64,000 bases of DNA from Patescibacteria group bacterium (lineage in GTDB: Bacteria; Patescibacteriota; Patescibacteriia; SCPX01). The stretch spans positions 6,876 through 70,875 of the forward strand of contig SCPX01000056.1 of assembly GCA_004298615.1 (NCBI GenBank). Reading direction: 5' to 3'. The position numbers were made by a program, and so were the translations under genes. Below are positions 1-64,000 of the stretch, piece after piece; position 1 is the stretch's first letter, and each line of letters begins with the position of its first letter. The notes below the pieces were generated by a model. The model worked only from the letters and a program-made list of their open reading frames with translations, did no database searches and was not told the DNA's origin.

Positions 1-36
1 CCAATGCGCCGGACAAGCGGTTAATTTTTCGCACCT

Positions 37-921
37 ATGAACGAAGATAAGCAAGTAAATGAAAATCAGCGCGAGGAAATGAAAGACGAGATTTATCACA
101 AAGAGCAAGAAATTGAGGAGGAAATTTCAGAGCTAAAGACAGAGCTGAAAGGCTATAAAAAGGCCATTCATCAATTGGATCGTGAAGGCCGCGGCTGGTT
201 TCGTTTTTGGATGATTCCTTTGGTAATAATTCTGGTTGGCGGCGGAATTTTAGGATTTATTTTTATTTCGCAATTCATCAAATACTACAATTTTGCCAAA
301 GAGGGGATACCGCTGGAAATTCTTTCGCAATCGTCCAGTCAATTCACTCAAACCCCGGGGATTAATCCGTCTTCTTCGTCATCTTCTTTGATTACGGCCG
401 CCAAGCTTGCGACCGCTGACGACCCAAGTCAAGGTAAGGAAAGCGCTAAAATTACTTTGGTGGAATTTTCCGATTTTCAGTGCCCGTATTCTGAAGAATC
501 GGCCGCGGTGGTCAAGCAATTGCTTCAAAGATATCCCGATGACATAAAATTGATTTATCGCGATTTTCCGGTGGATTCCATCCACTCTTTCGCGCGCAAA
601 GCGGCCGAGGCCGGCGCGTGCGCCCACGAGCAAGATAAATTTTGGGAATACCACGACAAGCTTTTTGAAAATCAGGAATCTTTAAATAATGAGGACAGCC
701 AAATTTTTTACAAAATCGCCAAAGATGTCGGATTGGACGAAAAGCTTTTCACGACCTGTTTCGGTTTTGGAAAATACAAATCGGAGGTAGAAGAAGATTA
801 TCAAGCCGGTGTTTCCGCCGGAGTGCGCGGCACACCTACCTGGTTTTTCAACGGCCAAAAAATCCAAGGCGCGCTTTCCTTGGAAACATTTGAAAAAATC
901 GCGCAGGAACTTTTAAAATAA
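37..921 (+). CDS. DsbA-like thioredoxin-fold protein. It has an N-terminal coiled-coil, one TM helix, and an active site that reads CPYS (CxxS) rather than CxxC.
   Basis: DsbA motifs are present ('LVEFSDFQCPYSEE', 'IYRDFPVD', 'TPTWFFNGQ'). The protein is paralogous to the ORF at 27185..28084, which carries CPFC. The DNA at 481-492 reads tgc ccg tat tct, confirming the CPYS. Confidence 0.7.
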   Translation: MNEDKQVNENQREEMKDEIYHKEQEIEEEISELKTELKGYKKAIHQLDREGRGWFRFWMIPLVIILVGGGILGFIFISQFIKYYNFAKEGIPLEILSQSSSQFTQTPGINPSSSSSSLITAAKLATADDPSQGKESAKITLVEFSDFQCPYSEESAAVVKQLLQRYPDDIKLIYRDFPVDSIHSFARKAAEAGACAHEQDKFWEYHDKLFENQESLNNEDSQIFYKIAKDVGLDEKLFTTCFGFGKYKSEVEEDYQAGVSAGVRGTPTWFFNGQKIQGALSLETFEKIAQELLK

Positions 922-937
922 TATTGGCAAAAATTTT

Positions 938-2092
938 ATGCAGCCTTTGGCGAATAAAATAAGGCCGGAAAGCCTGAAAGAATTTGTCGGCCAAGGACAT
1001 TTGGCAGGGGATAATAAACCCCTCCGCATTGCTATTGAAAATAAGCATTTGTTCTCCTTTATTCTATGGGGGCCGCCCGGGGTTGGAAAAACCACGCTGG
1101 CGCGCATTTACGCCAATGAATTGGACGCGGAGTTTTTTGAATTGTCCGCCGTCTCGGCCGGAAAAGATGATATTAAAAAAATTGTCAAAAGCGATACGGG
1201 CGATAAACCCAAGGTTCTATTTTTGGACGAGATTCACCGATTCAATAAAGCTCAGCAAGATTTTCTGTTGCCGTTTGCGGAGACCGGAGAATTGACATTG
1301 ATCGGCGCTACGACTGAAAATCCGAGCTTTGAGGTGATTTCTCCTTTGCTTTCCCGCTGCCGCGTTTTTACTCTAAACGCATTATCGGATGAGGAAATGA
1401 AACAAATTATCGCGCGTGCCGATTTAAAAATGGACGATGAAGCGCGGGATTGGCTGATCAATATGGCCAATGGCGATGCCCGGCAGGCTATCACGATGCT
1501 GGAAAATACGGAAAAACTTTACAAAAAAATTACGATTGAAAATTTAAAAAATACTCTTCAATCAAAATTCTTGCGATATGACAAACAAGGCGAAGAACAT
1601 TATAATACCATTAGCGCTTTTATAAAAAGCATGAGAGCGAGCCAGCCGGACGCCGCTTTGTATTATTTGGCGCGGATGATTGATTCCGGAGAAGATCCGA
1701 AATTCATCGCGCGGCGGATGGTGGTTTTTGCGAGCGAGGATATCGGTATGGCCCAGCCCACGGCTCTGGTGGTCGCCAATGGAGTATTTGAGGCCGTGGA
1801 AAAAATCGGTTTGCCCGAATGCGGCATTAATCTGGCGCATGGCGTGGTATATTTATCAACTTGCAAAAAGGACAGAGGAGCGTATGAGGCGTATATGTCG
1901 GCTATGGAAGATGTGAAAGCGCACGGCAATCTGCCAGTGCCTCTGAAAATCCGCAACGCTCCAACTAAATTGATGAAAGAATTGGAATACGGCAAAGGCT
2001 ACGAAAAATACACTAAAGAGGATTTATTGCCGGAAAAACTAAAAGGGAGAAAGTATTACGGCAAAACATCAATCTCTAATTCGCGCGAATAG
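938..2092 (+). CDS. rarA: Recombination factor RarA/MgsA (AAA+ ATPase)
   Basis: It has a Walker A motif ('WGPPGVGKTTLA') and a Walker B motif ('LFLDEIHRFNK'). The RarA C-terminal region ('ALYYLARMIDSGEDPKFIARRM') is also present. Confidence 0.85.
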   Translation: MQPLANKIRPESLKEFVGQGHLAGDNKPLRIAIENKHLFSFILWGPPGVGKTTLARIYANELDAEFFELSAVSAGKDDIKKIVKSDTGDKPKVLFLDEIHRFNKAQQDFLLPFAETGELTLIGATTENPSFEVISPLLSRCRVFTLNALSDEEMKQIIARADLKMDDEARDWLINMANGDARQAITMLENTEKLYKKITIENLKNTLQSKFLRYDKQGEEHYNTISAFIKSMRASQPDAALYYLARMIDSGEDPKFIARRMVVFASEDIGMAQPTALVVANGVFEAVEKIGLPECGINLAHGVVYLSTCKKDRGAYEAYMSAMEDVKAHGNLPVPLKIRNAPTKLMKELEYGKGYEKYTKEDLLPEKLKGRKYYGKTSISNSRE

Positions 2093-2104
2093 GCGAATAG
2101 TTTT

Positions 2105-3817
2105 ATGAAAAAATTCTTAATTTTTTTGATCATTGTTTTTGGGTTATTTGTTTCCGCAAATGTTTTTGCCGCGGAGAAGATTAATTCTTTTGCCGCTGAA
2201 ATAAATATCAATACAGATGCGAGTATCAATGTTTCCGAACGGATTGAATATGATTTCGGGTCAGCTCAAAAACACGGCATTTTCAGGGCTATCCCAATAA
2301 AATATCTAGCGCGAGGCGGGAGTTTCGCTTTGCGAATTTCCGATATTTCCGTTGCTGATGTAAAAGGCGCTCCGTATCAATTTACTACCTCATATCCGGG
2401 AAATAATATTCAAATAAAAATCGGCGATCCGAATATTGAAATTGCCGGCCGGCATATTTACATTATCCATTACACCATCAAGCGCGCGATAAATTTTTTC
2501 AATGATCACGACGAACTTTATTGGAATATTACGGGCAATGATTGGCCGGTAGCAATCGGTAGCGCTTCGGCCAAGATTATTTTGCCGCAAAAAATTGCCG
2601 GCGCTGATATCCAATCCGATTGTTTTGCCGGACCTTTTGGCAGTACGGAAAAGTGCAATTCAATGCTAAAAGGGCTGGGCCAAATAGATTCGGTCAGCTT
2701 CAATGAAAATCAATTGGCAGTTAATAACGGATTAACTATTGTGGTCGGTTTTCCAAAAGGAATGGTAATTAAGCCGAGCGTTTTGGTAAGTGCCGTAGAC
2801 TCGATAAGGGACAATAAAGGAATTTTATTTCCGATTTTTGTTCTTGTTGTTTATTTTGGTATGTGGTATAGGCGTAGGCGGTACCTAACTGATTGCGGGC
2901 CAACTATCGCGCAGTACGATCCGCCAGAGAATCTTTCGCCGGCTGAAGCAGGAATTTTGTGGCACGAACGGAGATGGGCAAGAGCCTCTAATATTGTTGC
3001 TGAAATTATTCATTTAGCCATTAAGGGTTATATCAAAATAATAAAAAAAGAAAATGGTGATTATGTATTAGAGTTGTTGCGCGATGATTTGCATGACCTG
3101 ACTGATTGTCAAAAAGAGATAATACAAGAAATAATATTAAAAAATGGGACTGATAAGAAGATCGCCCTTTCTCGCGTCGCTTTAAATTTAGAGAGCATAA
3201 TTTATTATCTTAATAACTGTTTTATAAATAATCTTATTAAAAATGGATATTTTTCCATATTTTATCGTCGCATTAATCAGATTGGATCAATTATTAGCTT
3301 TCTCCTTATAATCCCAAGTTTTGCTATTGGGATGATAGTTTTAGGCGGATTTATAACCGGTGCTTTAAGTTTCTTTAGCGCTATGATTATAATTTTTATT
3401 TTTAGTGCTTTTATGCTTACAACGAAATCTAAAGAAGGGGTTAAAGCCATTTGGTATATTGCGGGTTTGAAAATGTATATTGAGGTGGCGGAGGAGAGAC
3501 GAATACAATTTCATAATGCACCGGATAGAAATCCAGAACATTTTGAAAAGCTTTTGCCCTACGCTATAGCTTTAGGATTAGAAAAGCGGTGGGCGCAACA
3601 GTTCGTCGATGTATACACGCAAGCTCCAATGTGGTATGTTGACGACAAAATGAATCATTTCAATGTTAATAAGTTTGCGACAAGTGTTGCTTCCGTGAGG
3701 ATGTTGGGCGCTAATACTCTTCCAGAGTCTAGTGGAGCAAGCAGTGGGCGTAGTGGATTGAGCGGCGGCGGGGGATCGGGCGGCGGTTTTGGCGGTGGCG
3801 GTGGAAGGAGTTGGTGA
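2105..3817 (+). CDS. DUF2207-like membrane protein. It has a signal peptide, an extracellular domain and a TM region, and ends in a Gly-rich tail '...SW'.
   Basis: It is a paralog of the next ORF, with near-identical N-terminal domains ('AAEKINSFxAEIxINxDASINVSERIEYDFGSAQKHGIFR'). The C-terminus reads 'GGGGSGGGFGGGGGRSW'. Confidence 0.6.
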   Translation: MKKFLIFLIIVFGLFVSANVFAAEKINSFAAEININTDASINVSERIEYDFGSAQKHGIFRAIPIKYLARGGSFALRISDISVADVKGAPYQFTTSYPGNNIQIKIGDPNIEIAGRHIYIIHYTIKRAINFFNDHDELYWNITGNDWPVAIGSASAKIILPQKIAGADIQSDCFAGPFGSTEKCNSMLKGLGQIDSVSFNENQLAVNNGLTIVVGFPKGMVIKPSVLVSAVDSIRDNKGILFPIFVLVVYFGMWYRRRRYLTDCGPTIAQYDPPENLSPAEAGILWHERRWARASNIVAEIIHLAIKGYIKIIKKENGDYVLELLRDDLHDLTDCQKEIIQEIILKNGTDKKIALSRVALNLESIIYYLNNCFINNLIKNGYFSIFYRRINQIGSIISFLLIIPSFAIGMIVLGGFITGALSFFSAMIIIFIFSAFMLTTKSKEGVKAIWYIAGLKMYIEVAEERRIQFHNAPDRNPEHFEKLLPYAIALGLEKRWAQQFVDVYTQAPMWYVDDKMNHFNVNKFATSVASVRMLGANTLPESSGASSGRSGLSGGGGSGGGFGGGGGRSW

Positions 3818-3893
3818 AGAAACATTAATTGATAAATTTTATATATATTATGATAAAAAAATACAGAATAAAAAATATTGGAATAGAAGAAAT

Positions 3894-5603
3894 ATGATTA
3901 AATATTTAAGAAAAATATTTATTTTCACCTTTCTTGCCTTCGGTTTATTTATTTCCCCAAACGCTTTTGCCGCGGAAAAGATTAATTCCTTTGACGCTGA
4001 AATAAAAATCAATGCTGACGCGAGCATAAATGTTTCCGAACGGATTGAGTATGATTTCGGGTCAGCTCAAAAACATGGGATTTTCAGGGATATTCCGATA
4101 AAATACCAAGCCAGAGGAGGAAACTTCGCTTTGCGAATTTCCGATATTTCCGTAAACGATGAGAAAGGAACGCCGAATAAATTTACAACATCATATCCGG
4201 GCGACAACATTCAAATCAAAATCGGCGATCCGAATATTGAGATTACCGGCCGGCATATTTATATTATAAACTATACGATTAAACGCGCGATAAATTATTT
4301 TGATAATCACGATGAATTGTATTGGAATATTACGGGTAATGATTGGCCGGTGGCGATCGGCAGCGCTTCGGCCAAGATTATTTTTCCGCAAAAAATTGCC
4401 AGCGCTGATATCCAATCCGATTGTTTTGCCGGACCTTTCGGCAGCACGATAAGATGCAATTCCGATTTTATGCAATCCGGCATGACCAATTATGTTGGTT
4501 TTGATAATAATCAGTTGTCCGCATATAACGGATTAACCATTGTCGTCGGATTTCCCAAAGGAATCGTGATAAAACCGAGTAATTTTGAAGTTGCTTTGGA
4601 AACGGCCAAGGATAATTGGATAATCGGTTTGCCGATTATCGTTTTGATCGTTTGTTTTTATTTATGGTACACGCGCGGACGGGATCCGGCCGGCCGGGGC
4701 ATTATTATCGCCCAGTACGATTCGCCGGACAATCTGACTCCGGCCGAGGTGGGGACAATCGCGGACGAACACGCGCAGAATAAAGACATAACCGCCGAGA
4801 TAATTTTCTTGGCAACGCTCGGTTATTTGAAAATCAGACAAACTGAAAATAAAATTTTAATTTTCAAATCAAAAGATTACGAATTGGAAATAATTAAAAA
4901 CGATTTCAGCCAACTCAATGATTTTCAAAAGACAATAATGAATGGATTGTCCAAGGAGGCGGCCGCTCAAATAGTAAAATTATCTGATCTGAAAAATAAA
5001 TTTTACAAAGATCTGAAAGAAGCTAAAGATAAAGTTTATCAATCCGTAGCCGAAAAGGGTTATTTTAAGACTAACCCCAATAAAATCAGGGGAATATTCG
5101 CTCTCATCGGCGTGCCAATGATTATGCTGGGATTTTTTCTTGGAGGTTTTTTTGGCGCAATCGGGACAATCAGTCTGGCCGTATCAGGCGCTGTTTTGGT
5201 GATATTCGGTTATATTATTCCGGCGCGCACCAAAAAAGGAGTGGAGACAAAAGAGCACATTTTGGGACTCAAATTATATATGTCGGTGGCGGAAGCGCGG
5301 CGTTTGGAATTCCATAACGCTCCGGAAAAGAAGCCGGAAGTTTTTGAAAAACTTTTACCGTACGCGATGGCGCTGGGGGTGGAAAAACAATGGGCCAAGC
5401 AATTTGAAGGAATATATGATCAGCAGCCAAGTTGGTATCAGGGATCGGCCGGGGCTTTTAACGCCGTTATGTTTACCAGTATTATGAGCGATTTTTCGCA
5501 TTCGGCCAATTCAACAATGGCATCATCGCCTGGAGGCGGAAGCGGTTTTTCCGGAGGAGGTTCGGGCGGCGGGGGAGGCGGCGGCGGGGGAGGGAGCTGG
5601 TGA
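3894..5603 (+). CDS. DUF2207-like membrane protein, tandem paralog of the preceding ORF
   Basis: It shares the same N-domain and 'EFHNAPEKKPEVFEKLLPYAxALG' motif, and ends in a poly-Gly tail 'GGGSGGGGGGGGGGSW'. The start is taken at 'MIKYLRK'; the 5' extension to 3789 overlaps the upstream gene. Confidence 0.6.
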   Translation: MIKYLRKIFIFTFLAFGLFISPNAFAAEKINSFDAEIKINADASINVSERIEYDFGSAQKHGIFRDIPIKYQARGGNFALRISDISVNDEKGTPNKFTTSYPGDNIQIKIGDPNIEITGRHIYIINYTIKRAINYFDNHDELYWNITGNDWPVAIGSASAKIIFPQKIASADIQSDCFAGPFGSTIRCNSDFMQSGMTNYVGFDNNQLSAYNGLTIVVGFPKGIVIKPSNFEVALETAKDNWIIGLPIIVLIVCFYLWYTRGRDPAGRGIIIAQYDSPDNLTPAEVGTIADEHAQNKDITAEIIFLATLGYLKIRQTENKILIFKSKDYELEIIKNDFSQLNDFQKTIMNGLSKEAAAQIVKLSDLKNKFYKDLKEAKDKVYQSVAEKGYFKTNPNKIRGIFALIGVPMIMLGFFLGGFFGAIGTISLAVSGAVLVIFGYIIPARTKKGVETKEHILGLKLYMSVAEARRLEFHNAPEKKPEVFEKLLPYAMALGVEKQWAKQFEGIYDQQPSWYQGSAGAFNAVMFTSIMSDFSHSANSTMASSPGGGSGFSGGGSGGGGGGGGGGSW

Positions 5604-5604
5604 G

Positions 5605-5967
5605 CTAATTTCCGCATTTGCGGCATTGGCCGTATAAATAGATTTGAAAGTTTTGGACTTTGCCGATCTTGGTCTTTTTATTGATTAGCGAGATATTTTT
5701 ATCAAAAACATCGTAGATTTTGCCGCAGTCTTGGCAGACAAAATGCGCGTGGGGAGAGGTGTCCGCGTCAAACCGCGCCGGTTCTTTTGCCACTTCAATA
5801 ATCTCTCCTTTTTGTTTGAGAGTATTCAGAATCCGGTAGATTGTCCCATGGCTGATTGTCGGCAGTTTTTTCCTAACGGCTGAAAAAATAATCTCGGCCG
5901 ACGGGTGGGTCTTTACGCCTTTAAGATATTCCAAAACAGCTTGTTTTTGGATAGTGGAACGTTCCAT
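5605..5967 (-). CDS. Fur-family metalloregulator, PerR-like
   Basis: It has a Fur-family HTH ('GTIYRILNTLKQKGEI') and 'HHFVCQDCGKIYD...CRKCG' metal-binding motifs. It lies directly downstream of the peroxiredoxin gene on the same strand. Confidence 0.8.
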   Translation of the reverse strand: MERSTIQKQAVLEYLKGVKTHPSAEIIFSAVRKKLPTISHGTIYRILNTLKQKGEIIEVAKEPARFDADTSPHAHFVCQDCGKIYDVFDKNISLINKKTKIGKVQNFQIYLYGQCRKCGN

Positions 5968-6040
5968 ATTGCTTGATGATTACCAAATCATGACCATTCG
6001 GGATCCTGTCGCCGCGGCACCCCTCATTTAGGCAACCGAA

Positions 6041-6613
6041 TTATATTTTGCCAACCAAATCCAGCCCGGGCTTCAGAGTTTTTTCTCCCGGATGCCAGCT
6101 GGCCGGACAGACCAGACCTTTATTTTCCCGCACGAATTTCGCGGCTTGAAGTTTTCTCAAAATCTCGGCGCCTGATCGGCCGATGCTGTTGTCGTGAATA
6201 TCGCTTGCTTTAAGTACGCCATCCGGATCAATGATGAATGTCCCGCGCAAAGACAAGCCCTCATTTTCCAGATAGGTGCCGAAAGCGCGGCATAAATTTC
6301 CGGTCGGATCGGCCATCATCGGGTATTTGATTTTTTTAATGACCGCTGAAGCGTCATGCCACGCCTTGTGAGTAAAAACCGTGTCTGTACTCACGCTTAG
6401 GATCTCCGCTTCGTTTTTCTGGAATTCCGGATAAAGATCGGCCGCTTCCCCCAATTCGGTGGGGCAGATAAATGTAAAATCAGCCGGATAAAATAGAAGC
6501 ACGAGCCATTTTCCCCGGTAATCAGAGAGCTTTATTTTTTTAATTTCTTCTTCGTGATAAGCGTCTGATTCAAAATCGCTTATTTTTTGGCCTATTGCTG
6601 TCATAAAATGCAT
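6041..6613 (-). CDS. 2-Cys peroxiredoxin (AhpC/Prx family)
   Basis: The peroxidatic motif 'FTFICPTE' is present, along with a resolving Cys in 'LVCPASW', at typical Prx length. Confidence 0.85.
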   Translation of the reverse strand: MHFMTAIGQKISDFESDAYHEEEIKKIKLSDYRGKWLVLLFYPADFTFICPTELGEAADLYPEFQKNEAEILSVSTDTVFTHKAWHDASAVIKKIKYPMMADPTGNLCRAFGTYLENEGLSLRGTFIIDPDGVLKASDIHDNSIGRSGAEILRKLQAAKFVRENKGLVCPASWHPGEKTLKPGLDLVGKI

Positions 6614-6655
6614 TTGACGATTTAATAATAATGTATCGTAATCGCTAATAACTTC

Positions 6656-6668
6656 TTATTAGTAATAA
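6656..6668. promoter_or_regulatory. Perfect 6-1-6 palindrome TTATTAgTAATAA in the prx/fur promoter region; candidate Fur/PerR box
   Basis: The palindrome is seen directly in the sequence. Its resemblance to AT-rich Fur/PerR boxes is established knowledge. It sits about 45 bp upstream of the prx start codon on the minus strand. Confidence 0.3.
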
Positions 6669-7167
6669 TTCTTAATTACATTTTATTATTATTTATTGTT
6701 TTTGTCAAGCTATCGGCTTGTTAACAAAATGGCGAAATTATGCACAGTTTATCCACAGAAAAGGGCTTGACAACGGTAAAACTTCAGGAATATACTGAAA
6801 TTGAATTTCTTTCAACAATTTAAAAAATAAAATTAAAACAATAGAATCATTTTTTAAACAATTCTTAAACAATACTAACCAACCGAATTTGTTTGAAGAT
6901 TTGTCGAAGTGCTCTTGAAGCTTAGTAAGCGAAAAGAGCAGAGGGACGCGGCAAAACAAAAACATTCCTATTTTTAGGTTGGTTTTTGTATTTTCTGAAA
7001 ATTTATAAAGCCAACCTGATAACGGTTGGTTTTTTTATTGCAGTCAAACGCCTCCTCTTGAAATTTCAAGGGGGAGGGAAGGCGCTTGGCCGTAATTAGT
7101 GGCCATTAAAGGTCGAGATTTGTTCATTATTCAATTCAATCATTATTATTAAATACATCTCAAATAT

Positions 7168-7746
7168 ATGAAAAAACTATTTAAAGCATTGGCGGCGACA
7201 TCAATTTTGTCGCTTGCCCTGGCGTTTTCCATTCTACCGGCGCTGGCTTATGGATTTGATTTTGATAATCTTCGCATTGTCAAAATTAAAAACACCAATA
7301 AAGCTTATGTCAATAATATGGTCGCGGGCGCTTCAAGTACTGGCGACAATAGCGCGGCTGGCGGAGATGGAGGAAAAGTATATGACGATGGCACGGGCGG
7401 AGACGGCGGTACGGGAGTAATCCTGTCCGGCGATGCCGATGCTGCGGCTAAAACGAAAGTCTATGCTAATGAAACAAGCACGGATGTTACCGGAACTGAT
7501 TGCGGGTGTGATGACACTATGGAAGTAATCAAGGTGAGCAATTACAATAAAGCCAAAGTGAATAACATGGTGCTTGCGGCATCTTCAAGCGGAGGCAATA
7601 GCGCCTCGGGCGGCGATGGCGGCAAAGTGAAAGATGACGGGCAAGGCGGAGCCGGCGGCGATGCGATTGTTGAAACCGGCAGCGCGAGCAGCTGGGCTGC
7701 CTCAATGACTGTTGTCAATTCCACAACGACAACCATTGATCCGTAG
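7168..7746 (+). CDS. Secreted Gly/Asn-rich repeat protein containing two ~60-aa internal repeats
   Basis: It has a signal peptide ('MKKLFKALAATSILSLALAFS'). The repeats are 'NKAYVNNMVAGASSTGDNSAAGGDGGKVYDDGTGGDGG' and 'NKAKVNNMVLAASSSGGNSASGGDGGKVKDDGQGGAGG'. The same module recurs in the giant ORF downstream. Confidence 0.55.
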   Translation: MKKLFKALAATSILSLALAFSILPALAYGFDFDNLRIVKIKNTNKAYVNNMVAGASSTGDNSAAGGDGGKVYDDGTGGDGGTGVILSGDADAAAKTKVYANETSTDVTGTDCGCDDTMEVIKVSNYNKAKVNNMVLAASSSGGNSASGGDGGKVKDDGQGGAGGDAIVETGSASSWAASMTVVNSTTTTIDP

Positions 7747-7786
7747 AACGCTCTTGAATGGTCCCCTGGTAATACTCGGGGCCATT

Positions 7787-7825
7787 TCAAGTAAGCGCTC
7801 AAAGGTTGGTTGAGCGCTTACTTGA
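7787..7825 (+). promoter_or_regulatory. 15-17-bp perfect inverted repeat (caagtaagcgctcaa-N7-ttgagcgcttacttg) immediately 5' of, and abutting, the adhesin start codon
   Basis: The repeat is seen in sequence with no T-run after it. It would sequester the region just upstream of ATG 7827. Confidence 0.4.
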
Positions 7826-7826
7826 G

Positions 7827-10800
7827 ATGAATAAGACTATGAAGATTATAAAGTTTAAAAAAATATTTGCCATAATATCGCTGGCGGCGCAGCTTATTTT
7901 TCAGCCTGTGATCCCCATTTTTGTGCTGGCGCAAGAGGCGGATACGAGTATAGCGCCGCCGCCAAATATCGCTCCGATTGCGGCAGTAAGCGGACCGTCC
8001 TTAATAACGCCGGGCGGAACAGCGCAATTTTCTTCGGCCGGATCATCCGATCCGGACGGTTTTATTTCGGGATTTTCCTGGGATTTTTCTTATGACGGCC
8101 AAACATTCAATATTGAATCAACCGAAGCCAACCCGGCTTATTCATATAAAACTTTCGGCGTTTATACCGCAGCCTTGCAAGCGATTGACAATCAAGGCGC
8201 AGTCAGCAATATTTCAACCGCTTCCATAACCGTAAATTCACCGCCAAAAGTAATAAGAATTGAAATGGAGCCGATACCGGCATATTGGGATTACGAACTG
8301 GACGGAAAATTGCGTTCCTATGATCCGGAAGGGGACGCGATTACGCCCAAACGGCAATGGTATAAAAACGGCATACCGATACCGGGCGCTATCAATCGGC
8401 ATTTGGATCTTTCGTCCTTTACCGATATTCAACCAAATGATGTCTTGACGGTCGCCATATCGGCTTGCGATAAATACGCTTGCAGTCCGCCCTTTACTTC
8501 CGATCCTCTGGCTATTTCAAATTATTTGCCGGAAGCCAAAGCCAACGGGCCTTATTCCGGCTACGCTTTCAAGCCCATAAAATTTTCATCCGCCGGATCA
8601 CTGGACACCGAAGGGCCGATCGCCGGATATGAGTGGGATTTTGATTATGACGGAGAAAATTTTACGGTAGATTCAACGGAAGAAAATCCGGAATTTACTT
8701 ATCAAAAAGGCGGTAAATTCAAAGCGGCTTTGAGAGCGATTGATAAGACGGGAGGAAAAAGCGCAATCAACGCGGCCAGCGTTTCCGTCAATGGCCCGCC
8801 GGTAATCAAAGACATAGTTTTCTTTCCGTCAGATCCTCATTTGGGCGACGATTTAAACGCTTTGCCCGCTGTTTTGGACAGCGATGGAGATCCGGTGACG
8901 CTGAAATACAAATGGAGAAAAAATGGCAATCTGATTCCCGGCGCGGTCGGCGATAATCTGGATTTGGCCATAGGAGGCGATATTCGCAAGGGCGACAGCC
9001 TGGAATTGGAGGCAGAAGCCTGCGATCCTTTTTCGTGTTCGCCTGTTTTCAGATCGGCAAAAATGGTAATTGTTAATAAAACGCCTACTGCCTTGATAGA
9101 CGGCCCGTTTCTTGCCAAGCGCGGCGAGCCGTTGATTCTTGCCGCGCCCGATTCGGGCGACCAAGACGGAGTAATTTCCAAATACGAATGGGATTTGCAT
9201 TATGACGGGAATTCTTTTGACGCGGAATCCGAAGGGCTTTCTCCGCAAATAAATTTTGACGCGATCGGATCATACACTATCGGTTTGCGCGTGACGGACG
9301 ATGAAGGAGCGGTCAGTGAAATCGCCACATCCATTGTCACGGTTTGCGAGCCAAGCGAATGCAGCAAATCAGTTTTAGTCAATAATCATAACGAAGCGTC
9401 TGTTGCCAATAATATTGTCGTGGACGCGTATACGGGAAATAATAATGTTGCCAGAGGAAACGGCGGCGATGTGGGCGATGACGGCCAGGCGGGCAGCGGC
9501 GGGACTGGATTGATTTCAAGCGGCAATGCGGTAGGCGTGGCCAACGCTTCAAATATAGTCAACACCAATCTTATCAATGCGGCCGTGGATCAATCCCATC
9601 AAAATGTTTACGGGATTTATCAAGGTGATTTGAATGTCGCCGGACAATTGGACGCGCTTTCCGGACAATCAGGCGGGACAGGCGACATTTCTCTTTTGAC
9701 CATAAATAATCAAAATTCAGCCGATGTGTCAACAATCATAACGGTCAATGCGGGGACCGGCGGCAATTTATCGGCCGGAAACGGCGCCGTGGCAAATACG
9801 GGCAATGTCCAGGCCGCGGCCAATATTTTCAATTTGGTCAATACCAATGTCGTGGGCGGGAGTTTCTTATTTTCCAGTATGAATGTTTTCGGCGAATGGA
9901 ATGGCGATCTGGTCTTGCCAGGAGATTTGGTTTACACTCTGCAGTCCCAGGGAATAGACATTCTTGAACTCTTGAACAATAATACTTTGGAATTGGAAAA
10001 TATTATCAAAGCCCTGGGCAATACGGGCGATAATTCGGCCGCGGCTCTTGAAGGAGGCGATTCGGAAATTTCCACCGGCCTGGCCCGAGTATTTTCCAAA
10101 GTGTTTAATTTTGCCAACTTGAATATCGTAGGCGGAAATTATCTGCTGTTTATTCCCAATATTCTCGGGCAGTGGAAAGGCAAAGTGATAGACGGGGAAG
10201 ACGGAGATTATAATCTGGCTTTTGTAAAGGAAGGAAAAAAGAAAAAAGTCAAAACCGTGGCGGCCAACGGCAATAAAGCCAAAGTCTCCAACGCGATTTA
10301 CATAAACGGCGATACCGGAGCGAATTCCGCCGGATCGGATAAAAGCAATGCGTCCGTGAATTCCGGACGGGTGGATGTGGTCGCCAATATAATGAATTTC
10401 GTCAATTCAAATTTGGTCAATACCAATATTGTCGTTTCCGTGCTCAATATGTTCGGTTCGTGGAGCGGAAATATCGTGTACGCGTATCCTGATTTGGCCG
10501 CGGCCCTGGATGATGGCGCAGACTTTGTGGCGCCGGGAAACTCATTGATCTATACCGTTGCTTACGGCAATGGCGGAAAAGCCAAAGCCAAAGAAGTGAA
10601 AACATCTTTGACTTTGCCCGAAGGCGTGGTTTATCAATCCAATACCGGCGGCGCGGATCCAGTAATTTCCGGAAATACTTTGACTTGGTCATCGCCGGTT
10701 GTTGCCAACAGCGAAGTGAAATCATTTACCGTGGCTACGACAGTCTCTTCCGATCTTGCGCCCGCTACTGCGACTCTTGAGGCGGTCGTGGCTGTTTCCA

Positions 10801-12167
10801 CGCAGACCAGAGAAAAACGCACGGAAAATAATTTTGCAACCATTCAAACCGCGGTGCAATTTCCGGCAAATGATCCGCCGGCGCCGCCCGGGCCGGATAC
10901 GGGATCGGGAAATCAGCCGCCTGCCGACAATAATGGCACTGATAATATATCAGCTTCTTTGGTGGTGAAAAAATCCAATGACGCCAAAGGATCCAAAGCG
11001 CCGGGTGATACTGTTAATTTTACGGTTTCAGTGGAAAATACGGGGAATGCGTTGATTGATAAAGTCAAAATCGCCGACATTTTGCGCGATCCAAAGGACG
11101 AGAGCCTAAAAAAGAATTATTGGGAAGTCGGCGAAGTGATGCCCGGCGAAGAATTTGAAATTACTTATTCGGTCGCCGTTCCTTCGGACGCTGTGGCCGG
11201 AACCTACACGAATACGGCGCAGGCATCGGGAGTCATTCAAGGCGATGACGCGATTATTTATTCCAATGAAGCGAAAAGTTCATTTTCAGTCAGAGATTCT
11301 CCGCCAAATAATAATGCAAAAGACGGCAATACGGGCGATCAAAATAATCAGTCGGACTTAAATGTTGATTCAGGCAGGACGGGCGGGAATAGTACCGGCG
11401 AAAAAATTTCCGATAAGCTTGAGATTTCAAAGACCAATGATCTGACCGGTCCCATTTTGCCGGGAAGTAAAGTAGGATATTCCATTACGCTGAAAAATAA
11501 TGGCGACAGTACGATAAAAAATATCGTGGTGAGCGACGAATTGGTAAATGGTTTGAGCAAAATAGTGCTGGCGGCCGAAGATTTGCGGGACAAGAAAATA
11601 ACAACTTGGGAGTTTAAGGAATTAAAGCCCGGAGTGGGTTTGCGCATCAGCTATCAATTGGCCATTTCAGGAAACGCGCCGGCCGGCTTTTATACCAATA
11701 CCACTTGGGCCGAAGGGGAGGCGCAGGGCGGCGATAAGGTGTATTCCAATGTGGCTTCTTCAACGATTGAAATTTTATCAATGCTGGGCGTAAATATTCC
11801 GGCCGATTCCGGAGATTTCTTCGGCATTGCCTCGGCTTCGGCCGCGGAAAATATGCTGGGCTTCCCGTCTTTATTTTCTCCGCTTAGGCAAATTGCCGGC
11901 GCGGAGACTTGCCAGAGCTGGCCCCAAAGCATTTGGATTCTAATGTTCCTGCTTTACGCTTCCATCCTCGTCTGGTTTTATTTCTTTGACGGCAAAAAAT
12001 GGAGAGTCGTTTTCCCGTCAGCTTTGACAATCGTGGCCATCGGCCTGTATCTCATTTACGCCTGTCCGGGATCATTCATTTGGTGGCCGATGTCGGTCCT
12101 TGCTTCCGGATTTGTATTGACTGCTCTGGCTATAAATTTTCATCGCAACAGAAGAGCGATGGCTTAA
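7827..12167 (+). CDS. Giant (~1450-aa) cell-surface protein. Its parts are a signal peptide, three or more PKD-like domains interleaved with cadherin-like DxDGD modules, a Gly/Asn-rich repeat region, two DUF11-type repeats and a C-terminal TM anchor.
   Basis: PKD signatures ('FSSAGSSDPDG...FSWDFSYDGQ', 'FSSAGSLDTEG...YEWDFDYDGE', 'PDSGDQDGVISKYEWDLHYDG') are present. DUF11-like motifs ('APGDTVNFTVSVENTGNA', 'PGSKVGYSITLKNNGDS') and C-terminal hydrophobic helices are also present. The start is ambiguous among 7806, 7827 and 7839. Confidence 0.75.
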   Translation: MNKTMKIIKFKKIFAIISLAAQLIFQPVIPIFVLAQEADTSIAPPPNIAPIAAVSGPSLITPGGTAQFSSAGSSDPDGFISGFSWDFSYDGQTFNIESTEANPAYSYKTFGVYTAALQAIDNQGAVSNISTASITVNSPPKVIRIEMEPIPAYWDYELDGKLRSYDPEGDAITPKRQWYKNGIPIPGAINRHLDLSSFTDIQPNDVLTVAISACDKYACSPPFTSDPLAISNYLPEAKANGPYSGYAFKPIKFSSAGSLDTEGPIAGYEWDFDYDGENFTVDSTEENPEFTYQKGGKFKAALRAIDKTGGKSAINAASVSVNGPPVIKDIVFFPSDPHLGDDLNALPAVLDSDGDPVTLKYKWRKNGNLIPGAVGDNLDLAIGGDIRKGDSLELEAEACDPFSCSPVFRSAKMVIVNKTPTALIDGPFLAKRGEPLILAAPDSGDQDGVISKYEWDLHYDGNSFDAESEGLSPQINFDAIGSYTIGLRVTDDEGAVSEIATSIVTVCEPSECSKSVLVNNHNEASVANNIVVDAYTGNNNVARGNGGDVGDDGQAGSGGTGLISSGNAVGVANASNIVNTNLINAAVDQSHQNVYGIYQGDLNVAGQLDALSGQSGGTGDISLLTINNQNSADVSTIITVNAGTGGNLSAGNGAVANTGNVQAAANIFNLVNTNVVGGSFLFSSMNVFGEWNGDLVLPGDLVYTLQSQGIDILELLNNNTLELENIIKALGNTGDNSAAALEGGDSEISTGLARVFSKVFNFANLNIVGGNYLLFIPNILGQWKGKVIDGEDGDYNLAFVKEGKKKKVKTVAANGNKAKVSNAIYINGDTGANSAGSDKSNASVNSGRVDVVANIMNFVNSNLVNTNIVVSVLNMFGSWSGNIVYAYPDLAAALDDGADFVAPGNSLIYTVAYGNGGKAKAKEVKTSLTLPEGVVYQSNTGGADPVISGNTLTWSSPVVANSEVKSFTVATTVSSDLAPATATLEAVVAVSTQTREKRTENNFATIQTAVQFPANDPPAPPGPDTGSGNQPPADNNGTDNISASLVVKKSNDAKGSKAPGDTVNFTVSVENTGNALIDKVKIADILRDPKDESLKKNYWEVGEVMPGEEFEITYSVAVPSDAVAGTYTNTAQASGVIQGDDAIIYSNEAKSSFSVRDSPPNNNAKDGNTGDQNNQSDLNVDSGRTGGNSTGEKISDKLEISKTNDLTGPILPGSKVGYSITLKNNGDSTIKNIVVSDELVNGLSKIVLAAEDLRDKKITTWEFKELKPGVGLRISYQLAISGNAPAGFYTNTTWAEGEAQGGDKVYSNVASSTIEILSMLGVNIPADSGDFFGIASASAAENMLGFPSLFSPLRQIAGAETCQSWPQSIWILMFLLYASILVWFYFFDGKKWRVVFPSALTIVAIGLYLIYACPGSFIWWPMSVLASGFVLTALAINFHRNRRAMA

Positions 12168-12547
12168 AAATCAATAAAACAATAAAAACATAAACCAATC
12201 CGAAAAGTTTTTAAATTGTCAAACAAAAAAATGGCAAAACAAAAACAAAGAGGGTTGGTTTTATTTTTTAAAAAAATTACGCTTGCGGTCAAATGCCCTT
12301 TCCTGCCAACACTCAAGAAGCAGACACTTGGCCGCAATTTCGCGCTTTGTCGGAGAGCGACAAGCATCTTTCTGACAAATATCGCGATCCGCTTGACGCA
12401 AAGCGGCTATGAGCTTGGACTCTTGAAGCTTTGCGCAAGCGGTTGCCGCCATCAGCGAGCCTCGCCTTGAGCGGGCCGCCATCAAAGGTCGGAGGATATT
12501 GTTCTTTTAAGTATTAGGCGATTATTATTAACTTATGAATTGGAGGT

Positions 12548-13474
12548 ATGAAAAAAATATTTTTAGGCCTGGGCGTTTTCGCTCTTGCCTTGGCATTCAT
12601 TCCGATGTTTGCCGCCTTTGAAGCTCATGTGATCAATGTGACGGCCACGATTGAAAACGCTCTGAAGGTCAGTCCGAATCCTGTAGAATTCGGCACCGTG
12701 TTTCCAAATGAAACGGTATACAGAGATATGACCGTTGCGTTAAGTGAGTCTTTCTCAAGAGAAGATCGCGTGGACGATGTGGAGTACAAGATCGTACAAA
12801 AACCCAAACCAAAACCTCAAACACAAGGAACGACAGACTATTGCATACTGGAAAAAGCGGAACTTTACGCTTGTATAACCGCTCAACAGAATCCACCCAA
12901 CAACAAATCTCTCCAGGACGCCATAATGGCTTGTTATGGGAATTATGACACAACTCAATGTTATCCATCTATGTGTCAGTTTCTTTCCAAGCAGCCCGAT
13001 AGGCCGCAATGTTCAGACGGAGTAGATAATGATGGAGATTTGGCTATTGACGCTCAAGATCAGGGCTGCCTTGATGAAGCAGGTAATTATCATGCAGAGG
13101 ATGGTAATGAGGCTTTACCGGGCGTGCAGCCAGCAACAGATCAAGGGGTAGACGCGCCGCATCCGATTGCTGAATGTATGGACGGAATAGATAATGATTT
13201 AGATGGAAATATTGATTACTCTGCCGATAAAGAATGTGCGCAATATGGCGATAATAGCGAGTTTACGGCTGGAGATCAACCCCAAGTTAAGGGTAGGTTG
13301 TCTAAATTGGAAAACGATAAGCAGGATCTATGGATGCTTGATTTAGAAGTCCCGTGTTTTATCGGCCAATGCAAACAAGGCGAAGTCGGCTTATTGCCGC
13401 CCGCATGGGAGCACAGTAAGTTTGGTTGCGATCTGTGGGTAGAGGTGCAAGGAATTTCTGAAACGCCTACATGA
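12548..13474 (+). CDS. Secreted protein with a SipW-cognate-like leader, an Ig-like N-domain, Asp-rich DxDxDG repeats and a conserved C-terminal Cys module
   Basis: The leader reads '...LAFIPMFAAFEAHVINVTATIEN'. Repeats 'CSDGVDNDGDLAIDAQD' and 'CMDGIDNDLDGNIDYSAD' follow. The C-terminus reads 'VPCFIGQC...EHSKFGCDLWVEVQ'. Confidence 0.6.
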   Translation: MKKIFLGLGVFALALAFIPMFAAFEAHVINVTATIENALKVSPNPVEFGTVFPNETVYRDMTVALSESFSREDRVDDVEYKIVQKPKPKPQTQGTTDYCILEKAELYACITAQQNPPNNKSLQDAIMACYGNYDTTQCYPSMCQFLSKQPDRPQCSDGVDNDGDLAIDAQDQGCLDEAGNYHAEDGNEALPGVQPATDQGVDAPHPIAECMDGIDNDLDGNIDYSADKECAQYGDNSEFTAGDQPQVKGRLSKLENDKQDLWMLDLEVPCFIGQCKQGEVGLLPPAWEHSKFGCDLWVEVQGISETPT

Positions 13475-13510
13475 GGCTAAAATTATTCGCATTAAAGAAA
13501 GGAGGCGCTT

Positions 13511-14254
13511 ATGAATAGGATTAGAAAAATAATACTGTACGGACTCGGAGGATTGACGGTTTTGGCGTTCATTCCGCTATTTGCCGCTTTTGAAGCGCAT
13601 GTGATCAATGTGACGGCGCAGATTGAAAACGCGCTATTCGTGCATCCGGAGTCGCTGGAATACGGAACTGTGTTCCCGCAGGAACATTTAAACACTTCCT
13701 TTTTCGTGACTTTCAGCGAATCTTTTTCCGAGAGCAGTCAGACAAGAGTCGGCACGATTGAGTATGCGATTAAGCAAAAGCCGAAACCGTTGCCCGCATA
13801 TGTCGCACAAATCGGCGTGGATTCGGCGCGCGCGTGGTGCCACGATAATTATCCGCAAACGCCGTATGATCCGGCTATCACGGTCTGGCAAGATTATCTT
13901 TCAAGGTGTTATCCCACCATATGCCCAGCCCTGTCAAAGCACCCGGATAATAATCCTTCTACCGGACCAAACGCCAATAACGATATCGGTCTGCCGGCGT
14001 TTCATAATCCCTGGACGGAGTTTGCGATAGGAAAGCTGGTTAAGTTCCCGAACATAAACAATGACCCGGCGGATACTTGGACTATTGATCTGGCAGTGCC
14101 GTGCTTTAAAGGGCAGTGCGCGCAAGATTGGCCGAATTTCGTGCTTGGGCAAAATCCCAATGCCGGAGATCCTCTGCAATACGAGCTTCCGCCGGAATTG
14201 GAGCATCAAACATTCGGCTGCGATCTGTGGGTGGAAGTGACAAAAATCTATTAG
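13511..14254 (+). CDS. Paralogous secreted protein with the same leader and the same C-terminal Cys module
   Basis: It has '...LAFIPLFAAFEAHVINVTAQIEN', 'LEYGTVFPQE' and a C-terminus 'VPCFKGQC...EHQTFGCDLWVEVTK'. Confidence 0.6.
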   Translation: MNRIRKIILYGLGGLTVLAFIPLFAAFEAHVINVTAQIENALFVHPESLEYGTVFPQEHLNTSFFVTFSESFSESSQTRVGTIEYAIKQKPKPLPAYVAQIGVDSARAWCHDNYPQTPYDPAITVWQDYLSRCYPTICPALSKHPDNNPSTGPNANNDIGLPAFHNPWTEFAIGKLVKFPNINNDPADTWTIDLAVPCFKGQCAQDWPNFVLGQNPNAGDPLQYELPPELEHQTFGCDLWVEVTKIY

Positions 14255-14450
14255 TTAAAAAAACTCCCCCGCCGTGAGGCGGGGGCGCCCGCACCGTTCG
14301 CTGGCTGTCCCTCGGTTAGCCGAATCGGTGCGGGACACTGCACCTTAGCACAAGAAGCTTATAAAGTCAACCCTCGCTTTGATCTTTGCATTTTATTGCG
14401 GGCTTGAAGCGGGGGGAGACGGGCCCCCGATTATCATTAATCTAAAAATT

Positions 14451-14681
14451 ATGGAAGAGTTTCTGCTGGAAAATCAGTGGATAATCATTCTGGCGATTCT
14501 CTGGACTCTGCCGTGGAAAGGCATAGCGCTTTGGAATTCGTCTCGCAATGGAGATACCGGCTGGTTTATAGCGCTTTTGATTGTCAATACGCTGGGCATT
14601 TTGGAAATATTGTATATTTACGTATTCAGCAAAAATAAATCAAAAGAACGCGAATCGGCAATGCCTCAAACAATGAAGTAA
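14451..14681 (+). CDS. Small two-TM membrane protein (DUF5652-like, 'WTLPWKGIALW...NTLGILEILYIYVF')
   Basis: It has a hydrophobic profile. The start is chosen at 'MEEFLL'; the 5' part of the ORF (14379-14450) is GC-rich hairpins and probably non-coding. Confidence 0.45.
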   Translation: MEEFLLENQWIIILAILWTLPWKGIALWNSSRNGDTGWFIALLIVNTLGILEILYIYVFSKNKSKERESAMPQTMK

Positions 14682-14818
14682 ATTAGATGATTTAATTTAT
14701 TTCACTCGGCTTAGACCAATTTTCTTCTGCGGAACTCGCTCGCTTGCGCTTCGCTCAAACAGTCCTCGTGCGAAAATTGGCCAACCCTCGCGAAATAAAA
14801 TATATTAATAACTATATG

Positions 14819-15304
14819 AACGATATTAAAAATCAAACAATAGAAAAACCGGAAGAGCCGGAAATCGCAACGCCGGAGAAAAAAGAGAAGTATCGGATGC
14901 GCTTAAGCGATAAAATAATTGCCGCGGTTTTAGCCGTATTTTTCATTTGTATTTTTTACATTGTGCTGGACGCGAACAAATACCGCGCCACAGTCCGCAT
15001 CGCGCCGGGCGAGGGGATAGTGGGCATTAATCCGTCCACTGCCTCTTTGGACTTTGGCGATCTTTCGCGCGGCGCTTCGGCCGTGCGGCGGGTGGCTTTG
15101 AAAAACGGCACCAATCTTTCGATGTATGTGGCGATTTTAAAAATCGGCAGCATTTCCGATCTTGTAGACATAAGCAAAAATAATTTTAAGCTAAAGCCCA
15201 GAAGCGAAGAAAAGATTGAATTCACGGTTTTTGTTCCGGCTTCGGCGGAGATAGACAAGACTTATTCAGGAAGAGTTTATTTGTTTAAGATCCCGATATT
15301 TTAG
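14819..15304 (+). CDS. Membrane-anchored protein with an ASH/PapD-like (choice-of-anchor-D / DUF1573-type) Ig-fold domain
   Basis: An N-terminal TM helix ('IIAAVLAVFFICIFYIVL') is followed by 'TASLDFGDLSRGASAVRRVALKNGTNLSMYV...KIEFTVFVPASAE'. It is translationally coupled to the peptidase gene (stop at 15304, ATG at 15307). The start is uncertain among 14744, 14819 and 14897. Confidence 0.5.
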   Translation, partial: NDIKNQTIEKPEEPEIATPEKKEKYRMRLSDKIIAAVLAVFFICIFYIVLDANKYRATVRIAPGEGIVGINPSTASLDFGDLSRGASAVRRVALKNGTNLSMYVAILKIGSISDLVDISKNNFKLKPRSEEKIEFTVFVPASAEIDKTYSGRVYLFKIPIF

Positions 15305-15306
15305 TT

Positions 15307-15735
15307 ATGGCCACAAATAAAAAGTATTTGAGTTGGTTTATTTATTTTGCCGGACTCGCGATTTTGATTTTTGCCTTGCCGAAATTGCTTTCCCTTGGCT
15401 TGAGAACGCCCTCGCCTATGGCCGCCATCACTTCCGGATCAATGTGGCCGGTTTTGAAGCAAGGCGATTTGATTTTTATCCAAGGAATTGGCGCCAAAGA
15501 TTTAAAAATCGGCGATGTCGTAGTATACCGGAATCAAATCAATAATACCTTTACTATCCACCGGATCGCCAAATTGGAAAAAGAATTTATCACCACCAAG
15601 GGCGACGCGAATTTCCAGGAAGATCCGCCGGTGCGGTACGAAGACATAGTCGGCCGCGCGCTCACATTATCAAATAAGCCGCTCCGCCTACCATATTTAG
15701 GATCAATCACTATGCTGGCGAGCGGTTTGAAATGA
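15307..15735 (+). CDS. Signal peptidase I of the ER/archaeal type (S26B; SipW/Sec11-like)
   Basis: All three boxes are ER-type: 'SGSMWPVLKQGDLIFI' is Ser box B, 'TIHRIAKL' has HR instead of the P-type KR, and 'TKGDAN' is the Sec11/SipW box E. Confidence 0.75.
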   Translation: MATNKKYLSWFIYFAGLAILIFALPKLLSLGLRTPSPMAAITSGSMWPVLKQGDLIFIQGIGAKDLKIGDVVVYRNQINNTFTIHRIAKLEKEFITTKGDANFQEDPPVRYEDIVGRALTLSNKPLRLPYLGSITMLASGLK

Positions 15736-15815
15736 CTTTTAACCTTTAATTATTAACTTTTGCTTTCGTCCCGATGCGGCATTTGTTAATGGCCAATGGT
15801 TAACAGTTATAGTTT

Positions 15816-16463
15816 ATGAGCAAAAGATTATTCGGCACAGCTTCGCATTTATTAAAAATGTTAGCCATTACTCCTTTCTGGTTATTCATAGTTTTGTCTT
15901 TTTTTGTCCTGCCTCTTTCCGCTTTTGAAGCGCATGTGATTAATGTGACCGCGACAATTGATCCGGGACCGAAGATTTGCGACGCGCGGTCTCTGGGGTA
16001 TTGGAAAAATCACGAAGGTTGCGCTTGGGGCGAGGGAGAAAGTATTTGGGAGAGCGCGGTGCAAAGCCTAAGCACCGAATTTTCCGGAATTTTTTCCGCC
16101 GCGACCGGCGAGCAAATGTGTTATGATTTATGGCTGACAAATTGCAAGGGCACGAGCCTTCAGAAAAAACGCTGCCGCGCCCGCGTTCATACCTTGGCGG
16201 TTGAATTAAATGTCGTATCCGGCCGTTTGGATCTTGACGCATTGATTGCCGGCGCTGACAACGGCAATTCAGCCTTTGATCATCTTGGCTTGACTCAAAA
16301 TTCAACAATCAGAGAATCTCTCGCGGCCATTGAAGCGATAATCGCCAATAACAATTCCACCGCTTCCCAGTACACTGACGCGGCTTACGCGGCTGAACGG
16401 ATTTACGAATTTTATGAAAATGAGTGTGCGGAAAAGCCATATTGCATTTACGGGTTTGAATAA
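15816..16463 (+). CDS. Third secreted protein with the shared leader 'SAFEAHVINVTATID'; its mature part is Cys-containing and unrelated to the first two
   Basis: The leader reads '...FFVLPLSAFEAHVINVTAT'. The alternative start M15 gives a cleaner signal peptide. Confidence 0.55.
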   Translation: MSKRLFGTASHLLKMLAITPFWLFIVLSFFVLPLSAFEAHVINVTATIDPGPKICDARSLGYWKNHEGCAWGEGESIWESAVQSLSTEFSGIFSAATGEQMCYDLWLTNCKGTSLQKKRCRARVHTLAVELNVVSGRLDLDALIAGADNGNSAFDHLGLTQNSTIRESLAAIEAIIANNNSTASQYTDAAYAAERIYEFYENECAEKPYCIYGFE

Positions 16464-16499
16464 AATAATATGAGAAAATTTGAGAGGAGGTGAAATAGT

Positions 16500-16886
16500 A
16501 TGAACCAACATGAACATCACGCAGAATTAGTAAGCGGGTTCTTTAAAGAGCAGCGCCAAATTTTTGATTCCTCAAGTCAAGCGATGTACGCGTTTCTTGA
16601 TGATGATTGCAGAGTGTGTAATCAGAAATTTGCAACGCTTCTTGGGTACTCATCGCCGGATGAATGGTTTAAAGTGAATGTGCAAGGAGCTTTTCCAGCC
16701 GCCTTTGTTGATGACGGAAGCCAACAAACGCTCGTGGCCGCATATCAAAACGCGATGGAGAAAATGGAAGGCGCAACAATCAAAGTGGTCTGGAAGAAAA
16801 AATCAGGCGGAATAATTAACACAACCGTTATTCTTGTTCCGGTAGCTTATAGAGGCCACTTATTTGCTCTTCACTTCATTTCTTAA
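16500..16886 (+). CDS. Hypothetical cytoplasmic protein (128 aa)
   Basis: A strong RBS ('gagaggaggtgaaatagtATG') and coding-like composition support it. No family was recognised. Confidence 0.45.
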   Translation: MNQHEHHAELVSGFFKEQRQIFDSSSQAMYAFLDDDCRVCNQKFATLLGYSSPDEWFKVNVQGAFPAAFVDDGSQQTLVAAYQNAMEKMEGATIKVVWKKKSGGIINTTVILVPVAYRGHLFALHFIS

Positions 16887-17077
16887 GCAGAAAAAGTGAT
16901 TTACTAAAGATTGTGTAGGATGAAAAAACCCGCTTCAATGCCGGCGATCACGGCGAGATTATTGGAATGAGCTTTAGCGACTGCAAGGAAATCGCCAAGC
17001 CGATTATCGCCGGTTTCGCGGCGCGCCTATAAGGCAAAAATTCTCGCTTGACAAGCATTTTTAATAAGAGTAGTTTT

Positions 17078-17104
17078 AAAATATGGAGCATGTCTCCATA
17101 TTTT
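17078..17104 (+). promoter_or_regulatory. 11-bp inverted repeat aaaatatggag-N5-ctccatatttt, a hairpin or operator just upstream of gene 17129
   Basis: The repeat is seen in sequence. A TTGACA hexamer lies about 25 bp upstream. Confidence 0.3.
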
Positions 17105-17128
17105 AGCATATTTTTGTAACGAAAGGGG

Positions 17129-17632
17129 GTGAGAAATATGAAAAGTAAAAAATTTCTCGCAATAGCAGGGATATTTTCGCTTGCCGTTTTCAGCATCGGT
17201 TTGGCGGCAATCGGAGCGGATACTCAAAGTGTGACCGCAACAGTAACTCCGAAAAACATCTCTGTGACCGTAAGTCCTGGTTCAGTAGATTATGGCACTG
17301 TGGCCATCAATACAGAAAGCGCCCCGTCAGTCATTATTACTGCATCAAATAACGGTAATGTCGCAGAAAATTTTAATATAAAGGGCAGTAATTCAACGAA
17401 CTGGACTTTGAGTGATACGGCAGCCGGAGCGGATACATTTATGCATAAGTTTGCAAAGTCTGGTGATAGCTATGCGGCATACACCGCATTGCACAATACT
17501 AATTATACAGCCTTGGCCACCGCGGTTGGTACTTCTGGATCGCAACTCTTTAAACTAAAGTTAATTACGCCAACTTCAACCGCAACTTATGCCCAGCAAA
17601 GTACGACTGTGACAATTCAAGCAACTGAATAA
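17129..17632 (+). CDS. Secreted Thr/Ser-rich beta-rich protein (167 aa), a possible pilin/fibre-like subunit
   Basis: It has an RBS 'aagggggtgagaaatATG' and a signal peptide. The mature part reads 'ADTQSVTATVTPKNISVTVSPGSVDYGTVAINTE'. Confidence 0.55.
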   Translation: MRNMKSKKFLAIAGIFSLAVFSIGLAAIGADTQSVTATVTPKNISVTVSPGSVDYGTVAINTESAPSVIITASNNGNVAENFNIKGSNSTNWTLSDTAAGADTFMHKFAKSGDSYAAYTALHNTNYTALATAVGTSGSQLFKLKLITPTSTATYAQQSTTVTIQATE

Positions 17633-17755
17633 AAAAAAAGAGACTTTAAATGTCCGGTCTTGTCGTTACCCATCAATGTTTTAACGGAGATGGGCGGAGG
17701 GGAGAGGGTCTTTTGACAAACTCAAGACGACCTTCTCCTTTCTTAAGATATTAGT

Positions 17756-19921
17756 ATGGGAAAATATGGCCGTTTGGCAATTTTTGTTTTTATTTTTGCG
17801 AGTGCGGTGTCGGGACTCGCATTTTTTGCAGTAGCCGAAAAGCCGATTGAGCCCGCCGATATTGCCAGGGCAGACGCCAAGGTAAAAGCGTTAAAAAAAA
17901 TTGACGCTGATAAAAATAAAATTTTTGATGATTTGGAAGAGAAATTAAAAGGAAAAAACGACGCGGAGACCGCTGAAGTGATAATTTTGTTTGATCATAA
18001 ATTATCGGACGCGGAGGACGCGGAGATTGCGCGAAAAATTTCAGAGAAAAACCCGGCCCATCGCTATACTGCAATTCCTGGAATGGCAATCACGCTTTCC
18101 AAGCGAGAAATTAAAGATCTCGCATCATCTCCTCTGATTAAACAAATTGAAGACGATGCCGAGGTCCGTCCTTTTCTTGATAATTCCGTCAAATGGTTCG
18201 GCACTCAAAAAGCGCGGAAGGATTTTAGCGTGGACGGAAACGCGGACGGACTGGCCGCTTATTCCAAAGATGATATTGTGGCGGCCGTGCTTGATTCAGG
18301 TGTTGATCCCAATCATATTGATCTGGACGGCGGAAAAATTATCGGGTGGAAAGATTTTGCCACGGGCCAGGCCAATCCTTATGATCAAGTACCGGGCTGC
18401 GGCGGACACGGTACGCATGTTTCTTCAATTATTGCCGGCTCGGGCGAAGGCAATGTACTTTATAAAGGCGTGGCGCCGGGCGCCGCTTTGGTTGCCGTAA
18501 AAGTTTTAAAGCGGCAGGGCAATATTTGCACCGGCACGGTAAGCGATATTAATGCCGGCATTCAATGGGTGATTGACAATAAGGTTGCTTTGGGAATTGA
18601 AATAATAAATATGAGCTTGGGGGGAACGGGGTGTTCGAACGGCGCTGATTCGTTGTCTTTGATGGTCAATAGCGCTGTCGCTTCCGGAATTGCGGTTACT
18701 CTTGCGGCTGGCAATGAAGGGCCGGGCACCTGCACTATCAGTTCTCCGGCCGCGGCCGCCGATGCCATTACTGTCGGCGCTATGGCGGATGTGAATCCCG
18801 GCGCAAGCAGTCTTGACGGATATTGCGACGGCACGAGTTTAACCGCAGATCTGCCGAACAAAGGATTTTATTTGGCTTGTTTTTCTTCGCGCGGACCGAC
18901 AGCCGATGGACGCACCAAGCCGGACATCGCTTCGCCCGGCGTAATGATTATGGCCGCGCAGGCCGGCACAACCAATGGCTATGTAAGTTATAATGGTACG
19001 AGTATGGCCAGTCCTTTTACTGCCGGCGTGGCCGCGCTTATGCTGGATGCCAATCCGGGCCTGACGCCCGCCCAGATTAAATCAATGATAAAAGGTGCCG
19101 CCAAGGATTGGGGGCCGAGCGGAGACGATGTTGATTATGGCGCGGGCCGACTGGACGGATATGAAGCAATCAAAGCGGCCGGAAGTTTCACGGGCGCCAA
19201 TATCATAGTACCGGATCATCAATATTTTGCCGGAAGTCTTTCGGGCAGCGGCGATTTTGATTGGTACGATATTAATATTACGGATGCGGATTATCCGATC
19301 GCCGTCGCTATGATTATGCCGAATTGGACGGGGACATCCAGTCCCGATTTTGATATGAAGCTCTATCTGGCCGACGGGACAACGCAGGCGGGATCGTCCG
19401 AAGGCGTATTGCGTCAGGAAACAATCGGGTATCAGCCTGTTTCTGCCGGCGCTTATAAATTAAGAGTTTATCAATACGCGGGCAGCGGCAATTATTTTCT
19501 GGATATTTCCGCGCGTACGGCGGTGGTCAGCATTACTCTCGCCACTGACGGAAGCGTCAATTTCGGCACGGTAGCGCTGAATGCTTCAAAAGACACGACC
19601 CCCTCCGGCATTAATGATCCGGAAATAGTGCGCGTGGATACGGGTCCGGCTGATTTGTCCGTGCGTTCCACCAATTTTTCAGACGGGAGCAATAATTGGA
19701 GCTTGGGAACAAGCCCGGGCGCCAATCAAATCAAATGGGATTTTTCAAAAGATGGCAGCGCTTGGACGAATTTCGCGGCCGCCGGAACAAATTATCCTTT
19801 TGATTCGGCAGTGCCGGAATCAGACACGCGCGATCTCAATCTGCGCCTCACGCTGCCCTCAAGCACCTCGTCCAATAACAGTCACAGCGCGACAGTGACG
19901 ATAGTGGCGACGACGCCTTAA
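17756..19921 (+). CDS. Secreted subtilisin-like serine protease (S8) with an N-terminal propeptide-like region and C-terminal beta domains
   Basis: The catalytic triad motifs are present: 'VAVLDSGVDPNH' (Asp), 'HGTHVSSIIAG' (His) and 'GTSMASPFTAGVAALM' (Ser). Confidence 0.85.
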   Translation: MGKYGRLAIFVFIFASAVSGLAFFAVAEKPIEPADIARADAKVKALKKIDADKNKIFDDLEEKLKGKNDAETAEVIILFDHKLSDAEDAEIARKISEKNPAHRYTAIPGMAITLSKREIKDLASSPLIKQIEDDAEVRPFLDNSVKWFGTQKARKDFSVDGNADGLAAYSKDDIVAAVLDSGVDPNHIDLDGGKIIGWKDFATGQANPYDQVPGCGGHGTHVSSIIAGSGEGNVLYKGVAPGAALVAVKVLKRQGNICTGTVSDINAGIQWVIDNKVALGIEIINMSLGGTGCSNGADSLSLMVNSAVASGIAVTLAAGNEGPGTCTISSPAAAADAITVGAMADVNPGASSLDGYCDGTSLTADLPNKGFYLACFSSRGPTADGRTKPDIASPGVMIMAAQAGTTNGYVSYNGTSMASPFTAGVAALMLDANPGLTPAQIKSMIKGAAKDWGPSGDDVDYGAGRLDGYEAIKAAGSFTGANIIVPDHQYFAGSLSGSGDFDWYDINITDADYPIAVAMIMPNWTGTSSPDFDMKLYLADGTTQAGSSEGVLRQETIGYQPVSAGAYKLRVYQYAGSGNYFLDISARTAVVSITLATDGSVNFGTVALNASKDTTPSGINDPEIVRVDTGPADLSVRSTNFSDGSNNWSLGTSPGANQIKWDFSKDGSAWTNFAAAGTNYPFDSAVPESDTRDLNLRLTLPSSTSSNNSHSATVTIVATTP

Positions 19922-19990
19922 ATTCCAAATTCAAAGTTCAAATTTAAAAATTCAAAATTACAATTCAAAGTTTAAAATTTTTTAATCATT
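19922..19990. repeat. AT-rich degenerate tandem heptamers, (A)ATTCAAA-like, in the intergenic spacer
   Basis: Seen in sequence. Similar short tandem motifs lie just upstream of other start codons at 23382-23410, 24027-24057, 36680-36775, 38960-39075 and 52879-52908. Confidence 0.5.
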
Positions 19991-19999
19991 AATGTATTT

Positions 20000-20593
20000 A
20001 TGCGCAATCTTATTCGTATTTTTTTTATCGCCGTATTATTAAGCATTCCGGTAGTCAGTTTCGCCAATGTCGGCGTGGGAGTTGGTTTGGGGAAAATTGA
20101 AATCACGGAAAAATTGTCGCCCGGGGGCATTTATAAATTAAATTCCATACCGGTTTTGAACACGGGCGATGAAGCGGGCGCCTACGAAGTGGCGGCGACT
20201 TTTATGGCTGATCAGAAAGAATCGCGGCCCAAAGAGGATTGGTTTATTTTTGATCCGAAAACTTTTGAACTGGCGCCCGGCGAATCAAAATCAGTCAGCG
20301 TGACTATGACTCTTCCGATGAACGCCAAGCCCGGAGCTTATTTTGCTTTTTTGGAAGCGCATCCGACAGCCAAGAAAGAAGGCGTGTCAATCGGCGTGGC
20401 GGCCGCGACCAAGCTTTATTTTACGGTAGCGCCCAAAGGAGTTTTAGGGGCTTTTACTGCCCGCGCCTCCAGCCTCCTCAATCAAACCGCGCCCGGCTCA
20501 TTTATTGTTTTAGCCGTTTTGGGTATTCTTGCCTTAGCGATTGTTTTCCAAAAATTCTTCAAGGTGTCTTTCAATATTAAGAGAAAAAAGTAA
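20000..20593 (+). CDS. Cell-surface protein with a signal peptide and C-terminal TM anchor (DUF916/DUF3324-like architecture)
   Basis: It has an N-terminal signal peptide and C-terminal 'FIVLAVLGILALAIVFQKFFK' followed by basic residues. Confidence 0.5.
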   Translation: MRNLIRIFFIAVLLSIPVVSFANVGVGVGLGKIEITEKLSPGGIYKLNSIPVLNTGDEAGAYEVAATFMADQKESRPKEDWFIFDPKTFELAPGESKSVSVTMTLPMNAKPGAYFAFLEAHPTAKKEGVSIGVAAATKLYFTVAPKGVLGAFTARASSLLNQTAPGSFIVLAVLGILALAIVFQKFFKVSFNIKRKK

Positions 20594-20656
20594 AAACACA
20601 TTACTGGGTGTTCTGAACAGAGCGGAAGATGCCGAGGATAATACATTATAAAATGT

Positions 20657-21142
20657 ATGAAACGATTATTTTTTTTCATCTTTATACTTTTCTGCCTCTC
20701 TTTTGCGGCGCTGACGGTCTATGCCGCGTCGCAAATTTTGGTGACGGTCGGCGTTAATCCTTTAAATGTTGACGCGGACGCGAAAGGGAATCTTCGGGTT
20801 GGAAAAATTTTTACGCTTCAAACGAGGATTGAAAATAAAGGAGACGCGGCGCTTCAATATGCGACGGCCGAGCTTTTTGCTCCAAAAGAGATTGAGCTTG
20901 TCAGCGGGAGTTCGCAAGAATTTATAGGGGAAATCAAAGGCGGCCGGCATAAAGATGTCCGATGGAAGCTCAAAGCGGCTCTGTCCGGGCAGTATATAGC
21001 GACAGTGCGCGCTCAAGGAATAAATGAAGGAGGGGATAGCGTCTCAAGCGAAGATTCTATTCTCCTTGATATAAGAGAACCGCGCGGTTTAGGCGCAATT
21101 TTTGAAATATTTAGTCGCTTAGCGGCGATGTTTGATAATTGA
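20657..21142 (+). CDS. Secreted CARDB/DUF11-like beta-sandwich protein
   Basis: It has a signal peptide and the motif 'IENKGDAALQYATAELFAPKEIEL...GQYIATVRAQG'. Confidence 0.5.
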   Translation: MKRLFFFIFILFCLSFAALTVYAASQILVTVGVNPLNVDADAKGNLRVGKIFTLQTRIENKGDAALQYATAELFAPKEIELVSGSSQEFIGEIKGGRHKDVRWKLKAALSGQYIATVRAQGINEGGDSVSSEDSILLDIREPRGLGAIFEIFSRLAAMFDN

Positions 21143-21212
21143 TTTGACGCCATTTATTTTCTTTACTACACTTTGTAGTAGTATGTGGCGATAATTATAA
21201 GATCAAAAGGAG

Positions 21213-21452
21213 GTGATATTTATGATGTGGGATACATATGGTTTCGGCATAGGCTGGTCTTTTATGTGGATTTTTATGCTGCTTTTTTGGGTGTTGGTTA
21301 TTCTGGGAATCTTCGCGCTGATTCGCTGGCTTTCCCAAGGAGGCGAATCAAGAAACGGCGGGAGAGCGCTGGATATTTTGAAAGAACGCTACGCCAAGGG
21401 AGAAATTGACAAAAAAGAATTTGAGGAAAGGAAAAAAGACCTAATGTCTTGA
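21213..21452 (+). CDS. SHOCT-domain small membrane protein
   Basis: It has an N-terminal TM helix and a C-terminal '[25 protein letters not shown]' SHOCT motif. Confidence 0.6.
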
Positions 21453-21631
21453 TTATGCCGAATATTTTAATTATCGCGGTCCGAAATTTGTTCGGAGAAA
21501 AAGGACGCTTTTTTGACCATCGAGGGCGCTTGACCTTTTCATTTAGAGATAGTAATTTAAAGATATTGCCAGAGTCGTCATTAGGCAATATTAATGTTCT
21601 TTAACCAATTTATTTACCAGGGGGGAGTGCC

Positions 21632-22126
21632 ATGAAAAAATTAGTAATGGATGATGATAAGAAAATTGAGGATTATATTAAAAAAGAATTCGGCAGCGTT
21701 GAATCGTGCTGCGGAGTAATAATGCCGCCTTTGGAATCAGTGATTGAGATTTTTGAACCGTTGGAGACATGTCATGAATGCATTAAACCGCTCTCATCCT
21801 CATTTATTGCGTCAATGGCAAGAATGTTCGGGACCTTTCTTGAAGACAACGAAGCCGGTCTGGACGAGAATTACTGTATACCGCCTGGCACGTATACCGT
21901 TGTTTTTTTTGAAGGCAACCATAATTTACCGCATTGGGCGCATATTGAACCGGTGAACGGAGGACATGAGATCAAATTCTGTGCCGGTAATTGCGGCGAT
22001 GCCGTTATTGATTGGAGAGGAGCGCGAAAATCTCCCTTATCTCCTCCGGAAGAGAAGCGGATTGACAGAAAGTTGGAAAAGATGGCGAGAGAGGCGGACA
22101 GACGACGAGCTCTCAAAAATAAATAG
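21632..22126 (+). CDS. Cys-rich hypothetical protein (several CxxC-like pairs, basic C-terminal tail)
   Basis: It has the RBS 'ggggggagtgccATG' and the motifs 'SCCGV', 'CHEC' and 'CAGNCGD'. It follows a roughly 180-nt leader with hairpins. Confidence 0.45.
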   Translation: MKKLVMDDDKKIEDYIKKEFGSVESCCGVIMPPLESVIEIFEPLETCHECIKPLSSSFIASMARMFGTFLEDNEAGLDENYCIPPGTYTVVFFEGNHNLPHWAHIEPVNGGHEIKFCAGNCGDAVIDWRGARKSPLSPPEEKRIDRKLEKMAREADRRRALKNK

Positions 22127-22325
22127 AAATATCAAAAACGTTTTTCAGGATGGATTCATTCGCCGCCATTGCGCAATGCTTTGGCGGTTTAATTTTTCCG
22201 AAAAATTTTAGAAGATAAATTCAGCCGATTCGGACATTGACATTATTATTTCTATGTACTACACTAAGTAGTAGACAGTATCGATCATGTGCATAAGTTA
22301 ATTTTATGAATTTTAGTCATCGGAT

Positions 22326-23384
22326 ATGAGCTATTTTGCCATTTTTATCACCGCGTTTTTTGCCAGCGTGCATTGTGCCCTGATGTTTTCCGGGTTTATC
22401 TTGGCGTACTCGGTAAAAAAGACAAGCGACGGGCATACGCACCAACAAGAAGGCGTTTGGAAAAAACATTTATTGTTTAATGGAGGAAGAATCGTCAGCT
22501 TCACCATTATCGGAGCGATTTTGGGCGCGATCGGATCGTTTTTCACTCTTTCCGCGACTTTTAACGCGTGGATTACCATTGCTGCGGCTGTTATTATGGT
22601 ATTGTACGGCCTATCGATGCTTGAAATAAAATCTTTGCGGAAAATGAACAACTCTGTTCCGCGTTGGCTTTATCAACTGACCAAAAAACACGCCAATGAA
22701 CATGGACACAACCGGTTTGGAAAATTTCAACCGGCTGTTTTGGGAGTTCTAACCACTTTGATTCCGTGCGGACCGATTCAGGCATTGCAGATTCTCGCTC
22801 TTGGATCGGGGAGCGCCGTGCAAGGAGCGGCAATAATGCTGATTACGGGTATTGCCACGGCGCCCTTGCTTATGGGCTTGGGCGGGGTGGTTACCAGAAT
22901 GGCCGGAGCATTGAGGCAGAAAATGATCCGCTACGCCGCAATCGCTATTTTAATTTTCGCAATTTTGACTTTTGACCGGGGGCTGGCTTTGGCCGGATCG
23001 TCTTTCAGCGTTATACCCGATATTGGCAAGGTGAGAGAATCTTTTGCCTTGGTGATGGGCAGCGGCAATCCAAGTTCTTTTGAATCGGCTGAAAGCGTCT
23101 CGGTTAACGGCGGAATTCAAGAACTGACTCTCACGGCTGACGGAAGAATCGGCTATACGCCGAGCAGCTTGACCGTAAAAAAAGATGTTCTGGTTAAATT
23201 AACCGTCAAATACAACGGCCGCGGAGGATGCATAAAGCAATTTTTAATCCCGACTTTTGGCGTAAATGTCACACTGCCGGATAATGGCTCAAAAGTGGTG
23301 GAGTTTATCCCAAACAAATCAGGATCATTTACTATCACTTGTGGAATGGGAATGTATCGGGGAACGCTGGTGGTTGAGAATTAA
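22326..23384 (+). CDS. Polytopic membrane protein (DsbD_2/UreH-like TM region with 'SVHCALM' and 'LIPCGP') fused to a C-terminal cupredoxin-like domain
   Basis: The C-terminal 'PNKSGSFTITCGMGMYRGTLVV' parallels the 'FRCGMGMLHGKLIV' of ORF 23662. The family call is by motif only. Confidence 0.5.
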   Translation: MSYFAIFITAFFASVHCALMFSGFILAYSVKKTSDGHTHQQEGVWKKHLLFNGGRIVSFTIIGAILGAIGSFFTLSATFNAWITIAAAVIMVLYGLSMLEIKSLRKMNNSVPRWLYQLTKKHANEHGHNRFGKFQPAVLGVLTTLIPCGPIQALQILALGSGSAVQGAAIMLITGIATAPLLMGLGGVVTRMAGALRQKMIRYAAIAILIFAILTFDRGLALAGSSFSVIPDIGKVRESFALVMGSGNPSSFESAESVSVNGGIQELTLTADGRIGYTPSSLTVKKDVLVKLTVKYNGRGGCIKQFLIPTFGVNVTLPDNGSKVVEFIPNKSGSFTITCGMGMYRGTLVVEN

Positions 23385-23417
23385 GTATCAAGTATTGAGT
23401 ATTAAGTATTTTAGAAT

Positions 23418-23642
23418 ATGCTAAACAAAATTATTCTCTCTATCAAGGGAATGCATTGCGGCTCGTGCGCGTATTTGATTGAAGATATTTTAAAAGAACA
23501 AAAAGGAGTGGCCGAGGCAAAGGTTGATTTTGTCAAACAAACTTGCGAAGTGAAAATGGAAGAAGAAGTGAAGCCGGAAGAATTGATTAAAGCGATTCAT
23601 GACATTCAAGGAGAAGAATTTTCTGCGCAAATCGTGAATTAA
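23418..23642 (+). CDS. copZ: Copper chaperone CopZ (HMA domain)
   Basis: The MxCxxC motif 'GMHCGSCAYLIE' is present in a 74-aa protein. Confidence 0.8.
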   Translation: MLNKIILSIKGMHCGSCAYLIEDILKEQKGVAEAKVDFVKQTCEVKMEEEVKPEELIKAIHDIQGEEFSAQIVN

Positions 23643-23661
23643 GAGTAAAGCATTAAGAGTT

Positions 23662-24039
23662 ATGTCTCCTGATAAAATCATTGTCCTTATAGGAGGGATT
23701 GGCTTGATCGGCTTTATTGTCTGGTATTTTTTGATGCGGCCGGAAGAAAAAGAAGAAGCCAGGACCGAGGAAGGGGCGCAGGAAATAAAAATTTTGGTGG
23801 AACGCGGTTATGCTCCGGAGACGATCATTGCCAAAAAAGGAATTCTTTTGAAGCTGATGTTTGAGCGAAAAGAAGAGGACTCTTGTTCCGAGCGGCTGCT
23901 TATTCCAGAATTTAAAATCAATCAATTTTTGACTCCCAACGCGGTGACGGAAATTTCTTTTGTGCCGGACAAAGCTGGCGAATTTGAATTCCGTTGCGGA
24001 ATGGGGATGCTCCACGGAAAATTAATAGTTAAAAGTTAA
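23662..24039 (+). CDS. Membrane-anchored cupredoxin-like protein (Cupredoxin_1-type)
   Basis: It has an N-terminal TM helix, and 'PDKAGEFEFRCGMGMLHGKLIVKS' matches the Cupredoxin_1 C-terminus (Cys-...His/Met). Confidence 0.55.
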   Translation: MSPDKIIVLIGGIGLIGFIVWYFLMRPEEKEEARTEEGAQEIKILVERGYAPETIIAKKGILLKLMFERKEEDSCSERLLIPEFKINQFLTPNAVTEISFVPDKAGEFEFRCGMGMLHGKLIVKS

Positions 24040-24060
24040 AAGTGCAAAGTTAAAATCATT

Positions 24061-26319
24061 ATGGCTTCTAAGACGGTATATCTTTCCGGAATGACTTGCG
24101 CGTCGTGCGCGTTGACCATCGAGCGGACGCTTAAAAAGCAAAAGGGCGTGAAAAACGCTTCGGTTAATTTTGCTTTGCGCAAGGCGTTTGTGGATTATGA
24201 TGAAAAAGAAGCGAATACGGAAGATTGGGTAAAAAAGATTAAAGAAAGGGGATATGACGCGGAAGTGGAAAATGATCATCCGCAAGAAGAAGGGGAGAAG
24301 GATCGGGAAGAAAAGGCGCGTGAAAAAGAAACCTCCGAGCTGAAAAGAAAATTTTTAATCGGTCTTATTTTGTCAATTCCGATTTTTTTCGGAAGCTACC
24401 CTATGTGGTTTCCTTGGATGCCGGAAATTTTGACGGATTTCAGGATTTTGCTTTTACTGACGATTCCGGTGCAATTTTGGGTGGGATTGCAATTTTTGCG
24501 CGGAATGATTGCCGGATTTAGGCACCGATCGGCCGATATGAATACGCTGATCGGAATTGGTACTTTGGCTGCATTTTTTTTCAGCGCGGGCGTGACATTT
24601 TTTCCGGAAATTTTTCCCGAAAAACTGCGAGGCGATATTTATTACGACACCTCGGCTGTCATCATAACTTTGATTATCTTGGGAAGATATTTTGAGGCGC
24701 TCACTCGCGGCAAAGCCTCGCAGGCGATCCGCGCGCTGGTTGGGCTTCAACCAAAAACCGCGCACAGAATCAGGAATCATGAATCAGGAATCATGAATCA
24801 GGAATATGATGAAGTTCTAATTGAAGATATCAAAGTTGGTGATTTATTATTGGTAAAGCCCGGGGAAAAAATTCCGACTGACGGAGTGGTGGTAGAAGGA
24901 GGATCGGCCGTGAATGAATCAATGGTCACGGGCGAATCAATGCCGGTTTCCAAAAAAATAGGCGATACGGTCATCGGCGCGTCAATCAATGAGACCGGAA
25001 GTTTTATTTTTAGGGCGGCAAAAGTCGGCAAAGACACAATGCTTTCCGGAATTATCAAGCTGGTGGAAGAAGCGCAAGCTTCAAAAGCGCCTATCCAAAA
25101 ATTGGCCGATCTGGTGACGAGCTATTTTGTCCCGGCGGTTTTAATTATTGCGGTGGCGACATTTGCCGCGTGGTATGTTTGGGGGCCGGCGGAATCCGCC
25201 TTTACTTTCGCGCTTTTAAATATGGTGGGAGTTTTGATTATTGCTTGTCCCTGCGCTCTGGGATTAGCCACGCCCACGGCCATTATGGTCGGTACGGGCA
25301 AGGGCGCGCAAAACGGAATTCTCATTAAAGGCGGTGAGGCGCTGGAGCGCGCTTATAAAATCAATACGATAATTTTTGACAAGACCGGCACGCTCACGCG
25401 CGGCGAGCCCGAAGTGACCGATACGGTATTGCACTCGGATAAATCTCCGGAAGTATTGATCAGCTTGGCGGCGTCAGTTGAAAAAAGATCCGAGCATCCG
25501 TTGGCGTCAGCCATTGTTGAACACGCCAAGCAAAAAAATATTCCAATTTTTGAAGTTTCTGAATTCAAATCAATTTCCGGCCAAGGAATCCAAGGAAGGG
25601 TTGATGGAGATATCATTCAAATCGGCCGGCAATCGTTTTTGGAAGCCAATAATATTAAAATAAATGCCAATGTTTCGCGCGACATTGATCGACTCTCTGG
25701 CGAAGGAAAAACTCCGGTTTTGGTGGGTATTGGCGGTAATTTTGCCGGCATTATCGCCATTGCCGACGCTCTGAAAGAACATTCGGCCGAGGCGATAAAA
25801 AAAATCAAGCAGCAAAGCATCGAGACCTATATGATCACCGGCGATCATCAAAAAACCGCCGAGGCCATCGCCAAAAAAGTCGGGATTGAAAATGTAATGG
25901 CCGAAGTATTGCCCAAAGATAAGGCGCAAAAAGTAAAAGAACTTCAGGAAAAAGGCAAGATCGTCGCCATGGTGGGAGACGGCATTAATGACGCTCCGGC
26001 CTTGGCCCAGGCGGATTTGGGCATAGCTATCGGATCGGGGACTGATGTGGCGATTGAGACAGGCGACATAGTGCTGGTGAAAAGCGATTTGCGCGATGTG
26101 ATTCGTGCTATAATATTATCGCGCCGGACCGTCCGGACTATTTGGCAAAATCTTTTCTTTTCTTTCTTTTATAACGGAGCATTGATTCCCGTGGCCGCCG
26201 GTCTTCTTTTTCCTTTTTTCGGAATTTTGCTAAATCCCATCTTGGCCGGAGCGGCTATGGCGCTGTCATCCGTATCTGTTGTTTTGAATTCATTAAGACT
26301 GCAAAGAATTAAAATATAA
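24061..26319 (+). CDS. copA: Copper-translocating P1B-type ATPase CopA
   Basis: All the signature motifs are present: HMA 'GMTCASCALTIE', 'CPCALGLATP', 'DKTGTLT' and 'GDGINDAPAL'. Confidence 0.9.
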   Translation: MASKTVYLSGMTCASCALTIERTLKKQKGVKNASVNFALRKAFVDYDEKEANTEDWVKKIKERGYDAEVENDHPQEEGEKDREEKAREKETSELKRKFLIGLILSIPIFFGSYPMWFPWMPEILTDFRILLLLTIPVQFWVGLQFLRGMIAGFRHRSADMNTLIGIGTLAAFFFSAGVTFFPEIFPEKLRGDIYYDTSAVIITLIILGRYFEALTRGKASQAIRALVGLQPKTAHRIRNHESGIMNQEYDEVLIEDIKVGDLLLVKPGEKIPTDGVVVEGGSAVNESMVTGESMPVSKKIGDTVIGASINETGSFIFRAAKVGKDTMLSGIIKLVEEAQASKAPIQKLADLVTSYFVPAVLIIAVATFAAWYVWGPAESAFTFALLNMVGVLIIACPCALGLATPTAIMVGTGKGAQNGILIKGGEALERAYKINTIIFDKTGTLTRGEPEVTDTVLHSDKSPEVLISLAASVEKRSEHPLASAIVEHAKQKNIPIFEVSEFKSISGQGIQGRVDGDIIQIGRQSFLEANNIKINANVSRDIDRLSGEGKTPVLVGIGGNFAGIIAIADALKEHSAEAIKKIKQQSIETYMITGDHQKTAEAIAKKVGIENVMAEVLPKDKAQKVKELQEKGKIVAMVGDGINDAPALAQADLGIAIGSGTDVAIETGDIVLVKSDLRDVIRAIILSRRTVRTIWQNLFFSFFYNGALIPVAAGLLFPFFGILLNPILAGAAMALSSVSVVLNSLRLQRIKI

Positions 26320-26345
26320 ATCTTGAAAATTGTTAATTTGCAAAA

Positions 26346-27206
26346 ATGAAAAATCCTCTTATAAAACTCGCTTTGGTTGTCTTTACTTTTATTATCGCGA
26401 TCGCTCTATTTGCTTCTTTTATTAGTCCCAGAAATGATCTGGGCGCGTTTGTCGCGCCATCGCTTTTTGTCGCGTATTTGGGCGGAGTTCTTTCAATAAT
26501 TTCTCCTTGTTCAATCGCTGTTTTGCCGGCTTTTTTTGCCATCACTTTCAGGGAAAAAGAAAAATTAAGACGCGCCGTTTTGATTTTTTCTCTCGGCCTC
26601 ATATCGGTTTTTATTCCTCTGGGTATTGGCGCGTCATTTGTCGCCAAATCTTTTTTTGAAAATAGGAATATTTTTATTACGACCGCCGGAGCGCTTTTGA
26701 TTTTTTTTGGAATTTTGACAATATTGGGCAAACAAATTCATTTGTTTGAGAAAAATCCGCACATTGAAAAGGCGGCGCGGGGCGGCTTCAAATCTATTTT
26801 TCTAATGGGAGCGCTTTTTGCTTTTGGCACCGGCTCCTGCGCGGCGGCCGTTTACGGCGGAATTTTGACTCTGGCGGCCGCTTCCAATACCGTCTGGTAC
26901 GGGACACTGCTCCTTTTAATATTTTCCGCCGGCCTGATTACTCCCATATATATTCTAAGCGCGTATTTTGATAGGATAAATATTTCCCAAGTTTGGTGGA
27001 TAAAAGGCAAGGTTTTCCAGGTTAAATTGTCGAAAAAAGAATATTATTTTCATTCCACCAATATAATCGCCGGCCTACTATTGACCGTAGTAGGAATTGC
27101 CTTTATAATGTGGAAGGGAACATCTTTCCTTTTGCCATTTTTTGACAAGACGGGGCTTATTAGTTTATACTATAACCTCAATGAATGGCTGATGCTAAAT
27201 CTTTAA
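26346..27206 (+). CDS. ccdA: CcdA/DsbD-family thiol-disulfide transporter membrane protein
   Basis: It has the 'LSIISPCSIAVLP' motif and a polytopic profile. It lies adjacent to the DsbA-like gene. Confidence 0.7.
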   Translation: MKNPLIKLALVVFTFIIAIALFASFISPRNDLGAFVAPSLFVAYLGGVLSIISPCSIAVLPAFFAITFREKEKLRRAVLIFSLGLISVFIPLGIGASFVAKSFFENRNIFITTAGALLIFFGILTILGKQIHLFEKNPHIEKAARGGFKSIFLMGALFAFGTGSCAAAVYGGILTLAAASNTVWYGTLLLLIFSAGLITPIYILSAYFDRINISQVWWIKGKVFQVKLSKKEYYFHSTNIIAGLLLTVVGIAFIMWKGTSFLLPFFDKTGLISLYYNLNEWLMLNL

Positions 27207-28084
27207 AAACGCATTATTATAAAATAATTATTAATTGGTTAAATTCATTTATGACCGAAACACATCACGCTCCGCATCATGAGCCGGTTCATCATACGCC
27301 GACTCCGCAACCCCCTTATTATCAAGGACAGGGAGGGGGATTATTGGACGCTCCGCCGAAAACCACTTTTGTTATGGGTTTTTTAGCCGGAATAGTTTTG
27401 ACCGCTGTCGTGGGATTATTCTTTATATTCCCGTCCGTGGCGCAAAATGCCAAAAATGGCAAAGTGGCCGGTACGACGACCAATAGCAATACCAACACAG
27501 CTCTGGCAGTAACGCCTCCAGCCGCCGGTGACGAGCCGGTTATTGGAAATTTCCGGGCTGTTACCGATTCCGAACACATTCGCGGCGACAAAAAATCGCC
27601 TCTCACGATTGTTGAGTACTCCGATTTTGATTGCCCTTTTTGCGAGCGGTTTCACCCGACTATGCAAAAAATATCAGACGAATATAAAGGCAAAGTCAAA
27701 TGGGTCTACCGGCATTTTCCTTTAGACTCTCTGCACCCGAATGCCCGCAAAGCGGCTGAAGCCAGCGAATGCGCCAATGAATTGGGCGGCAATGACGCTT
27801 TCTGGAAATTCGCCGATAAGCTCGCTGGTGAAAGCGGACAATCAACTGCTGAAAAACTTACGACCTACGCAAAAGATATCGGGCTCAATGAAGCTAAATT
27901 CAAAACCTGCGTTGATTCGGAAAAGTACAAGCAAAAAGTCCAAGACGATTACAATGACGCGGCCGCGGCTGGAGGCCAAGGCACTCCTTACAGCGTCTTG
28001 ATTGATTCTAAAGGCGGGAAGACCGCGATCAACGGCGCGCAACCATATGAGTCTGTAAAAGCGATGATAGACGCGAAGCTGTAA
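27185..28084 (+). CDS. DsbA-like thiol:disulfide oxidoreductase with a CPFC active site, a His/Pro-rich N-terminus and one TM helix
   Basis: It has 'IVEYSDFDCPFCERFHP' and 'VYRHFPLDSLHP'. An alternative start at 27251 ('MTETHH') is possible. Confidence 0.7.
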   Translation: MADAKSLKTHYYKIIINWLNSFMTETHHAPHHEPVHHTPTPQPPYYQGQGGGLLDAPPKTTFVMGFLAGIVLTAVVGLFFIFPSVAQNAKNGKVAGTTTNSNTNTALAVTPPAAGDEPVIGNFRAVTDSEHIRGDKKSPLTIVEYSDFDCPFCERFHPTMQKISDEYKGKVKWVYRHFPLDSLHPNARKAAEASECANELGGNDAFWKFADKLAGESGQSTAEKLTTYAKDIGLNEAKFKTCVDSEKYKQKVQDDYNDAAAAGGQGTPYSVLIDSKGGKTAINGAQPYESVKAMIDAKL

Positions 28085-28184
28085 AGACACAGATGAACGC
28101 AAGATAATTTAAATCGCAAGATTAACGCCAGATATCTTGCGTATATCTCGCGACTAATAAATCTCGCGTATATCTGCGTATTCT

Positions 28185-28955
28185 ATGATTCCGTGGTTTC
28201 AAATAGAACAAATCCATTTCGGGCCCCTCACGATTCAAGTGTGGGGCCTCTTGGTATCTCTGGGTTTTATGCTCGGAGCGTTTGTGCTTTGGAAAGAAGC
28301 GAGGCGCAAGGGAGTGGATGCCAATATCATTTTGGATCTTTTTATTTTAATTTTAGCGGGCGCAATTATCGGCGGGCGGCTTTTTTATGTTGCCGAGCAT
28401 TACAAAGAGTATATCGGCGATCTTTTGCGGATTTTTCTAATTTCCGAAGGGGGGATGTCTTTCTTTGGAGGATTTTTAGCTGCTTTGGCGGCCGGAGTGG
28501 TTTTTGTTCATAGAAAAAAGATGCCGGTGTGGAAAATCACGAACATAATCGCGCCAGCTTTGGCCGCCGGCTACGCAATCGGCCGATTCGGCTGTCTTTT
28601 CATTCACGATCATTTGGGGAAAATCACCAATTTCTTTTTGGGTATAAAGACGCCAGACGGCACGATCCGCCACGAGCCGATAATTTACGAAATTTTTTTC
28701 AATGGCCTGACGCTTTTCTTTGTTCTCTGGTTTTTGCGAAAGAGGATCAAAAAAGACGGAATGCTTTCGATTATTTTCCTTGTCTGGTTTTTGTCCGTGC
28801 GGTTCGTCACTGACTTTTTCCGCTCCGCCGATTTGCCCGATTCGGACATAAGATATTTCGGCTTAACTCTGGCGCAGATAACTATAATAATATTTGCAGT
28901 ATTTGTTTTGCTGATTTCTAAATATTTTATAACGAAGAAACAAAACGCACATTAA
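28185..28955 (+). CDS. lgt: Prolipoprotein diacylglyceryl transferase
   Basis: Lgt motifs are present ('GGRLFYV', 'GGMSFFGGFLAA', 'GRFGCLFIHDHLG'). Confidence 0.85.
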   Translation: MIPWFQIEQIHFGPLTIQVWGLLVSLGFMLGAFVLWKEARRKGVDANIILDLFILILAGAIIGGRLFYVAEHYKEYIGDLLRIFLISEGGMSFFGGFLAALAAGVVFVHRKKMPVWKITNIIAPALAAGYAIGRFGCLFIHDHLGKITNFFLGIKTPDGTIRHEPIIYEIFFNGLTLFFVLWFLRKRIKKDGMLSIIFLVWFLSVRFVTDFFRSADLPDSDIRYFGLTLAQITIIIFAVFVLLISKYFITKKQNAH

Positions 28956-28980
28956 GATTTAATTTACAGTAATTAAACAT

Positions 28981-29128
28981 CGTCGCAATTCAAAATATGT
29001 CGTGCATCAAACGATCGTCACATATACGACATTATTTCTTAAGATTAAAAAATAATACGATATGGATTCATCGAGTAAAAGCAGTTTATGATATGTCGTG
29101 CATCAAACGATCGTCGCATATACGACAA
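28981..29128. repeat. Left ~150-bp direct repeat unit containing two 36-bp palindromes (28997-29032 and 29093-29128) separated by a conserved 'atacgatatggattcatcgagtaaaagcagtttatg' core
   Basis: Seen in sequence. The unit is about 85% identical to unit 31246-31392. The palindrome is ATGTCGTgcatcaaaCGATCGtcacatatACGACAT. Confidence 0.65.
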
Positions 29129-29229
29129 AATTATATTATGCTATAATAAATTAAGGCGAAATAAAAGCGAGAAAAGAAGAGGCGACGGGTGTTTGAATTA
29201 ATAAATTAATAACGCAATTATCAATAATT

Positions 29230-29814
29230 ATGAAAGGCGAAAATAGATTGAAAATATTGGAGTTTCTTGAAAATTCCGGCCAGGCATTAGAGGAATTGTT
29301 TTTTATTTTTACAGTGCCCTACGGCACTTCTTTTCACGGGGCGGAATATCGTTTGAGAAAATTTCGAGAGGAGAGAGAGAATTTAAAAACCCTCAAAAAA
29401 GATAAACGGCGGTTTGATGACTTGATTTATCGTTTGCGCAAAGATGTGTTGATTGATGATATTAAGAGTAAAAAAGGGTCTTTTTTGCGCCTAACGCAAA
29501 GGGGAATAGAAATTTTAAACAAACTGCGCGACAAAAAAGACAAAGCAATGCCTGACGCAAAATATCAAAGCCAAAATGACGATAATTTAAAGATAATTAT
29601 TTTTGATATTCCCGAAGGGGAGAAAAGAAAGCGCGTTTGGCTGCGTTCCGCCCTTAAAAACTTAAATTTTACAATGCTTCAGAAAAGCGTTTGGGCGGGG
29701 AAAAGCAAGCTGCCCCACGAGTTCGCGATAGATTTGAATAAACTGAAAATAATTTCTTATGTAGAAATTTTTGCTATCAGCAAGACCGGAAGCTTGAAGC
29801 AATTAAAATTTTAA
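29230..29814 (+). CDS. PaaX-like transcriptional regulator (wHTH N-terminus plus a PaaX_C/Cas2-fold-like C-terminus)
   Basis: 'KIIIFDIPEGEKRKRVWLRSALKNLNFTMLQKSVWAG' resembles the PaaX C-terminal block. The N-terminal 'LKILEFLENSGQ' is wHTH-like. The family call is by motif only. Confidence 0.45.
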   Translation: MKGENRLKILEFLENSGQALEELFFIFTVPYGTSFHGAEYRLRKFREERENLKTLKKDKRRFDDLIYRLRKDVLIDDIKSKKGSFLRLTQRGIEILNKLRDKKDKAMPDAKYQSQNDDNLKIIIFDIPEGEKRKRVWLRSALKNLNFTMLQKSVWAGKSKLPHEFAIDLNKLKIISYVEIFAISKTGSLKQLKF

Positions 29815-29841
29815 AAAAACAAATCTACCAAGATTCGAACG

Positions 29842-29877
29842 ATGTCGTACATCAGACGATCGTCGCATATACGACAT
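29842..29877. repeat. Third copy of the 36-bp palindrome (atgtcgtacatcagacgatcgtcgcatatacgacat), 30 bp upstream of gene 29908
   Basis: Seen in sequence. Confidence 0.6.
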
Positions 29878-29907
29878 ATCTGAACAGCGTTGTAATCCGA
29901 TGGTATA

Positions 29908-30543
29908 ATGCTAATGAAAAAAAATATGGACAATGAGAATAATCATAATCCCGAGCCTACCCAAGAGATGCCATTGGTTGATATTGGAAAAGATAATCAT
30001 GATCAAACAGATCAGCAAAAAAGAGACGAGCGAATCCTGCAAATTGATCAGGAGTTGGCCGAGTTTTCAGTTAAGGCGCAAACCGAAGACGAGATAAACG
30101 CCGTTCAAATGGAAAGAGATCAAGAATATCAAAACAAAATCCAAGAACTGGAGACGGGCCTGAGCCAGCCGCTTTCCGAAGAAACAAAAGATAAAATTCA
30201 TCAGAATATGGTGGATAGCGTAATCGATCGGGCACGAAGAGTGAATAATAAGTTTGATAATCTGCAGATATTAAGAAATACGGAAAATCTTATTACTAAC
30301 ATGGAATCGCTTGGTGCAAAAATTGACAATAATTCAAGGATTAGGTTGGTAGAGATATTATCTTCGCCTCAGATATTGCATGTTAATAGGCGCGAACTAG
30401 TAAAACTATTTGGAGTTGATGAGAAAGATGACGCATTAGTCAGAAAACTTTATCAACCATTCAATGAAAAGTACGGGAAATTATTAAAAGAATGGTTGAT
30501 AAAAGAAAATAAATTTTTTTCTCCAAATCAGAAATTAAATTAA
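29908..30543 (+). CDS. Hypothetical acidic coiled-coil protein (211 aa)
   Basis: The ORF has coding-like composition. No TM helix and no recognised motif. Confidence 0.45.
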   Translation: MLMKKNMDNENNHNPEPTQEMPLVDIGKDNHDQTDQQKRDERILQIDQELAEFSVKAQTEDEINAVQMERDQEYQNKIQELETGLSQPLSEETKDKIHQNMVDSVIDRARRVNNKFDNLQILRNTENLITNMESLGAKIDNNSRIRLVEILSSPQILHVNRRELVKLFGVDEKDDALVRKLYQPFNEKYGKLLKEWLIKENKFFSPNQKLN

Positions 30544-30584
30544 CCGGAAATCAAGAAGTTCAAATCAATGGCGAAACGATAGAT

Positions 30585-31226
30585 ATGGCGGAACTTAATG
30601 ATTCTAAGATTTCTGAACTAGGAATAAAAAAAATTAAACGAATTATAGATGGAATCATTAATGACAATGAAAGTACTGCCGGACAAGGTATGTTCTGGAA
30701 TGTTTTGGTGCCAAAAGAAATACCTTTTGTTTTAAAGACTGAGCGCAAGCTTTATGATGAAAGTCAGGAAAAATACAGAAGAAAATCACTATTACAATAC
30801 CCGATTATTAGAGATAGTATAGGAAAAGAATTTTTACCTAAACAAGCTGTTTTGCTGGCGCACGATTCAGAACGATTTTATGTTTTGCAAGAAAAAATGC
30901 CATTGCAAAAAATGACAAGTATTAGAAATAAAAATATTGATTCAGTTATTGCTGGTGATTACGGACAGGAAATTGTAAACGCTTTGAGCGAAGAGAAAAA
31001 TAAAGAAAAATTGAGGGAATTTATTTCCGGAGTTGAGCGTCTCTATAAAGATCATAAACTAATAATTGATACGGTTGGGGATAATTTATTTTTTAATGTT
31101 TCCGAAGGCGGTGATTTGAATATAAAGCTGGTGGATTACGGCGCCTTCAAACAGCGTGGGGATGTCCCAAATAGTGACATAAAAGAAGTGCTAGTGTTTT
31201 TAGAAAAATTGACGAATTTATTATAG
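30585..31226 (+). CDS. Small atypical protein-kinase-like protein (RIO/Bud32/Kdo-kinase-like size, no activation segment)
   Basis: A Gly-loop-like 'STAGQGMFWNVLV' is followed by 'VLK' (beta-3 Lys). 'LIIDTVGDNLFF' resembles a catalytic loop (D...N), and 'IKLVDYGAF' is DFG-like. This is an inference from motifs only. Confidence 0.4.
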   Translation: MAELNDSKISELGIKKIKRIIDGIINDNESTAGQGMFWNVLVPKEIPFVLKTERKLYDESQEKYRRKSLLQYPIIRDSIGKEFLPKQAVLLAHDSERFYVLQEKMPLQKMTSIRNKNIDSVIAGDYGQEIVNALSEEKNKEKLREFISGVERLYKDHKLIIDTVGDNLFFNVSEGGDLNIKLVDYGAFKQRGDVPNSDIKEVLVFLEKLTNLL

Positions 31227-31245
31227 GCGAACTTTTTTTTTGAAT

Positions 31246-31392
31246 TACTGCAATTCAAAATATGTCGTAGATCTACCAATCGTCACATATACGACATTAT
31301 TATCTTGAGATTAAAAAAATACGATATGGATTCATCGGGTAAAAGCAGTTTATGGTAAGTCATACATCAGCCGATCGTCATATATACGACAT
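31246..31392. repeat. Right ~150-bp direct repeat unit, with palindrome copies at 31262-31297 and a degenerate one at 31357-31392
   Basis: Seen in sequence. Together with 28981-29128 it brackets the three-gene cassette. Confidence 0.65.
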
Positions 31393-31540
31393 TTTTACCG
31401 ACTTATTTCATGACATAACTTTTATAATATTTGGTCGCACATTGTGCGATCGCTTCATCTGCGACTAGAATTATTTTGCCCCCATTTGTTTTTTTATAAT
31501 TTAATAGTATAATGAAAAAATATTTGTTTGATTTGAAATC

Positions 31541-32476
31541 ATGCCGATTGTTGAAGTAAAAAATTTATCCAAATATTATCCCAAGCCCGATAATCCGAAA
31601 GAAAAATTCGCGGCCGTGGATGATGTTTCATTTGAAATAAAAGAAGGGGAGACTTTTGGCATTCTGGGGCCGAACGGCGCGGGCAAAACCACGACTTTGG
31701 AAATGCTTGAGGGATTGAAAGTTATTGAAAAAGGGGAAGCGCTTGTCTCTGGAATTTCCGTAAAAAACGATCCGATGAGAGTGAAACAGATAATCGGGGT
31801 CCAGCTCCAGGAAAGCCATTATTTTGATTTTTTAAAACTCAAAGAATTGCTTGATTTGTTCGGAGAATTTTATCATCGCAAAATTGACGGCCTGGAATTG
31901 CTTCGCGAAGTCCAGCTGGAAGATAAAAAAGCGGCTTATACCAGGCAATTATCCGGTGGACAAAAACAGCGCCTCTCCATCGCTTCGGCTCTGGTCAATG
32001 ATCCCAAAGTGCTTTTTTTGGACGAACCGACCACGGGCTTGGATCCGCAAGCCAGGCATAATTTGTGGGATTTGGTGAAAAAAATAAAAGCCAAGGGGAA
32101 AACAATCGTCTTGACCACGCATTATATGGAAGAGGCGCAAATCTTATGCGATCGCTTGGCGATTATGGATCATGGAAAAATAATCGCGCTGGACACGCCG
32201 GATAATCTTGTGAATAAATACGCCCCGATATCGCATATTATTATAAAAACGGATCAGCCGCTGCCAGACGAAGAATTGAAGAATATTCCGCATGTTCAAA
32301 GCATATCATCAGAAAACGATTTTTATGATTTTTGGGTAAGCAATCCGGAAGAGGTTTTACTGCGCTTGGTGGAATTTGCTAAATCGCGCGGCATTAAAAT
32401 TTTATCACTGCGCGTTGAGCGGTCTACTTTGGAAGATGTTTTTTTGAGCTTGACGGGAAGAGAATTAAGAGATTGA
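31541..32476 (+). CDS. ABC transporter ATP-binding protein (ABC-2/DrrA-like)
   Basis: It has a Walker A motif ('GPNGAGKTT'), the ABC signature ('LSGGQKQRLSIA') and a Walker B motif ('LFLDEPTTGLD'). Confidence 0.85.
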   Translation: MPIVEVKNLSKYYPKPDNPKEKFAAVDDVSFEIKEGETFGILGPNGAGKTTTLEMLEGLKVIEKGEALVSGISVKNDPMRVKQIIGVQLQESHYFDFLKLKELLDLFGEFYHRKIDGLELLREVQLEDKKAAYTRQLSGGQKQRLSIASALVNDPKVLFLDEPTTGLDPQARHNLWDLVKKIKAKGKTIVLTTHYMEEAQILCDRLAIMDHGKIIALDTPDNLVNKYAPISHIIIKTDQPLPDEELKNIPHVQSISSENDFYDFWVSNPEEVLLRLVEFAKSRGIKILSLRVERSTLEDVFLSLTGRELRD

Positions 32477-32480
32477 ATTT

Positions 32481-33575
32481 ATGACTTTATTTAAACTCAC
32501 CATTGCCAATATCAAAATGTATTTGCGCGATCGGCAGGCGCTTTTTTGGGCATTCTTTTTTCCTTTGCTTTTAATGACGGTATTCGGGGTGATGAATTTT
32601 GAAGGATCGGGAAAATTAACATTGGGAGTGGTCAATCTTTCGCCATCGCCCGCGGCTGGCGAATTTGTCAGTTCGTTGGAAAAAAGCGAATCGCTGGACA
32701 TCAAAAAAGATTCCAGAGAAAACGAAGAAGCGGCGCTCAAGAAAGGGGACAGGGACGCGGTGATGATTTTGCCGGAAGATTTTCTGGCCGATCCGGCGAA
32801 AACCTCGCCTTACACAATCAAAGTTTTGGTCAATAAAGGGCGGCCCCAGCAGAGTAGTACGGCCTTGTCCGTGCTCGGCAGTATTTTTTCCGAAATGGAA
32901 AGAAATATGACGCAAAAGCCGAAATTATTCGCCATTGAAACCGAGGATGTGGTGGCGCGCAATTTGCGGTATATTGATTTTGTGGTGCCTGGGGTGGTCG
33001 CTCTTTCCATTATGCAGCTTTCCATTTTCGGGATCGGCTTTACCATTGTTGAATACAAACGCAAAGGTGTGATGAAGCGGCTTTTTGTCACACCTTTGAA
33101 ACCGCTTGATTTCACATTATCCCATGTGATTATGCGCTTGCTTGTTTCAATATTTCAAGTGAGTATTTTATTTGCCGTGGCGATTTTGGTTTTCAATGTT
33201 AATGTGCTCGGCAGTTTTGCCGCTTTGTATTTTTTCGTAATATTGGGCGGGCTTTTATTTTTAAGCTTTGGTTTCGCCCTGGCCGGCATTTCCAAGACCG
33301 AAGACGCTTTGCAAGGATTGACCCAAGTATTTGTTTTTCCTCAAATGTTTTTGGGTAATGTATTTTTTTCCACCGACGCGATGCCGGAATGGCTTCAAAA
33401 GATTGTAGTATATATGCCTTTGAATTATTTGTCGGACGCGATTCGGAAAATTTCCACCGAAGGCACTGGGCTGATGGATCTTCAAAAAGATATTTTGGGA
33501 ATTTCGGTCTGGATAATCATCGGCTTTGTCTTAGCCATTAAACTCTTCCGCTGGCGCGAAGCGGCGAATAGTTAG
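32481..33575 (+). CDS. ABC-2 family transporter permease
   Basis: It has six predicted TM helices and the ABC-2 motif region ('FVFPQMFLGNVFFS'). It follows the ATPase with a 4-nt gap. Confidence 0.75.
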   Translation: MTLFKLTIANIKMYLRDRQALFWAFFFPLLLMTVFGVMNFEGSGKLTLGVVNLSPSPAAGEFVSSLEKSESLDIKKDSRENEEAALKKGDRDAVMILPEDFLADPAKTSPYTIKVLVNKGRPQQSSTALSVLGSIFSEMERNMTQKPKLFAIETEDVVARNLRYIDFVVPGVVALSIMQLSIFGIGFTIVEYKRKGVMKRLFVTPLKPLDFTLSHVIMRLLVSIFQVSILFAVAILVFNVNVLGSFAALYFFVILGGLLFLSFGFALAGISKTEDALQGLTQVFVFPQMFLGNVFFSTDAMPEWLQKIVVYMPLNYLSDAIRKISTEGTGLMDLQKDILGISVWIIIGFVLAIKLFRWREAANS

Positions 33576-33613
33576 TTTTTTGACAAAAAGGCGTAATTGT
33601 ATTATAATTCTCC

Positions 33614-33688
33614 CGCGGGGTGGAGAAGTGGCATCTCGTCGGGCTCATAACCCGAAGATCGGCCGTTCGAATCGGCCCCCCGCAACCA
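33614..33688 (+). tRNA. Initiator tRNA-fMet (anticodon CAT), with CCA encoded
   Basis: A manual cloverleaf fold works. The D-stem is GAGA/TCTC with A11:U24. The anticodon stem is TCGGG/CCCGA with three consecutive G:C pairs at 29-31:39-41. The anticodon loop is CTCATAA and the T-arm is GGCCG-TTCGAAT-CGGCC. The C1xA72 mismatch confirms the initiator identity. Confidence 0.8.
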
Positions 33689-33729
33689 AGTAAAAAATAA
33701 GCGAATGACTTTCACCCGCCTAAATTTTT

Positions 33730-33803
33730 GGCTGGGTAGCTCAGTTGGTTAGAGCGAAGGACTCATAAGCCTTAGGTCGTGGGTTCGATTCCCACCCCAG
33801 CTA
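33730..33803 (+). tRNA. tRNA with CAT anticodon, probably elongator tRNA-Met (tRNA-Ile2/lysidine not excluded)
   Basis: The acceptor is GGCTGGG/CCCAGCT (G1:U72 wobble). The D-arm is GCTC..GAGC with GG. The anticodon loop is CTCATAA. The T-arm is GTGGG-TTCGATT-CCCAC, the discriminator is A, and CCA is not encoded. Confidence 0.75.
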
Positions 33804-33807
33804 CTAG

Positions 33808-33890
33808 CCAAAAATTTGGGCGGGCGAGTAAGCCTTAGGTCAGTGGTTCTGCGCCAGAGGCGCATCCGCCTTGGGCGGAGATTCCACTTT
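33808..33890 (+). other. tRNA-fragment-like sequence that duplicates the anticodon/variable/T-stem segment of the preceding tRNA ('agtaagccttaggtcagtgg'), followed by two GC hairpins
   Basis: Seen in sequence. It cannot be folded into a cloverleaf, so it may be an integration scar or att remnant. Confidence 0.3.
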
Positions 33891-33929
33891 GACTGATGAT
33901 AATTATAATCTAATTGGCGTTATGAAAGT

Positions 33930-34418
33930 ATGAAAAAAACTCATTTTATACTTATTATCGTTATTACGACTTTTATTTCCGGCAGCGTAGCATTCGCTGC
34001 TTCATTGGCAGTTAAGTGCCCGGTAGTTATTGCTACTAAATCATCTAAGTCATATACATTGTCAAAAAATAAATTTGTTTGTTTTAAATCAGAAGCAGAT
34101 GCAAAAAAATCTGGCTACAAAAATGAAAAAACGGTTAAAAAAACATGGAAACCGGTAACTTCTTTTTCTGGTTCAGTTGACAAGACTACCGATCCATTTA
34201 TAATTACCGGAGCGCAATGGCGTATTAAATGGGATTATCCAGGGGACGCCCATTTTGCAATCGTTGTATATGATGCTACGAAAAATGAATACAAAAAGCT
34301 CATGGTTAATACTATCGGCGCAACAAATGACAACTCTAACTACTATGGGGCGGGATCATATTATTTAGATATTAGCGCTGGTTCTGATTGGAATGCTTCA
34401 ATTGAAGAATATAAGTAA
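33930..34418 (+). CDS. Small secreted hypothetical protein
   Basis: A signal peptide ('MKKTHFILIIVITTFISGSVAFAAS') is present. No family was recognised. Confidence 0.5.
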   Translation: MKKTHFILIIVITTFISGSVAFAASLAVKCPVVIATKSSKSYTLSKNKFVCFKSEADAKKSGYKNEKTVKKTWKPVTSFSGSVDKTTDPFIITGAQWRIKWDYPGDAHFAIVVYDATKNEYKKLMVNTIGATNDNSNYYGAGSYYLDISAGSDWNASIEEYK

Positions 34419-34448
34419 TGTTAATAAGTCAAAGTTGTAGCACTGTTT

Positions 34449-35003
34449 ATGTTTTTATCAAATCACGCGGCTGTGGGAGCGCTTTTGACCGTGCACACTG
34501 ACAATCCGGCAAGCGCTTTTGTTCTTGGATATTTTTCCCATTATCTTCTGGATATGATCCCGCACGGTGACGAAAAAGTCGGCACTTGGATGAAAGAAAA
34601 ACACACGAACTTGCGTTCCGCCGGAGTATTGATGGCCGACTTGAGCATTACGGCTATATTCTTTTTATCACTAAGCTGGAAAATTGATTTTCCCCATCCG
34701 TATGTCGTGGCGGCGGGAGTCTTCGGGGCGATGTTGCCGGATTTTCTGTACGGATTTTACGATCTCATAAGAAAATATCTTTCACCGGAAAAAAAGAAGC
34801 ACTACCGCGAAAAAGGCGGCTGGCTCATCAAATTGGCCAAGCGAACGCTTTGGGATAATTTTTTATTGGAGCGGCATTTTTATATTCACAGAAAAATTCA
34901 TTTTGCCCTGGGATACAATATTTCATTTCCAAGGGGCATGATTTTTCAAGCAGTGCTTCTCGGATTTTTATATTGGAGCACGCTTAATTATTTGAGTGTA
35001 TGA
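34449..35003 (+). CDS. Membrane-associated metal-dependent hydrolase-like protein (YdjM/DUF457-like)
   Basis: It has 'YFSHYLLDMIPHGDE' and several TM helices. The assignment is weak. Confidence 0.4.
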   Translation: MFLSNHAAVGALLTVHTDNPASAFVLGYFSHYLLDMIPHGDEKVGTWMKEKHTNLRSAGVLMADLSITAIFFLSLSWKIDFPHPYVVAAGVFGAMLPDFLYGFYDLIRKYLSPEKKKHYREKGGWLIKLAKRTLWDNFLLERHFYIHRKIHFALGYNISFPRGMIFQAVLLGFLYWSTLNYLSV

Positions 35004-35548
35004 ATCTGAAATCACAAATTGAAAGTTTGCTTTTCCTTTCTCCGAAGCCTGTGGCGGTAAAGAAATTGGCCGAGGTGACGGGCGGAAAAAAAGAGGAAAT
35101 ACAAAATATTTTGGATGAGCTTAAAAAAGAATATGACGAGCGCGGCGGCGGAGTGTCAGTAATAGACCACCAAGGATCTTATCAAATGTCCACTTCGGCG
35201 GAAAATTCGGAAATGGTTAGGAATTTTTTAAAGGATGAACAACTCGGCGAATTGACCAAGCCGGGTCTTGAAACTTTGACGATTATCGCGTATCGCGGCC
35301 CTCTAACCAAAGCCGAATTGGAACAGATCAGGGGAGTGAATTGCGGTTTGATTTTACGCAATTTGATGATCCGCGGATTGGTGGAAAGACGGGAAGAAAA
35401 AGACAAATTGCGCACCGTGTATGAAGTGACGCACGAATTTTTAAGATATTTAGGACTTACTTCCATTAAAGAATTGCCGGATTATGAAAAACTCTCCACG
35501 CATGAGAGTATAGAGAGAGTGTTGGAAGAAGCGGGTAAACGAGTATGA
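35000..35548 (+). CDS. scpB: Segregation and condensation protein B
   Basis: ScpB wHTH repeats are present ('IESLLFLSPKPVAVKKLAEV', 'LTIIAYRGPLTKAELEQIRG'). The ATGA start overlaps the upstream stop. Confidence 0.8.
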   Translation: MNLKSQIESLLFLSPKPVAVKKLAEVTGGKKEEIQNILDELKKEYDERGGGVSVIDHQGSYQMSTSAENSEMVRNFLKDEQLGELTKPGLETLTIIAYRGPLTKAELEQIRGVNCGLILRNLMIRGLVERREEKDKLRTVYEVTHEFLRYLGLTSIKELPDYEKLSTHESIERVLEEAGKRV

Positions 35549-36282
35549 AATACCTCATCGCCAATTGGAAAATGAATCTTGGGATAAAAGAGAGTGTTGA
35601 GTTGTCTAAAAAAATATCCGGCGAAATTGAGTCTGATAAAATTAAAACCATTGTTCTTTGTCCATCGTTTGCTTCTTTAGCCGAAGTTTCCGAAGTCATT
35701 AAAAAAAGTTCATTAAAATTGGGCGCGCAGGATATTTTCTGGGTAAATAAAGGCGCGTTCACCGGAGAAGTGGGGGCGCCGGAATTGAAAGAGATCGGAG
35801 TAGAATTTGTGATTGTCGGACATTCGGAAAGACGGCATATTGTCGGCGAAACCGACGAAGTGATAGCGAAAAAAATGAAATTGGCGGCGGATTTCGGATT
35901 GCGGCCGATTTTGTGCGTGGGCGAGACGGGGGACGAGCGGGAAAACGAGCAAGCGGAAAAAAGGGTGGCGGAGCAATTGGATCTCGGGCTTCAGCTCTTG
36001 GACAACGCGCAAATTTCCAAAATCTTGATAGCTTACGAACCGGTCTGGGCGATCGGCACGGGCAAAGCGTGTTCGCCCGATGACGCGCTATCAATGTTCG
36101 TTTTAATCAAAAAAGTTTTGCAAGAAAAATTCAGTGAAAATAATATCCCGATTCTTTACGGCGGGAGCACGGATGATAAAAATATTGCTTCGTACATTGA
36201 AGCCGGTTATGCCGGCGCTTTGGTCGGAGGGTCAAGTCTGAAACCGCTGACATTTTTGAAAATGAAAGAGGCGATTGAATAA
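35545..36282 (+). CDS. tpiA: Triosephosphate isomerase
   Basis: TIM motifs are present ('NWKMN', 'GHSERR', 'AYEPVWAIGTGK', 'YGGS'). Confidence 0.9.
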   Translation: MKYLIANWKMNLGIKESVELSKKISGEIESDKIKTIVLCPSFASLAEVSEVIKKSSLKLGAQDIFWVNKGAFTGEVGAPELKEIGVEFVIVGHSERRHIVGETDEVIAKKMKLAADFGLRPILCVGETGDERENEQAEKRVAEQLDLGLQLLDNAQISKILIAYEPVWAIGTGKACSPDDALSMFVLIKKVLQEKFSENNIPILYGGSTDDKNIASYIEAGYAGALVGGSSLKPLTFLKMKEAIE

Positions 36283-36360
36283 GGTTAAATGGTTTTCTTT
36301 GTGAATATCCCGCCAATTATATGGGTTTTGAGTTGAATGTTTTTATGGTATAATATTTAA

Positions 36361-36678
36361 ATGTTAATAACCAAAGAAAAAGTCCTCAAAAAATTAAAGG
36401 AAGTGATAGATCCGGAATTGCATTTGAATATAGTGGATTTAGGCTTTATTTACGGGATTGAGTTTCCCAAAAAAGACAGCGTAAAGGTAAAAATGACTAT
36501 GACTTCGCCCGCTTGTCCCTTGGCGCCTTATTTCGAGGAGGAAGTACCGGCAGTTGTTAAAAAAATAAAAGGAGTAAAAAGCGCCAAGGTGGAATTTACT
36601 TTTACGCCCAAGTGGACGCGGGTCAAGATTTCAGAATCAGCCAAAGAAGAATTACGGATGAGGGGAGTGCCTATTTGA
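36361..36678 (+). CDS. DUF59/SufT-like Fe-S cluster assembly protein
   Basis: It has 'VIDPELHLNIVDLGFIYGIEF' and a conserved Cys in 'MTSPACPL'. Confidence 0.65.
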   Translation: MLITKEKVLKKLKEVIDPELHLNIVDLGFIYGIEFPKKDSVKVKMTMTSPACPLAPYFEEEVPAVVKKIKGVKSAKVEFTFTPKWTRVKISESAKEELRMRGVPI

Positions 36679-36807
36679 CTCGTATCATCAATCTCGTATC
36701 TCGTATCTTGATAGTTGATGGTCATAAGTTCCAAGATGCAAGTTAAAAGATATAAGATGCAAGAAATTGTAAAGGTCGAAAAAAATTATTATTAAAATTA
36801 AGAATAA

Positions 36808-37413
36808 TTGAAATATATGAATAAAATTATCAAAAAAGCCGTTTTGTCGGCAATAGCGAGCTCCGGACTTTTTATCGGCATGACCGCATTAGTGCACGGA
36901 GCGGGAGCCGGAACAGCCGCGCCATCATCGTTTTACAGTCATGAAATTTTTGCCGTACTTCACGGATTTCTCGGACTTTTATTGATTATGGGCTTGATGC
37001 TTGTTTTGGGAGGGCTTATTCAAATGAAAGTGAACGGCAACGGATTCCAGATGATTAAAGTCGGCACGGCTATGCTTTTGGTTTCATCGGTAATACTCGC
37101 TTTATCCGGTATTTATTTGTACAGCTTGTATCGCGGAGGATCGATCGGAGCGCCGGAAAGCGCGAGAAAGATTATCAAGGCGAGTACGCGGCCTTGGGTG
37201 CACGGCATTATGATGGAAATGAAAGAATTTATCGGCGTGTATGTGCCGGTAATTATCGCTATGATGTATGTGGTGGTAAAAACTTACGGCGCCGGATTTG
37301 TAGAGAATAAAAAAGCCAGAATGATGTTTACGGTCTTATTGACGCTCGCCGTTGTATGGACCGTCGTGACATTCGGATTCGGAGCGTTCATTACTAAAAC
37401 CGTGCCATTATAA
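36808..37413 (+). CDS. Hypothetical polytopic membrane protein
   Basis: Hydrophobic profile only. Confidence 0.45.
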   Translation: MKYMNKIIKKAVLSAIASSGLFIGMTALVHGAGAGTAAPSSFYSHEIFAVLHGFLGLLLIMGLMLVLGGLIQMKVNGNGFQMIKVGTAMLLVSSVILALSGIYLYSLYRGGSIGAPESARKIIKASTRPWVHGIMMEMKEFIGVYVPVIIAMMYVVVKTYGAGFVENKKARMMFTVLLTLAVVWTVVTFGFGAFITKTVPL

Positions 37414-37432
37414 ACTAACCCGTTGAATCTAT

Positions 37433-37756
37433 ATGACTGAAGATATAATAAACGAAGGAAAGCTTTTGGCGGCTTATATTGGCGGCGGAGTGATGCTTTT
37501 GGCGATCGGCATTTTGAATGTCGCGAGCGAATTGTCCGAAAGTACCGGCAAAGCGCTGGAGCTTTATAAGCCTTTAGGCGCTTATTCCGGAAAAATCACC
37601 TTTGGGCTGATTTGCGGAGCGATTGTCTGGGGAATTCTGCATTTTGTATTGAAAGACAAAAAAGCGGATGCCAAGCTCGGGCTTTACTTTTTTATAGCCG
37701 CGCTTTTACTCGCCACCTTATTCGTATTTACGCCGTTTATTGGGTTACTTGAATAA
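37433..37756 (+). CDS. Hypothetical membrane protein (3 TM helices)
   Basis: Hydrophobic profile only. Confidence 0.4.
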   Translation: MTEDIINEGKLLAAYIGGGVMLLAIGILNVASELSESTGKALELYKPLGAYSGKITFGLICGAIVWGILHFVLKDKKADAKLGLYFFIAALLLATLFVFTPFIGLLE

Positions 37757-37838
37757 TAACCAATACTTCAAAAGAATGAGCGTTTGCCTTTCCGCCTTTT
37801 TGGCGGAAGGAGAGATTCGCATTCTACGACAAGCAAGT

Positions 37839-38150
37839 ATGCAGCCACCACTCAACAAACCGGAAAGCAACGGTGGAAAAAAAAGCGATCAGCTCAATGT
37901 CTTTTACGCTCTGTCTTTGGCTTGGCAAATGGGATTTTTGATTATCGCGCCGATTTTATTGTTCTTATTCGGCGGATATATGATTGACAAATGGCTAAAG
38001 ACCGCTCCGCTTTTCATAATCATCAGCATTTTCGCGGCACTGGCCGTCTCGGTTTACGAAATACACCACTTGATCAAGCCGATGCTGGAAAGCAGCCGAA
38101 AAGAACTGGAAGAAATTACCGGTGAAAAAAGCGATAGCAATAAGAAGTAA
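37839..38150 (+). CDS. AtpZ/AtpI-like ATP-synthase-associated small membrane protein
   Basis: 'FYALSLAWQMGFLIIAPILLFLFGGYMIDKWL' matches the ATPase_gene1 (AtpZ) motif. The start is chosen at 'MQPPLN'. Confidence 0.55.
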   Translation: MQPPLNKPESNGGKKSDQLNVFYALSLAWQMGFLIIAPILLFLFGGYMIDKWLKTAPLFIIISIFAALAVSVYEIHHLIKPMLESSRKELEEITGEKSDSNKK

Positions 38151-38158
38151 AATATTTT

Positions 38159-38938
38159 ATGAGCTCTCCGCATATTTCTCTGATACCGGAACACATTGGG
38201 AATATTTTGGGAATTTCTTTCACCAATTCGGTTTTGACCGCGTGGCTGGTGACGGTTGTTTTGACAATTTTAGCGATCGCAGCCACGAGAGAAATGCGTT
38301 TTGTGCCGAGAGGAATCCAGAATTTTTTTGAAACAATGATAGAATATGTGCTGGGATTGGTGGAACAGGTGATGGAAAATCGCGAGCAAGCGCGAAAGAT
38401 TTTTCCGCTGGTGGCGACAATTTTTCTATTCGTGCTTTTTGCCAATCTGATGGGCATTTTCCCGGGCATAGGTTCTATCGGCATAATCGCGGAGCACGGA
38501 GAAGAATTTATTCCTCTTTTGCGCCCCACTAATGCCGATCTGAATATGACCGTGGCGCTGGCTTTGATTTCCGTGGTTGCCATTCAATTTTTGGGTATCG
38601 CAACGCTCGGATTTATAAAATATTCCAAAAGGTTTTTTAATTTTACCAGTCCCTTGAAGCTCGTCATCGGCTTATTTGAATTGTTGGGAGAATTTACCAA
38701 AATCATTTCTTTTTCTTTCCGGCTTTTCGGCAATATTTTCGCGGGCGAAGTCCTCCTGATCGTTATCGGATTTTTAGCGCCTTACATTATTCCCGTACCG
38801 TTTTTATTTTTGGAAATATTTACTGGTTTTATTCAGGCCTTTATTTTCGCCATACTGACCTTGGTATTTTACAAAGTGGCGATCACGCAAGAAGGCGAAG
38901 AAACAGAAACTCAAGAAGAAACTAAACCCGCTCAATAG
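38159..38938 (+). CDS. F0 ATP synthase subunit a, paralog 1, located outside the main atp operon
   Basis: It has the 'SFRLFGNIFAGEVLL' signature with the essential Arg and five or six TM helices. Confidence 0.8.
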   Translation: MSSPHISLIPEHIGNILGISFTNSVLTAWLVTVVLTILAIAATREMRFVPRGIQNFFETMIEYVLGLVEQVMENREQARKIFPLVATIFLFVLFANLMGIFPGIGSIGIIAEHGEEFIPLLRPTNADLNMTVALALISVVAIQFLGIATLGFIKYSKRFFNFTSPLKLVIGLFELLGEFTKIISFSFRLFGNIFAGEVLLIVIGFLAPYIIPVPFLFLEIFTGFIQAFIFAILTLVFYKVAITQEGEETETQEETKPAQ

Positions 38939-39091
38939 GCGGAGTAGAATATTATCAAATTAATTACAAAATTCGAATATCGAAATACGAAACAAATCCC
39001 AAATTCAAATTTTCAAAAATTAATAAACTTGTTTTGTTATTTTGATTTTGATTATTAAATATTGTTTCGGATTTCGGATTTGAGAGGTATT

Positions 39092-39673
39092 ATGTCTTAT
39101 CAAGCAAAAAATTATGATCAATTACTGGGCATCAAGGGATTAAGCGATCAATTATTAAAAAATCATTTTACCCTATATCAAGGATATGTGACTAATTTCA
39201 ATAAAGTAAACGATATATTGGTTGCAATGGAGAGGGAAGGAAAATTCGGAACTCCGGAATACGCGGAATTGAATCGCCGTTTTGGCTGGGAATTCAACGG
39301 GATGCGGCTTCACGAATATTATTTTGAAAATTTGTCAAAAGAAGTGCGCGCTATTGATCAAAATTCCGAATTGCATAAAAAAATTGTTGCCGAGTTCGGC
39401 TCTTATGAAGCGTGGGAAAAAGATTTCAGAGCTATGCTTGCGATGCGGGGGATCGGCTGGGTGGTTTTATATCACGATGCGCAAGCCGACAGATTATTCA
39501 ATGTTTGGATCAACGAGCACGACGCGGGCCACTTTGCCGGTTGTACGCCTATTCTTGTCGTTGATGTTTTTGAGCACGCTTATATGATAGACTACGGCAT
39601 CAAACGCGCGGACTACATTGAAGCGGTAATGAAAGCGATCAGCTGGGAATCAGTTGAACAAAGAATGAAGTGA
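39092..39673 (+). CDS. Fe/Mn superoxide dismutase family protein (divergent N-terminal His region)
   Basis: It has 'DVFEHAYMIDYG' (Asp and His ligands) and 'FNGMRLHEYYFENL'. The N-terminal 'HHxKHH' motif is reduced to 'KNHFTLYQGYV'. Confidence 0.7.
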   Translation: MSYQAKNYDQLLGIKGLSDQLLKNHFTLYQGYVTNFNKVNDILVAMEREGKFGTPEYAELNRRFGWEFNGMRLHEYYFENLSKEVRAIDQNSELHKKIVAEFGSYEAWEKDFRAMLAMRGIGWVVLYHDAQADRLFNVWINEHDAGHFAGCTPILVVDVFEHAYMIDYGIKRADYIEAVMKAISWESVEQRMK

Positions 39674-39679
39674 GTTTGA

Positions 39680-39707
39680 CAGGATGCCGCAAGGCATCCT
39701 GTTTTCT
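39680..39707 (+). terminator. Rho-independent terminator (caggatgcc-gcaa-ggcatcctg followed by ttttct)
   Basis: Seen in sequence. Confidence 0.7.
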
Positions 39708-39805
39708 AAAAAATATTTTTACAAATAGTTGCAAGAAGTGGAAAAATGTGCTATACTGTAAATAATATATTATTTATTATTAAAATTACATATTTACTTT
39801 GAATT

Positions 39806-40453
39806 ATGAAAAGACTTCCAATTGTCGGAATATTTTTCGCCTTAGCGGGAATAGCGTTTCTTTTGGCGGGCGGAGCGGCCTTAGGCATGGCAAAGGCCGG
39901 GAAAACATCGCTTCAGGCCGTATACAAAGCCCAGAATCTTATGATGACTTATGACGCGAACGGCAATTTTACGGACCGGGATAAAGTTGAAGGAGGAAAC
40001 GCCATTCTTTCGCTATTGACCAATGATTGGAAATATCCTTTGAGAAAAGGCTCGCTTGATCCTAAAAATCCTTTGGTGAATACGCCCGACGAGGTGATGG
40101 TGCAGTATGCGCGTATCAGCTATCATACGCTGCACAGCACGCAAACCATCACGCTGGATAAAGATGTAGAGTATAAGGGACAAACATATAATGCGGGCAA
40201 GCATGATTTTGCCGTTGATGGACGGTATTGGCAGGATTTTGATCGAGCGCACCCGATTGAAGGAGCGGCGCGCAGTCAGGCCTGGAGCCCCACCGTGCTC
40301 GGGTTATTGGCAAGCTTGCAGGCCGGATTTGCTTCGCATACTCTGGTGGAACTGGCGTTTTATTTCAGCCTGTTGGTTATGGGTCTTGGCATGATTTTTC
40401 TTCTTGGCGGCATAGGGATTGCGTATGCCGGCCTGAAAGAGCGTAAAAAATAA
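39806..40453 (+). CDS. Hypothetical protein with N- and C-terminal TM helices and a periplasmic middle
   Basis: Hydrophobic profile only. Confidence 0.45.
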   Translation: MKRLPIVGIFFALAGIAFLLAGGAALGMAKAGKTSLQAVYKAQNLMMTYDANGNFTDRDKVEGGNAILSLLTNDWKYPLRKGSLDPKNPLVNTPDEVMVQYARISYHTLHSTQTITLDKDVEYKGQTYNAGKHDFAVDGRYWQDFDRAHPIEGAARSQAWSPTVLGLLASLQAGFASHTLVELAFYFSLLVMGLGMIFLLGGIGIAYAGLKERKK

Positions 40454-40565
40454 CCGGCAGCTTTAATTTGTTTTGCCGCTGATGCCGCCCGCTTGGTTTT
40501 TCCAACGGGCGCTTTAGTAAAGGGGATCAGGGTAAAGAGTCGGCTCTGTAATTTTAATTGAAAAT

Positions 40566-42419
40566 ATGTGCGGGATTATTGGATACATCGGAACAAAACA
40601 GGCGTTGCCCATTCTTTTGGAAGGGTTGAGACGCTTGGAATACCGCGGTTATGATTCAGCCGGAGTGGCGCTCGTGGCGCCGGACCCGCTTGGCGGCGAG
40701 GCAAGCGGAAGCAAGATTTTTACCGAGCGGGCGGCGGGGAAAGTGTCCGAGCTTGAAAACAAATTTATTGATAATAATCTTCCCGGGCTCATCGGTATCG
40801 GCCATACGCGTTGGGCGACGCACGGAGCGCCGAAAGAAGAAAACGCCCATCCGCACGGGGATTGCGAAAACAATATCGCCGTGGTGCATAACGGCATTAT
40901 TGAAAATTATCAGGAATTGAAAAACGAACTTGCGGCGCGCGGGCATAAATTCCGGTCGGAAACCGATACGGAAGTTATCGCGCATCTTTTGGAGGACGAG
41001 CCAAAAGAACTTTCCTTGGAAAAAAAGTTGATGAATATTTTGCCGCGGCTGGTCGGGACTTACGGTCTGGCCGTGATTGATAAAAATGATTCGAAAAAAA
41101 TCGTGGTGGCGCGTTTGGGCAGCCCTTTGGTCATCGGCATCAGAGGATCGGAATTTTTTATCGCGTCCGATCCGAGCGCTTTTATTTCTCAAACGAGAGA
41201 GGTTCTTTATTTGGATGACGGAGAGGTCGCGGCTCTTAGTCCCCAAGGCATTGAAATTATTGAAAAAGGAATTTCAAAAAATAAACAATCCGAGCTTTTG
41301 GAATGGAGCGCTGAAAAAATTGAAAAGCAAGGCTATCCGCATTTTATGTTAAAGGAGATAAACGAGCAGCCGAAAGTGATTGAAGACACGATCCGCGGAC
41401 GGTTGGAGGAAAAAGACGGTTTGGCGCATTTGGGCGGACTCAAAGAAGCGGAAGAGAAGTTGCGGAAAATTGAAAAAATAATAATTGTCGGTTGCGGTTC
41501 GGCTCTGTATTCCGGAAAAATAGGGGAATATATAATTGAAGAATATGCCGGGATTCCGGTTGAATGCGAATACGCTTCCGAATTTCGGTACAGAAAACCG
41601 GTTTTGGATGATTCCACCGCGGTTTTGGCCGTGAGCCAATCGGGCGAAACCGCCGATACTTTGGCCGCGATTCGCGAAGCAAAGAGAAAAGGAGTATTGA
41701 CTCTCGGAATGGTTAACGCGGTCGGTTCAACTATCGCGCGCGAAACCGATGCCGGAATTTACAATCACGCCGGACCCGAGATCGGTGTCGCTTCAACCAA
41801 AGCGTTTATTTCGCAAGTGGCCGCATTCGCGCTTATCACGCTTTTTCTCGGAAGACAGAGGCAAATGTCGGCCGTGACCGGCGTTCGCATTGCGGAAGAA
41901 TTAAAAACATTGCCGGAAAAAATATCGCAAATTTTTTCGCAAAAAGAACAAATTGAAAGCATCGCGGAAAAATATGCCAAGTTTTCAAATTTTCTTTATT
42001 TGGGAAGAAAATACAACGCGCCGATCGCTTTGGAAGGAGCTTTAAAGCTCAAAGAAATTTCTTACATTCACGCCGAGGGATATCCGGCCGGAGAAATGAA
42101 GCACGGGCCCATCGCTCTTTTGGACAAGAATTTTCCGGTGGTCGCCATCGCTCCCAAAGACAGCGTTTATGAAAAAATGAAATCGGCCATTGAAGAGGCA
42201 AAAGCCAGACAGGCTCCGGTACTTGCTCTGACCACCGAGGGAAACAATGAAATGGAAAATTTGGCCGATGACATAATTTATATTCCAAAAACTCTGGAAA
42301 TGTTGACGCCGATTTTGAGCATTATTCCTCTCCAACTTTTTGCTTATTATATCGCCGTATCAAAAGGATACGATCCGGACAGGCCGCGCAATCTCGCCAA
42401 ATCAGTGACTGTAGAGTGA
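40566..42419 (+). CDS. glmS: Glutamine--fructose-6-phosphate aminotransferase
   Basis: It starts with an N-terminal 'MCGIIGYIG' Ntn-Cys and has two SIS domains. The C-terminus reads 'AKSVTVE'. Confidence 0.9.
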   Translation: MCGIIGYIGTKQALPILLEGLRRLEYRGYDSAGVALVAPDPLGGEASGSKIFTERAAGKVSELENKFIDNNLPGLIGIGHTRWATHGAPKEENAHPHGDCENNIAVVHNGIIENYQELKNELAARGHKFRSETDTEVIAHLLEDEPKELSLEKKLMNILPRLVGTYGLAVIDKNDSKKIVVARLGSPLVIGIRGSEFFIASDPSAFISQTREVLYLDDGEVAALSPQGIEIIEKGISKNKQSELLEWSAEKIEKQGYPHFMLKEINEQPKVIEDTIRGRLEEKDGLAHLGGLKEAEEKLRKIEKIIIVGCGSALYSGKIGEYIIEEYAGIPVECEYASEFRYRKPVLDDSTAVLAVSQSGETADTLAAIREAKRKGVLTLGMVNAVGSTIARETDAGIYNHAGPEIGVASTKAFISQVAAFALITLFLGRQRQMSAVTGVRIAEELKTLPEKISQIFSQKEQIESIAEKYAKFSNFLYLGRKYNAPIALEGALKLKEISYIHAEGYPAGEMKHGPIALLDKNFPVVAIAPKDSVYEKMKSAIEEAKARQAPVLALTTEGNNEMENLADDIIYIPKTLEMLTPILSIIPLQLFAYYIAVSKGYDPDRPRNLAKSVTVE

Positions 42420-42511
42420 TGCAGGCTTGACTTGTGCGGTTTTGAGTGCTAAACTGTGTTATTAAATTGTTCCTTTTTGAATTTAACCAAATAAACACAG
42501 GGGGATGAAAA

Positions 42512-42745
42512 ATGGAAGAAAAGTTGAATCTAGCGAAAGAAGATCAGAAGTTTATGTTTAAGCTTGTGTTTGGAATAGTTGCGATTTTTTTATTGACTAT
42601 GGCGATAAAGTGGATAATTCCAAATAGAGAAAAGCCGCTAACGCACGAGCAAAAAATGCGGATGGCGATTGAAAAAAATCGCAAGGAAGCATTAAGAAAG
42701 AGATCGGGTCTCTTGTCAGGAAGGCGGGTGAACCGGCATACTTGA
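42512..42745 (+). CDS. Small membrane protein (77 aa)
   Basis: A TTGACT-N17-TAAACT promoter-like pair lies upstream, and one TM helix is predicted. Confidence 0.35.
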   Translation: MEEKLNLAKEDQKFMFKLVFGIVAIFLLTMAIKWIIPNREKPLTHEQKMRMAIEKNRKEALRKRSGLLSGRRVNRHT

Positions 42746-43081
42746 TTTGCCGGAAAAATCAGCTGTTTTTGGCGAGATTTGAAGGATCGCCGGAAAATTT
42801 AACCGTGATAACCGATGAAGTTATTCCCGATGCGACCTGCCAATAATTACGCGGCCGCTCACTGCCCAAACCTGATAAGTTTGGGCTTATTTTTTAGCGC
42901 TTTAGCTTCAAGTCTTGACATGAAAATTTTAAAGGTGTATAAATAATATTGGTTCTTAAAAAATCAAAATTATAAATAATTTACATATAGGACTTACGCG
43001 TTTGAATTCAATTTAGGGGCGGCCAATTTCCGGCCAATGCTTTTAAAATGATCCAAACCTGTAAGCCTTGATGAATCGATT

Positions 43082-44386
43082 ATGCCGAAACTCTCTTCAT
43101 CAGAGGCGTTTATTTTTATTATTCAAATTCTTGTTCTTTTAGGATCTGCCAAAGCAGCAGGCGAATTATTTAAAAAAATCAAACAACCCGCCGTTATAGG
43201 CGAAATTTTAGCCGGTATTATTTTAGGACCGACTGTTTTTGGCGCGCTAATGCCGCAAAGTTTTGACTGGCTTTTTCAATCGGCCAAAGGCGCTTCTCTT
43301 TCTTTGGATGGATTTATTTTATTGTCCGCGATTTTTCTTTTGTTCGCGGTTGGTCTGGAAATTGACATTGAGACGATTAAAAAACAAGGCCGGGCGGTGG
43401 GATGGATGAGCTCTCTGGGCATTCTCATTCCTTTGGCTATCGGCGCCGGCACGGGCTGGCTGATTTACCCGATGGTTGATTTGCCGGTTTCCCGCGAAGT
43501 TTTTTCGCTTTTTATGGGTGCGGCTCTTTCCATTTCGGCTTTGCCGGTGATTGCACGAGTTTTAATGGATTTGGGTCTGCTCAAAAGCAAAATCGGCAGC
43601 TTGATAATCGCGGCCGCGACGATCAATGATGTGGTCGGGTGGCTGATATTCACAATAGCTTTGAGTATGGCGGGAGGCGAAAGCGCACACCTGAATATTT
43701 GGGCTACGATTATTCTGACAATAATTCTCGCGGTTTTATCAGTCACTTTGTTGAAAAAAGCGGTAAATTTTATTTTGGGAATTATTAGTAAAAATTTTTC
43801 AGGAAACGGGGCGATTTTTGGAACAAGCATAGTATTGATGCTTGTTTTTTCTTTAATTACCGAATATATCGGAATCCACGCGGTTTTCGGCGCGTTTTTG
43901 GTGGGCGTCGCGATCGCCGGTTCAAAATACTTCAATAAAGAAGTGAAAGAAAGCATTGGGAATTTTACCGCCAATATTTTGGCGCCGATGTTTTTTGTTT
44001 CCGTGGGATTGAAAGTTAATTTTTTAAAAAGTTTTGACTGGAAAATAGTTTTAATTGTTATCGCGGCGGCTTATATCAGCAAGATTTTGGCCGGGATTAT
44101 CGGCGGACGGCTTGCTAAAATTTCTCAAAAAGAAGGTTTGGCCGTCGGTCTTGGGATTGCCGCTCGCGGCGGAATGGGAATAATTTTGGCAATCCTGGCT
44201 TTGAACGCGCATTTGGTGAACGAGGTTCTTTTTGAAGCGTTGGTGATTATGGCGGTCGTCACTTGCGTAAGCGCCGTATTGATTAAGCCGCTTTTAACCA
44301 AGTCAATAAATAAATCAAGCGCCGGCTCCGAATCAATATCTCCAAGTATTGCCGTTAGCGCGCATCACTCAAATCCGTCGCCTTGA
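43082..44386 (+). CDS. Cation:proton antiporter, CPA2 (Kef/NapA-type)
   Basis: It has a 12-13-TM Na_H_Exchanger profile ('GEILAGIILGP', 'LFAVGLEID'). Confidence 0.75.
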   Translation: MPKLSSSEAFIFIIQILVLLGSAKAAGELFKKIKQPAVIGEILAGIILGPTVFGALMPQSFDWLFQSAKGASLSLDGFILLSAIFLLFAVGLEIDIETIKKQGRAVGWMSSLGILIPLAIGAGTGWLIYPMVDLPVSREVFSLFMGAALSISALPVIARVLMDLGLLKSKIGSLIIAAATINDVVGWLIFTIALSMAGGESAHLNIWATIILTIILAVLSVTLLKKAVNFILGIISKNFSGNGAIFGTSIVLMLVFSLITEYIGIHAVFGAFLVGVAIAGSKYFNKEVKESIGNFTANILAPMFFVSVGLKVNFLKSFDWKIVLIVIAAAYISKILAGIIGGRLAKISQKEGLAVGLGIAARGGMGIILAILALNAHLVNEVLFEALVIMAVVTCVSAVLIKPLLTKSINKSSAGSESISPSIAVSAHHSNPSP

Positions 44387-44453
44387 AAAGCTAAGAGCCG
44401 TTTACCTCTTGCGCCAATTTTTAAACATTAAGACAAGTATAAAAAGTTGACGC

Positions 44454-44484
44454 AAGGGGTAAATAGTTTATTTACCCCTTTTTG
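44454..44484 (+). terminator. Rho-independent terminator (aaggggtaaata-gtt-tatttacccctt followed by tttg)
   Basis: Seen in sequence. Confidence 0.7.
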
Positions 44485-44619
44485 TTCTTTGTAAATTCAG
44501 CAAGATGTCGCGCATTTTCTGCAGGATGAGTTTAGCCCGAACTTTTCGGGATATATGCCCATACTTCAGGATATGCATGAAAAATAAACCAATAACCACA
44601 AACCACAAGGAGGTAGAAA

Positions 44620-45954
44620 ATGAGTCATTCAGTATCGGGAGTTTCTCTGTTTTTGTTGCAAGCGCCGCTTTTAATCGGTTTACCATTTGCCATTTGGCGG
44701 TTCAAATTCGTCCAAAGGTTTATTCCTTTGGTAGTAATCCAGATAATGCTCGGCGTAGTTCTCGGTCCGTCAATATTAGGTCGAGTTTTTCCGGAAATGT
44801 TCAATACGCTATTTCCGCAAGCATCTCTGATGCCTATTAACGGCCTTTCTTGGATTGCCATAATCCTCTTCGGATTTCTTACCGGACTTCATTTTGATTA
44901 TCGCGATATCAAAGGCCGGGGCGCCTCATTTGCCATTACCAGTCTTTCCAGTATTTTAGTGCCTTTCGGCTTGGCTCTTTTGGCCGCCTGGCAGATTTGG
45001 AATTCTTATTCCAATGTTTTTGCCGGCAATAATGCCATTGCTTTCACATTTATTATCGCAATGGGAATTGCGGTCGGAGTGACAGCCTTACCGGTTCTGT
45101 CGGCGATATTGATAGAAATGCATTTGATTCAGCGGCCGCTGGGCAAAGCCGCTCTTGGTTTCGCCACTGTCAATGACGGAGTCCTCTGGATTCTGGTTTC
45201 AATTCTTTTGTCTCTGGCTTCGTCCGGAGCGAATATCAATGCGGCAACAGTCGCAAAAACCATAGGATTAACTCTATTGTTTCTCTCGATTATGGCGCTG
45301 GCAGTAAGGCTGTTTATTATGCGTTGCCTGAATGCGAAAATAATTTCTTCGCAAATCCATAATCAAGATTTGGTGGCGGTGCTTTGCCTGCTTTTCATTT
45401 CGGCTTTTATTACCGAATTGATCGGCGTTCATTTCCTATTGGGCGCTTTTACGGCCGGAGCCATAATTCCCAAGGAAATGTCCCACGGCATCCAGCACAA
45501 ACTTGAGCATTCAGTCTCAATAATCCTTTTACCGTTCTTTTTTATGTCCACGGGACTGCAAACTAAGTTTGACTTCGGCGCTTCGGAGATCTGGATTCTT
45601 TTTGCTCTTATGACCGCCGTATCAATTGTCGGCAAAGTGGCCGGGACTGCCATTCCTGAAAAACTAAGCGGCTCTTCGTGGGTCAGGTCTTTGGAACTCG
45701 GCGCGCTGATGCAGTGCAAGGGACTGATGGAGGTCGTCGTTCTTCAAATGATGCTTGCGGCGCAGATTATTACGCCGCAATGTTTCTCCGCCATGCTTTT
45801 TATGGCCATCACTACTACGGCTTTTACCAAGCCGGCCGTATTGATCGTGCGCAGATATTTCGGAACGCACAAACACCGCATTGAAGACGCCGAACCAATG
45901 ATAATGGACGCTCCGGAGCCGCCGCAATTAATGGAATTGGTAAAAAACGGATAG
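44620..45954 (+). CDS. Cation:proton antiporter, CPA2 family, paralog
   Basis: It has the Na_H_Exchanger profile ('IMLGVVLGPSILG'). Confidence 0.75.
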   Translation: MSHSVSGVSLFLLQAPLLIGLPFAIWRFKFVQRFIPLVVIQIMLGVVLGPSILGRVFPEMFNTLFPQASLMPINGLSWIAIILFGFLTGLHFDYRDIKGRGASFAITSLSSILVPFGLALLAAWQIWNSYSNVFAGNNAIAFTFIIAMGIAVGVTALPVLSAILIEMHLIQRPLGKAALGFATVNDGVLWILVSILLSLASSGANINAATVAKTIGLTLLFLSIMALAVRLFIMRCLNAKIISSQIHNQDLVAVLCLLFISAFITELIGVHFLLGAFTAGAIIPKEMSHGIQHKLEHSVSIILLPFFFMSTGLQTKFDFGASEIWILFALMTAVSIVGKVAGTAIPEKLSGSSWVRSLELGALMQCKGLMEVVVLQMMLAAQIITPQCFSAMLFMAITTTAFTKPAVLIVRRYFGTHKHRIEDAEPMIMDAPEPPQLMELVKNG

Positions 45955-45982
45955 ATTTTATTTAATCTTGCTTTTGTTCTTT

Positions 45983-46025
45983 AAAGTCCAAACTTTTTTA
46001 GTTAAAAGTTTGGACTTTTTTTTAT
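45983..46025 (+). terminator. Rho-independent terminator (aaagtccaaactttt-ttagtt-aaaagtttggacttt followed by ttttta)
   Basis: Seen in sequence. Confidence 0.7.
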
Positions 46026-46156
46026 CCGTTTTCTCTTAAAATTATTCTAAACCATTGCAATTTAATGAAAATTCGGCTATACTGTTTATGTTTTTAAGGA
46101 GATTATTATTTTTTTAAGTGCGGATCAATGAGTTTTGATGGTATATTCATCAAGAT

Positions 46157-48328
46157 TTGTTGACGCGCATTTGTCTCTTCTCTATGCATGAGAGCTCGTT
46201 TTTTCTCGTCGTTTTGGCGGTTTCGTTCCTTTTATTTTTAGCCGCTTATGTGGCGGTTTATGTAAAGCAGATCCGTTTGCCTTATACCGTGGCGTTGACG
46301 GTCTTTGGAATAATTTTAAGCATTTTATCCCGTTTTGCGCCGTTTGATTTTTTAAATGTATTGGAACTTTCGCCCGATCTGGTATTTTATTTATTTTTGC
46401 CAATGCTTATTTTTGAAGGCGCGTACAATATGAAATTTTTGGAGTTGCGCGCGAATTTTAAAACGATTTCGGCTCTTGCGATCGGCAGTTTATTGGTCTC
46501 CGCTTTTTTCATCGGCTGGGCTTTATTTCAAGTTTTCAAAATGATCGGATTGGAAATTCCTTTTATCACTCTTTTACTTTTCGGGGCGCTTATTTCAGCC
46601 ACCGACCCGATCGCCGCTCTGGCGATTTTCAAAGAATTGGGCGTACCCAAAAGATTGCGACTGCTTTTGGAAGGGGAGAGTGTGGCCAATGACGGGACGG
46701 CTCTAGTGCTTTTTCAGGTGGTCTTAGGCATTGCCTCGGGCGGGGCATTGACCGCCTGGAAGCTGGCGGAAAGTTTTGGCAATTTTTGGTTTTTGGTCGG
46801 CGGAGGAATTATTTTCGGAAGCGTTTTAGGGATTATTTTTTCAAAATTGATAGAGCGGATAAGAAATTTAGCCGTTGTGGAAATTACTTTAACATTGGTT
46901 CTCGCCCATACGGCTTTTATTTTTGCGGAAAAATTTCTTCATGTTTCGGGAATTATCGCCACGGCAAGCGCAGCTATGCTGATAGGAAATTACGGCCGGT
47001 ATAAAATTTCTCCGGAAGTGCGGAGCTTTATGGAACATTTTTGGGAGTATATGGCTTTTGTAGCCAACTCCCTTATTTTTTTGCTAATCGGGCTTTCCAT
47101 CCGTGAAGCGCGTTTTGGAAATTACATCTGGCCGATCATAATAGCTTTGGCGGTCGTATTTATCGCACGATTCGTTTCCGTTTACGCGGTAATCCCGTTT
47201 ACCAACAAATTAGCCAAGGAAGAAAAAACGCCTTTTTCCTGGCAATTTATCCTGTCTTGGGGCGGATTGCGCGGCGCTTTGCCTATGGCCATCGTGCTTA
47301 TCTTGCCGGCCGACTCGCCGTTTTTACCGGCCGAACATCGGGAGTTACTTTTAGTTTTGACGGTTTCCGTGATTTATTTTACTCTGCTTTTTCAAGCGCC
47401 GACTTTGACGAAATTTTTAAATAGATTTAGGTTGACGGTCTTGACTCCGGTCCAGCAATTGGAACAGGAAGAAGGATTTTTACTTATGGACTCGGCCATT
47501 TTGAAAAAGCTTGACGAAATGAAAGCGAGCGGGAAATTACCGGCAAGCACTCATGAGCGTCTGCGCGAGCTTTACGCCGGACTTCATAAAGATGCCGAAC
47601 AAAGATTGCGGACGCTGTTAAAAGACCGAGGCGAGATTTTATCGCACGAAGAAATGCTTTTTATATTGCGCAAGCATTTGCTGGGAATTGAGCGGCAAGC
47701 GTACATCCGTCTTTTTGACAAGCACGAGATTTCCGAAAGAATGCTGGTGGTTTTAAAAGATAAAATAGACAGGCAGATTGACCGCTTGGAAAGACGAGTG
47801 CCGCAAGCGGCCGCGGTGGGCAAAGGCAGCCGTCTGGCTTTTTGGGAATTGGAACAGAAAATTTATAAATTTATTGATAAAATCAATATCGCCTTTGTGA
47901 AAAATTGGTCTAAAAACCGAAAGCTTGATTTTGAAATTGAAGTTTATCAGAAATACCGCGCCAGAAAAATTGCCGTTGAAAAAGCGATGAAAGAGCTTGA
48001 CAATATCACGGCGACGCGCGTTTTTATCGACCAGGCGGTCATTGATGCCGTAAGGAAACAATACGATTATTGGTTTGAAAATTCTCTAAAAAGATTGGAT
48101 GAAATGGAAAAGAAAAATCCCATCCTCATTGAATCAATCAGATTCGTGATCGGGAATACCGTATCTATAGCCCTTGAGCAAAAAATACTCCGCGAATTGC
48201 TGCAAAAAGGAATTTTGGCGGAAAACGCTTATGCCGAAGTAAACGATTATCTTCACGGCCTGATTGTTGAAAAACATGATGTTAAGAAAATGTATTTTAA
48301 GGAATTAAAAGAAAGAGGAATGGCTTAA
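46157..48328 (+). CDS. Na+/H+ antiporter of the CPA1 (NhaP) type with a long cytoplasmic regulatory C-terminal domain
   Basis: The TM domain carries 'ATDPIAALAIF' and 'GESVANDGTALVLF'. A C-terminal soluble domain of about 300 aa follows. Confidence 0.75.
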   Translation: MLTRICLFSMHESSFFLVVLAVSFLLFLAAYVAVYVKQIRLPYTVALTVFGIILSILSRFAPFDFLNVLELSPDLVFYLFLPMLIFEGAYNMKFLELRANFKTISALAIGSLLVSAFFIGWALFQVFKMIGLEIPFITLLLFGALISATDPIAALAIFKELGVPKRLRLLLEGESVANDGTALVLFQVVLGIASGGALTAWKLAESFGNFWFLVGGGIIFGSVLGIIFSKLIERIRNLAVVEITLTLVLAHTAFIFAEKFLHVSGIIATASAAMLIGNYGRYKISPEVRSFMEHFWEYMAFVANSLIFLLIGLSIREARFGNYIWPIIIALAVVFIARFVSVYAVIPFTNKLAKEEKTPFSWQFILSWGGLRGALPMAIVLILPADSPFLPAEHRELLLVLTVSVIYFTLLFQAPTLTKFLNRFRLTVLTPVQQLEQEEGFLLMDSAILKKLDEMKASGKLPASTHERLRELYAGLHKDAEQRLRTLLKDRGEILSHEEMLFILRKHLLGIERQAYIRLFDKHEISERMLVVLKDKIDRQIDRLERRVPQAAAVGKGSRLAFWELEQKIYKFIDKINIAFVKNWSKNRKLDFEIEVYQKYRARKIAVEKAMKELDNITATRVFIDQAVIDAVRKQYDYWFENSLKRLDEMEKKNPILIESIRFVIGNTVSIALEQKILRELLQKGILAENAYAEVNDYLHGLIVEKHDVKKMYFKELKERGMA

Positions 48329-48435
48329 GATAGCGCATAATTTGCTAACCTTAGCCAAAATACCGCAAAAGTCTTGCCAAAAACTAATTTTTGGTTTATA
48401 ATGAGCCAATTTGGTTAAAATTAATTCAAATAAAA

Positions 48436-49254
48436 ATGGCTAAAGAATTGGAAATTTCAATCGCGGCCGAACCGATTTTTCATATTGGATCTTTTGCCGT
48501 CACAAACTCGCTATTGAATTCTTGGGTCGCGGTTGTAATAATCGTAATATTATCAATGTTGATAAGGCGAAAAATAACCCGCGTGCCAAGAGGATTGCAA
48601 AATGTTGTTGAAATGATTTTTGAACAAGCTTTGACCTTGGCCGATTCCATCACCGGTTCGCGTGAAAAATCAATGAAATTTTTACCCATAGTTCTCCCGC
48701 TTTTTACTTTTATATTGATAAATAATTGGCTGGGAATCCTGCCGGGCATCGGTTCCATAGGATTTTTTGAAGGAGAAGGGGATCATAAACTGTTTGTTCC
48801 GTTTTTTCGCGGCGCGACCGCCGATTTGAATACCACTTTGGCTCTAGCCGTTGTGACCATAATTTTGACGCACATATTCGGAGTGATAATGACCGGCGCT
48901 TGGAGCCATTTTAATAAATTTATAAGAATCAATCTTTTTCTGGAATTGCCCAGAAAAGTTTTTAAAGAAAAAGAATACTCGGCTCTGCTCACCAATCCGA
49001 TTCAATTTTTCGTCGGTTTGATTGAAATAGTCGGAGAGTTGGCAAAAGTGGCATCGTTGTCTTTCCGGTTGTTCGGCAATATTTTCGCCGGCGAAGTGCT
49101 GATGGGAGCGATTGCTTTGATTTTCGCCTACGCTTTGCCCATACCGTTTATGTTTTTGGAAATGATCGTGGGAATTGTGCAGGCGCTGATTTTCTCAATT
49201 CTGGCATTGGTTTTTATGAGCATTATGTCAACGGATCATGCGCACGAACATTAA
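48436..49254 (+). CDS. atpB: F0 ATP synthase subunit a (operon copy)
   Basis: It has the 'SFRLFGNIFAGEVLM' signature and is the first gene of the atp operon. Confidence 0.85.
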   Translation: MAKELEISIAAEPIFHIGSFAVTNSLLNSWVAVVIIVILSMLIRRKITRVPRGLQNVVEMIFEQALTLADSITGSREKSMKFLPIVLPLFTFILINNWLGILPGIGSIGFFEGEGDHKLFVPFFRGATADLNTTLALAVVTIILTHIFGVIMTGAWSHFNKFIRINLFLELPRKVFKEKEYSALLTNPIQFFVGLIEIVGELAKVASLSFRLFGNIFAGEVLMGAIALIFAYALPIPFMFLEMIVGIVQALIFSILALVFMSIMSTDHAHEH

Positions 49255-49323
49255 TTTATGTTTATTATTAAAAATTATTAATTAATAATGCGATCTTCTT
49301 GAAAAAGAAAGAATCGCGCATAA

Positions 49324-49545
<222 letters not shown>

Positions 49546-49557
49546 TTAAAAAATACC

Positions 49558-50061
49558 ATGGAATCAATCATTGAAACATTTCATCTTGATTGGAAATTAT
49601 TTTTAGCCCAAGCGGTGAATTTCACCATTGTGGCGGTGGTTTTGTGGCGCTTTGCTTTCAAGCCGTTGGCGAAAAATCTGTCCGAACGGACCAAAACCAT
49701 TGAAAAAAGCCTGAAGCAAGCCAAGGAAATCGCGGAACAAAGAGAAGAGATGCTGAAATTGCGCGAACAGGCCGTGCTGGAAGCGCAGATTGAAGCCAAA
49801 AAAGTGATTGATGAGACCAGCAATAAGATGAAAGAATACGAAGAACAGATGCGGATTAAAACGCAAAATCAAGCGGAAGTTATTTTAACCAAAGCCAAGT
49901 CCGATATTCAGGAAGAGAAAGGAAAAATGTTGAGCGAGGTCAGACAAGAAGCGGCCGATTTGGTGGTAATGGCTTTGGAAAAAGTTTTGCAGGAAAAAGT
50001 CACGGCCGATTTGGATAAAAAATTGGCGGAAAAAGCGGTTAATAGCATTGCGACGAATTAA
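49558..50061 (+). CDS. atpF: F0 ATP synthase subunit b
   Basis: An N-terminal TM helix is followed by a long charged helix. Confidence 0.8.
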   Translation: MESIIETFHLDWKLFLAQAVNFTIVAVVLWRFAFKPLAKNLSERTKTIEKSLKQAKEIAEQREEMLKLREQAVLEAQIEAKKVIDETSNKMKEYEEQMRIKTQNQAEVILTKAKSDIQEEKGKMLSEVRQEAADLVVMALEKVLQEKVTADLDKKLAEKAVNSIATN

Positions 50062-50066
50062 TTATT

Positions 50067-50456
50067 ATGAAAAAAATAAATGCAAAACATTACGCTCAAG
50101 CGCTTTCCAGAATTTCCGGCGCTCCGGATTTAAGCGTTGTTTTGGATAATTTTTTTAACTTGGTTCGGAAAAACGGCCAATTGTCCGGATTGGGAGAAAT
50201 ATTAAGCGAATACGAACGCATAGCGCTGGAAAAAAAAGAAGGTATTGCCGCGGATTTGTCAGTGGCTGCTTCGGAGAATAAGACAATAATCACGGAGATG
50301 ATTAAACGGATAAAAATTCCCGGCATTGAAAAATTTAAAATTACCGCCAGAGACGACAAAGATCTTTTAGGCGGATTTAAATTACGCGTCAGGGATATTT
50401 TGATAGACGCCGGCTTAAAGAAAAAAATTACTGACCTTAAGAAATCATTTAATTAG
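50067..50456 (+). CDS. atpH: ATP synthase subunit delta (OSCP), short form
   Basis: Assigned by position between atpF and atpA, with the OSCP-like C-terminus '[16 protein letters not shown]'. Confidence 0.6.
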
Positions 50457-50457
50457 T

Positions 50458-51975
50458 ATGCCCAATGACGAACGGATTATCCGGTATTTACAAGAAAAAA
50501 TCAATCAATTCGCGCCTAAAACTGAAATTGAGCGCGTAGGCACCGTGACCGAAGTGGCTGACGGCGTGGCAAGAATAGACGGACTATCTAACGCGGCGGC
50601 CAGTGAAATGCTTGAATTTATCACCAAAGACAACGAAGTTATAAATGGAATGGTTTTGAACCTGGAAGAAGATTCGGTCGGCGCCATGATTCTCGGAGAT
50701 TACGCCAAAATAAAAGAAGGCGATACGGTCAAATCAACCGGCCGGATTTTATCAATTCCGGTGGGCGATGAATTGCTTTCACGGGTGATTGATCCTTTGT
50801 GCAATCCCGTGGACGGCCGGGGACAGATAGAATCGTCAAAATACTATCCGGTTGAGAAAAAAGCGCCCGGGGTGATTGAGCGCGAATCCGTGAAAAGCCC
50901 GCTCCAGACCGGCATCAAGGCCGTTGATACGATGATTCCGATCGGCCGGGGGCAGCGGGAATTGATTATTGGCGACAGGCAGACCGGAAAATCCCAAATC
51001 GCCATTGATACGATTATTAATCAAAAAGGGCAAAATACGATTTGCATTTATGTGGCGATCGGGCAAAAAGAATCAAAAATCGCGCGCATCGCGGCCAGAT
51101 TGGAAGAAGCGGGAGCTATGGATTACACGATTGTGGTGGTGGCGGGCGCGTCTGATCCGGCGCCGCTTTCTTTTCTCGCGCCGTATTCCGGCTGCGCCAT
51201 TGGAGAATATTTTATGGATCAGGGAAAAGATGTTTTGATCGTGTATGACGATCTTTCCAAACACGCGACAAGCTACCGGCAGGTATCTCTGATTTTGCGA
51301 CGGCCCCCCGGCAGGGAAGCATACCCGGGCGATGTTTTTTATCTGCACTCCAGGCTTTTGGAAAGGTCTTGCAAATTATCCAAAGAATTGGGCGGGGGGA
51401 GTATCACCGCTTTGCCGATTATTGAAACGCAAGCCGGCGATGTATCCGCTTATATTCCGACCAATGTTATTTCCATAACGGACGGCCAGATATATCTTGA
51501 AGGCGACCTTTTTTATCAAGGAGTGCGGCCGGCCGTCAATGTGGGTCTTTCCGTTTCCCGCGTGGGATCGGCGGCGCAGACCAAAGCAATGAAAAAAGTG
51601 GCCGGAAAAATCCGCTTGGAATTGGCGCAATATCGGGAATTGGCGGCGTTCGCGCAATTTGCGTCCGATCTTGACGAGACGACCAAGAAACAAATTGAGC
51701 GGGGAAAAAGATTGGTGGAAGTATTGAAGCAAGACCAATTCAGTCCGATGTCAATGGAGCATCAGGTAGCCATAATTTACGCGGCTATAAACAGTTATAT
51801 TGATGATGTGGCGGTTGAGAAAGTGAAGGACTTTGAAAATCAGTTTCATTCTTATCTTGACGCGAGTTTCGGAGGCTTGATGAAAAAACTGGGAGAACAA
51901 AAAGAGCTTACACCGGAAATTGAAAAGGAATTAAAAAAAGCGATAGAGGTTTTTAAAAAAGTTTATGGCCAGTAA
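50458..51975 (+). CDS. atpA: ATP synthase subunit alpha
   Basis: It has a Walker A motif ('GDRQTGKS') and the 'ITDGQIYLE' motif. Confidence 0.95.
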
Positions 51976-52861
51976 TACGCGCCAAATCAGAAGGCAAATC
52001 AAATCCATTAAAAATACGGCGAAAATTACGCGCGCGATGGAAATGATTTCAGCCGTTAAGCTGCAAAAAACTCAAGCGCAGGCTTTGGCTTCACGCGCTT
52101 ATTCGCTTGCCGCCAAAGAAATTCTGGAAAAGCTCACTCTGGGCATTGAAACAAGCGAGCATCCTTTTTTCATCGAGCGGCCGATAGAGCGAATCGGCAT
52201 TATCGTAATGTCGTCCAATCGCGGATTGTGCGGAAGCCTGAACGGCAATATTTTGAAAACCGTTTTGGATTATGAAAAAAATATTTTAGTGAATTTTCCC
52301 GGCGCTGAAATTTCTTACATTACAATGGGAAAAAAAATTCGCGACAGCCTGGCCAGGCTTGGAAAAAATATTTTAGCCGATTTTCCCAAACCGGACATCG
52401 CTTTGAATAGTTTGCCGGCCGTCCCATTGGCGAATTTGGCGGTTGAGGAATTTTCCAAGAAAAATCTGGATCGCGTGGTTATGATTTTTCCCGAATCAGT
52501 TTCAATCGTTAATCAAAAACCGATCGTTTTGCAGCTTTTGCCTCTGGCGTATGAATTTGCCGAAGAAGCGGCCGAAAAAGAAGCTGAAAAAAAACGCCGC
52601 ATTTCTTATATTTTTGAGCCGACCAAAGAGGAGATTTTGGGGCAAGCGCTCGTGAGACTTTTAGAAACGCGGGTTTTTCAATCGCTTTTGGAAGCCAATG
52701 CCGCGGAGCACGCGGCCAGAATGGTGGCTATGAAAAACGCGACCGACAGCGCCAAGGATTTGGTTGACGATCTGACGCTTTTTTACAACCGCACCCGCCA
52801 AGCCGCGATCACTCAAGAAGTATCGGAAATCACTTCGGGACGGTTGGCGCTTGAAAATTAA
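51965..52861 (+). CDS. atpG: ATP synthase subunit gamma
   Basis: The gamma-subunit N-terminus '[26 protein letters not shown]' is present. It overlaps atpA by 11 nt. Confidence 0.9.
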
Positions 52862-52892
52862 ATATGATTTATATTTAAATACTTAATACTAA

Positions 52893-54293
<1,401 letters not shown>

Positions 54294-54302
54294 AGTGGTA
54301 AT

Positions 54303-54725
54303 ATGTCAAAGAAGATCCATTTTCAAATAGTCACGCCGGAAAAAGTCGCGTATAAGGATGATGTTGATTCTATTACTTTGTCTACGCAAATAGGAGAAAT
54401 TACCGTTTTGCCGGATCACGCGCCTTTGATTTCATCTTTAAAATCAGGCGAGGCGATTATCAAAAAAGACGGAGAGGAATTAAGCATTGCCGTTTCCGGA
54501 GGATTTCTTCAAATCCAGCCGAAAAATAGAGCGGTGGTATTGGCGGATGCGGCCGAGCGGGCCGAAGAAATTTCCGAAGAGCGGGCCGAGGAAGCGAGGA
54601 AGCGGGCCGAAGAAATTTTAAAAGAAAAAAGATTGGATAAGGCCGAAATGGCCACGGCCGCCGCCGCTTTGGAAAAATCGTTAATACGATTAAAAGTCGC
54701 GCGGAGGCGGACCGGAAGACGCTAA
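54303..54725 (+). CDS. atpC: ATP synthase subunit epsilon
   Basis: It has an N-terminal beta-sandwich and a C-terminal helical hairpin. Confidence 0.85.
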   Translation: MSKKIHFQIVTPEKVAYKDDVDSITLSTQIGEITVLPDHAPLISSLKSGEAIIKKDGEELSIAVSGGFLQIQPKNRAVVLADAAERAEEISEERAEEARKRAEEILKEKRLDKAEMATAAAALEKSLIRLKVARRRTGRR

Positions 54726-54728
54726 AAT

Positions 54729-55268
54729 ATGTTCAGACTTTTTTATAAAATTTTTACCACGCCAAAAACCGTCATAAGCGCTGATGATTTGAATTGCGAG
54801 CAGGCGGAAGTGAATGCTATCGGCGCGAAGATTCAAGAAAAAGTGAAAAAGCTTTTTCGGGGATCTCTGGCTATAAGAATGGTGGATGCCGGATCAACCA
54901 ACGCGGCCGAGTATGAATTGACGGCTTTGTCCAACGCTTTTTACGATGCGGACAGATTCGGAATTCATTTTGTGGCCTCGCCGAAGCACGCGGATATGCT
55001 TATAGTCACCGGGCCGGTGACGAGAAATATGAAAAACGCCTTGATCAAGGCCTACGAGGCAACTCCTGATCCAAAAATCGTCGTGGCGCTGGGAGACGAT
55101 GCCATAGACGGCGGAATTTTCAAAGGATCTTACGCGACTTATGACGGAGTGAAAAAAGTAATACCGGTTGATTATGAAATTCCCGGCGATCCGCCCAGTC
55201 CCAAAACAATCCTTTGCCATTTATTGAAAATCATCGGAACAATTGAAGCTAAACGGGCAGGAGGATAA
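54729..55268 (+). CDS. NuoB/HyfI-like (complex-I 20-kDa / hydrogenase small-subunit homologue) lacking all four [4Fe-4S] cysteine ligands
   Basis: Alignment to NuoB by eye gives 'FVASPKHADMLIVTGPVT' = 'FRASPRQSDVMIVAGTLT'. 'VVALGDDAIDGG' corresponds to 'ISMGSCANSGG' (Cys to Asp). 'IPVDYEIPGDPPSP' corresponds to 'VPVDIYVPGCPPT' (Cys to Asp). The CCxxE box is replaced by 'DAGSTNAAE'. Confidence 0.75.
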   Translation: MFRLFYKIFTTPKTVISADDLNCEQAEVNAIGAKIQEKVKKLFRGSLAIRMVDAGSTNAAEYELTALSNAFYDADRFGIHFVASPKHADMLIVTGPVTRNMKNALIKAYEATPDPKIVVALGDDAIDGGIFKGSYATYDGVKKVIPVDYEIPGDPPSPKTILCHLLKIIGTIEAKRAGG

Positions 55269-55274
55269 AACTAA

Positions 55275-57326
55275 TTGGATATGCAAGAATTAATATTGTC
55301 TCAAACTGTTTTTTTCGCCGTATTGGCGTTGTTTGGCTTGGGAGCGATATCCTCTTTATTTTTCAGAAAAGATGATAAGTTGGCGAATTTAGCCGGAAGT
55401 TTTTTCGCCATTTTAGGATCGCTTTTAGGAATTGTTTACGCGGTTGCCGCCCTGTATTCCGATACATCGATTTTTTATGAGATGAAATCATCTTTTCCCT
55501 TGTTGTCATATAATTTCAATATAGATCGGCTCGCCGCGTTTTTTATTTTCATAATTTCCTTGATCTCGCTTTTTTGTTCAATTTATGGCGCAGGTTACAT
55601 AAAACATTTTTACGGAAAATACAATATCGGCACGCTTGGATTTTTTTACAATCTTTTTATCGCGGGAATGCTTTTGGTCGTCTCTTCCTCTAATATTTTA
55701 TTTTTCCTCATTGCCTGGGAAATAATGTCTTTGGCGTCTTATTTTCTGGTTATTTACGAACGGGACAAGCAGGAAAATATAAAAGCCGGATTTCTGTATT
55801 TTGTAATGACGCATATTGGCACCGCTTTTATAATTTTGGCGCTTTTATTGCTGTATAAGTTCGCCGGATCTTTTGATTTTTTGGCGATAAAAGAAGCCGT
55901 CGGGAGTATTCCGCCGCTTGCGAAAGACGCGATTTTTATTCTCGCTTTTATCGGTTTCGGCACAAAAGCGGGAATTATCCCAATGCATATCTGGCTGCCC
56001 GCCGCTCATCCGGCCGCGCCGTCCCATGTTTCCGCCTTGATGTCCGGCGTGATGATCAAGACCGGAATTTATATGATGATTCGTATATTTTTTGATATTC
56101 TGCCAAATGCTCCGGTTTGGTGGGGAACGGTGATTTTAATTTGCGGCGCCACTTCGGCTCTTTTAGGAGTTTTGTACGCGCTTACCGAGCATGACATCAA
56201 AAGACTTTTGGCTTATCACAGCATAGAAAATATCGGCATAATTCTTTTGGGTCTGGGCTCTGCTCTGGTTTTTGCAGCACTTAATATGAAATCGTTTGCG
56301 GCACTGGCTCTTATTGCTTCTCTTTTTCATATTTTAAACCACGCTGTTTTTAAGTCGCTTTTATTTTTGGGCGCCGGATCAGTGATTTCAAAAACTCATA
56401 CGAGAAATATTGAAGAATACGGCGGACTCATCAAACATATGCCGCAGACTGCGCTGTTTTTTCTGGCCGGATCAATGGCTATCTCCGCTCTTCCGCCTTT
56501 CAACGGTTTTTTCAGCGAATGGCTGACATTTCAAGCGCTGTTTGAAGGAATAAAATCAATGAGCTCGTTTTATCGCTGGATTTTTGTTTTTTCAGCCGGA
56601 TCTTTGGTCCTGACAAGCGGTTTGGCGCTGGCTTGTTTTGTTAAGGCCTTTGGTCTGACATTTTTGGCCCGACCGAGAAGCGAGGCAGTAAAGCACGCCA
56701 AAGAATCCTCATTTTCTTTGAGGCTCGGAATGGCGACTTTGGCGGTTTTATGTTTGCTTCTTGGCTTGTTATCAGGATTTTTATTCGCGATTTTTAATAA
56801 GATATTGCAAGGCATAAAATCTTTCGGCGATTATGATCCGGCGCTGGTTGTTTCGCAAAATCATCTCATCAGCGTCAACGGCGGATTTTCCTCAATTTCC
56901 GCTCCGGCGATTTTTGCCGTATTGATTTTGGCCGGTATTGCCGCGTTCGCGATAATCCGCTTAATTTCAAAAGATCAAAAAGTAAAAATCGGCGCCACTT
57001 GGGATTGCGGGACAAATCTCGGTCCCAGAATGGAAATCACTTCCACCGGATTTTCCCGGACGATTATTATGATTTTTAAAGGAATATTAAAGCCGAGCAA
57101 ACAAGCGGGGATTGAATATTCTGACGCCAATATGAGATATTTCCCAAAATCAAGAACTATGGTTTTTGAGATAAGTGATGTTTACAAAAAATATTTTTAC
57201 AAGCCGCTTTATAGTTTTGTTTTTAAAATTTCCGCGCGAGTCAAAAAAATACAAAGCGGCAATGTCAATGCCTATGTTTTATACATCTTTATGGCTTTGA
57301 TATTATTGCTGTTTTTCGCGGTTTAA
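55275..57326 (+). CDS. NuoL/MrpA/HyfB-like antiporter-type membrane subunit
   Basis: It is 683 aa with a Proton_antipo_M core ('WLPAAHPAAPSHVSALMSGVMIKTGIY'). Confidence 0.75.
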   Translation: MDMQELILSQTVFFAVLALFGLGAISSLFFRKDDKLANLAGSFFAILGSLLGIVYAVAALYSDTSIFYEMKSSFPLLSYNFNIDRLAAFFIFIISLISLFCSIYGAGYIKHFYGKYNIGTLGFFYNLFIAGMLLVVSSSNILFFLIAWEIMSLASYFLVIYERDKQENIKAGFLYFVMTHIGTAFIILALLLLYKFAGSFDFLAIKEAVGSIPPLAKDAIFILAFIGFGTKAGIIPMHIWLPAAHPAAPSHVSALMSGVMIKTGIYMMIRIFFDILPNAPVWWGTVILICGATSALLGVLYALTEHDIKRLLAYHSIENIGIILLGLGSALVFAALNMKSFAALALIASLFHILNHAVFKSLLFLGAGSVISKTHTRNIEEYGGLIKHMPQTALFFLAGSMAISALPPFNGFFSEWLTFQALFEGIKSMSSFYRWIFVFSAGSLVLTSGLALACFVKAFGLTFLARPRSEAVKHAKESSFSLRLGMATLAVLCLLLGLLSGFLFAIFNKILQGIKSFGDYDPALVVSQNHLISVNGGFSSISAPAIFAVLILAGIAAFAIIRLISKDQKVKIGATWDCGTNLGPRMEITSTGFSRTIIMIFKGILKPSKQAGIEYSDANMRYFPKSRTMVFEISDVYKKYFYKPLYSFVFKISARVKKIQSGNVNAYVLYIFMALILLLFFAV

Positions 57327-57335
57327 TGGAATAAT

Positions 57336-58265
57336 ATGGAAAATATAATCAACTGGACAATTCAAATTTTGCTCTTGCCGGCCTTGTCGCCGCTCTGTGT
57401 CGGCATTATCAGAAAAATAAAAGCGCGCTTTCAAAATCGCCAAGGAGCGAGCGTTTTTCAGCCATATAATGATCTGTGGAAGCTTTTTCATAAAGACGAG
57501 GTGATAAGCTCTGACGCTTCCTGGATATTCCGTTTCGCGCCGTTTGCGATTTTTGGAGCGACTTTGGCAGTCTCGGCCAGTCTTCCGATTTTCGCCTCGT
57601 TTTTGTCAAATAATTTCACGAGCGATATTTTAGCGGTTATTTATATTCTGGCGATCGGTACTTTTTTCTTGGCGCTCGCCGGATTGGATGTCGGGGGAGC
57701 TTTCGGGGGATTTGGTTCAAGCCGGGAGATGACCGTGTCGGCGCTGGCCGAAGGCGGACTTTTATTTTCATTGCTCGTCCTTTCTTTCATGAGCGGAACG
57801 ACTAACCTTTTTTCAATTTCCGGCACCATTGATTCTTTGCCTCTCGCGTCTCTCTTGCCGGTTGTTCTGGCATTCTTGGGATTCTTTATCGTTTTATTGG
57901 CGGAGACGGCCCGCTTTCCTTTTGACAATCCGTCCACTCATCTTGAGCTTACGATGATCCACGAAGCGATGATAATTGAATATTCCGGAAAGCGGCTTGC
58001 CCTGATTGAATGGGCATCGGCCAATAAGCTGTTAATTTTCATAACGCTCGGCTCAAGTCTGTTTTTCCCAATAGGCATTGCCCATTCCATGGGCGTGATC
58101 GCGATAGCCGCCGCTATTTTATTTTATCTTTTGAAAGTCCTGGTTTTTTGCGTAGCCGTCGCCATTATTGAATCCGGCATTGCCAAACTTCGTCTTTTTC
58201 GGCTTCCGGATTTGCTGCTTTTTTCTTTTATTTTAAGCGTTATCGCCCTTGGTTTGATAATTTAA
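57336..58265 (+). CDS. NuoH/HycD-like membrane subunit
   Basis: Its N-terminus 'IRKIKARFQNRQGASVFQPYNDLWKLF' matches the HycD/NuoH 'RxGPxxxQxxxDxxKL' block; it has about 8 TM helices. Confidence 0.75.
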   Translation: MENIINWTIQILLLPALSPLCVGIIRKIKARFQNRQGASVFQPYNDLWKLFHKDEVISSDASWIFRFAPFAIFGATLAVSASLPIFASFLSNNFTSDILAVIYILAIGTFFLALAGLDVGGAFGGFGSSREMTVSALAEGGLLFSLLVLSFMSGTTNLFSISGTIDSLPLASLLPVVLAFLGFFIVLLAETARFPFDNPSTHLELTMIHEAMIIEYSGKRLALIEWASANKLLIFITLGSSLFFPIGIAHSMGVIAIAAAILFYLLKVLVFCVAVAIIESGIAKLRLFRLPDLLLFSFILSVIALGLII

Positions 58266-58268
58266 AAT

Positions 58269-58931
58269 ATGATTGACGCGATGAACAATTCATTTTTTCA
58301 ATTTACGGCAATCACGGCGGTTTTTTTGTCAGCCGTGCTGCTCCATATTACGAAAAGAAATTCAACTGCGGTCTCCTTGTATTTTATCCAATCGCTCGCC
58401 GTGGCCGCTTTGCTTTTCCGGCCGCTGTTTGAAAATTTCTCTTTGGCCGTTCTGCTGATGGCCGGATTGACTTTGGCGATAAAAGCCGCAGTCGCGCCGC
58501 TTTTCTTTTCAAGATTGATCAAAAGACATCAATTGAAATTTTCCGCCAGCACTTATTTGAATACGCCGCTGACTTTGATCGTCATAGCCGCTCTTGCCGC
58601 GCTGACCAATTCTCGGATTTTTTCCCACATCGCGTCGATTGATCCGGACAATAAAAAAATATTGGGACTGGCTATTGCCGTGATCCTCGTATCTTTTTTT
58701 CTGATCATCAATCGCAAAGGCGCCGTGTCGCAAATCATCGGGATTCTGTCGCTGGAGAACGGGATCGTCGCTTTTGCTTTGTTTTCCGGACTGGAACAAT
58801 CGCCGGCGCTCCAAATCGGCGTGATATTTGATCTTTTTGTCTGGGTGATTATTGCCGCCGTTTTTATTTCAATGATCTATAAGCAATTCGGTTCGCTTGA
58901 TGTGACCGAACTGAAGCATTTGAAAGAATAA
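58269..58931 (+). CDS. HyfE-like small membrane subunit (NuoK-related)
   Basis: Its 220-aa size and position match hyfE. It has 6-7 TM helices; motif support is weak. Confidence 0.5.
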   Translation: MIDAMNNSFFQFTAITAVFLSAVLLHITKRNSTAVSLYFIQSLAVAALLFRPLFENFSLAVLLMAGLTLAIKAAVAPLFFSRLIKRHQLKFSASTYLNTPLTLIVIAALAALTNSRIFSHIASIDPDNKKILGLAIAVILVSFFLIINRKGAVSQIIGILSLENGIVAFALFSGLEQSPALQIGVIFDLFVWVIIAAVFISMIYKQFGSLDVTELKHLKE

Positions 58932-58934
58932 TTT

Positions 58935-60383
58935 TTGAATATGGAATTGATTTTAATCATCGGATCTCCCATAGTCGCTTCAATCGCCAGTTTTTTTTCA
59001 AGCAAAAGAAAAGCCTGCGAAACAGCGACAATAATCGCCGGAGCCGTTGCTTTGGCCGCAGCGCTGTTTGCCGTGCTTAAAGTTTCCTCCGAAGGGACTT
59101 ATTCGCCCAATGATTATTTTTCAATTGACGCGCTTGGAGCCATAATTATCTCATTGATAGCTTTCATCGGCTTTATTGCCGCGCTGTATTCAACGGCTTA
59201 CTTGAGAAGGGAAACGGAAAAGGGGATAATTGGCTTTGAAAAAGTCAGGCTTTACTTCATTCTTTTCAATTTATTCATCGCGGCTATGTTTTTGGCCGCT
59301 TCCACTTCCAATCCCATAATAATGTGGATCGCCATTGAAGGCACCACTCTTTCCACGGCGTTTTTGATCAGTTTTTACAATAAGCCGTCCGCTATGGAGG
59401 CGGCGTGGAAATATTTGATCATCAATTCAATCGGATTACTCTTGGGATTTTTCGGCACCTTGCTTTTTTACACGGCCCTGACGCACGGAGAGGGAATTGC
59501 ATTCAGCTGGGATTCTTTGATGGATAGCGCCAAAAATCTTGATCCGATGATTGCGAAAATCGCTTTTATATTCATATTGGTCGGCTACGGAACAAAGACC
59601 GGCTTGGCGCCAATGCACACTTGGCTTCCCGACGCTCACAGCAAAGCGCCGGCGCCCGTCAGCGGACTTTTGTCCGGTTTGCTGCTTAATGTCGCGATGC
59701 TGGCCATTTTGCGTTTTAAAGTCGTGGCCGATGCCGCGATTGGCGGACAGTTTACCGGCAACTTATTGATTTGGTTCGGTCTAATCTCAATTGTTTTGGC
59801 GGGCTTTATCATAATGGTGCAGAAAAATTACAAACGCTTGTTCGCTTATTCCAGTATTGAAAATATGGGAATCGCGGCTATGGGATTCGGCTTCGGCGGA
59901 ATCGGATCGTTCGCGGCTATTCTTCATATAATTTATCACGCGCTGGCCAAATCGCTTCTTTTCTTCTCGTCCGGCAACATATTTTTACGATACAGTTCCA
60001 CAAAAATCGCCAAAGTGAAAGGAATGTTGTCCGCAATTCCGGCCACGAGCCTTGTCGTTGTGATAGGATTTTTGACAATCGTCGGCGTTCCGCCTTTCGG
60101 AATATTTATGACAAAGTTTTATATTTTGTCCGAAGGTTTGAAAACCCATCCTGTCCAAACGATTATCGCGCTGGTTTCGTTCGTCATTATTTTTGTCGGT
60201 TTCCTGACTCACGCCGCGGCTTTGCTCTTCGGCAATGCGCCCGAAGAGATTTCCAAAGAAAAAGAAAACAAGTGGACAATTATTCCACTGGCGATTTTAA
60301 TAATCGCTTTTGTCGTTTTGAGCGTATATTTGCCGCCACCGCTTAAAATCCTGATTGACTCCGCTTTAATCAAATACCAATAA
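58935..60383 (+). CDS. NuoM/N / HyfF-like antiporter-type membrane subunit
   Basis: It has the Proton_antipo_M motif 'GLAPMHTWLPDAHSKAPAPVSGLLSGLLLNVAM'. Confidence 0.7.
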   Translation: MNMELILIIGSPIVASIASFFSSKRKACETATIIAGAVALAAALFAVLKVSSEGTYSPNDYFSIDALGAIIISLIAFIGFIAALYSTAYLRRETEKGIIGFEKVRLYFILFNLFIAAMFLAASTSNPIIMWIAIEGTTLSTAFLISFYNKPSAMEAAWKYLIINSIGLLLGFFGTLLFYTALTHGEGIAFSWDSLMDSAKNLDPMIAKIAFIFILVGYGTKTGLAPMHTWLPDAHSKAPAPVSGLLSGLLLNVAMLAILRFKVVADAAIGGQFTGNLLIWFGLISIVLAGFIIMVQKNYKRLFAYSSIENMGIAAMGFGFGGIGSFAAILHIIYHALAKSLLFFSSGNIFLRYSSTKIAKVKGMLSAIPATSLVVVIGFLTIVGVPPFGIFMTKFYILSEGLKTHPVQTIIALVSFVIIFVGFLTHAAALLFGNAPEEISKEKENKWTIIPLAILIIAFVVLSVYLPPPLKILIDSALIKYQ

Positions 60384-60384
60384 T

Positions 60385-61956
60385 ATGAATAACAATGAAA
60401 TAATCGCCAAATATCTGCCGGCGCATGCGGATGTAAAAATCAATAATAATTTTATCGCATTTGAGATTCCGCACTCTTCGCTGAAAGAGATTGTTTGCGA
60501 TCTTTACCGCAAGCACAATCTGCCGCTAAAGACCATAACCGCGGCAGATGAAAGGGAAGAAAACGGCTGTTTTAAGATATTCTATGCGTTTGGAGCGCCG
60601 AAAGAAAATATTTTTGTGGCGCCCTTTATCAGGATTGAAAGCTCTGAGGAATTTCCTTCTTTGACTTCGGAAATTCACGAAGCGTCAACTTATGAAAGAA
60701 AAATAAAAACTTTTTTCGGCCTAAATCCCATTGGCCATCCGAATCCGCGGACATTGATTCTTCACGAGAATTGGCCCAATGGTTTATTTCCTTTGAGAAA
60801 AGATTTTAACTGGCAGACCCGTCCGGCCGAGGCCAAGGAACATTTTGAATTTTATAAAATAGAAGGGGAGGGGATTTATGAAATTCCGGTGGGGCCGATC
60901 CACGCAGGAATTATTGAGCCGGGACATTTCCGTTTCAATGTGGCCGGAGAAGAGATTTTGAATCTTGAGCCGCGGCTCGGTTTTGTGCACAAAGGAAGCG
61001 AGAAATTGTTTGAGATTTTGCCGCTTGAAAAAAAATTGATTTTATCCGAGAAAATTTCCGGCGACAGCGCTTTTTCTCATTCTCTTGCTTTTTGCCAAGC
61101 CGTAGAGTCTTTGGGCGGGATCAATGTTCCGGAGCGGGCCAAATATTTGAGAGTCGTATACGCGGAACTGGAAAGACTGGCCAATCATTTGGGCGACATC
61201 GGCTTCATAATGCTTGACACCGGATTTAATTTCGGCGGGGCAAACGGCAGCCGCTTGAGAGAAATGATAATGCAGATAAACGAGCGATTGACCGGCAGCC
61301 GGTTTTTGCGCGGGGTAAATATTTTCGGAGGAGTCGCAAAAGACATAAACAGGCAAGCGGCAGATAAATTAATGGAGGATTTGGAAAATATCGTAAATGA
61401 TTTTTCCGAAGTGATTGAAGTGGCCGAAAACAGCGATTCGCTTTTGAACCGGCTGAAAGGCACGGGAATTGTCACGGGCCAAATTGCCAAAGATCATGGA
61501 GTAACCGGCGTGGCCGGGCGGGCGGGCGGAAGCAAAAATGACGCGAGAAAAGATTTCCCTTACGCGGCTTATGATAAATTGGATTTCCAGATCGCGGTTG
61601 AAGAAACAAGCGATGTTTACGCGCGATTCCGCGTCCGCATAAAAGAAGTTTATTCGTCTTTTGAAATAATAAAACAAGCTTTGGAAAATTTGCCGGAAGG
61701 AGCGGTTAATGCGCCCTTGGCGGCCGTCAATCTAACGCCGAACGCGCAGGCTTTGAGTATTGTTGAAGGTTGGCGCGGAGACATCGTATATTTCGCAATG
61801 ACTGACGCGCGGGGAAATATCAGCCGCGTTGATGTGCGGGATCCGTCTTTCTTAAATTGGACGGCCGCCGGACACGCCGGTCCGGGCAATATTGTTCCGG
61901 ACTTTCCTCTGATAAACAAGAGCTTTAATTTGTCGTATTCCGGAAACGATCTTTGA
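60385..61956 (+). CDS. HycE/HyfG-like fused NuoC-NuoD ([NiFe] large-subunit homologue) lacking all four Ni-Fe cysteine ligands
   Basis: 'PVGPIHAGIIEPGHFRF' aligns to the HycE/NuoD core. 'EKISGDSAFSHS' replaces the 'RVCGICGFAHS' L1 motif (both Cys to Ser). The C-terminal 'DVRDPSFLNW' replaces 'DPCYSC' (Cys to Ser and Cys to Asn). Confidence 0.75.
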   Translation: MNNNEIIAKYLPAHADVKINNNFIAFEIPHSSLKEIVCDLYRKHNLPLKTITAADEREENGCFKIFYAFGAPKENIFVAPFIRIESSEEFPSLTSEIHEASTYERKIKTFFGLNPIGHPNPRTLILHENWPNGLFPLRKDFNWQTRPAEAKEHFEFYKIEGEGIYEIPVGPIHAGIIEPGHFRFNVAGEEILNLEPRLGFVHKGSEKLFEILPLEKKLILSEKISGDSAFSHSLAFCQAVESLGGINVPERAKYLRVVYAELERLANHLGDIGFIMLDTGFNFGGANGSRLREMIMQINERLTGSRFLRGVNIFGGVAKDINRQAADKLMEDLENIVNDFSEVIEVAENSDSLLNRLKGTGIVTGQIAKDHGVTGVAGRAGGSKNDARKDFPYAAYDKLDFQIAVEETSDVYARFRVRIKEVYSSFEIIKQALENLPEGAVNAPLAAVNLTPNAQALSIVEGWRGDIVYFAMTDARGNISRVDVRDPSFLNWTAAGHAGPGNIVPDFPLINKSFNLSYSGNDL

Positions 61957-61959
61957 TTT

Positions 61960-63477
61960 ATGCCGATAAGGCAGTCTTTGGTTATTCGTTTGATATTAGC
62001 CGCGCTTATTTTGGGAATCGGTTTGGGAGATTTTTTAGAAAATGATTTTGCCTATTGGGCGGTTATCGGCATTGGAATAGCGGCGCTGATTTTTTCGGTT
62101 ATGGAGCGAAACAGGATTTTTTATTTAACGGGCATTTTATTGCTCGTTTTTTGTTTTGGCGGAATTTGGGCGCGCTTAAACGAGCCGATAATTGATCAAT
62201 CGCACATTGGATTTTACAACGGACAAAAAATTTTATTGCAGGGAATTGTAGTCGGGGAGCCGGAAATGAAAAAGGCGAGTATCAGATATGCTATTAGAGA
62301 AATCACGGCGGATAATCATGATTTGCGCGGCCGATTGCTCATTACCTCGCGATTTTATCCGGAATACCATTACGGCGATTTATTGGAAATTGAATGCAAA
62401 TTAAAAAAACCGGAGCCGTTTGAAGGTTTTGAATATGATAAATATTTATCGCGCTATGGTATTTATTCTACTTGCTCTTTTCCGAAAATCGCTTTGCTGG
62501 AACAAAACAAAGGGAGCGCCGTCCGCGCAATGCTTCTGGATTTTAAAAAATATTTCACAAGCCGATTGGAGAAAATTTTTCCAGCCGCGCCCGCCGCTTT
62601 GGCCGCCGGACTTTTGACCGGCGAAAGAAGCGGTATTCCTGAGGAATTGAAAGATAAATTTTCCACCACCGGTTTGTCGCACATTTTGGCAGTATCTGGT
62701 TTCAATATCACGATTATCGGATGGGCGATTTATTGGGTGAGCGCCAGAGCGCCGTTTATGAACCGGAAACGCGCTTTTTGGCTGTCACTCGGAATTATTT
62801 TTTGTTTCGTCCTGATTGCCGGTTTTGAGGCATCAATCATCAGAGCGGCGATTATGGGATCATTGGTCTTGATTGCCGAGCAAGCCGGCCGCCGGCGTTC
62901 CGGCTTGAATCTGCTATTGATTGCGGCCGCGGTTATGCTGCTCATCAATCCAAAACTTTTTTGGCTGGACATCGGCTTTCAACTTTCCTTTTTGGCGACT
63001 TTCGGACTTTTGGAAGTGTCGCCCCGAATTGAAAAATATTTTTTATGGATGCCGGAAACTTTGGAATTGCGCAAAACTTTTGCGGCCACAATTTCCGCGC
63101 AAATTATGACTCTGCCGATAATCGCTTCGTCATTCGGCATCGTGTCTTTGATTGCGCCGCTGACCAATATAATCGTTCTGCCGCTCATTCCTTACATTAT
63201 GCTGTTTGTCCTGATTGCCGGAATCGGAGCCGTGATTTTTATCAAACTTGGAATAGCGCTCGCGCTGGTTCCCTTGATTCTGATTTGGTATGTTATTTTC
63301 ATAGCCCAATTTTTCTCCGATATTCCTTTTGCCGCGCTGGAAATTGAATCCTATTGGATCGTCTGGATCGGATTTGCCATCAGTATGATTTTGATCTTTA
63401 AAAAAGAACTTAAAAAATCATTCGCTTTGGCGCCGCGGTTTCGGTTTCTGAAGAAAGTGCAAGCCGATCGCAATTAA
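61960..63477 (+). CDS. comEC: ComEC/Rec2-family DNA-uptake channel protein (no beta-lactamase domain)
   Basis: 'TTGLSHILAVSGFNITIIG' matches the ComEC competence domain; it has about 10 TM helices. Confidence 0.75.
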   Translation: MPIRQSLVIRLILAALILGIGLGDFLENDFAYWAVIGIGIAALIFSVMERNRIFYLTGILLLVFCFGGIWARLNEPIIDQSHIGFYNGQKILLQGIVVGEPEMKKASIRYAIREITADNHDLRGRLLITSRFYPEYHYGDLLEIECKLKKPEPFEGFEYDKYLSRYGIYSTCSFPKIALLEQNKGSAVRAMLLDFKKYFTSRLEKIFPAAPAALAAGLLTGERSGIPEELKDKFSTTGLSHILAVSGFNITIIGWAIYWVSARAPFMNRKRAFWLSLGIIFCFVLIAGFEASIIRAAIMGSLVLIAEQAGRRRSGLNLLLIAAAVMLLINPKLFWLDIGFQLSFLATFGLLEVSPRIEKYFLWMPETLELRKTFAATISAQIMTLPIIASSFGIVSLIAPLTNIIVLPLIPYIMLFVLIAGIGAVIFIKLGIALALVPLILIWYVIFIAQFFSDIPFAALEIESYWIVWIGFAISMILIFKKELKKSFALAPRFRFLKKVQADRN

Positions 63478-64000
63478 AATGGCCATGCTGGCCAGAGCCA
63501 ATTGATAGCGGGCGCTACCCCAGCCGGAAAATACCGTGACTATGCCGCCCCACAAAAGCGGGCCGATGATTACGGCGAACCGTTCAAAAATGGAGTAAAA
63601 ACTAAAAAATTTTCCTTGTTCGTTTTCCGGAATCAAGGTGACGAAAAAAGCGCGCGATACGGACCAAATGGCGCCGAAGAAAAATCCGCCGATCGCGTTG
63701 ATAATCCAAAAAAACCAAACGGTGTTTGACCAAGCCATGGCTCCGAAAAGGATCATCCAGATAATGAGGATTCGTTGAAGCGCTTTTTTATGTCCGATTT
63801 TGTCCGCGTACCAGCCGACAAAAGTGCCTCCGATTGCGGCCATAACCAAAGATGTGAATATTATCAAAAGTTTCTTAAAATCATCAATATGAAAAACCCG
63901 CTCCATATAAAGCGGCCCGAAAATAATAATAGTGCCGACCGCGTTATTGAAAAAGAAAAAAGATAATAGAAAGCGCAGCGCGTCCGGATATTTCTTAAAC
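63418..64000 (-). CDS. MFS-type transporter, C-terminal part (the gene runs off the window edge)
   Basis: The ORF stays open to position 64000 in frame ('...FKKYPDALRFLLSFFFFNNAVGTIIIFGPLYMERVF...'). It has TM helices with MFS-like loops 'GWYADKIGHKK' and 'SVSRAFF'. Confidence 0.6.
   Translation of the reverse strand, partial: FKKYPDALRFLLSFFFFNNAVGTIIIFGPLYMERVFHIDDFKKLLIIFTSLVMAAIGGTFVGWYADKIGHKKALQRILIIWMILFGAMAWSNTVWFFWIINAIGGFFFGAIWSVSRAFFVTLIPENEQGKFFSFYSIFERFAVIIGPLLWGGIVTVFSGWGSARYQLALASMAILIAIGLHFLQKPKPRRQSE

Follow-up and report, generated by a model that had tools for sequence, protein, structure and literature searches.

What does a NuoB-like protein do in a membrane complex once the cysteines that held its iron-sulfur cluster have been replaced? 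The question is raised by a gene at positions 54729 to 55268 (plus strand, as are all features below) of a 64-kb stretch of Patescibacteria DNA, referred to here as the window. It is an ATG-started reading frame of 179 aa encoding a homologue of NuoB, HycG and MbhJ, which we call EhrS or simply the small subunit. The answer that we favor, with moderate confidence, is that the protein belongs to a six-subunit, Hyf-derived energy-converting hydrogenase-related (Ehr) membrane complex of Patescibacteria (CPR) which would be free of redox cofactors, translocate ions and be tied to the F-ATPase, an acidic pocket having taken the place of the cluster.

Identity and fold of the small subunit

The initial annotation described the protein as NuoB-like, and this identity is borne out by its score against Pfam Oxidored_q6 (PF01058; 83.6 bits, cut-off 27), which places it among the homologues of NuoB and the group 4 small subunits, and by its best sequence relatives of solved structure, E. 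coli HycG (7z0s_G, E=9e-31) and P. furiosus MbhJ (6cfw_J, E=2e-27). Among the NCBIfam NuoB models, it reaches 111 for NF005012 (cut-off 116) and 98.4 for TIGR01957 (cut-off 142.7), and it stays far under every cut-off of the curated NCBIfam equivalog models. The AF2 model (pLDDT 87.3, pTM 0.80) superposes in Foldseek on MbhJ (6cfw_J) with a TM of 0.87, an rmsd of 1.2 Å and 40% identity, and NDUFS7, HycG and MbhJ are each matched with a Foldseek prob of 1.00. The conserved blocks said to flank the cluster ligands are all present, as SPKHAD, GDDAIDGG, IPVD and PGDPP. Judged by sequence and predicted fold, the reading frame is a genuine NuoB/HycG-type protein.

Residues at the former [4Fe-4S] ligand positions

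Alignment to HycG, MbhJ and NDUFS7 places the four ligand positions at T57 (Cys1), A60 (Cys2), D124 (Cys3, GxCxxxGG) and D154 (Cys4, PGCPP); the two cysteines of the protein, C23 and C163, both lie off these positions. The claim that the cluster cysteines have been replaced thus holds at all four sites, and the absence of cysteines is the part of the initial annotation that alignment to NuoB/HycG/MbhJ homologues upheld. The proposed Asp/Val/Asp pattern and the loss of the CCxxE box did not survive it. Of the three references, NDUFS7 alone has a Cys (RGCDR) where the proposed Val, V141 of YDGVKKVIPVD, stands (HycG has T and MbhJ has L), and from established complex I structures we take this Cys not to be an N2 ligand; the hydrogenase-type box GSCNGC[E/D] is still there as GSTNAAE (G55-S-T57-N-A-A60-E61).

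The core of this former N-terminal box, T57-N-A-A60-E61 (54897 to 54911), aligns with GGCNGCEIE of HycG and GSCNGCDIE of MbhJ. E61 is kept in all 120 closest homologues and in 98% of 259 Cys-less relatives, in which position 57 is S, T or D and position 60 is E, C or A. In the GxCxxxGG block (D123-D124-A-I-D127, 55095 to 55109), D124 replaces Cys3. Its two acidic neighbors are not substitutions: the block is GDCxxDGG in the closest relatives that still have the cysteines, so D123 and D127 go back to the ancestor of the subfamily and predate the cluster loss, a point against reading the acidic pocket as a replacement. Among the 259 Cys-less relatives, D123 is 95% conserved, position 127 is D in 65%, and position 124 is split between D (51%) and G (46%). 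D154 (codon GAT, 55188 to 55190) replaces Cys4 of PGCPP, and D occurs at this position in 14/14 Patescibacteria-type loci and in 93% of the Cys-less relatives. The 120 closest homologues (69-92% identity) have D at position 124 in 119 cases and E in 1; at position 154, 114 of them have D and the other 6 have N, a constancy that chance would not produce.

A carboxylate occupies position 60 or 124 in 97% of Cys-less sequences, and over seven pocket positions these sequences carry 4-6 carboxylates, against 1-3 in Cys-keeping relatives. As the initial annotation suggested, carboxylates at former Cys positions could bind a cation; their near-constant presence at 60 or 124 and the recurrent D/E at the Cys3 position speak for such a putative site, and the Gly that stands in for D124 across about half of the wider clade speaks against it. 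Residues at positions 60 and 124 pair as E/G (114 sequences), C or A/D (124), E/D (9) and other/G (about 4). We rejected this covariation as strong statistical evidence, as it mostly tracks two clades: Gly124 with Glu60 in about half of the sequences is essentially a two-clade difference, so that the apparent compensation amounts to few independent events.

Taken together, the four positions read differently from clade to clade (TADD, TCDD, DCDD, SEGD, NEGD, DVDS, SAES and others). This variability, like the Gly at position 124 in about 46%, favors an account to which we give a minority chance, namely that the small subunit is a structural relic, kept for assembly with the large and NuoH-like subunits, whose residues fill the cluster hole, and that a non-redox reaction or ligand event at the remodeled NiFe pocket drives or regulates ion movement. 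However, residues that only fill a hole need not be as regular as D154 and the acidic side chain at position 60 or 124. Moreover, although two nucleotide substitutions are needed to turn a Cys codon (TGY) into an Asp codon (GAY), D/E is found more than once at the Cys3 position, in lineages set apart on a rough NJ tree of small subunits (120 columns, no support values), which we read as an indication only. As such an indication, the tree suggests that the cluster was apparently lost more than once.

The six-gene cassette and the former NiFe site

Both the relic account and the acidic-pocket reading that we favor have to be set against the rest of the complex. The small subunit is the first gene of a cassette that continues with HyfB, HyfC/NuoH, HyfE, HyfF and a fused NuoC-NuoD, and all six reading frames are intact. 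The HyfB/HycC-like antiporter-type membrane subunit (683 aa, 55275 to 57326) scores 691.9 bits against the NCBIfam model "hydrogenase 4 subunit B" (cut-off 667), matches HycC (7z0s_C) at E=4e-86 and has the TM5 Glu (WEIMSLASY), the TM7 Lys and TM8 His (GTKAGIIPMHIWLPAAH) and the TM12 Lys (HAVFKS). The HyfC/HycD/NuoH-like membrane subunit (309 aa, 57336 to 58265; Pfam NADHdh, 1.2e-42) matches HycD (7z0s_D) at E=4e-42 and retains the acidic motifs AET..PFD..EYSG. It is followed by a HyfE-like membrane subunit with a NuoK-like C-terminal part (220 aa, 58269 to 58931; Pfam Oxidored_q2, 29.2 bits), which falls under the cut-off of the NCBIfam "hydrogenase 4 membrane subunit" model (4e-14) and is syntenic in 12/12 cassette loci, and by a second antiporter-type membrane subunit resembling HyfF (482 aa, 58935 to 60383; NCBIfam "hydrogenase 4 subunit F", 3e-136, under the cut-off), which matches MbhH (6cfw_H) at E=3e-37 and retains the motifs AIEGTT, GTKTGLAPMHTWLPDAH and HALAKS. 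As far as sequence can tell, the antiporter-like and NuoH-like subunits retain the canonical charged residues, which shows constraint, not activity.

The cassette ends with the large subunit, a fused homologue of NuoC and NuoD/HycE (523 aa, 60385 to 61956; Pfam Complex1_30kDa and Complex1_49kDa), which matches HycE (7z0s_E) at E=4e-80 and whose closest homologues are annotated as Patescibacteria or Azambacteria. Where HycE reads RVCGICGFAHS at L1, the large subunit reads KISGDSAFSHS, and at L2 it has FNLSYSGND in place of LDPCYSCTD, after which come a single L and then the stop codon, with no C-terminal processing extension. The four NiFe Cys positions are S225, S228, S517 and G520, and neither the L1 nor the L2 motif is present. 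The residues that now stand there are strictly kept. At the former L1 CxxC (S225-G-D227-S228, 61057 to 61068), S225, G226 and D227 do not vary across 121 homologues and position 228 is S or T; the same SGD[S/T] motif is found in 11/11 cassette loci and in a sister cassette that keeps its small-subunit cysteines (L017). At the former L2 CxxC, which is also the protein end (S517-Y-S-G520-N-D-L523, 61933 to 61953), S517 is conserved in 120/121 sequences and Y518, G520 and D522 in 121/121 each. This former NiFe pocket, with S225, G226, D227, Y518, G520 and D522 invariant in 121 sequences, is much stricter than the former cluster site, and its motifs are the same in cluster-bearing relatives, both of which favor the relic account. 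The invariant S-G-D-S/T...H and S-Y-S-G-N-D also count against a pure antiporter model, as they argue for specific ligand binding or chemistry at the former NiFe site.

Pfam and NCBIfam searches found no ferredoxin subunit of the NuoI/HycF/MbhN or HycB/HyfA type in the cassette. Among all ORFs of at least 60 aa in the 64-kb window, none has a CxxCxxCxxxC motif, nor is there a ferredoxin-type motif of this form in the cassettes of L017-L022. These absences bear on the idea that an oxygen-ligated metal center persists, be it mononuclear Fe, Mn or Zn or an Asp/Cys-ligated Fe-S cluster, and keeps the subunit redox-active or metal-dependent. Elsewhere, for example in some ferredoxins, Asp is known to serve as a ligand of [4Fe-4S] clusters, and many close homologues combine a Cys at position 60 with three carboxylates (DCDD in 26 sequences, TCDD in 54). 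Nonetheless, we rate such a center as improbable: neither Thr/Ala/Asp/Asp, the set in the window, nor Ser/Glu/Gly/Asp, that of a large sister clade, offers four plausible cluster ligands, and there is no electron-input subunit (NuoI) upstream and no acceptor site (NiFe) downstream. Patescibacteria of this type are not known to make quinones, which is a further argument against it. The missing quinone has been noted as a problem for other Ehr hosts as well (PMC6349859).

Age of the cluster loss and selection on the cassette

Is the Cys-less subunit a stable state or a passing one? Cys3 and Cys4 are absent from 259/259 sampled Cys-less relatives and from every sampled member of the window's own clade, down to 55% identity, and the Cys-less state is common to hundreds of homologues from different Patescibacteria MAGs. 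One related locus, L001 (91% identity), comes from a MAG named "Patescibacteria group bacterium". In contrast, the sister cassette P0246 (L017-L019; 52% identity), which has the orthologous six genes, keeps all four small-subunit cysteines (GSCNGCE, GDCARDCG and PGCPP in L017) next to a large subunit with SGDT and SYSGNDL. The initial annotation held that orthologues retaining the cysteines in sister genomes would indicate recent lineage-specific decay. Such an orthologue exists, in the sister cassette; the whole sampled clade of the window's own gene lacks Cys3 and Cys4, and because every sampled member does so, the loss is lineage-specific, yet ancient and fixed rather than recent. Since the large subunit of L017 is NiFe-less while its small subunit has four cysteines, the order of events can be read off: NiFe, together with the absence of NuoI, was lost first, and the small-subunit cluster later, in the Patescibacterial clade. 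A Nitrospiraceae locus (L015, 41% identity) was left out of the cassette loci, as it holds an ordinary Cys-containing NuoB beside NuoD.

The substitution rates point the same way. For the small subunit, dN/dS is 0.088 between the window and L001 and 0.08-0.23 in 9/10 pairs of five orthologues, one close pair being noisy, in line with purifying selection. The other five cassette genes give 0.074-0.127, and the ATP synthase genes of the same operon give 0.04-0.08 (atpA and atpD 0.04-0.05), comparable to the small subunit. By this measure, all six cassette genes are under purifying selection. The earlier proposal that the scaffold was retained under selection after cofactor loss has therefore stood up well, with dN/dS of about 0.09-0.2, a D124 codon that varies synonymously (GAT/GAC), a confident AF2 fold and hundreds of Cys-less homologues behind it. 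To the opposite view, that the locus is the pseudogenizing remnant of a hydrogenase operon in recent lineage-specific decay, we give practically no credence. The four cysteines of the 52%-identity sister cassette would suit it, but the six intact frames, dN/dS of 0.07-0.13, the confident predicted fold and the occurrence of the Cys-less state in many MAGs do not, and we regard it as refuted by the dN/dS values and the breadth of Cys-less homologues.

Genomic context

The cassette lies directly behind an F1Fo ATP synthase operon (48391 to 54725; atpB, atpE at 49333-49545, atpF, H, A, G, D and C; ORFs and Pfam), with 3 bp between the end of atpC and the start codon of the small subunit. A junction of this kind, with a gap of 2-3 bp, recurs in L001, L030, L031 and L032. 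At distances of up to 10 kb, atp genes also lie upstream of the cassette in L004 and L014 and downstream in L011 and L013; they are absent next to the cassette in L008, L009, L010 and L012, each of which has 8.6-10 kb of upstream sequence. Judging from the 3-bp gap, the atp operon and the cassette are probably co-transcribed; a promoter/terminator consensus scan of 46-64 kb gave terminator-like sites not over shuffled expectation. From the reading of its c-subunit motif, the ATP synthase would be of the H+ type. Upstream of the atp operon are three consecutive Na_H_Exchanger (CPA1-type) genes (43082 to 48328; Pfam PF00999, 5e-60, 7.5e-43 and 7e-65), which we mention as context. An Rfam scan of the window returned two tRNAs and nothing else.

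Outside the cassette, the only recurrent neighbors are the ATP synthase genes and, in four loci, a carbonic-anhydrase-like gene. The latter raises the prospect that the complex supplies the energy coupling for vectorial handling of CO2/bicarbonate, in a system comparable to DabAB/MpsAB or cyanobacterial NDH-1(3/4)-CupA, in which the gradient would drive, or be driven by, the carbonic-anhydrase-like partner. The protein in question (~347 aa, with a CsoSCA-like catalytic domain) is encoded right beside the cassette in four loci, L004, L007, L008 and L009, which show two different gene arrangements; it scores 40 and 34 bits against Pfam PF20686 (cut-off 21.5), a profile of three aligned sequences matches PDB 2fgy_A at E=1.4e-8, and the C-x-D-x-R, H and C positions of the zinc site and dyad are conserved. 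Nevertheless, the gene is absent from the 64-kb window and from 10/14 loci, nothing links its product physically to the complex, and a metagenome scan from the carbonic-anhydrase side found seven distant CA-like loci (~30% identity), none with Ehr genes, so that the association is confined to four Patescibacteria loci and this coupling is a long shot.

A proposed redox-free ion translocator

We return to the reading of the complex as a cofactor-free ion translocator. Because all Fe-S and NiFe sites have been lost, yet selection remains strong beside the ATP synthase genes, the complex most likely moves ions without redox chemistry. The lack of a cluster, of NiFe and of NuoI argues against electron transfer, and the complex would no longer carry it out. 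Instead, it may move ions as a secondary translocator, much as Mrp-type cation/proton antiporters do, and share its gradient with the H+-type F-ATPase. What would have kept the peripheral NuoB-NuoCD cap in place is its role in closing and gating the hydrophilic cavity over the NuoH-like subunit. The acidic pocket (E61, D123, either D124 or E60, D127 and D154), whose geometry is taken from homology to cluster-binding structures, would fill the room left by the [Fe4S4(Cys)4] center and roughly make up for its negative charge. It could serve as a protonatable or fixed charge, or as a candidate cation site that holds the fold and maybe reports ion occupancy to the membrane arm. A broader version, which we put forward as a tentative and rather unlikely extension, is that both former metal sites of this redox-free descendant of complex I and hydrogenases, the acidic pocket of the small subunit and the invariant S-G-D-S/T...S-Y-S-G-N-D pocket of the large one, are now conserved polar or acidic ligand sites, at which a bound cation, proton or small molecule gates an Mrp-like translocator coupled genetically and functionally to the F1Fo ATPase of respiration-less Patescibacteria and, in some lineages, also to the CsoSCA-like carbonic anhydrase.

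Implications

Proteins of this kind carry public annotations such as "hydrogenase", "Ni,Fe-hydrogenase III small subunit" and "NADH-quinone oxidoreductase subunit B family". Because the operon, as predicted here, cannot bind NiFe or a canonical Fe-S chain, metabolic reconstructions of CPR/Patescibacteria that count these proteins toward H2 or NADH metabolism would be wrong. An Ehr module under strong selection without an electron path points to a redox-independent role, at least in the Patescibacterial branch. Two antiporter-like subunits capped by cofactor-free NuoB/NuoD/NuoH homologues would provide a natural minimal system for asking what part the peripheral Q module has in gating the membrane arm across the complex I superfamily, and the close linkage of the cassette to the ATP synthase operon in organisms without respiratory chains bears on the way in which ultrasmall episymbionts generate or spend their membrane potential.

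Comparison with known systems

The small subunit shares with NuoB/Nqo6/NDUFS7, the carrier of cluster N2, the fold and the SPRxxD, GG, PVD and PGxPP blocks, and, like NuoB in complex I, it is placed between NuoD and NuoH homologues. However, N2 is bound through a tandem CC motif, whereas the Patescibacteria protein derives from the CxxC hydrogenase type; in MbhJ, four cysteines bind the proximal [4Fe-4S] cluster, and their equivalents here are T, A, D and D. The cassette as a whole differs from complex I (NDH-1) in having six genes only, none matching NuoE, F, G or I, and in lacking the N2 ligands. Mrp antiporters resemble it in their two antiporter-like subunits (Glu/Lys/His/Lys), the NuoK-like subunit, the lack of a redox cofactor and ion-handling neighbors, but the cassette is not a member of that group, as it has NuoH-, NuoB- and NuoCD-like genes and no identified MrpB, E, F or G homologues. 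The likeness to DabAB/MpsAB and NDH-1(3/4)-CupA, an antiporter-like subunit beside a beta-carbonic-anhydrase-like protein in four related loci, is a lead only: the neighboring gene resembles CsoSCA, not DabA (PF10070) or CupA, and it is absent from the window and most loci.

Among hydrogenases, the closest counterpart is E. coli HycG, from formate hydrogenlyase, or, in Hyf (hydrogenase-4, FHL-2), HyfI together with HyfB, C, E, F and G, which comprise the same subunit types and give the best sequence match for the small, large, HyfB and HyfC subunits. Compared with E. coli Hyf, the cassette lacks HyfA, HyfD, HyfH, the NiFe ligands and the [4Fe-4S] ligands, its small-subunit gene comes first, and its large subunit stops after L2, with no protease-cleaved extension. 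It has the membrane subunits of group 4 [NiFe] hydrogenases and lacks their L1/L2 motifs and the NuoI/HycF/MbhN subunit.

Finally, the cassette falls within the definition of Ehr, a group-4-hydrogenase-like cluster with a large subunit devoid of NiFe-binding motifs (PMC4378227, PMC10284858, PMC6349859). CPR Ehr complexes are already known: Jaffe et al. 2020 (PMC7304191) described large subunits without metal-binding cysteines and a monophyletic CPR Ehr clade, with which our cassette shares the NuoB-, NuoC/D-, NuoH- and NuoL/M/N-like subunits, the NiFe-less large subunit and CPR hosts. A search of the full-text literature on Ehr and CPR found no report of Cys-less NuoB homologues, although the first description of Ehr (Marreiros et al. 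2013) may mention them. The loss of the small-subunit cluster thus appears to be unreported in the searched literature, an absence that is not proof. The published Ehr accounts consulted here, PMC6349859 among them, treat the large subunit only and generally assume a cytoplasmic redox partner. In the Patescibacteria cassette, by contrast, the small-subunit ligands are gone too and a ferredoxin-type subunit is lacking, whereas the sister Ehr cassette L017 keeps its small-subunit cysteines.

Results

The small subunit and its former ligand positions

The gene at 54729..55268 (+ strand, ATG start) encodes a 179-aa small subunit, which matches the Pfam family Oxidored_q6 (NuoB/20-kDa subunit) with 83.6 bits (cut-off 27) but falls short of the curated NuoB cut-offs in NCBIfam (111 vs 116 and 98 vs 143). 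Its best solved relative by sequence is HycG of E. coli formate hydrogenlyase (7z0s_G, E=9e-31), followed by P. furiosus MbhJ (6cfw_J, E=2e-27), whereas NDUFS7/NuoB of complex I match more weakly (~1e-22). In a residue-by-residue alignment, T57, A60, D124, and D154 stand opposite the four [4Fe-4S] ligands of HycG and MbhJ (hereafter positions Cys1 to Cys4). The initial annotation, which saw a NuoB-like protein whose flanking blocks are intact and whose ligand cysteines are missing, was therefore right in its observation but partly wrong in its description. It took a valine for the middle ligand replacement; however, V141 faces a Cys present only in NDUFS7 (RGCDR), which in complex I structures is no cluster ligand, and the position is T in HycG and L in MbhJ. 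The supposedly lost CCxxE box is the hydrogenase-type G-S-C-N-G-C-E, which persists as G-S-T-N-A-A-E with E61 kept, and two of the aspartates, D123 and D127, are not substitutions, since the nearest Cys-keeping relatives have G-D-C-x-x-D-G-G.

Of the 120 database proteins most similar to the small subunit (69-92% identity), 119 have D and one has E at position 124; the split is 114 D to 6 N at position 154 and 113 D to 7 N at position 123. The species-representative genome collection yielded fourteen loci (55-91% identity), labelled mostly Patescibacteria, Parcubacteria, Paceibacterota, or Saccharibacteria, in which the Cys4 position is invariably D (14/14) and the Cys3 position either D (8 loci) or G (6 loci), with T/D/S at Cys1 and A/C/E at Cys2. 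Three pooled searches yielded 259 Cys-less sequences, mainly with SEGD (107), TCDD (54), DCDD (26), TADD (20, the type of the window), and DADD (11) at the four positions; D154, D123, and E61 are conserved in 93%, 95%, and 98% of them, respectively, and 97% carry a carboxylate at position 60 or 124. The pairing of E with G, and of C or A with D, at positions 60 and 124 is a striking 'compensation' but mostly separates two clades, and is thus not counted as many independent events. Over seven pocket positions, Cys-less sequences have 4-6 carboxylates and Cys-keeping relatives 1-3. A cation site in the small subunit is a reasonable hypothesis, although we consider a specific one rather unlikely; a rival reading of the same residues is a metal centre ligated by oxygen.

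Close homologues of the Cys-less cassette (55-74% identity, GC above the 0.44 of the window) were also found in MAGs labelled non-CPR: L003 (Syntrophus sp., GC 0.54), L012 (Actinomycetes, GC 0.60, 193-kb contig), P0079/P0118 (Syntrophales), and P0176 (Firestonebacteria). These could reflect lateral transfer or mis-binning.

A cassette lacking recognisable redox sites

The small-subunit gene is the first of six closely packed genes, the others encoding HyfB/HycC-like (55275-57326, above the NCBIfam 'hydrogenase 4 subunit B' cut-off), HyfC/HycD/NuoH-like (57336-58265), HyfE-like (58269-58931), and HyfF-like (58935-60383) subunits and a fused NuoC-NuoD/HycE-like large subunit (60385-61956); ComEC is the next gene. 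The order of the six genes is kept in all 11 sufficiently long loci among the fourteen. The HycE alignment spans the whole large subunit (E=4e-80), and the NiFe ligands are absent, with 'RVCGICGFAHS' and 'LDPCYSCTD' of HycE corresponding to 'KISGDSAFSHS' and 'FNLSYSGND'. Because the latter is directly followed by Leu and a stop codon, there is no C-terminal maturation extension. The cassette contains no gene for a NuoI/HycF- or HycB/HyfA-type ferredoxin subunit, and no CxxCxxCxxxC motif occurs in ORFs of at least 60 aa across the whole 64-kb window. Without NiFe ligands, cluster cysteines, or a ferredoxin subunit, the module therefore has no recognisable site of electron entry, relay, or exit; the conserved six-subunit complex, of the energy-converting hydrogenase-related (Ehr) type, has ligands neither for NiFe nor for a canonical Fe-S cluster.

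The HyfB-like (WEIMSLASY / GTKAGIIPMHIWLPAAH / HAVFKS) and HyfF-like (AIEGTT / GTKTGLAPMHTWLPDAH / HALAKS) subunits keep the canonical antiporter-module residues, namely TM5 Glu, TM7 Lys, TM8 His, and TM12 Lys, and the acidic AET...PFD...EYSG motifs of HycD recur in the NuoH-like subunit. Across 121 homologues of the large subunit (62-96% identity), 145 positions show conservation of 97% or more, among them everything that surrounds the former NiFe site (E178-P-G-H-F-R-F, S225-G-D227, H232, and S517-Y-S-G-N-D522). Such strict constraint means that the former active-site pocket retains some specific role. According to one rival explanation, the real action lies in this pocket and the small-subunit residues are purely structural filler.

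Order of losses and selection

A 50%-identity representative search returned 5328 small-subunit relatives; among the best 150, ~100 have all four Cys and ~25 lack them. One Cys-keeping relative, P0246 (52% identity), belongs to a cassette of the same six genes, in a genome of 63% GC (L017-L019; 7356-14666 in L017). Its small subunit retains GSCNGCE, GDCARDCG, and PGCPP, the Ehr motifs 'ERISGDTTIGHS' and 'SYSGNDL' are already present in the accompanying large subunit, and the cassette includes no ferredoxin-type gene. The [4Fe-4S] cluster of L017-L019 is thus an 'orphan' for which neither an electron donor nor an acceptor is evident; just 5' of the cassette lies an ArsR/HTH_5-type regulator gene. 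Since this NiFe-less cassette has four Cys, loss of the NiFe site (and of any NuoI) came first and orphaned the cluster, which subsequently disappeared in the lineage ancestral to the Patescibacterial clade. In a rough NJ tree, other Cys-less types (DVDD/DVDS, ECED/SAES, TDES, DCDN, and TCGN) fall elsewhere in the family, often again with D/E at Cys3, which suggests further independent cluster losses. Three of these lineages were inspected and all reside in Ehr-like cassettes with a different gene order and no ferredoxin-type genes. On a 71%-GC contig (L021), a large subunit (2481-4013) retaining both NiFe CxxC pairs (GACGVCSVTH; ELCYACTDR) accompanies a small subunit, P0252 (4019-4624), with S/A/E/S at the cluster positions, and may represent a NiFe site without proximal cluster.

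Compared with the closest genome locus, L001 (from a MAG named 'Patescibacteria group bacterium', 91% aa identity), the small subunit of the window has a Nei-Gojobori dN/dS of 0.088; the remaining five cassette genes have 0.074-0.127, and AtpA and AtpD of the same stretch 0.04-0.05. Pairwise small-subunit values among five orthologues are 0.08-0.23 in all of the ten pairs except a near-identical one (0.47, noisy at dS 0.07), and the D124 codon varies synonymously (GAT/GAC). The AlphaFold2 model (52 homologues) is confident (pLDDT 87.3, pTM 0.80) and close to MbhJ (TM 0.87, rmsd 1.2 Å), so that the fold is predicted not to need the cluster. The proposal of a scaffold kept under selection after cofactor loss is supported by these values and by the Cys-less state across relatives. 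Sister orthologues retaining the cysteines, which the initial annotation would have taken as a sign of recent decay, do exist, but the depth of the loss shows it to be ancient, clade-wide, and repeatedly convergent; together with the low dN/dS and the confident fold model, this rules out recent decay. The small subunit is very probably a stable, cofactor-free component of the Ehr complex.

Genomic neighbourhood

Outside the cassette, only ATP synthase genes and a CsoSCA-like gene recur as neighbours. In the window, a complete F1Fo ATP synthase operon (48391-54725) ends in atpC, whose stop codon lies 3 bp ahead of the cassette; the gap is 2-3 bp in the window, L001, L030, L031, and L032. The atp genes are upstream of the cassette in L004 and L014 and downstream in L011 and L013, and none occur within the available 8.6-10 kb of upstream sequence in L008, L009, L010, and L012. 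The Ehr-type complex is under purifying selection, with intact ion-translocation residues and a genetic link to the F-ATPase. Three consecutive CPA1-type Na+/H+ exchanger genes (43082-48328; 434, 444, and 723 aa) directly precede the ATP synthase operon, forming with it and the cassette a ~19-kb ion-handling block. The 70-aa c subunit (49333-49545) has Ala after the ion-binding Glu, not the Ser/Thr characteristic of Na+-binding c rings; from this motif only, we infer an H+-coupled rather than Na+-coupled enzyme.

The CsoSCA-like protein (~347 aa, with a beta-class carbonic anhydrase domain of the carboxysome-shell type) adjoins the cassette in four Patescibacteria loci, arranged in two ways (L004, 8357-9409, +; L007, 2709-3734, -; L008, 8793-9833, -; L009, 7378-8418, -), with conserved Zn-ligand and dyad positions C-x-D-x-R (CMDGR), H107, and C117. 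The arrangement recalls DabAB/MpsAB and NDH-1-CupA, and a CO2/bicarbonate-coupled system is a rival explanation for the complex; however, the 64-kb window holds no CsoSCA-like gene, and a search from the carbonic-anhydrase side recovered only distant homologues with no Ehr genes near them.

Elsewhere in the window, the genes for a DsbD_2 membrane domain fused to a cupredoxin-like domain and for a nearby heavy-metal (HMA) P-type ATPase (22317-23381 and 24040-26316) look like a copper-handling pair, a ~1460-aa protein with PKD, DUF11, and DUF7507 repeats (7773-12164) is probably a surface protein, as typical for episymbiotic Patescibacteria, and two DUF2207 membrane proteins are encoded in tandem (2093-5600).

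Discussion

Ehr complexes were reportedly defined in 2013. They have repeatedly been described as group-4-like clusters of unknown function whose large subunit lacks CxxC motifs (PMC6349859, PMC4378227, PMC10284858), and their redox partners have been sought (PMC6349859). Jaffe et al. 2020 recovered a monophyletic CPR Ehr clade with large subunits devoid of metal-binding cysteines, which 'likely cannot interact with H2', in a treatment that does not extend to the small subunit (PMC7304191). Our literature search, with the founding Ehr description outside its scope, returned no report of small-subunit cluster loss, conserved carboxylates, ferredoxin-type-subunit absence, or fusion to the atp operon. 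By its defining feature, the cassette is classed as an Ehr family member, yet in a putatively fully cofactor-free form.

Such a complex would be independent of redox chemistry and would act as a secondary ion translocator, through Mrp-like cation/proton exchange or other pmf-linked ion movement, sharing an ion circuit with the ATPase in an organism without a respiratory chain; we give ion translocation in concert with the ATPase an even chance. The NuoB-NuoCD cap would be kept to close and gate the cavity over the NuoH-like subunit, with the acidic pocket standing in for the space and negative charge once provided by the [Fe4S4(Cys)4] centre, either through a charge of its own, protonatable or fixed, or perhaps by cation binding.

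The gene family itself is not new, but bacteria without respiration that tie a conserved, redox-free complex-I-like module to their ATP synthase offer a useful, testable system, and the cofactor-free reading would correct widespread 'hydrogenase / NADH dehydrogenase' annotations. The small subunit is no functional NuoB, the complex no hydrogenase, and, even though it may work like one, no member of the Mrp antiporters.

Follow-up and report, generated by a model that had tools for sequence, protein, structure and literature searches.

What does a hydrogenase-type large subunit do when all the ligands of its Ni-Fe site have been replaced and its gene stands behind those of an ATP synthase? The question is raised by ehrL, which by sequence encodes the large subunit in a cluster of six Ehr (energy-converting-hydrogenase-related) genes, ehrS-A-B-C-D-L, from a member of the Patescibacteria (CPR). 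Here, we describe this cluster and its surroundings in the window, meaning the whole 64-kb stretch of DNA analysed, together with related loci. The genes and the region's best promoter match are arranged as follows:

48374..48402, plus strand: best sigma-70-like promoter match of the region (TTGCCA-17-TATAAT, 11/12; a consensus match only)
48391..54725, plus strand: F1Fo ATP synthase operon atpB-E-F-H-A-G-D-C, directly upstream of ehrS
54729..55268, plus strand: ehrS, NuoB/HycG-like small subunit, 179 aa (NCBI TAN57685.1, 'hydrogenase')
55275..57326, plus strand: ehrA, HyfB/HycC/NuoL-like antiporter-type subunit, 683 aa; E149, K231, K262 and K360 invariant
57336..58265, plus strand: ehrB, HycD/NuoH-like subunit, 309 aa; E131, E139, E190, D197, E204, E210, E215, E225, E279 and others invariant
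58269..58931, plus strand: ehrC, HyfE-like subunit, NuoK-like towards its C-terminus, 220 aa; K72 and E163 conserved
58935..60383, plus strand: ehrD, HyfF/NuoN-like antiporter-type subunit, 482 aa; E135, K221 and K339 invariant
60385..61956, plus strand: ehrL, NuoC-NuoD-fused large subunit of the Ehr complex, 523 aa (identical to NCBI TAN57690.1)

The clean 523-aa frame of ehrL (60385-61956, +) encodes 100% the same protein as TAN57690.1, a record titled 'hypothetical protein [Patescibacteria group bacterium]', with the Pfam domains Complex1_30kDa (PF00329, residues 27-145) and Complex1_49kDa (PF00346). Among solved structures, its best match is E. coli HycE (7z0s_E, E 3.9e-80, residues 31-522 aligned). 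Foldseek with the AF2 model of EhrL (pLDDT 78, pTM 0.84) likewise gave HycE as the top superposition (TM 0.88), with E. coli NuoCD at TM ~0.8; the model is poor precisely in the loops of the interface (residues 125-181) and in the C-terminal stretch (499-523), and is therefore uninformative on the former active site. An earlier note on this DNA had called EhrL an intact HycE/HyfG-type NuoC-NuoD fusion, which these results bear out, and both conserved blocks that it quoted, VGPIHAGIIEPGHFRF and VPERAKYLRVVYAELERLANHL, are found in the protein. EhrL shares 62-96% identity with many Patescibacteria entries, and its closest relatives carry the names Patescibacteria or Azambacteria. PADLOC gave no match of EhrL and EhrS to any defence system.

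Three stretches of EhrL bear on the fate of the metal site:

61051..61080, plus strand: former Ni-Fe motif 1, K223-I-S-G-D-S-A-F-S-H232, opposite HycE R-V-C-G-I-C-G-F-A-H
61840..61857, plus strand: DPSFLN (D486-N491), no metal-ligand motif, aligning to HycE RAATYAN(W) and Nqo4 RAPSFVN
61927..61953, plus strand: former Ni-Fe motif 2, at the very end of the protein, N515-L-S-Y-S-G-N-D-L523 then stop, opposite HycE D-P-C-Y-S-C-T-D-R

At motif 1, both Cys of HycE RxCGxCxxxH (RVCGICGFAH) have become Ser (S225, S228). The equivalent of HycE DPCYSC is N515-L-S517-Y-S-G520, with one Cys replaced by Ser and the other by Gly; G520 lies three residues ahead of the stop, without a C-terminal extension or protease-cleaved peptide, and such an extension is also missing from those true hydrogenases in the sample whose sequence stops at the motif. 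The earlier note had both Ni-Fe CxxC motifs mutated (SxxS ... DPSxxN): the first motif (SGDS) and the loss of all four ligands hold, whereas the second motif had been misplaced, alignment to HycE and Nqo4 putting the true site at NLSYSG. Its codons (tct/agt/tcg/aac) need correcting to TCC, AGC, TCG and GGA. With the four ligands replaced by S, S, S and G, EhrL is no hydrogenase. In A1 and A3, no variation is seen at S225, G226, D227, H232, S517, Y518, G520 or D522. The motif pair SGD[ST]..H / NLSY[SA]GNDL-COOH, taken here as defining a widespread Ehr family, is common to Ehr loci of Nitrospira, Rokubacteria, Acidobacteria, Firmicutes and Thaumarchaeota.

The partner subunit lacks cofactor ligands too. 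Alignment to HycG and MbhJ places T57, A60, D124 and D154 of EhrS at the four [4Fe-4S] ligand positions, and neither of its 2 Cys (23, 163) is at a ligand position. The same ligand loss is found in 55 loci of two CPR-type clades (clade A, 34; clade B, 21), and CCCC is kept in EhrS of 69 other loci, these counts being taken from the fetched related loci with Geobacter EhrS left out. A Fe-S-less EhrS was reportedly described in Geobacter by Coppi in 2005. In non-CPR Ehr, all four cluster Cys are present in 59/59 loci whose EhrS was read; the single other cluster-less case is L073. A rough neighbour-joining tree, calculated without support values, places the window locus in the cluster-less clade A, which is monophyletic, and the true hydrogenases (CCCC) on a separate branch. 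In one further locus, L072, the large subunit is that of a true hydrogenase and the small subunit is 'ECED', a combination that may be an ORF-assignment error. The AF2 model of EhrS, built from a 30-sequence alignment, was unusable (pLDDT 45.7). No ORF in any frame of the 64-kb window contains the ferredoxin-type motif CxxCxxCxxxC, and Pfam scans of its larger ORFs found no NuoI/HycF-like, NuoE/F/G or hyp gene. The peripheral arm of EhrL and EhrS has no predictable redox cofactor: no Ni-Fe site, no [4Fe-4S] ligands and no ferredoxin-like subunit encoded in the window.

The predicted membrane arm, made of one NuoH-like, one HyfE/NuoK-like and two antiporter-like subunits, keeps every family-invariant charged residue. 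Across clade A (34 loci), clade B (21) and other Ehr (40-49), no change occurs at the positions listed above for EhrA and EhrD, at E163 of EhrC or at 18 or more charged channel or loop residues of EhrB; the Ehr-invariant charged residues include those aligning to intramembrane Glu/Lys of HycC, MbhH and HycD. EhrA passes the NCBIfam HyfB cut-off, and the same subunit set is present in at least 160 related loci. All six ehr genes are under purifying selection as estimated from dN/dS (ehrL 0.08-0.10 against three relatives; the other five genes 0.07-0.28; atpC, for comparison, 0.09-0.12). Invariant charged residues in the membrane arm and dN/dS of ~0.07-0.28 together argue for a functional complex.

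Only 3 nt separate the atpC stop from the ehrS start, and gaps between genes from atpB through ehrL range from -11 to 78 nt; from this spacing we infer that the ehr and atp genes are probably co-transcribed as one operon. The promoter match sits at the listed atpB start, sharing sequence with the TTG start codon at 48391; translation may in fact begin 15 codons further on, at an in-frame Met. The c subunit motif AFAEAIAIY is without the Ser/Thr of Na+ types, and we take the ATP synthase to be of the H+ type. Three Na+/H+ exchanger genes lie ahead of atpB in the window; exchanger genes near ehr are seen in the window only, the fetched loci reaching just ~4 kb upstream of ehrS. Among cluster-less loci, 23/34 have atp genes within the locus (18/26 after collapsing at 80% identity), as against 0/35 of those with the EhrS Cys kept (Fisher p = 2e-10). 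The ehr genes can lie downstream of atpC, between atpG and atpD, convergent to atp (L093, L097) or upstream of atpB (L162), and the ATP synthase is the only recurrent neighbour of cluster-less ehr. Literature searches pairing CPR or Ehr with ATP synthase returned nothing relevant.

With the Ni-Fe site and the EhrS cluster lost and the genes right behind atp, ions are most likely moved without redox chemistry, and with no electron route the complex would not be drivable by such chemistry, although a partner gene may lie elsewhere in the genome, beyond the 64 kb covered. Our best explanation, held with moderate confidence, is a redox-inert, gradient-driven cation/proton translocator that would resemble an Mrp antiporter in action and work with the H+-ATPase. 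The Ehr complex and the H+-type ATP synthase would probably be produced jointly. In these fermentative organisms, the latter is thought to hydrolyse ATP and so energise the membrane; Ehr would then convert the proton gradient so formed, or keep it balanced (H+ vs Na+/K+, or pH homeostasis). The EhrL-EhrS module may have been retained to cap or gate the EhrB channel, with its conserved Ser/Asp/His standing in for the metal sites. Strong conservation of the peripheral arm (mean column identity 72% for EhrL and 71% for EhrS) seems to exceed the needs of a passive cap and hints that the arm has some specific chemistry or ligand. A more far-reaching proposal, possible though doubtful, is a 'redox-free complex I' from which all redox cofactors have been removed, with the ion apparatus and peripheral arm still strongly selected. 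It would have F1Fo ATPase as a genetic and perhaps physical partner, would interconvert ion gradients or gate proton flow for ATP-driven membrane energisation, and would use the old pockets as a Ser/Asp/His site sensing protons or cations.

Several features would suit a complex that is still an energy-converting oxidoreductase, in which a partner encoded elsewhere, or a metal on Asp/Ser/His, feeds electrons or substrate to the old pocket and drives pumping. Replacement residues are conserved (EhrL D227 and H232; EhrS D124 and D154), an acidic residue at EhrS ligand position 2 or 3 is kept in both cluster-less clades, and the equivalent of the proton-path Glu of hydrogenases, E178 (IIEPGH), is invariant among relatives; other Ehr complexes retain the Fe-S cluster, often with a Cys-rich EhrS extension, and the literature already contains the proposal of an FDH-Ehr, with such a separately encoded partner. 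We nevertheless consider this reading unlikely. EhrS has no Fe-S ligand set, and the ferredoxin motif that is missing from the window is missing as well from 53/55 related cluster-less loci (present in 2/55, vs 23/70 other loci). No dehydrogenase gene is conserved beside the cluster, the flanks in related loci being atp, comEC and housekeeping genes, and the sole recurrent neighbour is the ATP synthase.

That neighbour could itself be what the complex serves, as a physically associated proton-delivery, regulatory or assembly module of F1Fo rather than an independent transporter. The ehr genes sit inside the atp operon, between atpG and atpD, in L004, L091 and L117, linkage occurs in both cluster-less clades despite their mutual identity of only ~42%, and the genes are very tightly packed. 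Such an accessory role is nonetheless hard to favour: about a third of the non-redundant cluster-less loci (8/26) are unlinked to atp, the complete set of conserved charged residues in the antiporter-like subunits speaks for ion translocation in its own right, and we know of no F-ATPase with such a partner.

The earlier note instead gave EhrL a non-catalytic, complex-I-Q-module-like role, which would make it quinone-facing. Fold and domain order do match NuoCD, and the NCBIfam NuoD models match EhrL, though below their cut-offs (248 bits vs a cut-off of 360). We find this role very improbable. Tyr87 of T. thermophilus Nqo4, which with His38 we take to be a quinone head-group ligand, aligns without gaps to EhrL G226, which belongs to the CGxC scaffold of hydrogenases, and in the beta1-beta2 loop EhrL reads IIEPGHFRF as hydrogenases do, where NuoD has PSTHGVLRL. 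The match to any NuoD (1e-48) is far weaker than that to HycE (4e-80), EhrS has no N2 cluster ligands, and Pfam found no NuoI/HycF- or NuoEFG-like gene among the larger ORFs of the window; CPR bacteria are generally reported to be without quinone synthesis.

Apart from the missing Cys, nothing favours a pseudogene or relic in decay, or a true hydrogenase obscured by sequencing errors, and these readings can be dismissed: dN/dS is ~0.1, the frame is intact in a packed operon, and identical motifs recur in hundreds of independent assemblies. The low dN/dS of ehrL (0.08-0.10) and the conserved replacement residues agree with the earlier note that the gene is no pseudogene, and its view that no frameshift or sequencing error hides Cys codons is upheld, since the same residues in hundreds of homologues from independent assemblies cannot be an artefact.

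The loss of Ni-Fe Cys in Ehr, CPR clade included, is already published, and is by itself an ordinary finding; the earlier note had not recognised the family. What is added here, and was not found in the literature searched, is that CPR EhrS is without an Fe-S cluster, that no electron-input subunit accompanies it and that the genes lie within or attached to an ATP synthase operon. If confirmed, this would be a natural redox-dead relative of complex I and membrane-bound hydrogenases with its pump residues intact, useful for asking what role is left to a complex-I-type membrane arm, with its coupling loops, once active-site chemistry is gone. It would also suggest what the Ehr family, otherwise unexplained, might do and fill a gap on membrane-potential management in ultra-small fermentative bacteria.

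Ehr complexes in general were reportedly treated by Marreiros and co-workers in 2013. Ehr is defined as a group-4-related large subunit without Ni-Fe Cys (PMC6349859; PMC10284858), as EhrL is, and papers from 2023 give its function as unknown. The closest known system is the CPR-specific, monophyletic Ehr clade of group 4 without metal-binding Cys, whose large subunits are judged incapable of H2 interaction (Jaffe et al. 2020, BMC Biol 18:69; PMC7304191). The window locus is alike in Patescibacteria origin, separate clustering and missing Cys; the main text of that paper treats the large subunit only and reports no loss of the EhrS Fe-S cluster, absence of a ferredoxin-like subunit or link to ATP synthase. 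Ehr of Geobacter sulfurreducens (GSU0739-45, EhrA/C/L/S), Nitrospira, ammonia-oxidising archaea and Margulisbacteria has the same subunit set and large-subunit motifs as the window. Unlike the window's EhrS (179 aa, 2 Cys), non-CPR EhrS has four cluster Cys and is often 240-350 aa long with 8-15 Cys, and none of the 59 non-CPR Ehr loci read is near ATP synthase genes.

E. coli formate hydrogenlyase/hydrogenase-4 (HycE/HyfG, HycG/HyfI, HycC/HyfB, HycD/HyfC, HyfE, HyfF; PDB 7z0s) provides the best solved relatives (EhrL 4e-80, EhrS 9e-31, EhrA 4e-86, EhrB 4e-42) and shares the gene order B-C-E-F-G, although in the window the small-subunit gene comes first. The Ehr complex here is without its Ni-Fe site, proximal cluster, HycF/HyfH, HycB/HyfA ferredoxins, FdhF and C-terminal maturation peptide. 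With group 4 [NiFe]-hydrogenases at large, EhrL shares homology, fold and the NuoC-like N-terminal domain; the Ni-Fe motifs and proximal [4Fe-4S] cluster are not shared. Fold and modular architecture are common to complex I (NuoCD/NuoB/NuoH/NuoL-N) as well, and EhrA keeps the antiporter-like Glu/Lys positions in alignments to HycC and MbhH, whereas the quinone-site Tyr/His, N2 cluster, NuoI and N-module are absent. The Mrp antiporter (MrpA-G) has no NuoH-like subunit and no NuoBCD-like peripheral arm, and most of its small subunits are absent from the window Ehr, so the analogy covers the antiporter-like subunits only. For EhrA, the matches to MrpA/MrpD chains run from 1e-39 to 1e-34. Only antiporter-like and NuoK-like parts are common to both, and the likeness proposed is one of working principle rather than of family membership.

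The gene under study, ehrL, closes a compact set of six ehr genes (intergenic gaps of 1-9 nt) that follow an ATP synthase operon on the same strand:

48391-54725, plus strand, atpB-E-F-H-A-G-D-C, directly upstream of ehrS with a 3-nt gap
54729-55268, plus strand, ehrS, NuoB/HycG-like small subunit
55275-57326, plus strand, ehrA, HyfB-like, above the NCBIfam HyfB cut-off
57336-58265, plus strand, ehrB, HycD/NuoH-like
58269-58931, plus strand, ehrC, HyfE-like
58935-60383, plus strand, ehrD, HyfF-like
60385-61956, plus strand, ehrL, 523-aa large subunit

The NuoC-NuoD fusion claimed for ehrL in the earlier note is borne out by the ORF, by Pfam matches to Complex1_30kDa (NuoC, residues 27-145) and then Complex1_49kDa (NuoD), and by alignment to HycE, the E. 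coli formate hydrogenlyase large subunit and closest solved structure (7z0s_E, E 3.9e-80, residues 31-522), behind which complex I NuoD chains rank at 1e-48 or weaker. An AF2 model (pLDDT 78, pTM 0.84) superposes best on HycE (TM 0.88) and next on E. coli NuoCD. EhrL has the same sequence as TAN57690.1, a protein of a Patescibacteria MAG, and its best 120 homologues, of thousands, share 62-96% identity over 506-533 aa, with one 477-aa fragment; names given among these are Patescibacteria, Azambacteria, 'NADH-quinone oxidoreductase subunit C' and 'Ni,Fe-hydrogenase III large subunit'. EhrL K223-ISGDSAFS-H232 aligns to HycE RVCGICGFAH with both cysteines replaced by serine, and N515-LSYSG520, with the stop codon three residues on, aligns to the C-terminal DPCYSC. 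All four Ni-Fe ligands are thus gone, as first noticed, but the second motif had been misplaced at 'DPSxxN': D486-N491 (DPSFLN) is a non-ligand stretch that aligns to HycE RAATYAN and Nqo4 RAPSFVN. The codons at the four former ligand positions are TCC, AGC, TCG and GGA, and not tct/agt/tcg/aac. A ComEC gene (61960-63477) starts 3 nt past the ehrL stop, a neighbour shared with one close relative and not with more distant loci.

In a motif survey of large subunits (50%-identity representatives, 9085 hits), the replacement motif R-x-S-G-D-[STNE]-x3-H ... N-L-S-Y-[SA]-G-x-D-[LR]-COOH is kept in a large, diverse set that is intermixed by score with true hydrogenases (RCGxCH ... ELCYxCxDR), and is present as well in Nitrospira, Rokubacteria, Acidobacteria, Firmicutes, Omnitrophota and Thaumarchaeota loci. 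Large subunits of this kind, EhrL among them, belong to the Ehr family, whose complexes are related to group 4 but have no Ni-Fe ligands (PMC6349859; PMC10284858). Jaffe et al. (2020, PMC7304191) describe a monophyletic CPR clade inside Ehr without the cysteines that 'likely cannot interact with H2', so the loss of Ni-Fe cysteines was already published. The literature searched, which leaves the two founding Ehr papers and the Jaffe 2020 supplement outside its scope, holds no mention of a cluster-less EhrS in CPR Ehr or of atp linkage. We rate the complex as a variant within the already known Ehr complexes, of moderate interest that stems from its gene context and not from the original Ni-Fe-motif finding.

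Alignment to HycG and MbhJ places T57, A60, D124 and D154 of EhrS at the four proximal [4Fe-4S] ligand positions, and neither of its two cysteines falls at such a position. The cluster has no NuoI/HycF-type subunit, a CxxCxxCxxxC motif is missing from the ORFs of all frames across the 64-kb window, and hyp, NuoE/F/G and ferredoxin genes are absent among the larger ORFs of the window by Pfam scan. This Ehr complex is thereby shown to have no predictable cofactor site.

Across 166 related loci (80 from species-representative genomes, 80 from metagenomes and six from look-ups), every Ehr group shares the large-subunit motif, and it is the small subunit that tells groups apart. EhrS retains all four cysteines in 59 non-CPR Ehr loci and 10 true-hydrogenase loci, 69 in all, and there often has 240-350 aa and 8-15 Cys. 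Two CPR-type clades, each monophyletic by a rough NJ tree, have lost this set of cysteines. Clade A resembles the window (56-96% identity) and has [T/D/S][A/C/T/V]-D-D at the ligand positions; D124 is invariant, D154 nearly so, and mean column identity is 71% (30-sequence alignment). Clade B (L131-L163) is about 42% identical, has T-E-G-D, and fuses NuoH-like EhrB with HyfE/NuoK-like EhrC into a protein of about 530 aa (PF00146 + PF00420), for example:

6889-8481 of L137, a clade B locus, EhrB-EhrC fusion of 531 aa

Two non-CPR loci also have no small-subunit cluster ligands: L073, an Ehr locus with -SSD, and L072, where an ECED small subunit stands beside a true-hydrogenase large subunit with CxxC motifs, a pairing that may be an ORF-assignment problem. 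A clade A sub-group (L118, L120, L124, L125) has an additional EhrD-like antiporter-type gene just downstream of ehrL.

The top promoter-like match of the atp-ehr region (48374-48402) lies at the listed atpB start, and between atpC and ehrS there is no convincing terminator, both by consensus scan only. Where both flanks span 3 kb or more, ATP synthase genes accompany 23 of 34 cluster-less loci (18/26 after collapse at 80% EhrL identity) and none of 35 cluster-retaining loci (0/69 overall), a contrast with Fisher p = 2e-10 among phylogenetically non-independent loci. CPR genomes measure roughly 1 Mb, at which size closeness of ehr and atp by chance would be a matter of a few per cent. Most linked loci of both clades have ehr downstream of atpC; elsewhere the six genes sit between atpG and atpD (L004 of Azambacteria, L091 and L117, about 4100-11600 in each), converge with the atp operon (L093, L097, L115, L116, L119), lie upstream of atpB (L162), or split the operon between atpC and atpD on the opposite strand (L008). 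The c subunit (AFAEAIAIY) is without the Ser/Thr of Na+-binding forms and is for that reason read as probably H+-coupled. The delta subunit (50067-50456) has just 129 aa, with a short N-terminus, and matches OSCP profile positions 47-171 only.

Three tandem Na+/H+ exchanger (PF00999) paralogues, the third of 723 aa with a C-terminal extension of about 300 aa, occupy 43082-48328 directly upstream of atpB and form with atp and ehr a 19-kb same-strand run of ion-handling genes. About 10 kb upstream of the main atp operon, an AtpZ/AtpI-like gene (37740-38150, PF09527) precedes an orphan second F-ATPase a-subunit gene (38159-38938, PF00119, E 1.7e-47), whose product shares 38% identity with that of atpB in the operon and retains the FRLFGNIFAGEVL arginine motif. 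The window also holds two DUF2207 membrane proteins in tandem (2105-5603), a 1453-aa PKD/DUF11/DUF7507 repeat protein of surface-protein appearance (7806-12167), two tRNA-Met (CAT) genes 42 nt apart (33614-33804), and an island of thiol-redox and copper genes (20000-28100), outside which lie a second DsbA-like protein, AhpC and Fur (further coordinates 37-921 and 6041-6613 (-)):

22326-23384, DsbD_2-cupredoxin fusion
23662-24039, cupredoxin
24061-26319, P-type ATPase with HMA domain
26346-27206, DsbD_TM
27185-28084, DsbA-like protein

The dN/dS values of the six ehr genes are 0.07-0.28 (Nei-Gojobori, three relatives); by the same measure atpC gives 0.09-0.12, and atpA and atpD give 0.02-0.06. 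Charged residues of the membrane arm were compared over 34 clade A loci, 21 clade B loci and 40-49 other Ehr loci, and those invariant in all three are E149, K231, H238, H245, K262, H356, K360 and E415 of EhrA; R35, D118, R130, E131, E139, E190, R193, D197, H202, E204, H209, E210, E215, E225, K231, E279, K284 and R286 of EhrB; K72 and E163 of EhrC; and E135, K221, H228 and K339 of EhrD. By alignment to HycC, MbhH and HycD, several coincide with conserved intramembrane Glu/Lys and loop glutamates, the Glu/Lys positions being ones that we take to belong to TM5, TM7, TM8 and TM12 of complex I. Invariant in EhrL are D227, H232 and, within the beta1-beta2 loop, H173, E178, H181 and R183. These values and residues uphold the earlier view that ehrL is not a pseudogene, and the Ehr complex is, on such sequence measures, maintained and not decaying.

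Besides the lack of a predictable cofactor site, the data show that the conserved charged residues of the membrane arm are intact, that the genes are under purifying selection and that they are linked to atp. Since there is no electron route, the complex would be driven solely by ion gradients, and it is most economically read as a secondary cation/proton translocator. Two rival readings keep some ground because the peripheral arm is highly conserved, as are the acidic residues where ligands once stood: redox or ligand chemistry that involves a partner whose gene lies elsewhere, and direct service to the ATP synthase as an accessory. The complex-I-Q-module-like quinone role first suggested is unsupported, as Nqo4 Tyr87 falls on Gly226, the N2 cluster is absent and the loop is that of hydrogenases. 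As a secondary translocator, Ehr would be made together with the ATPase that energises the membrane of a fermentative organism, the EhrL-EhrS module may serve as a cap or gate above the EhrB channel, and the likeness to Mrp would lie in this proposed mode of working.
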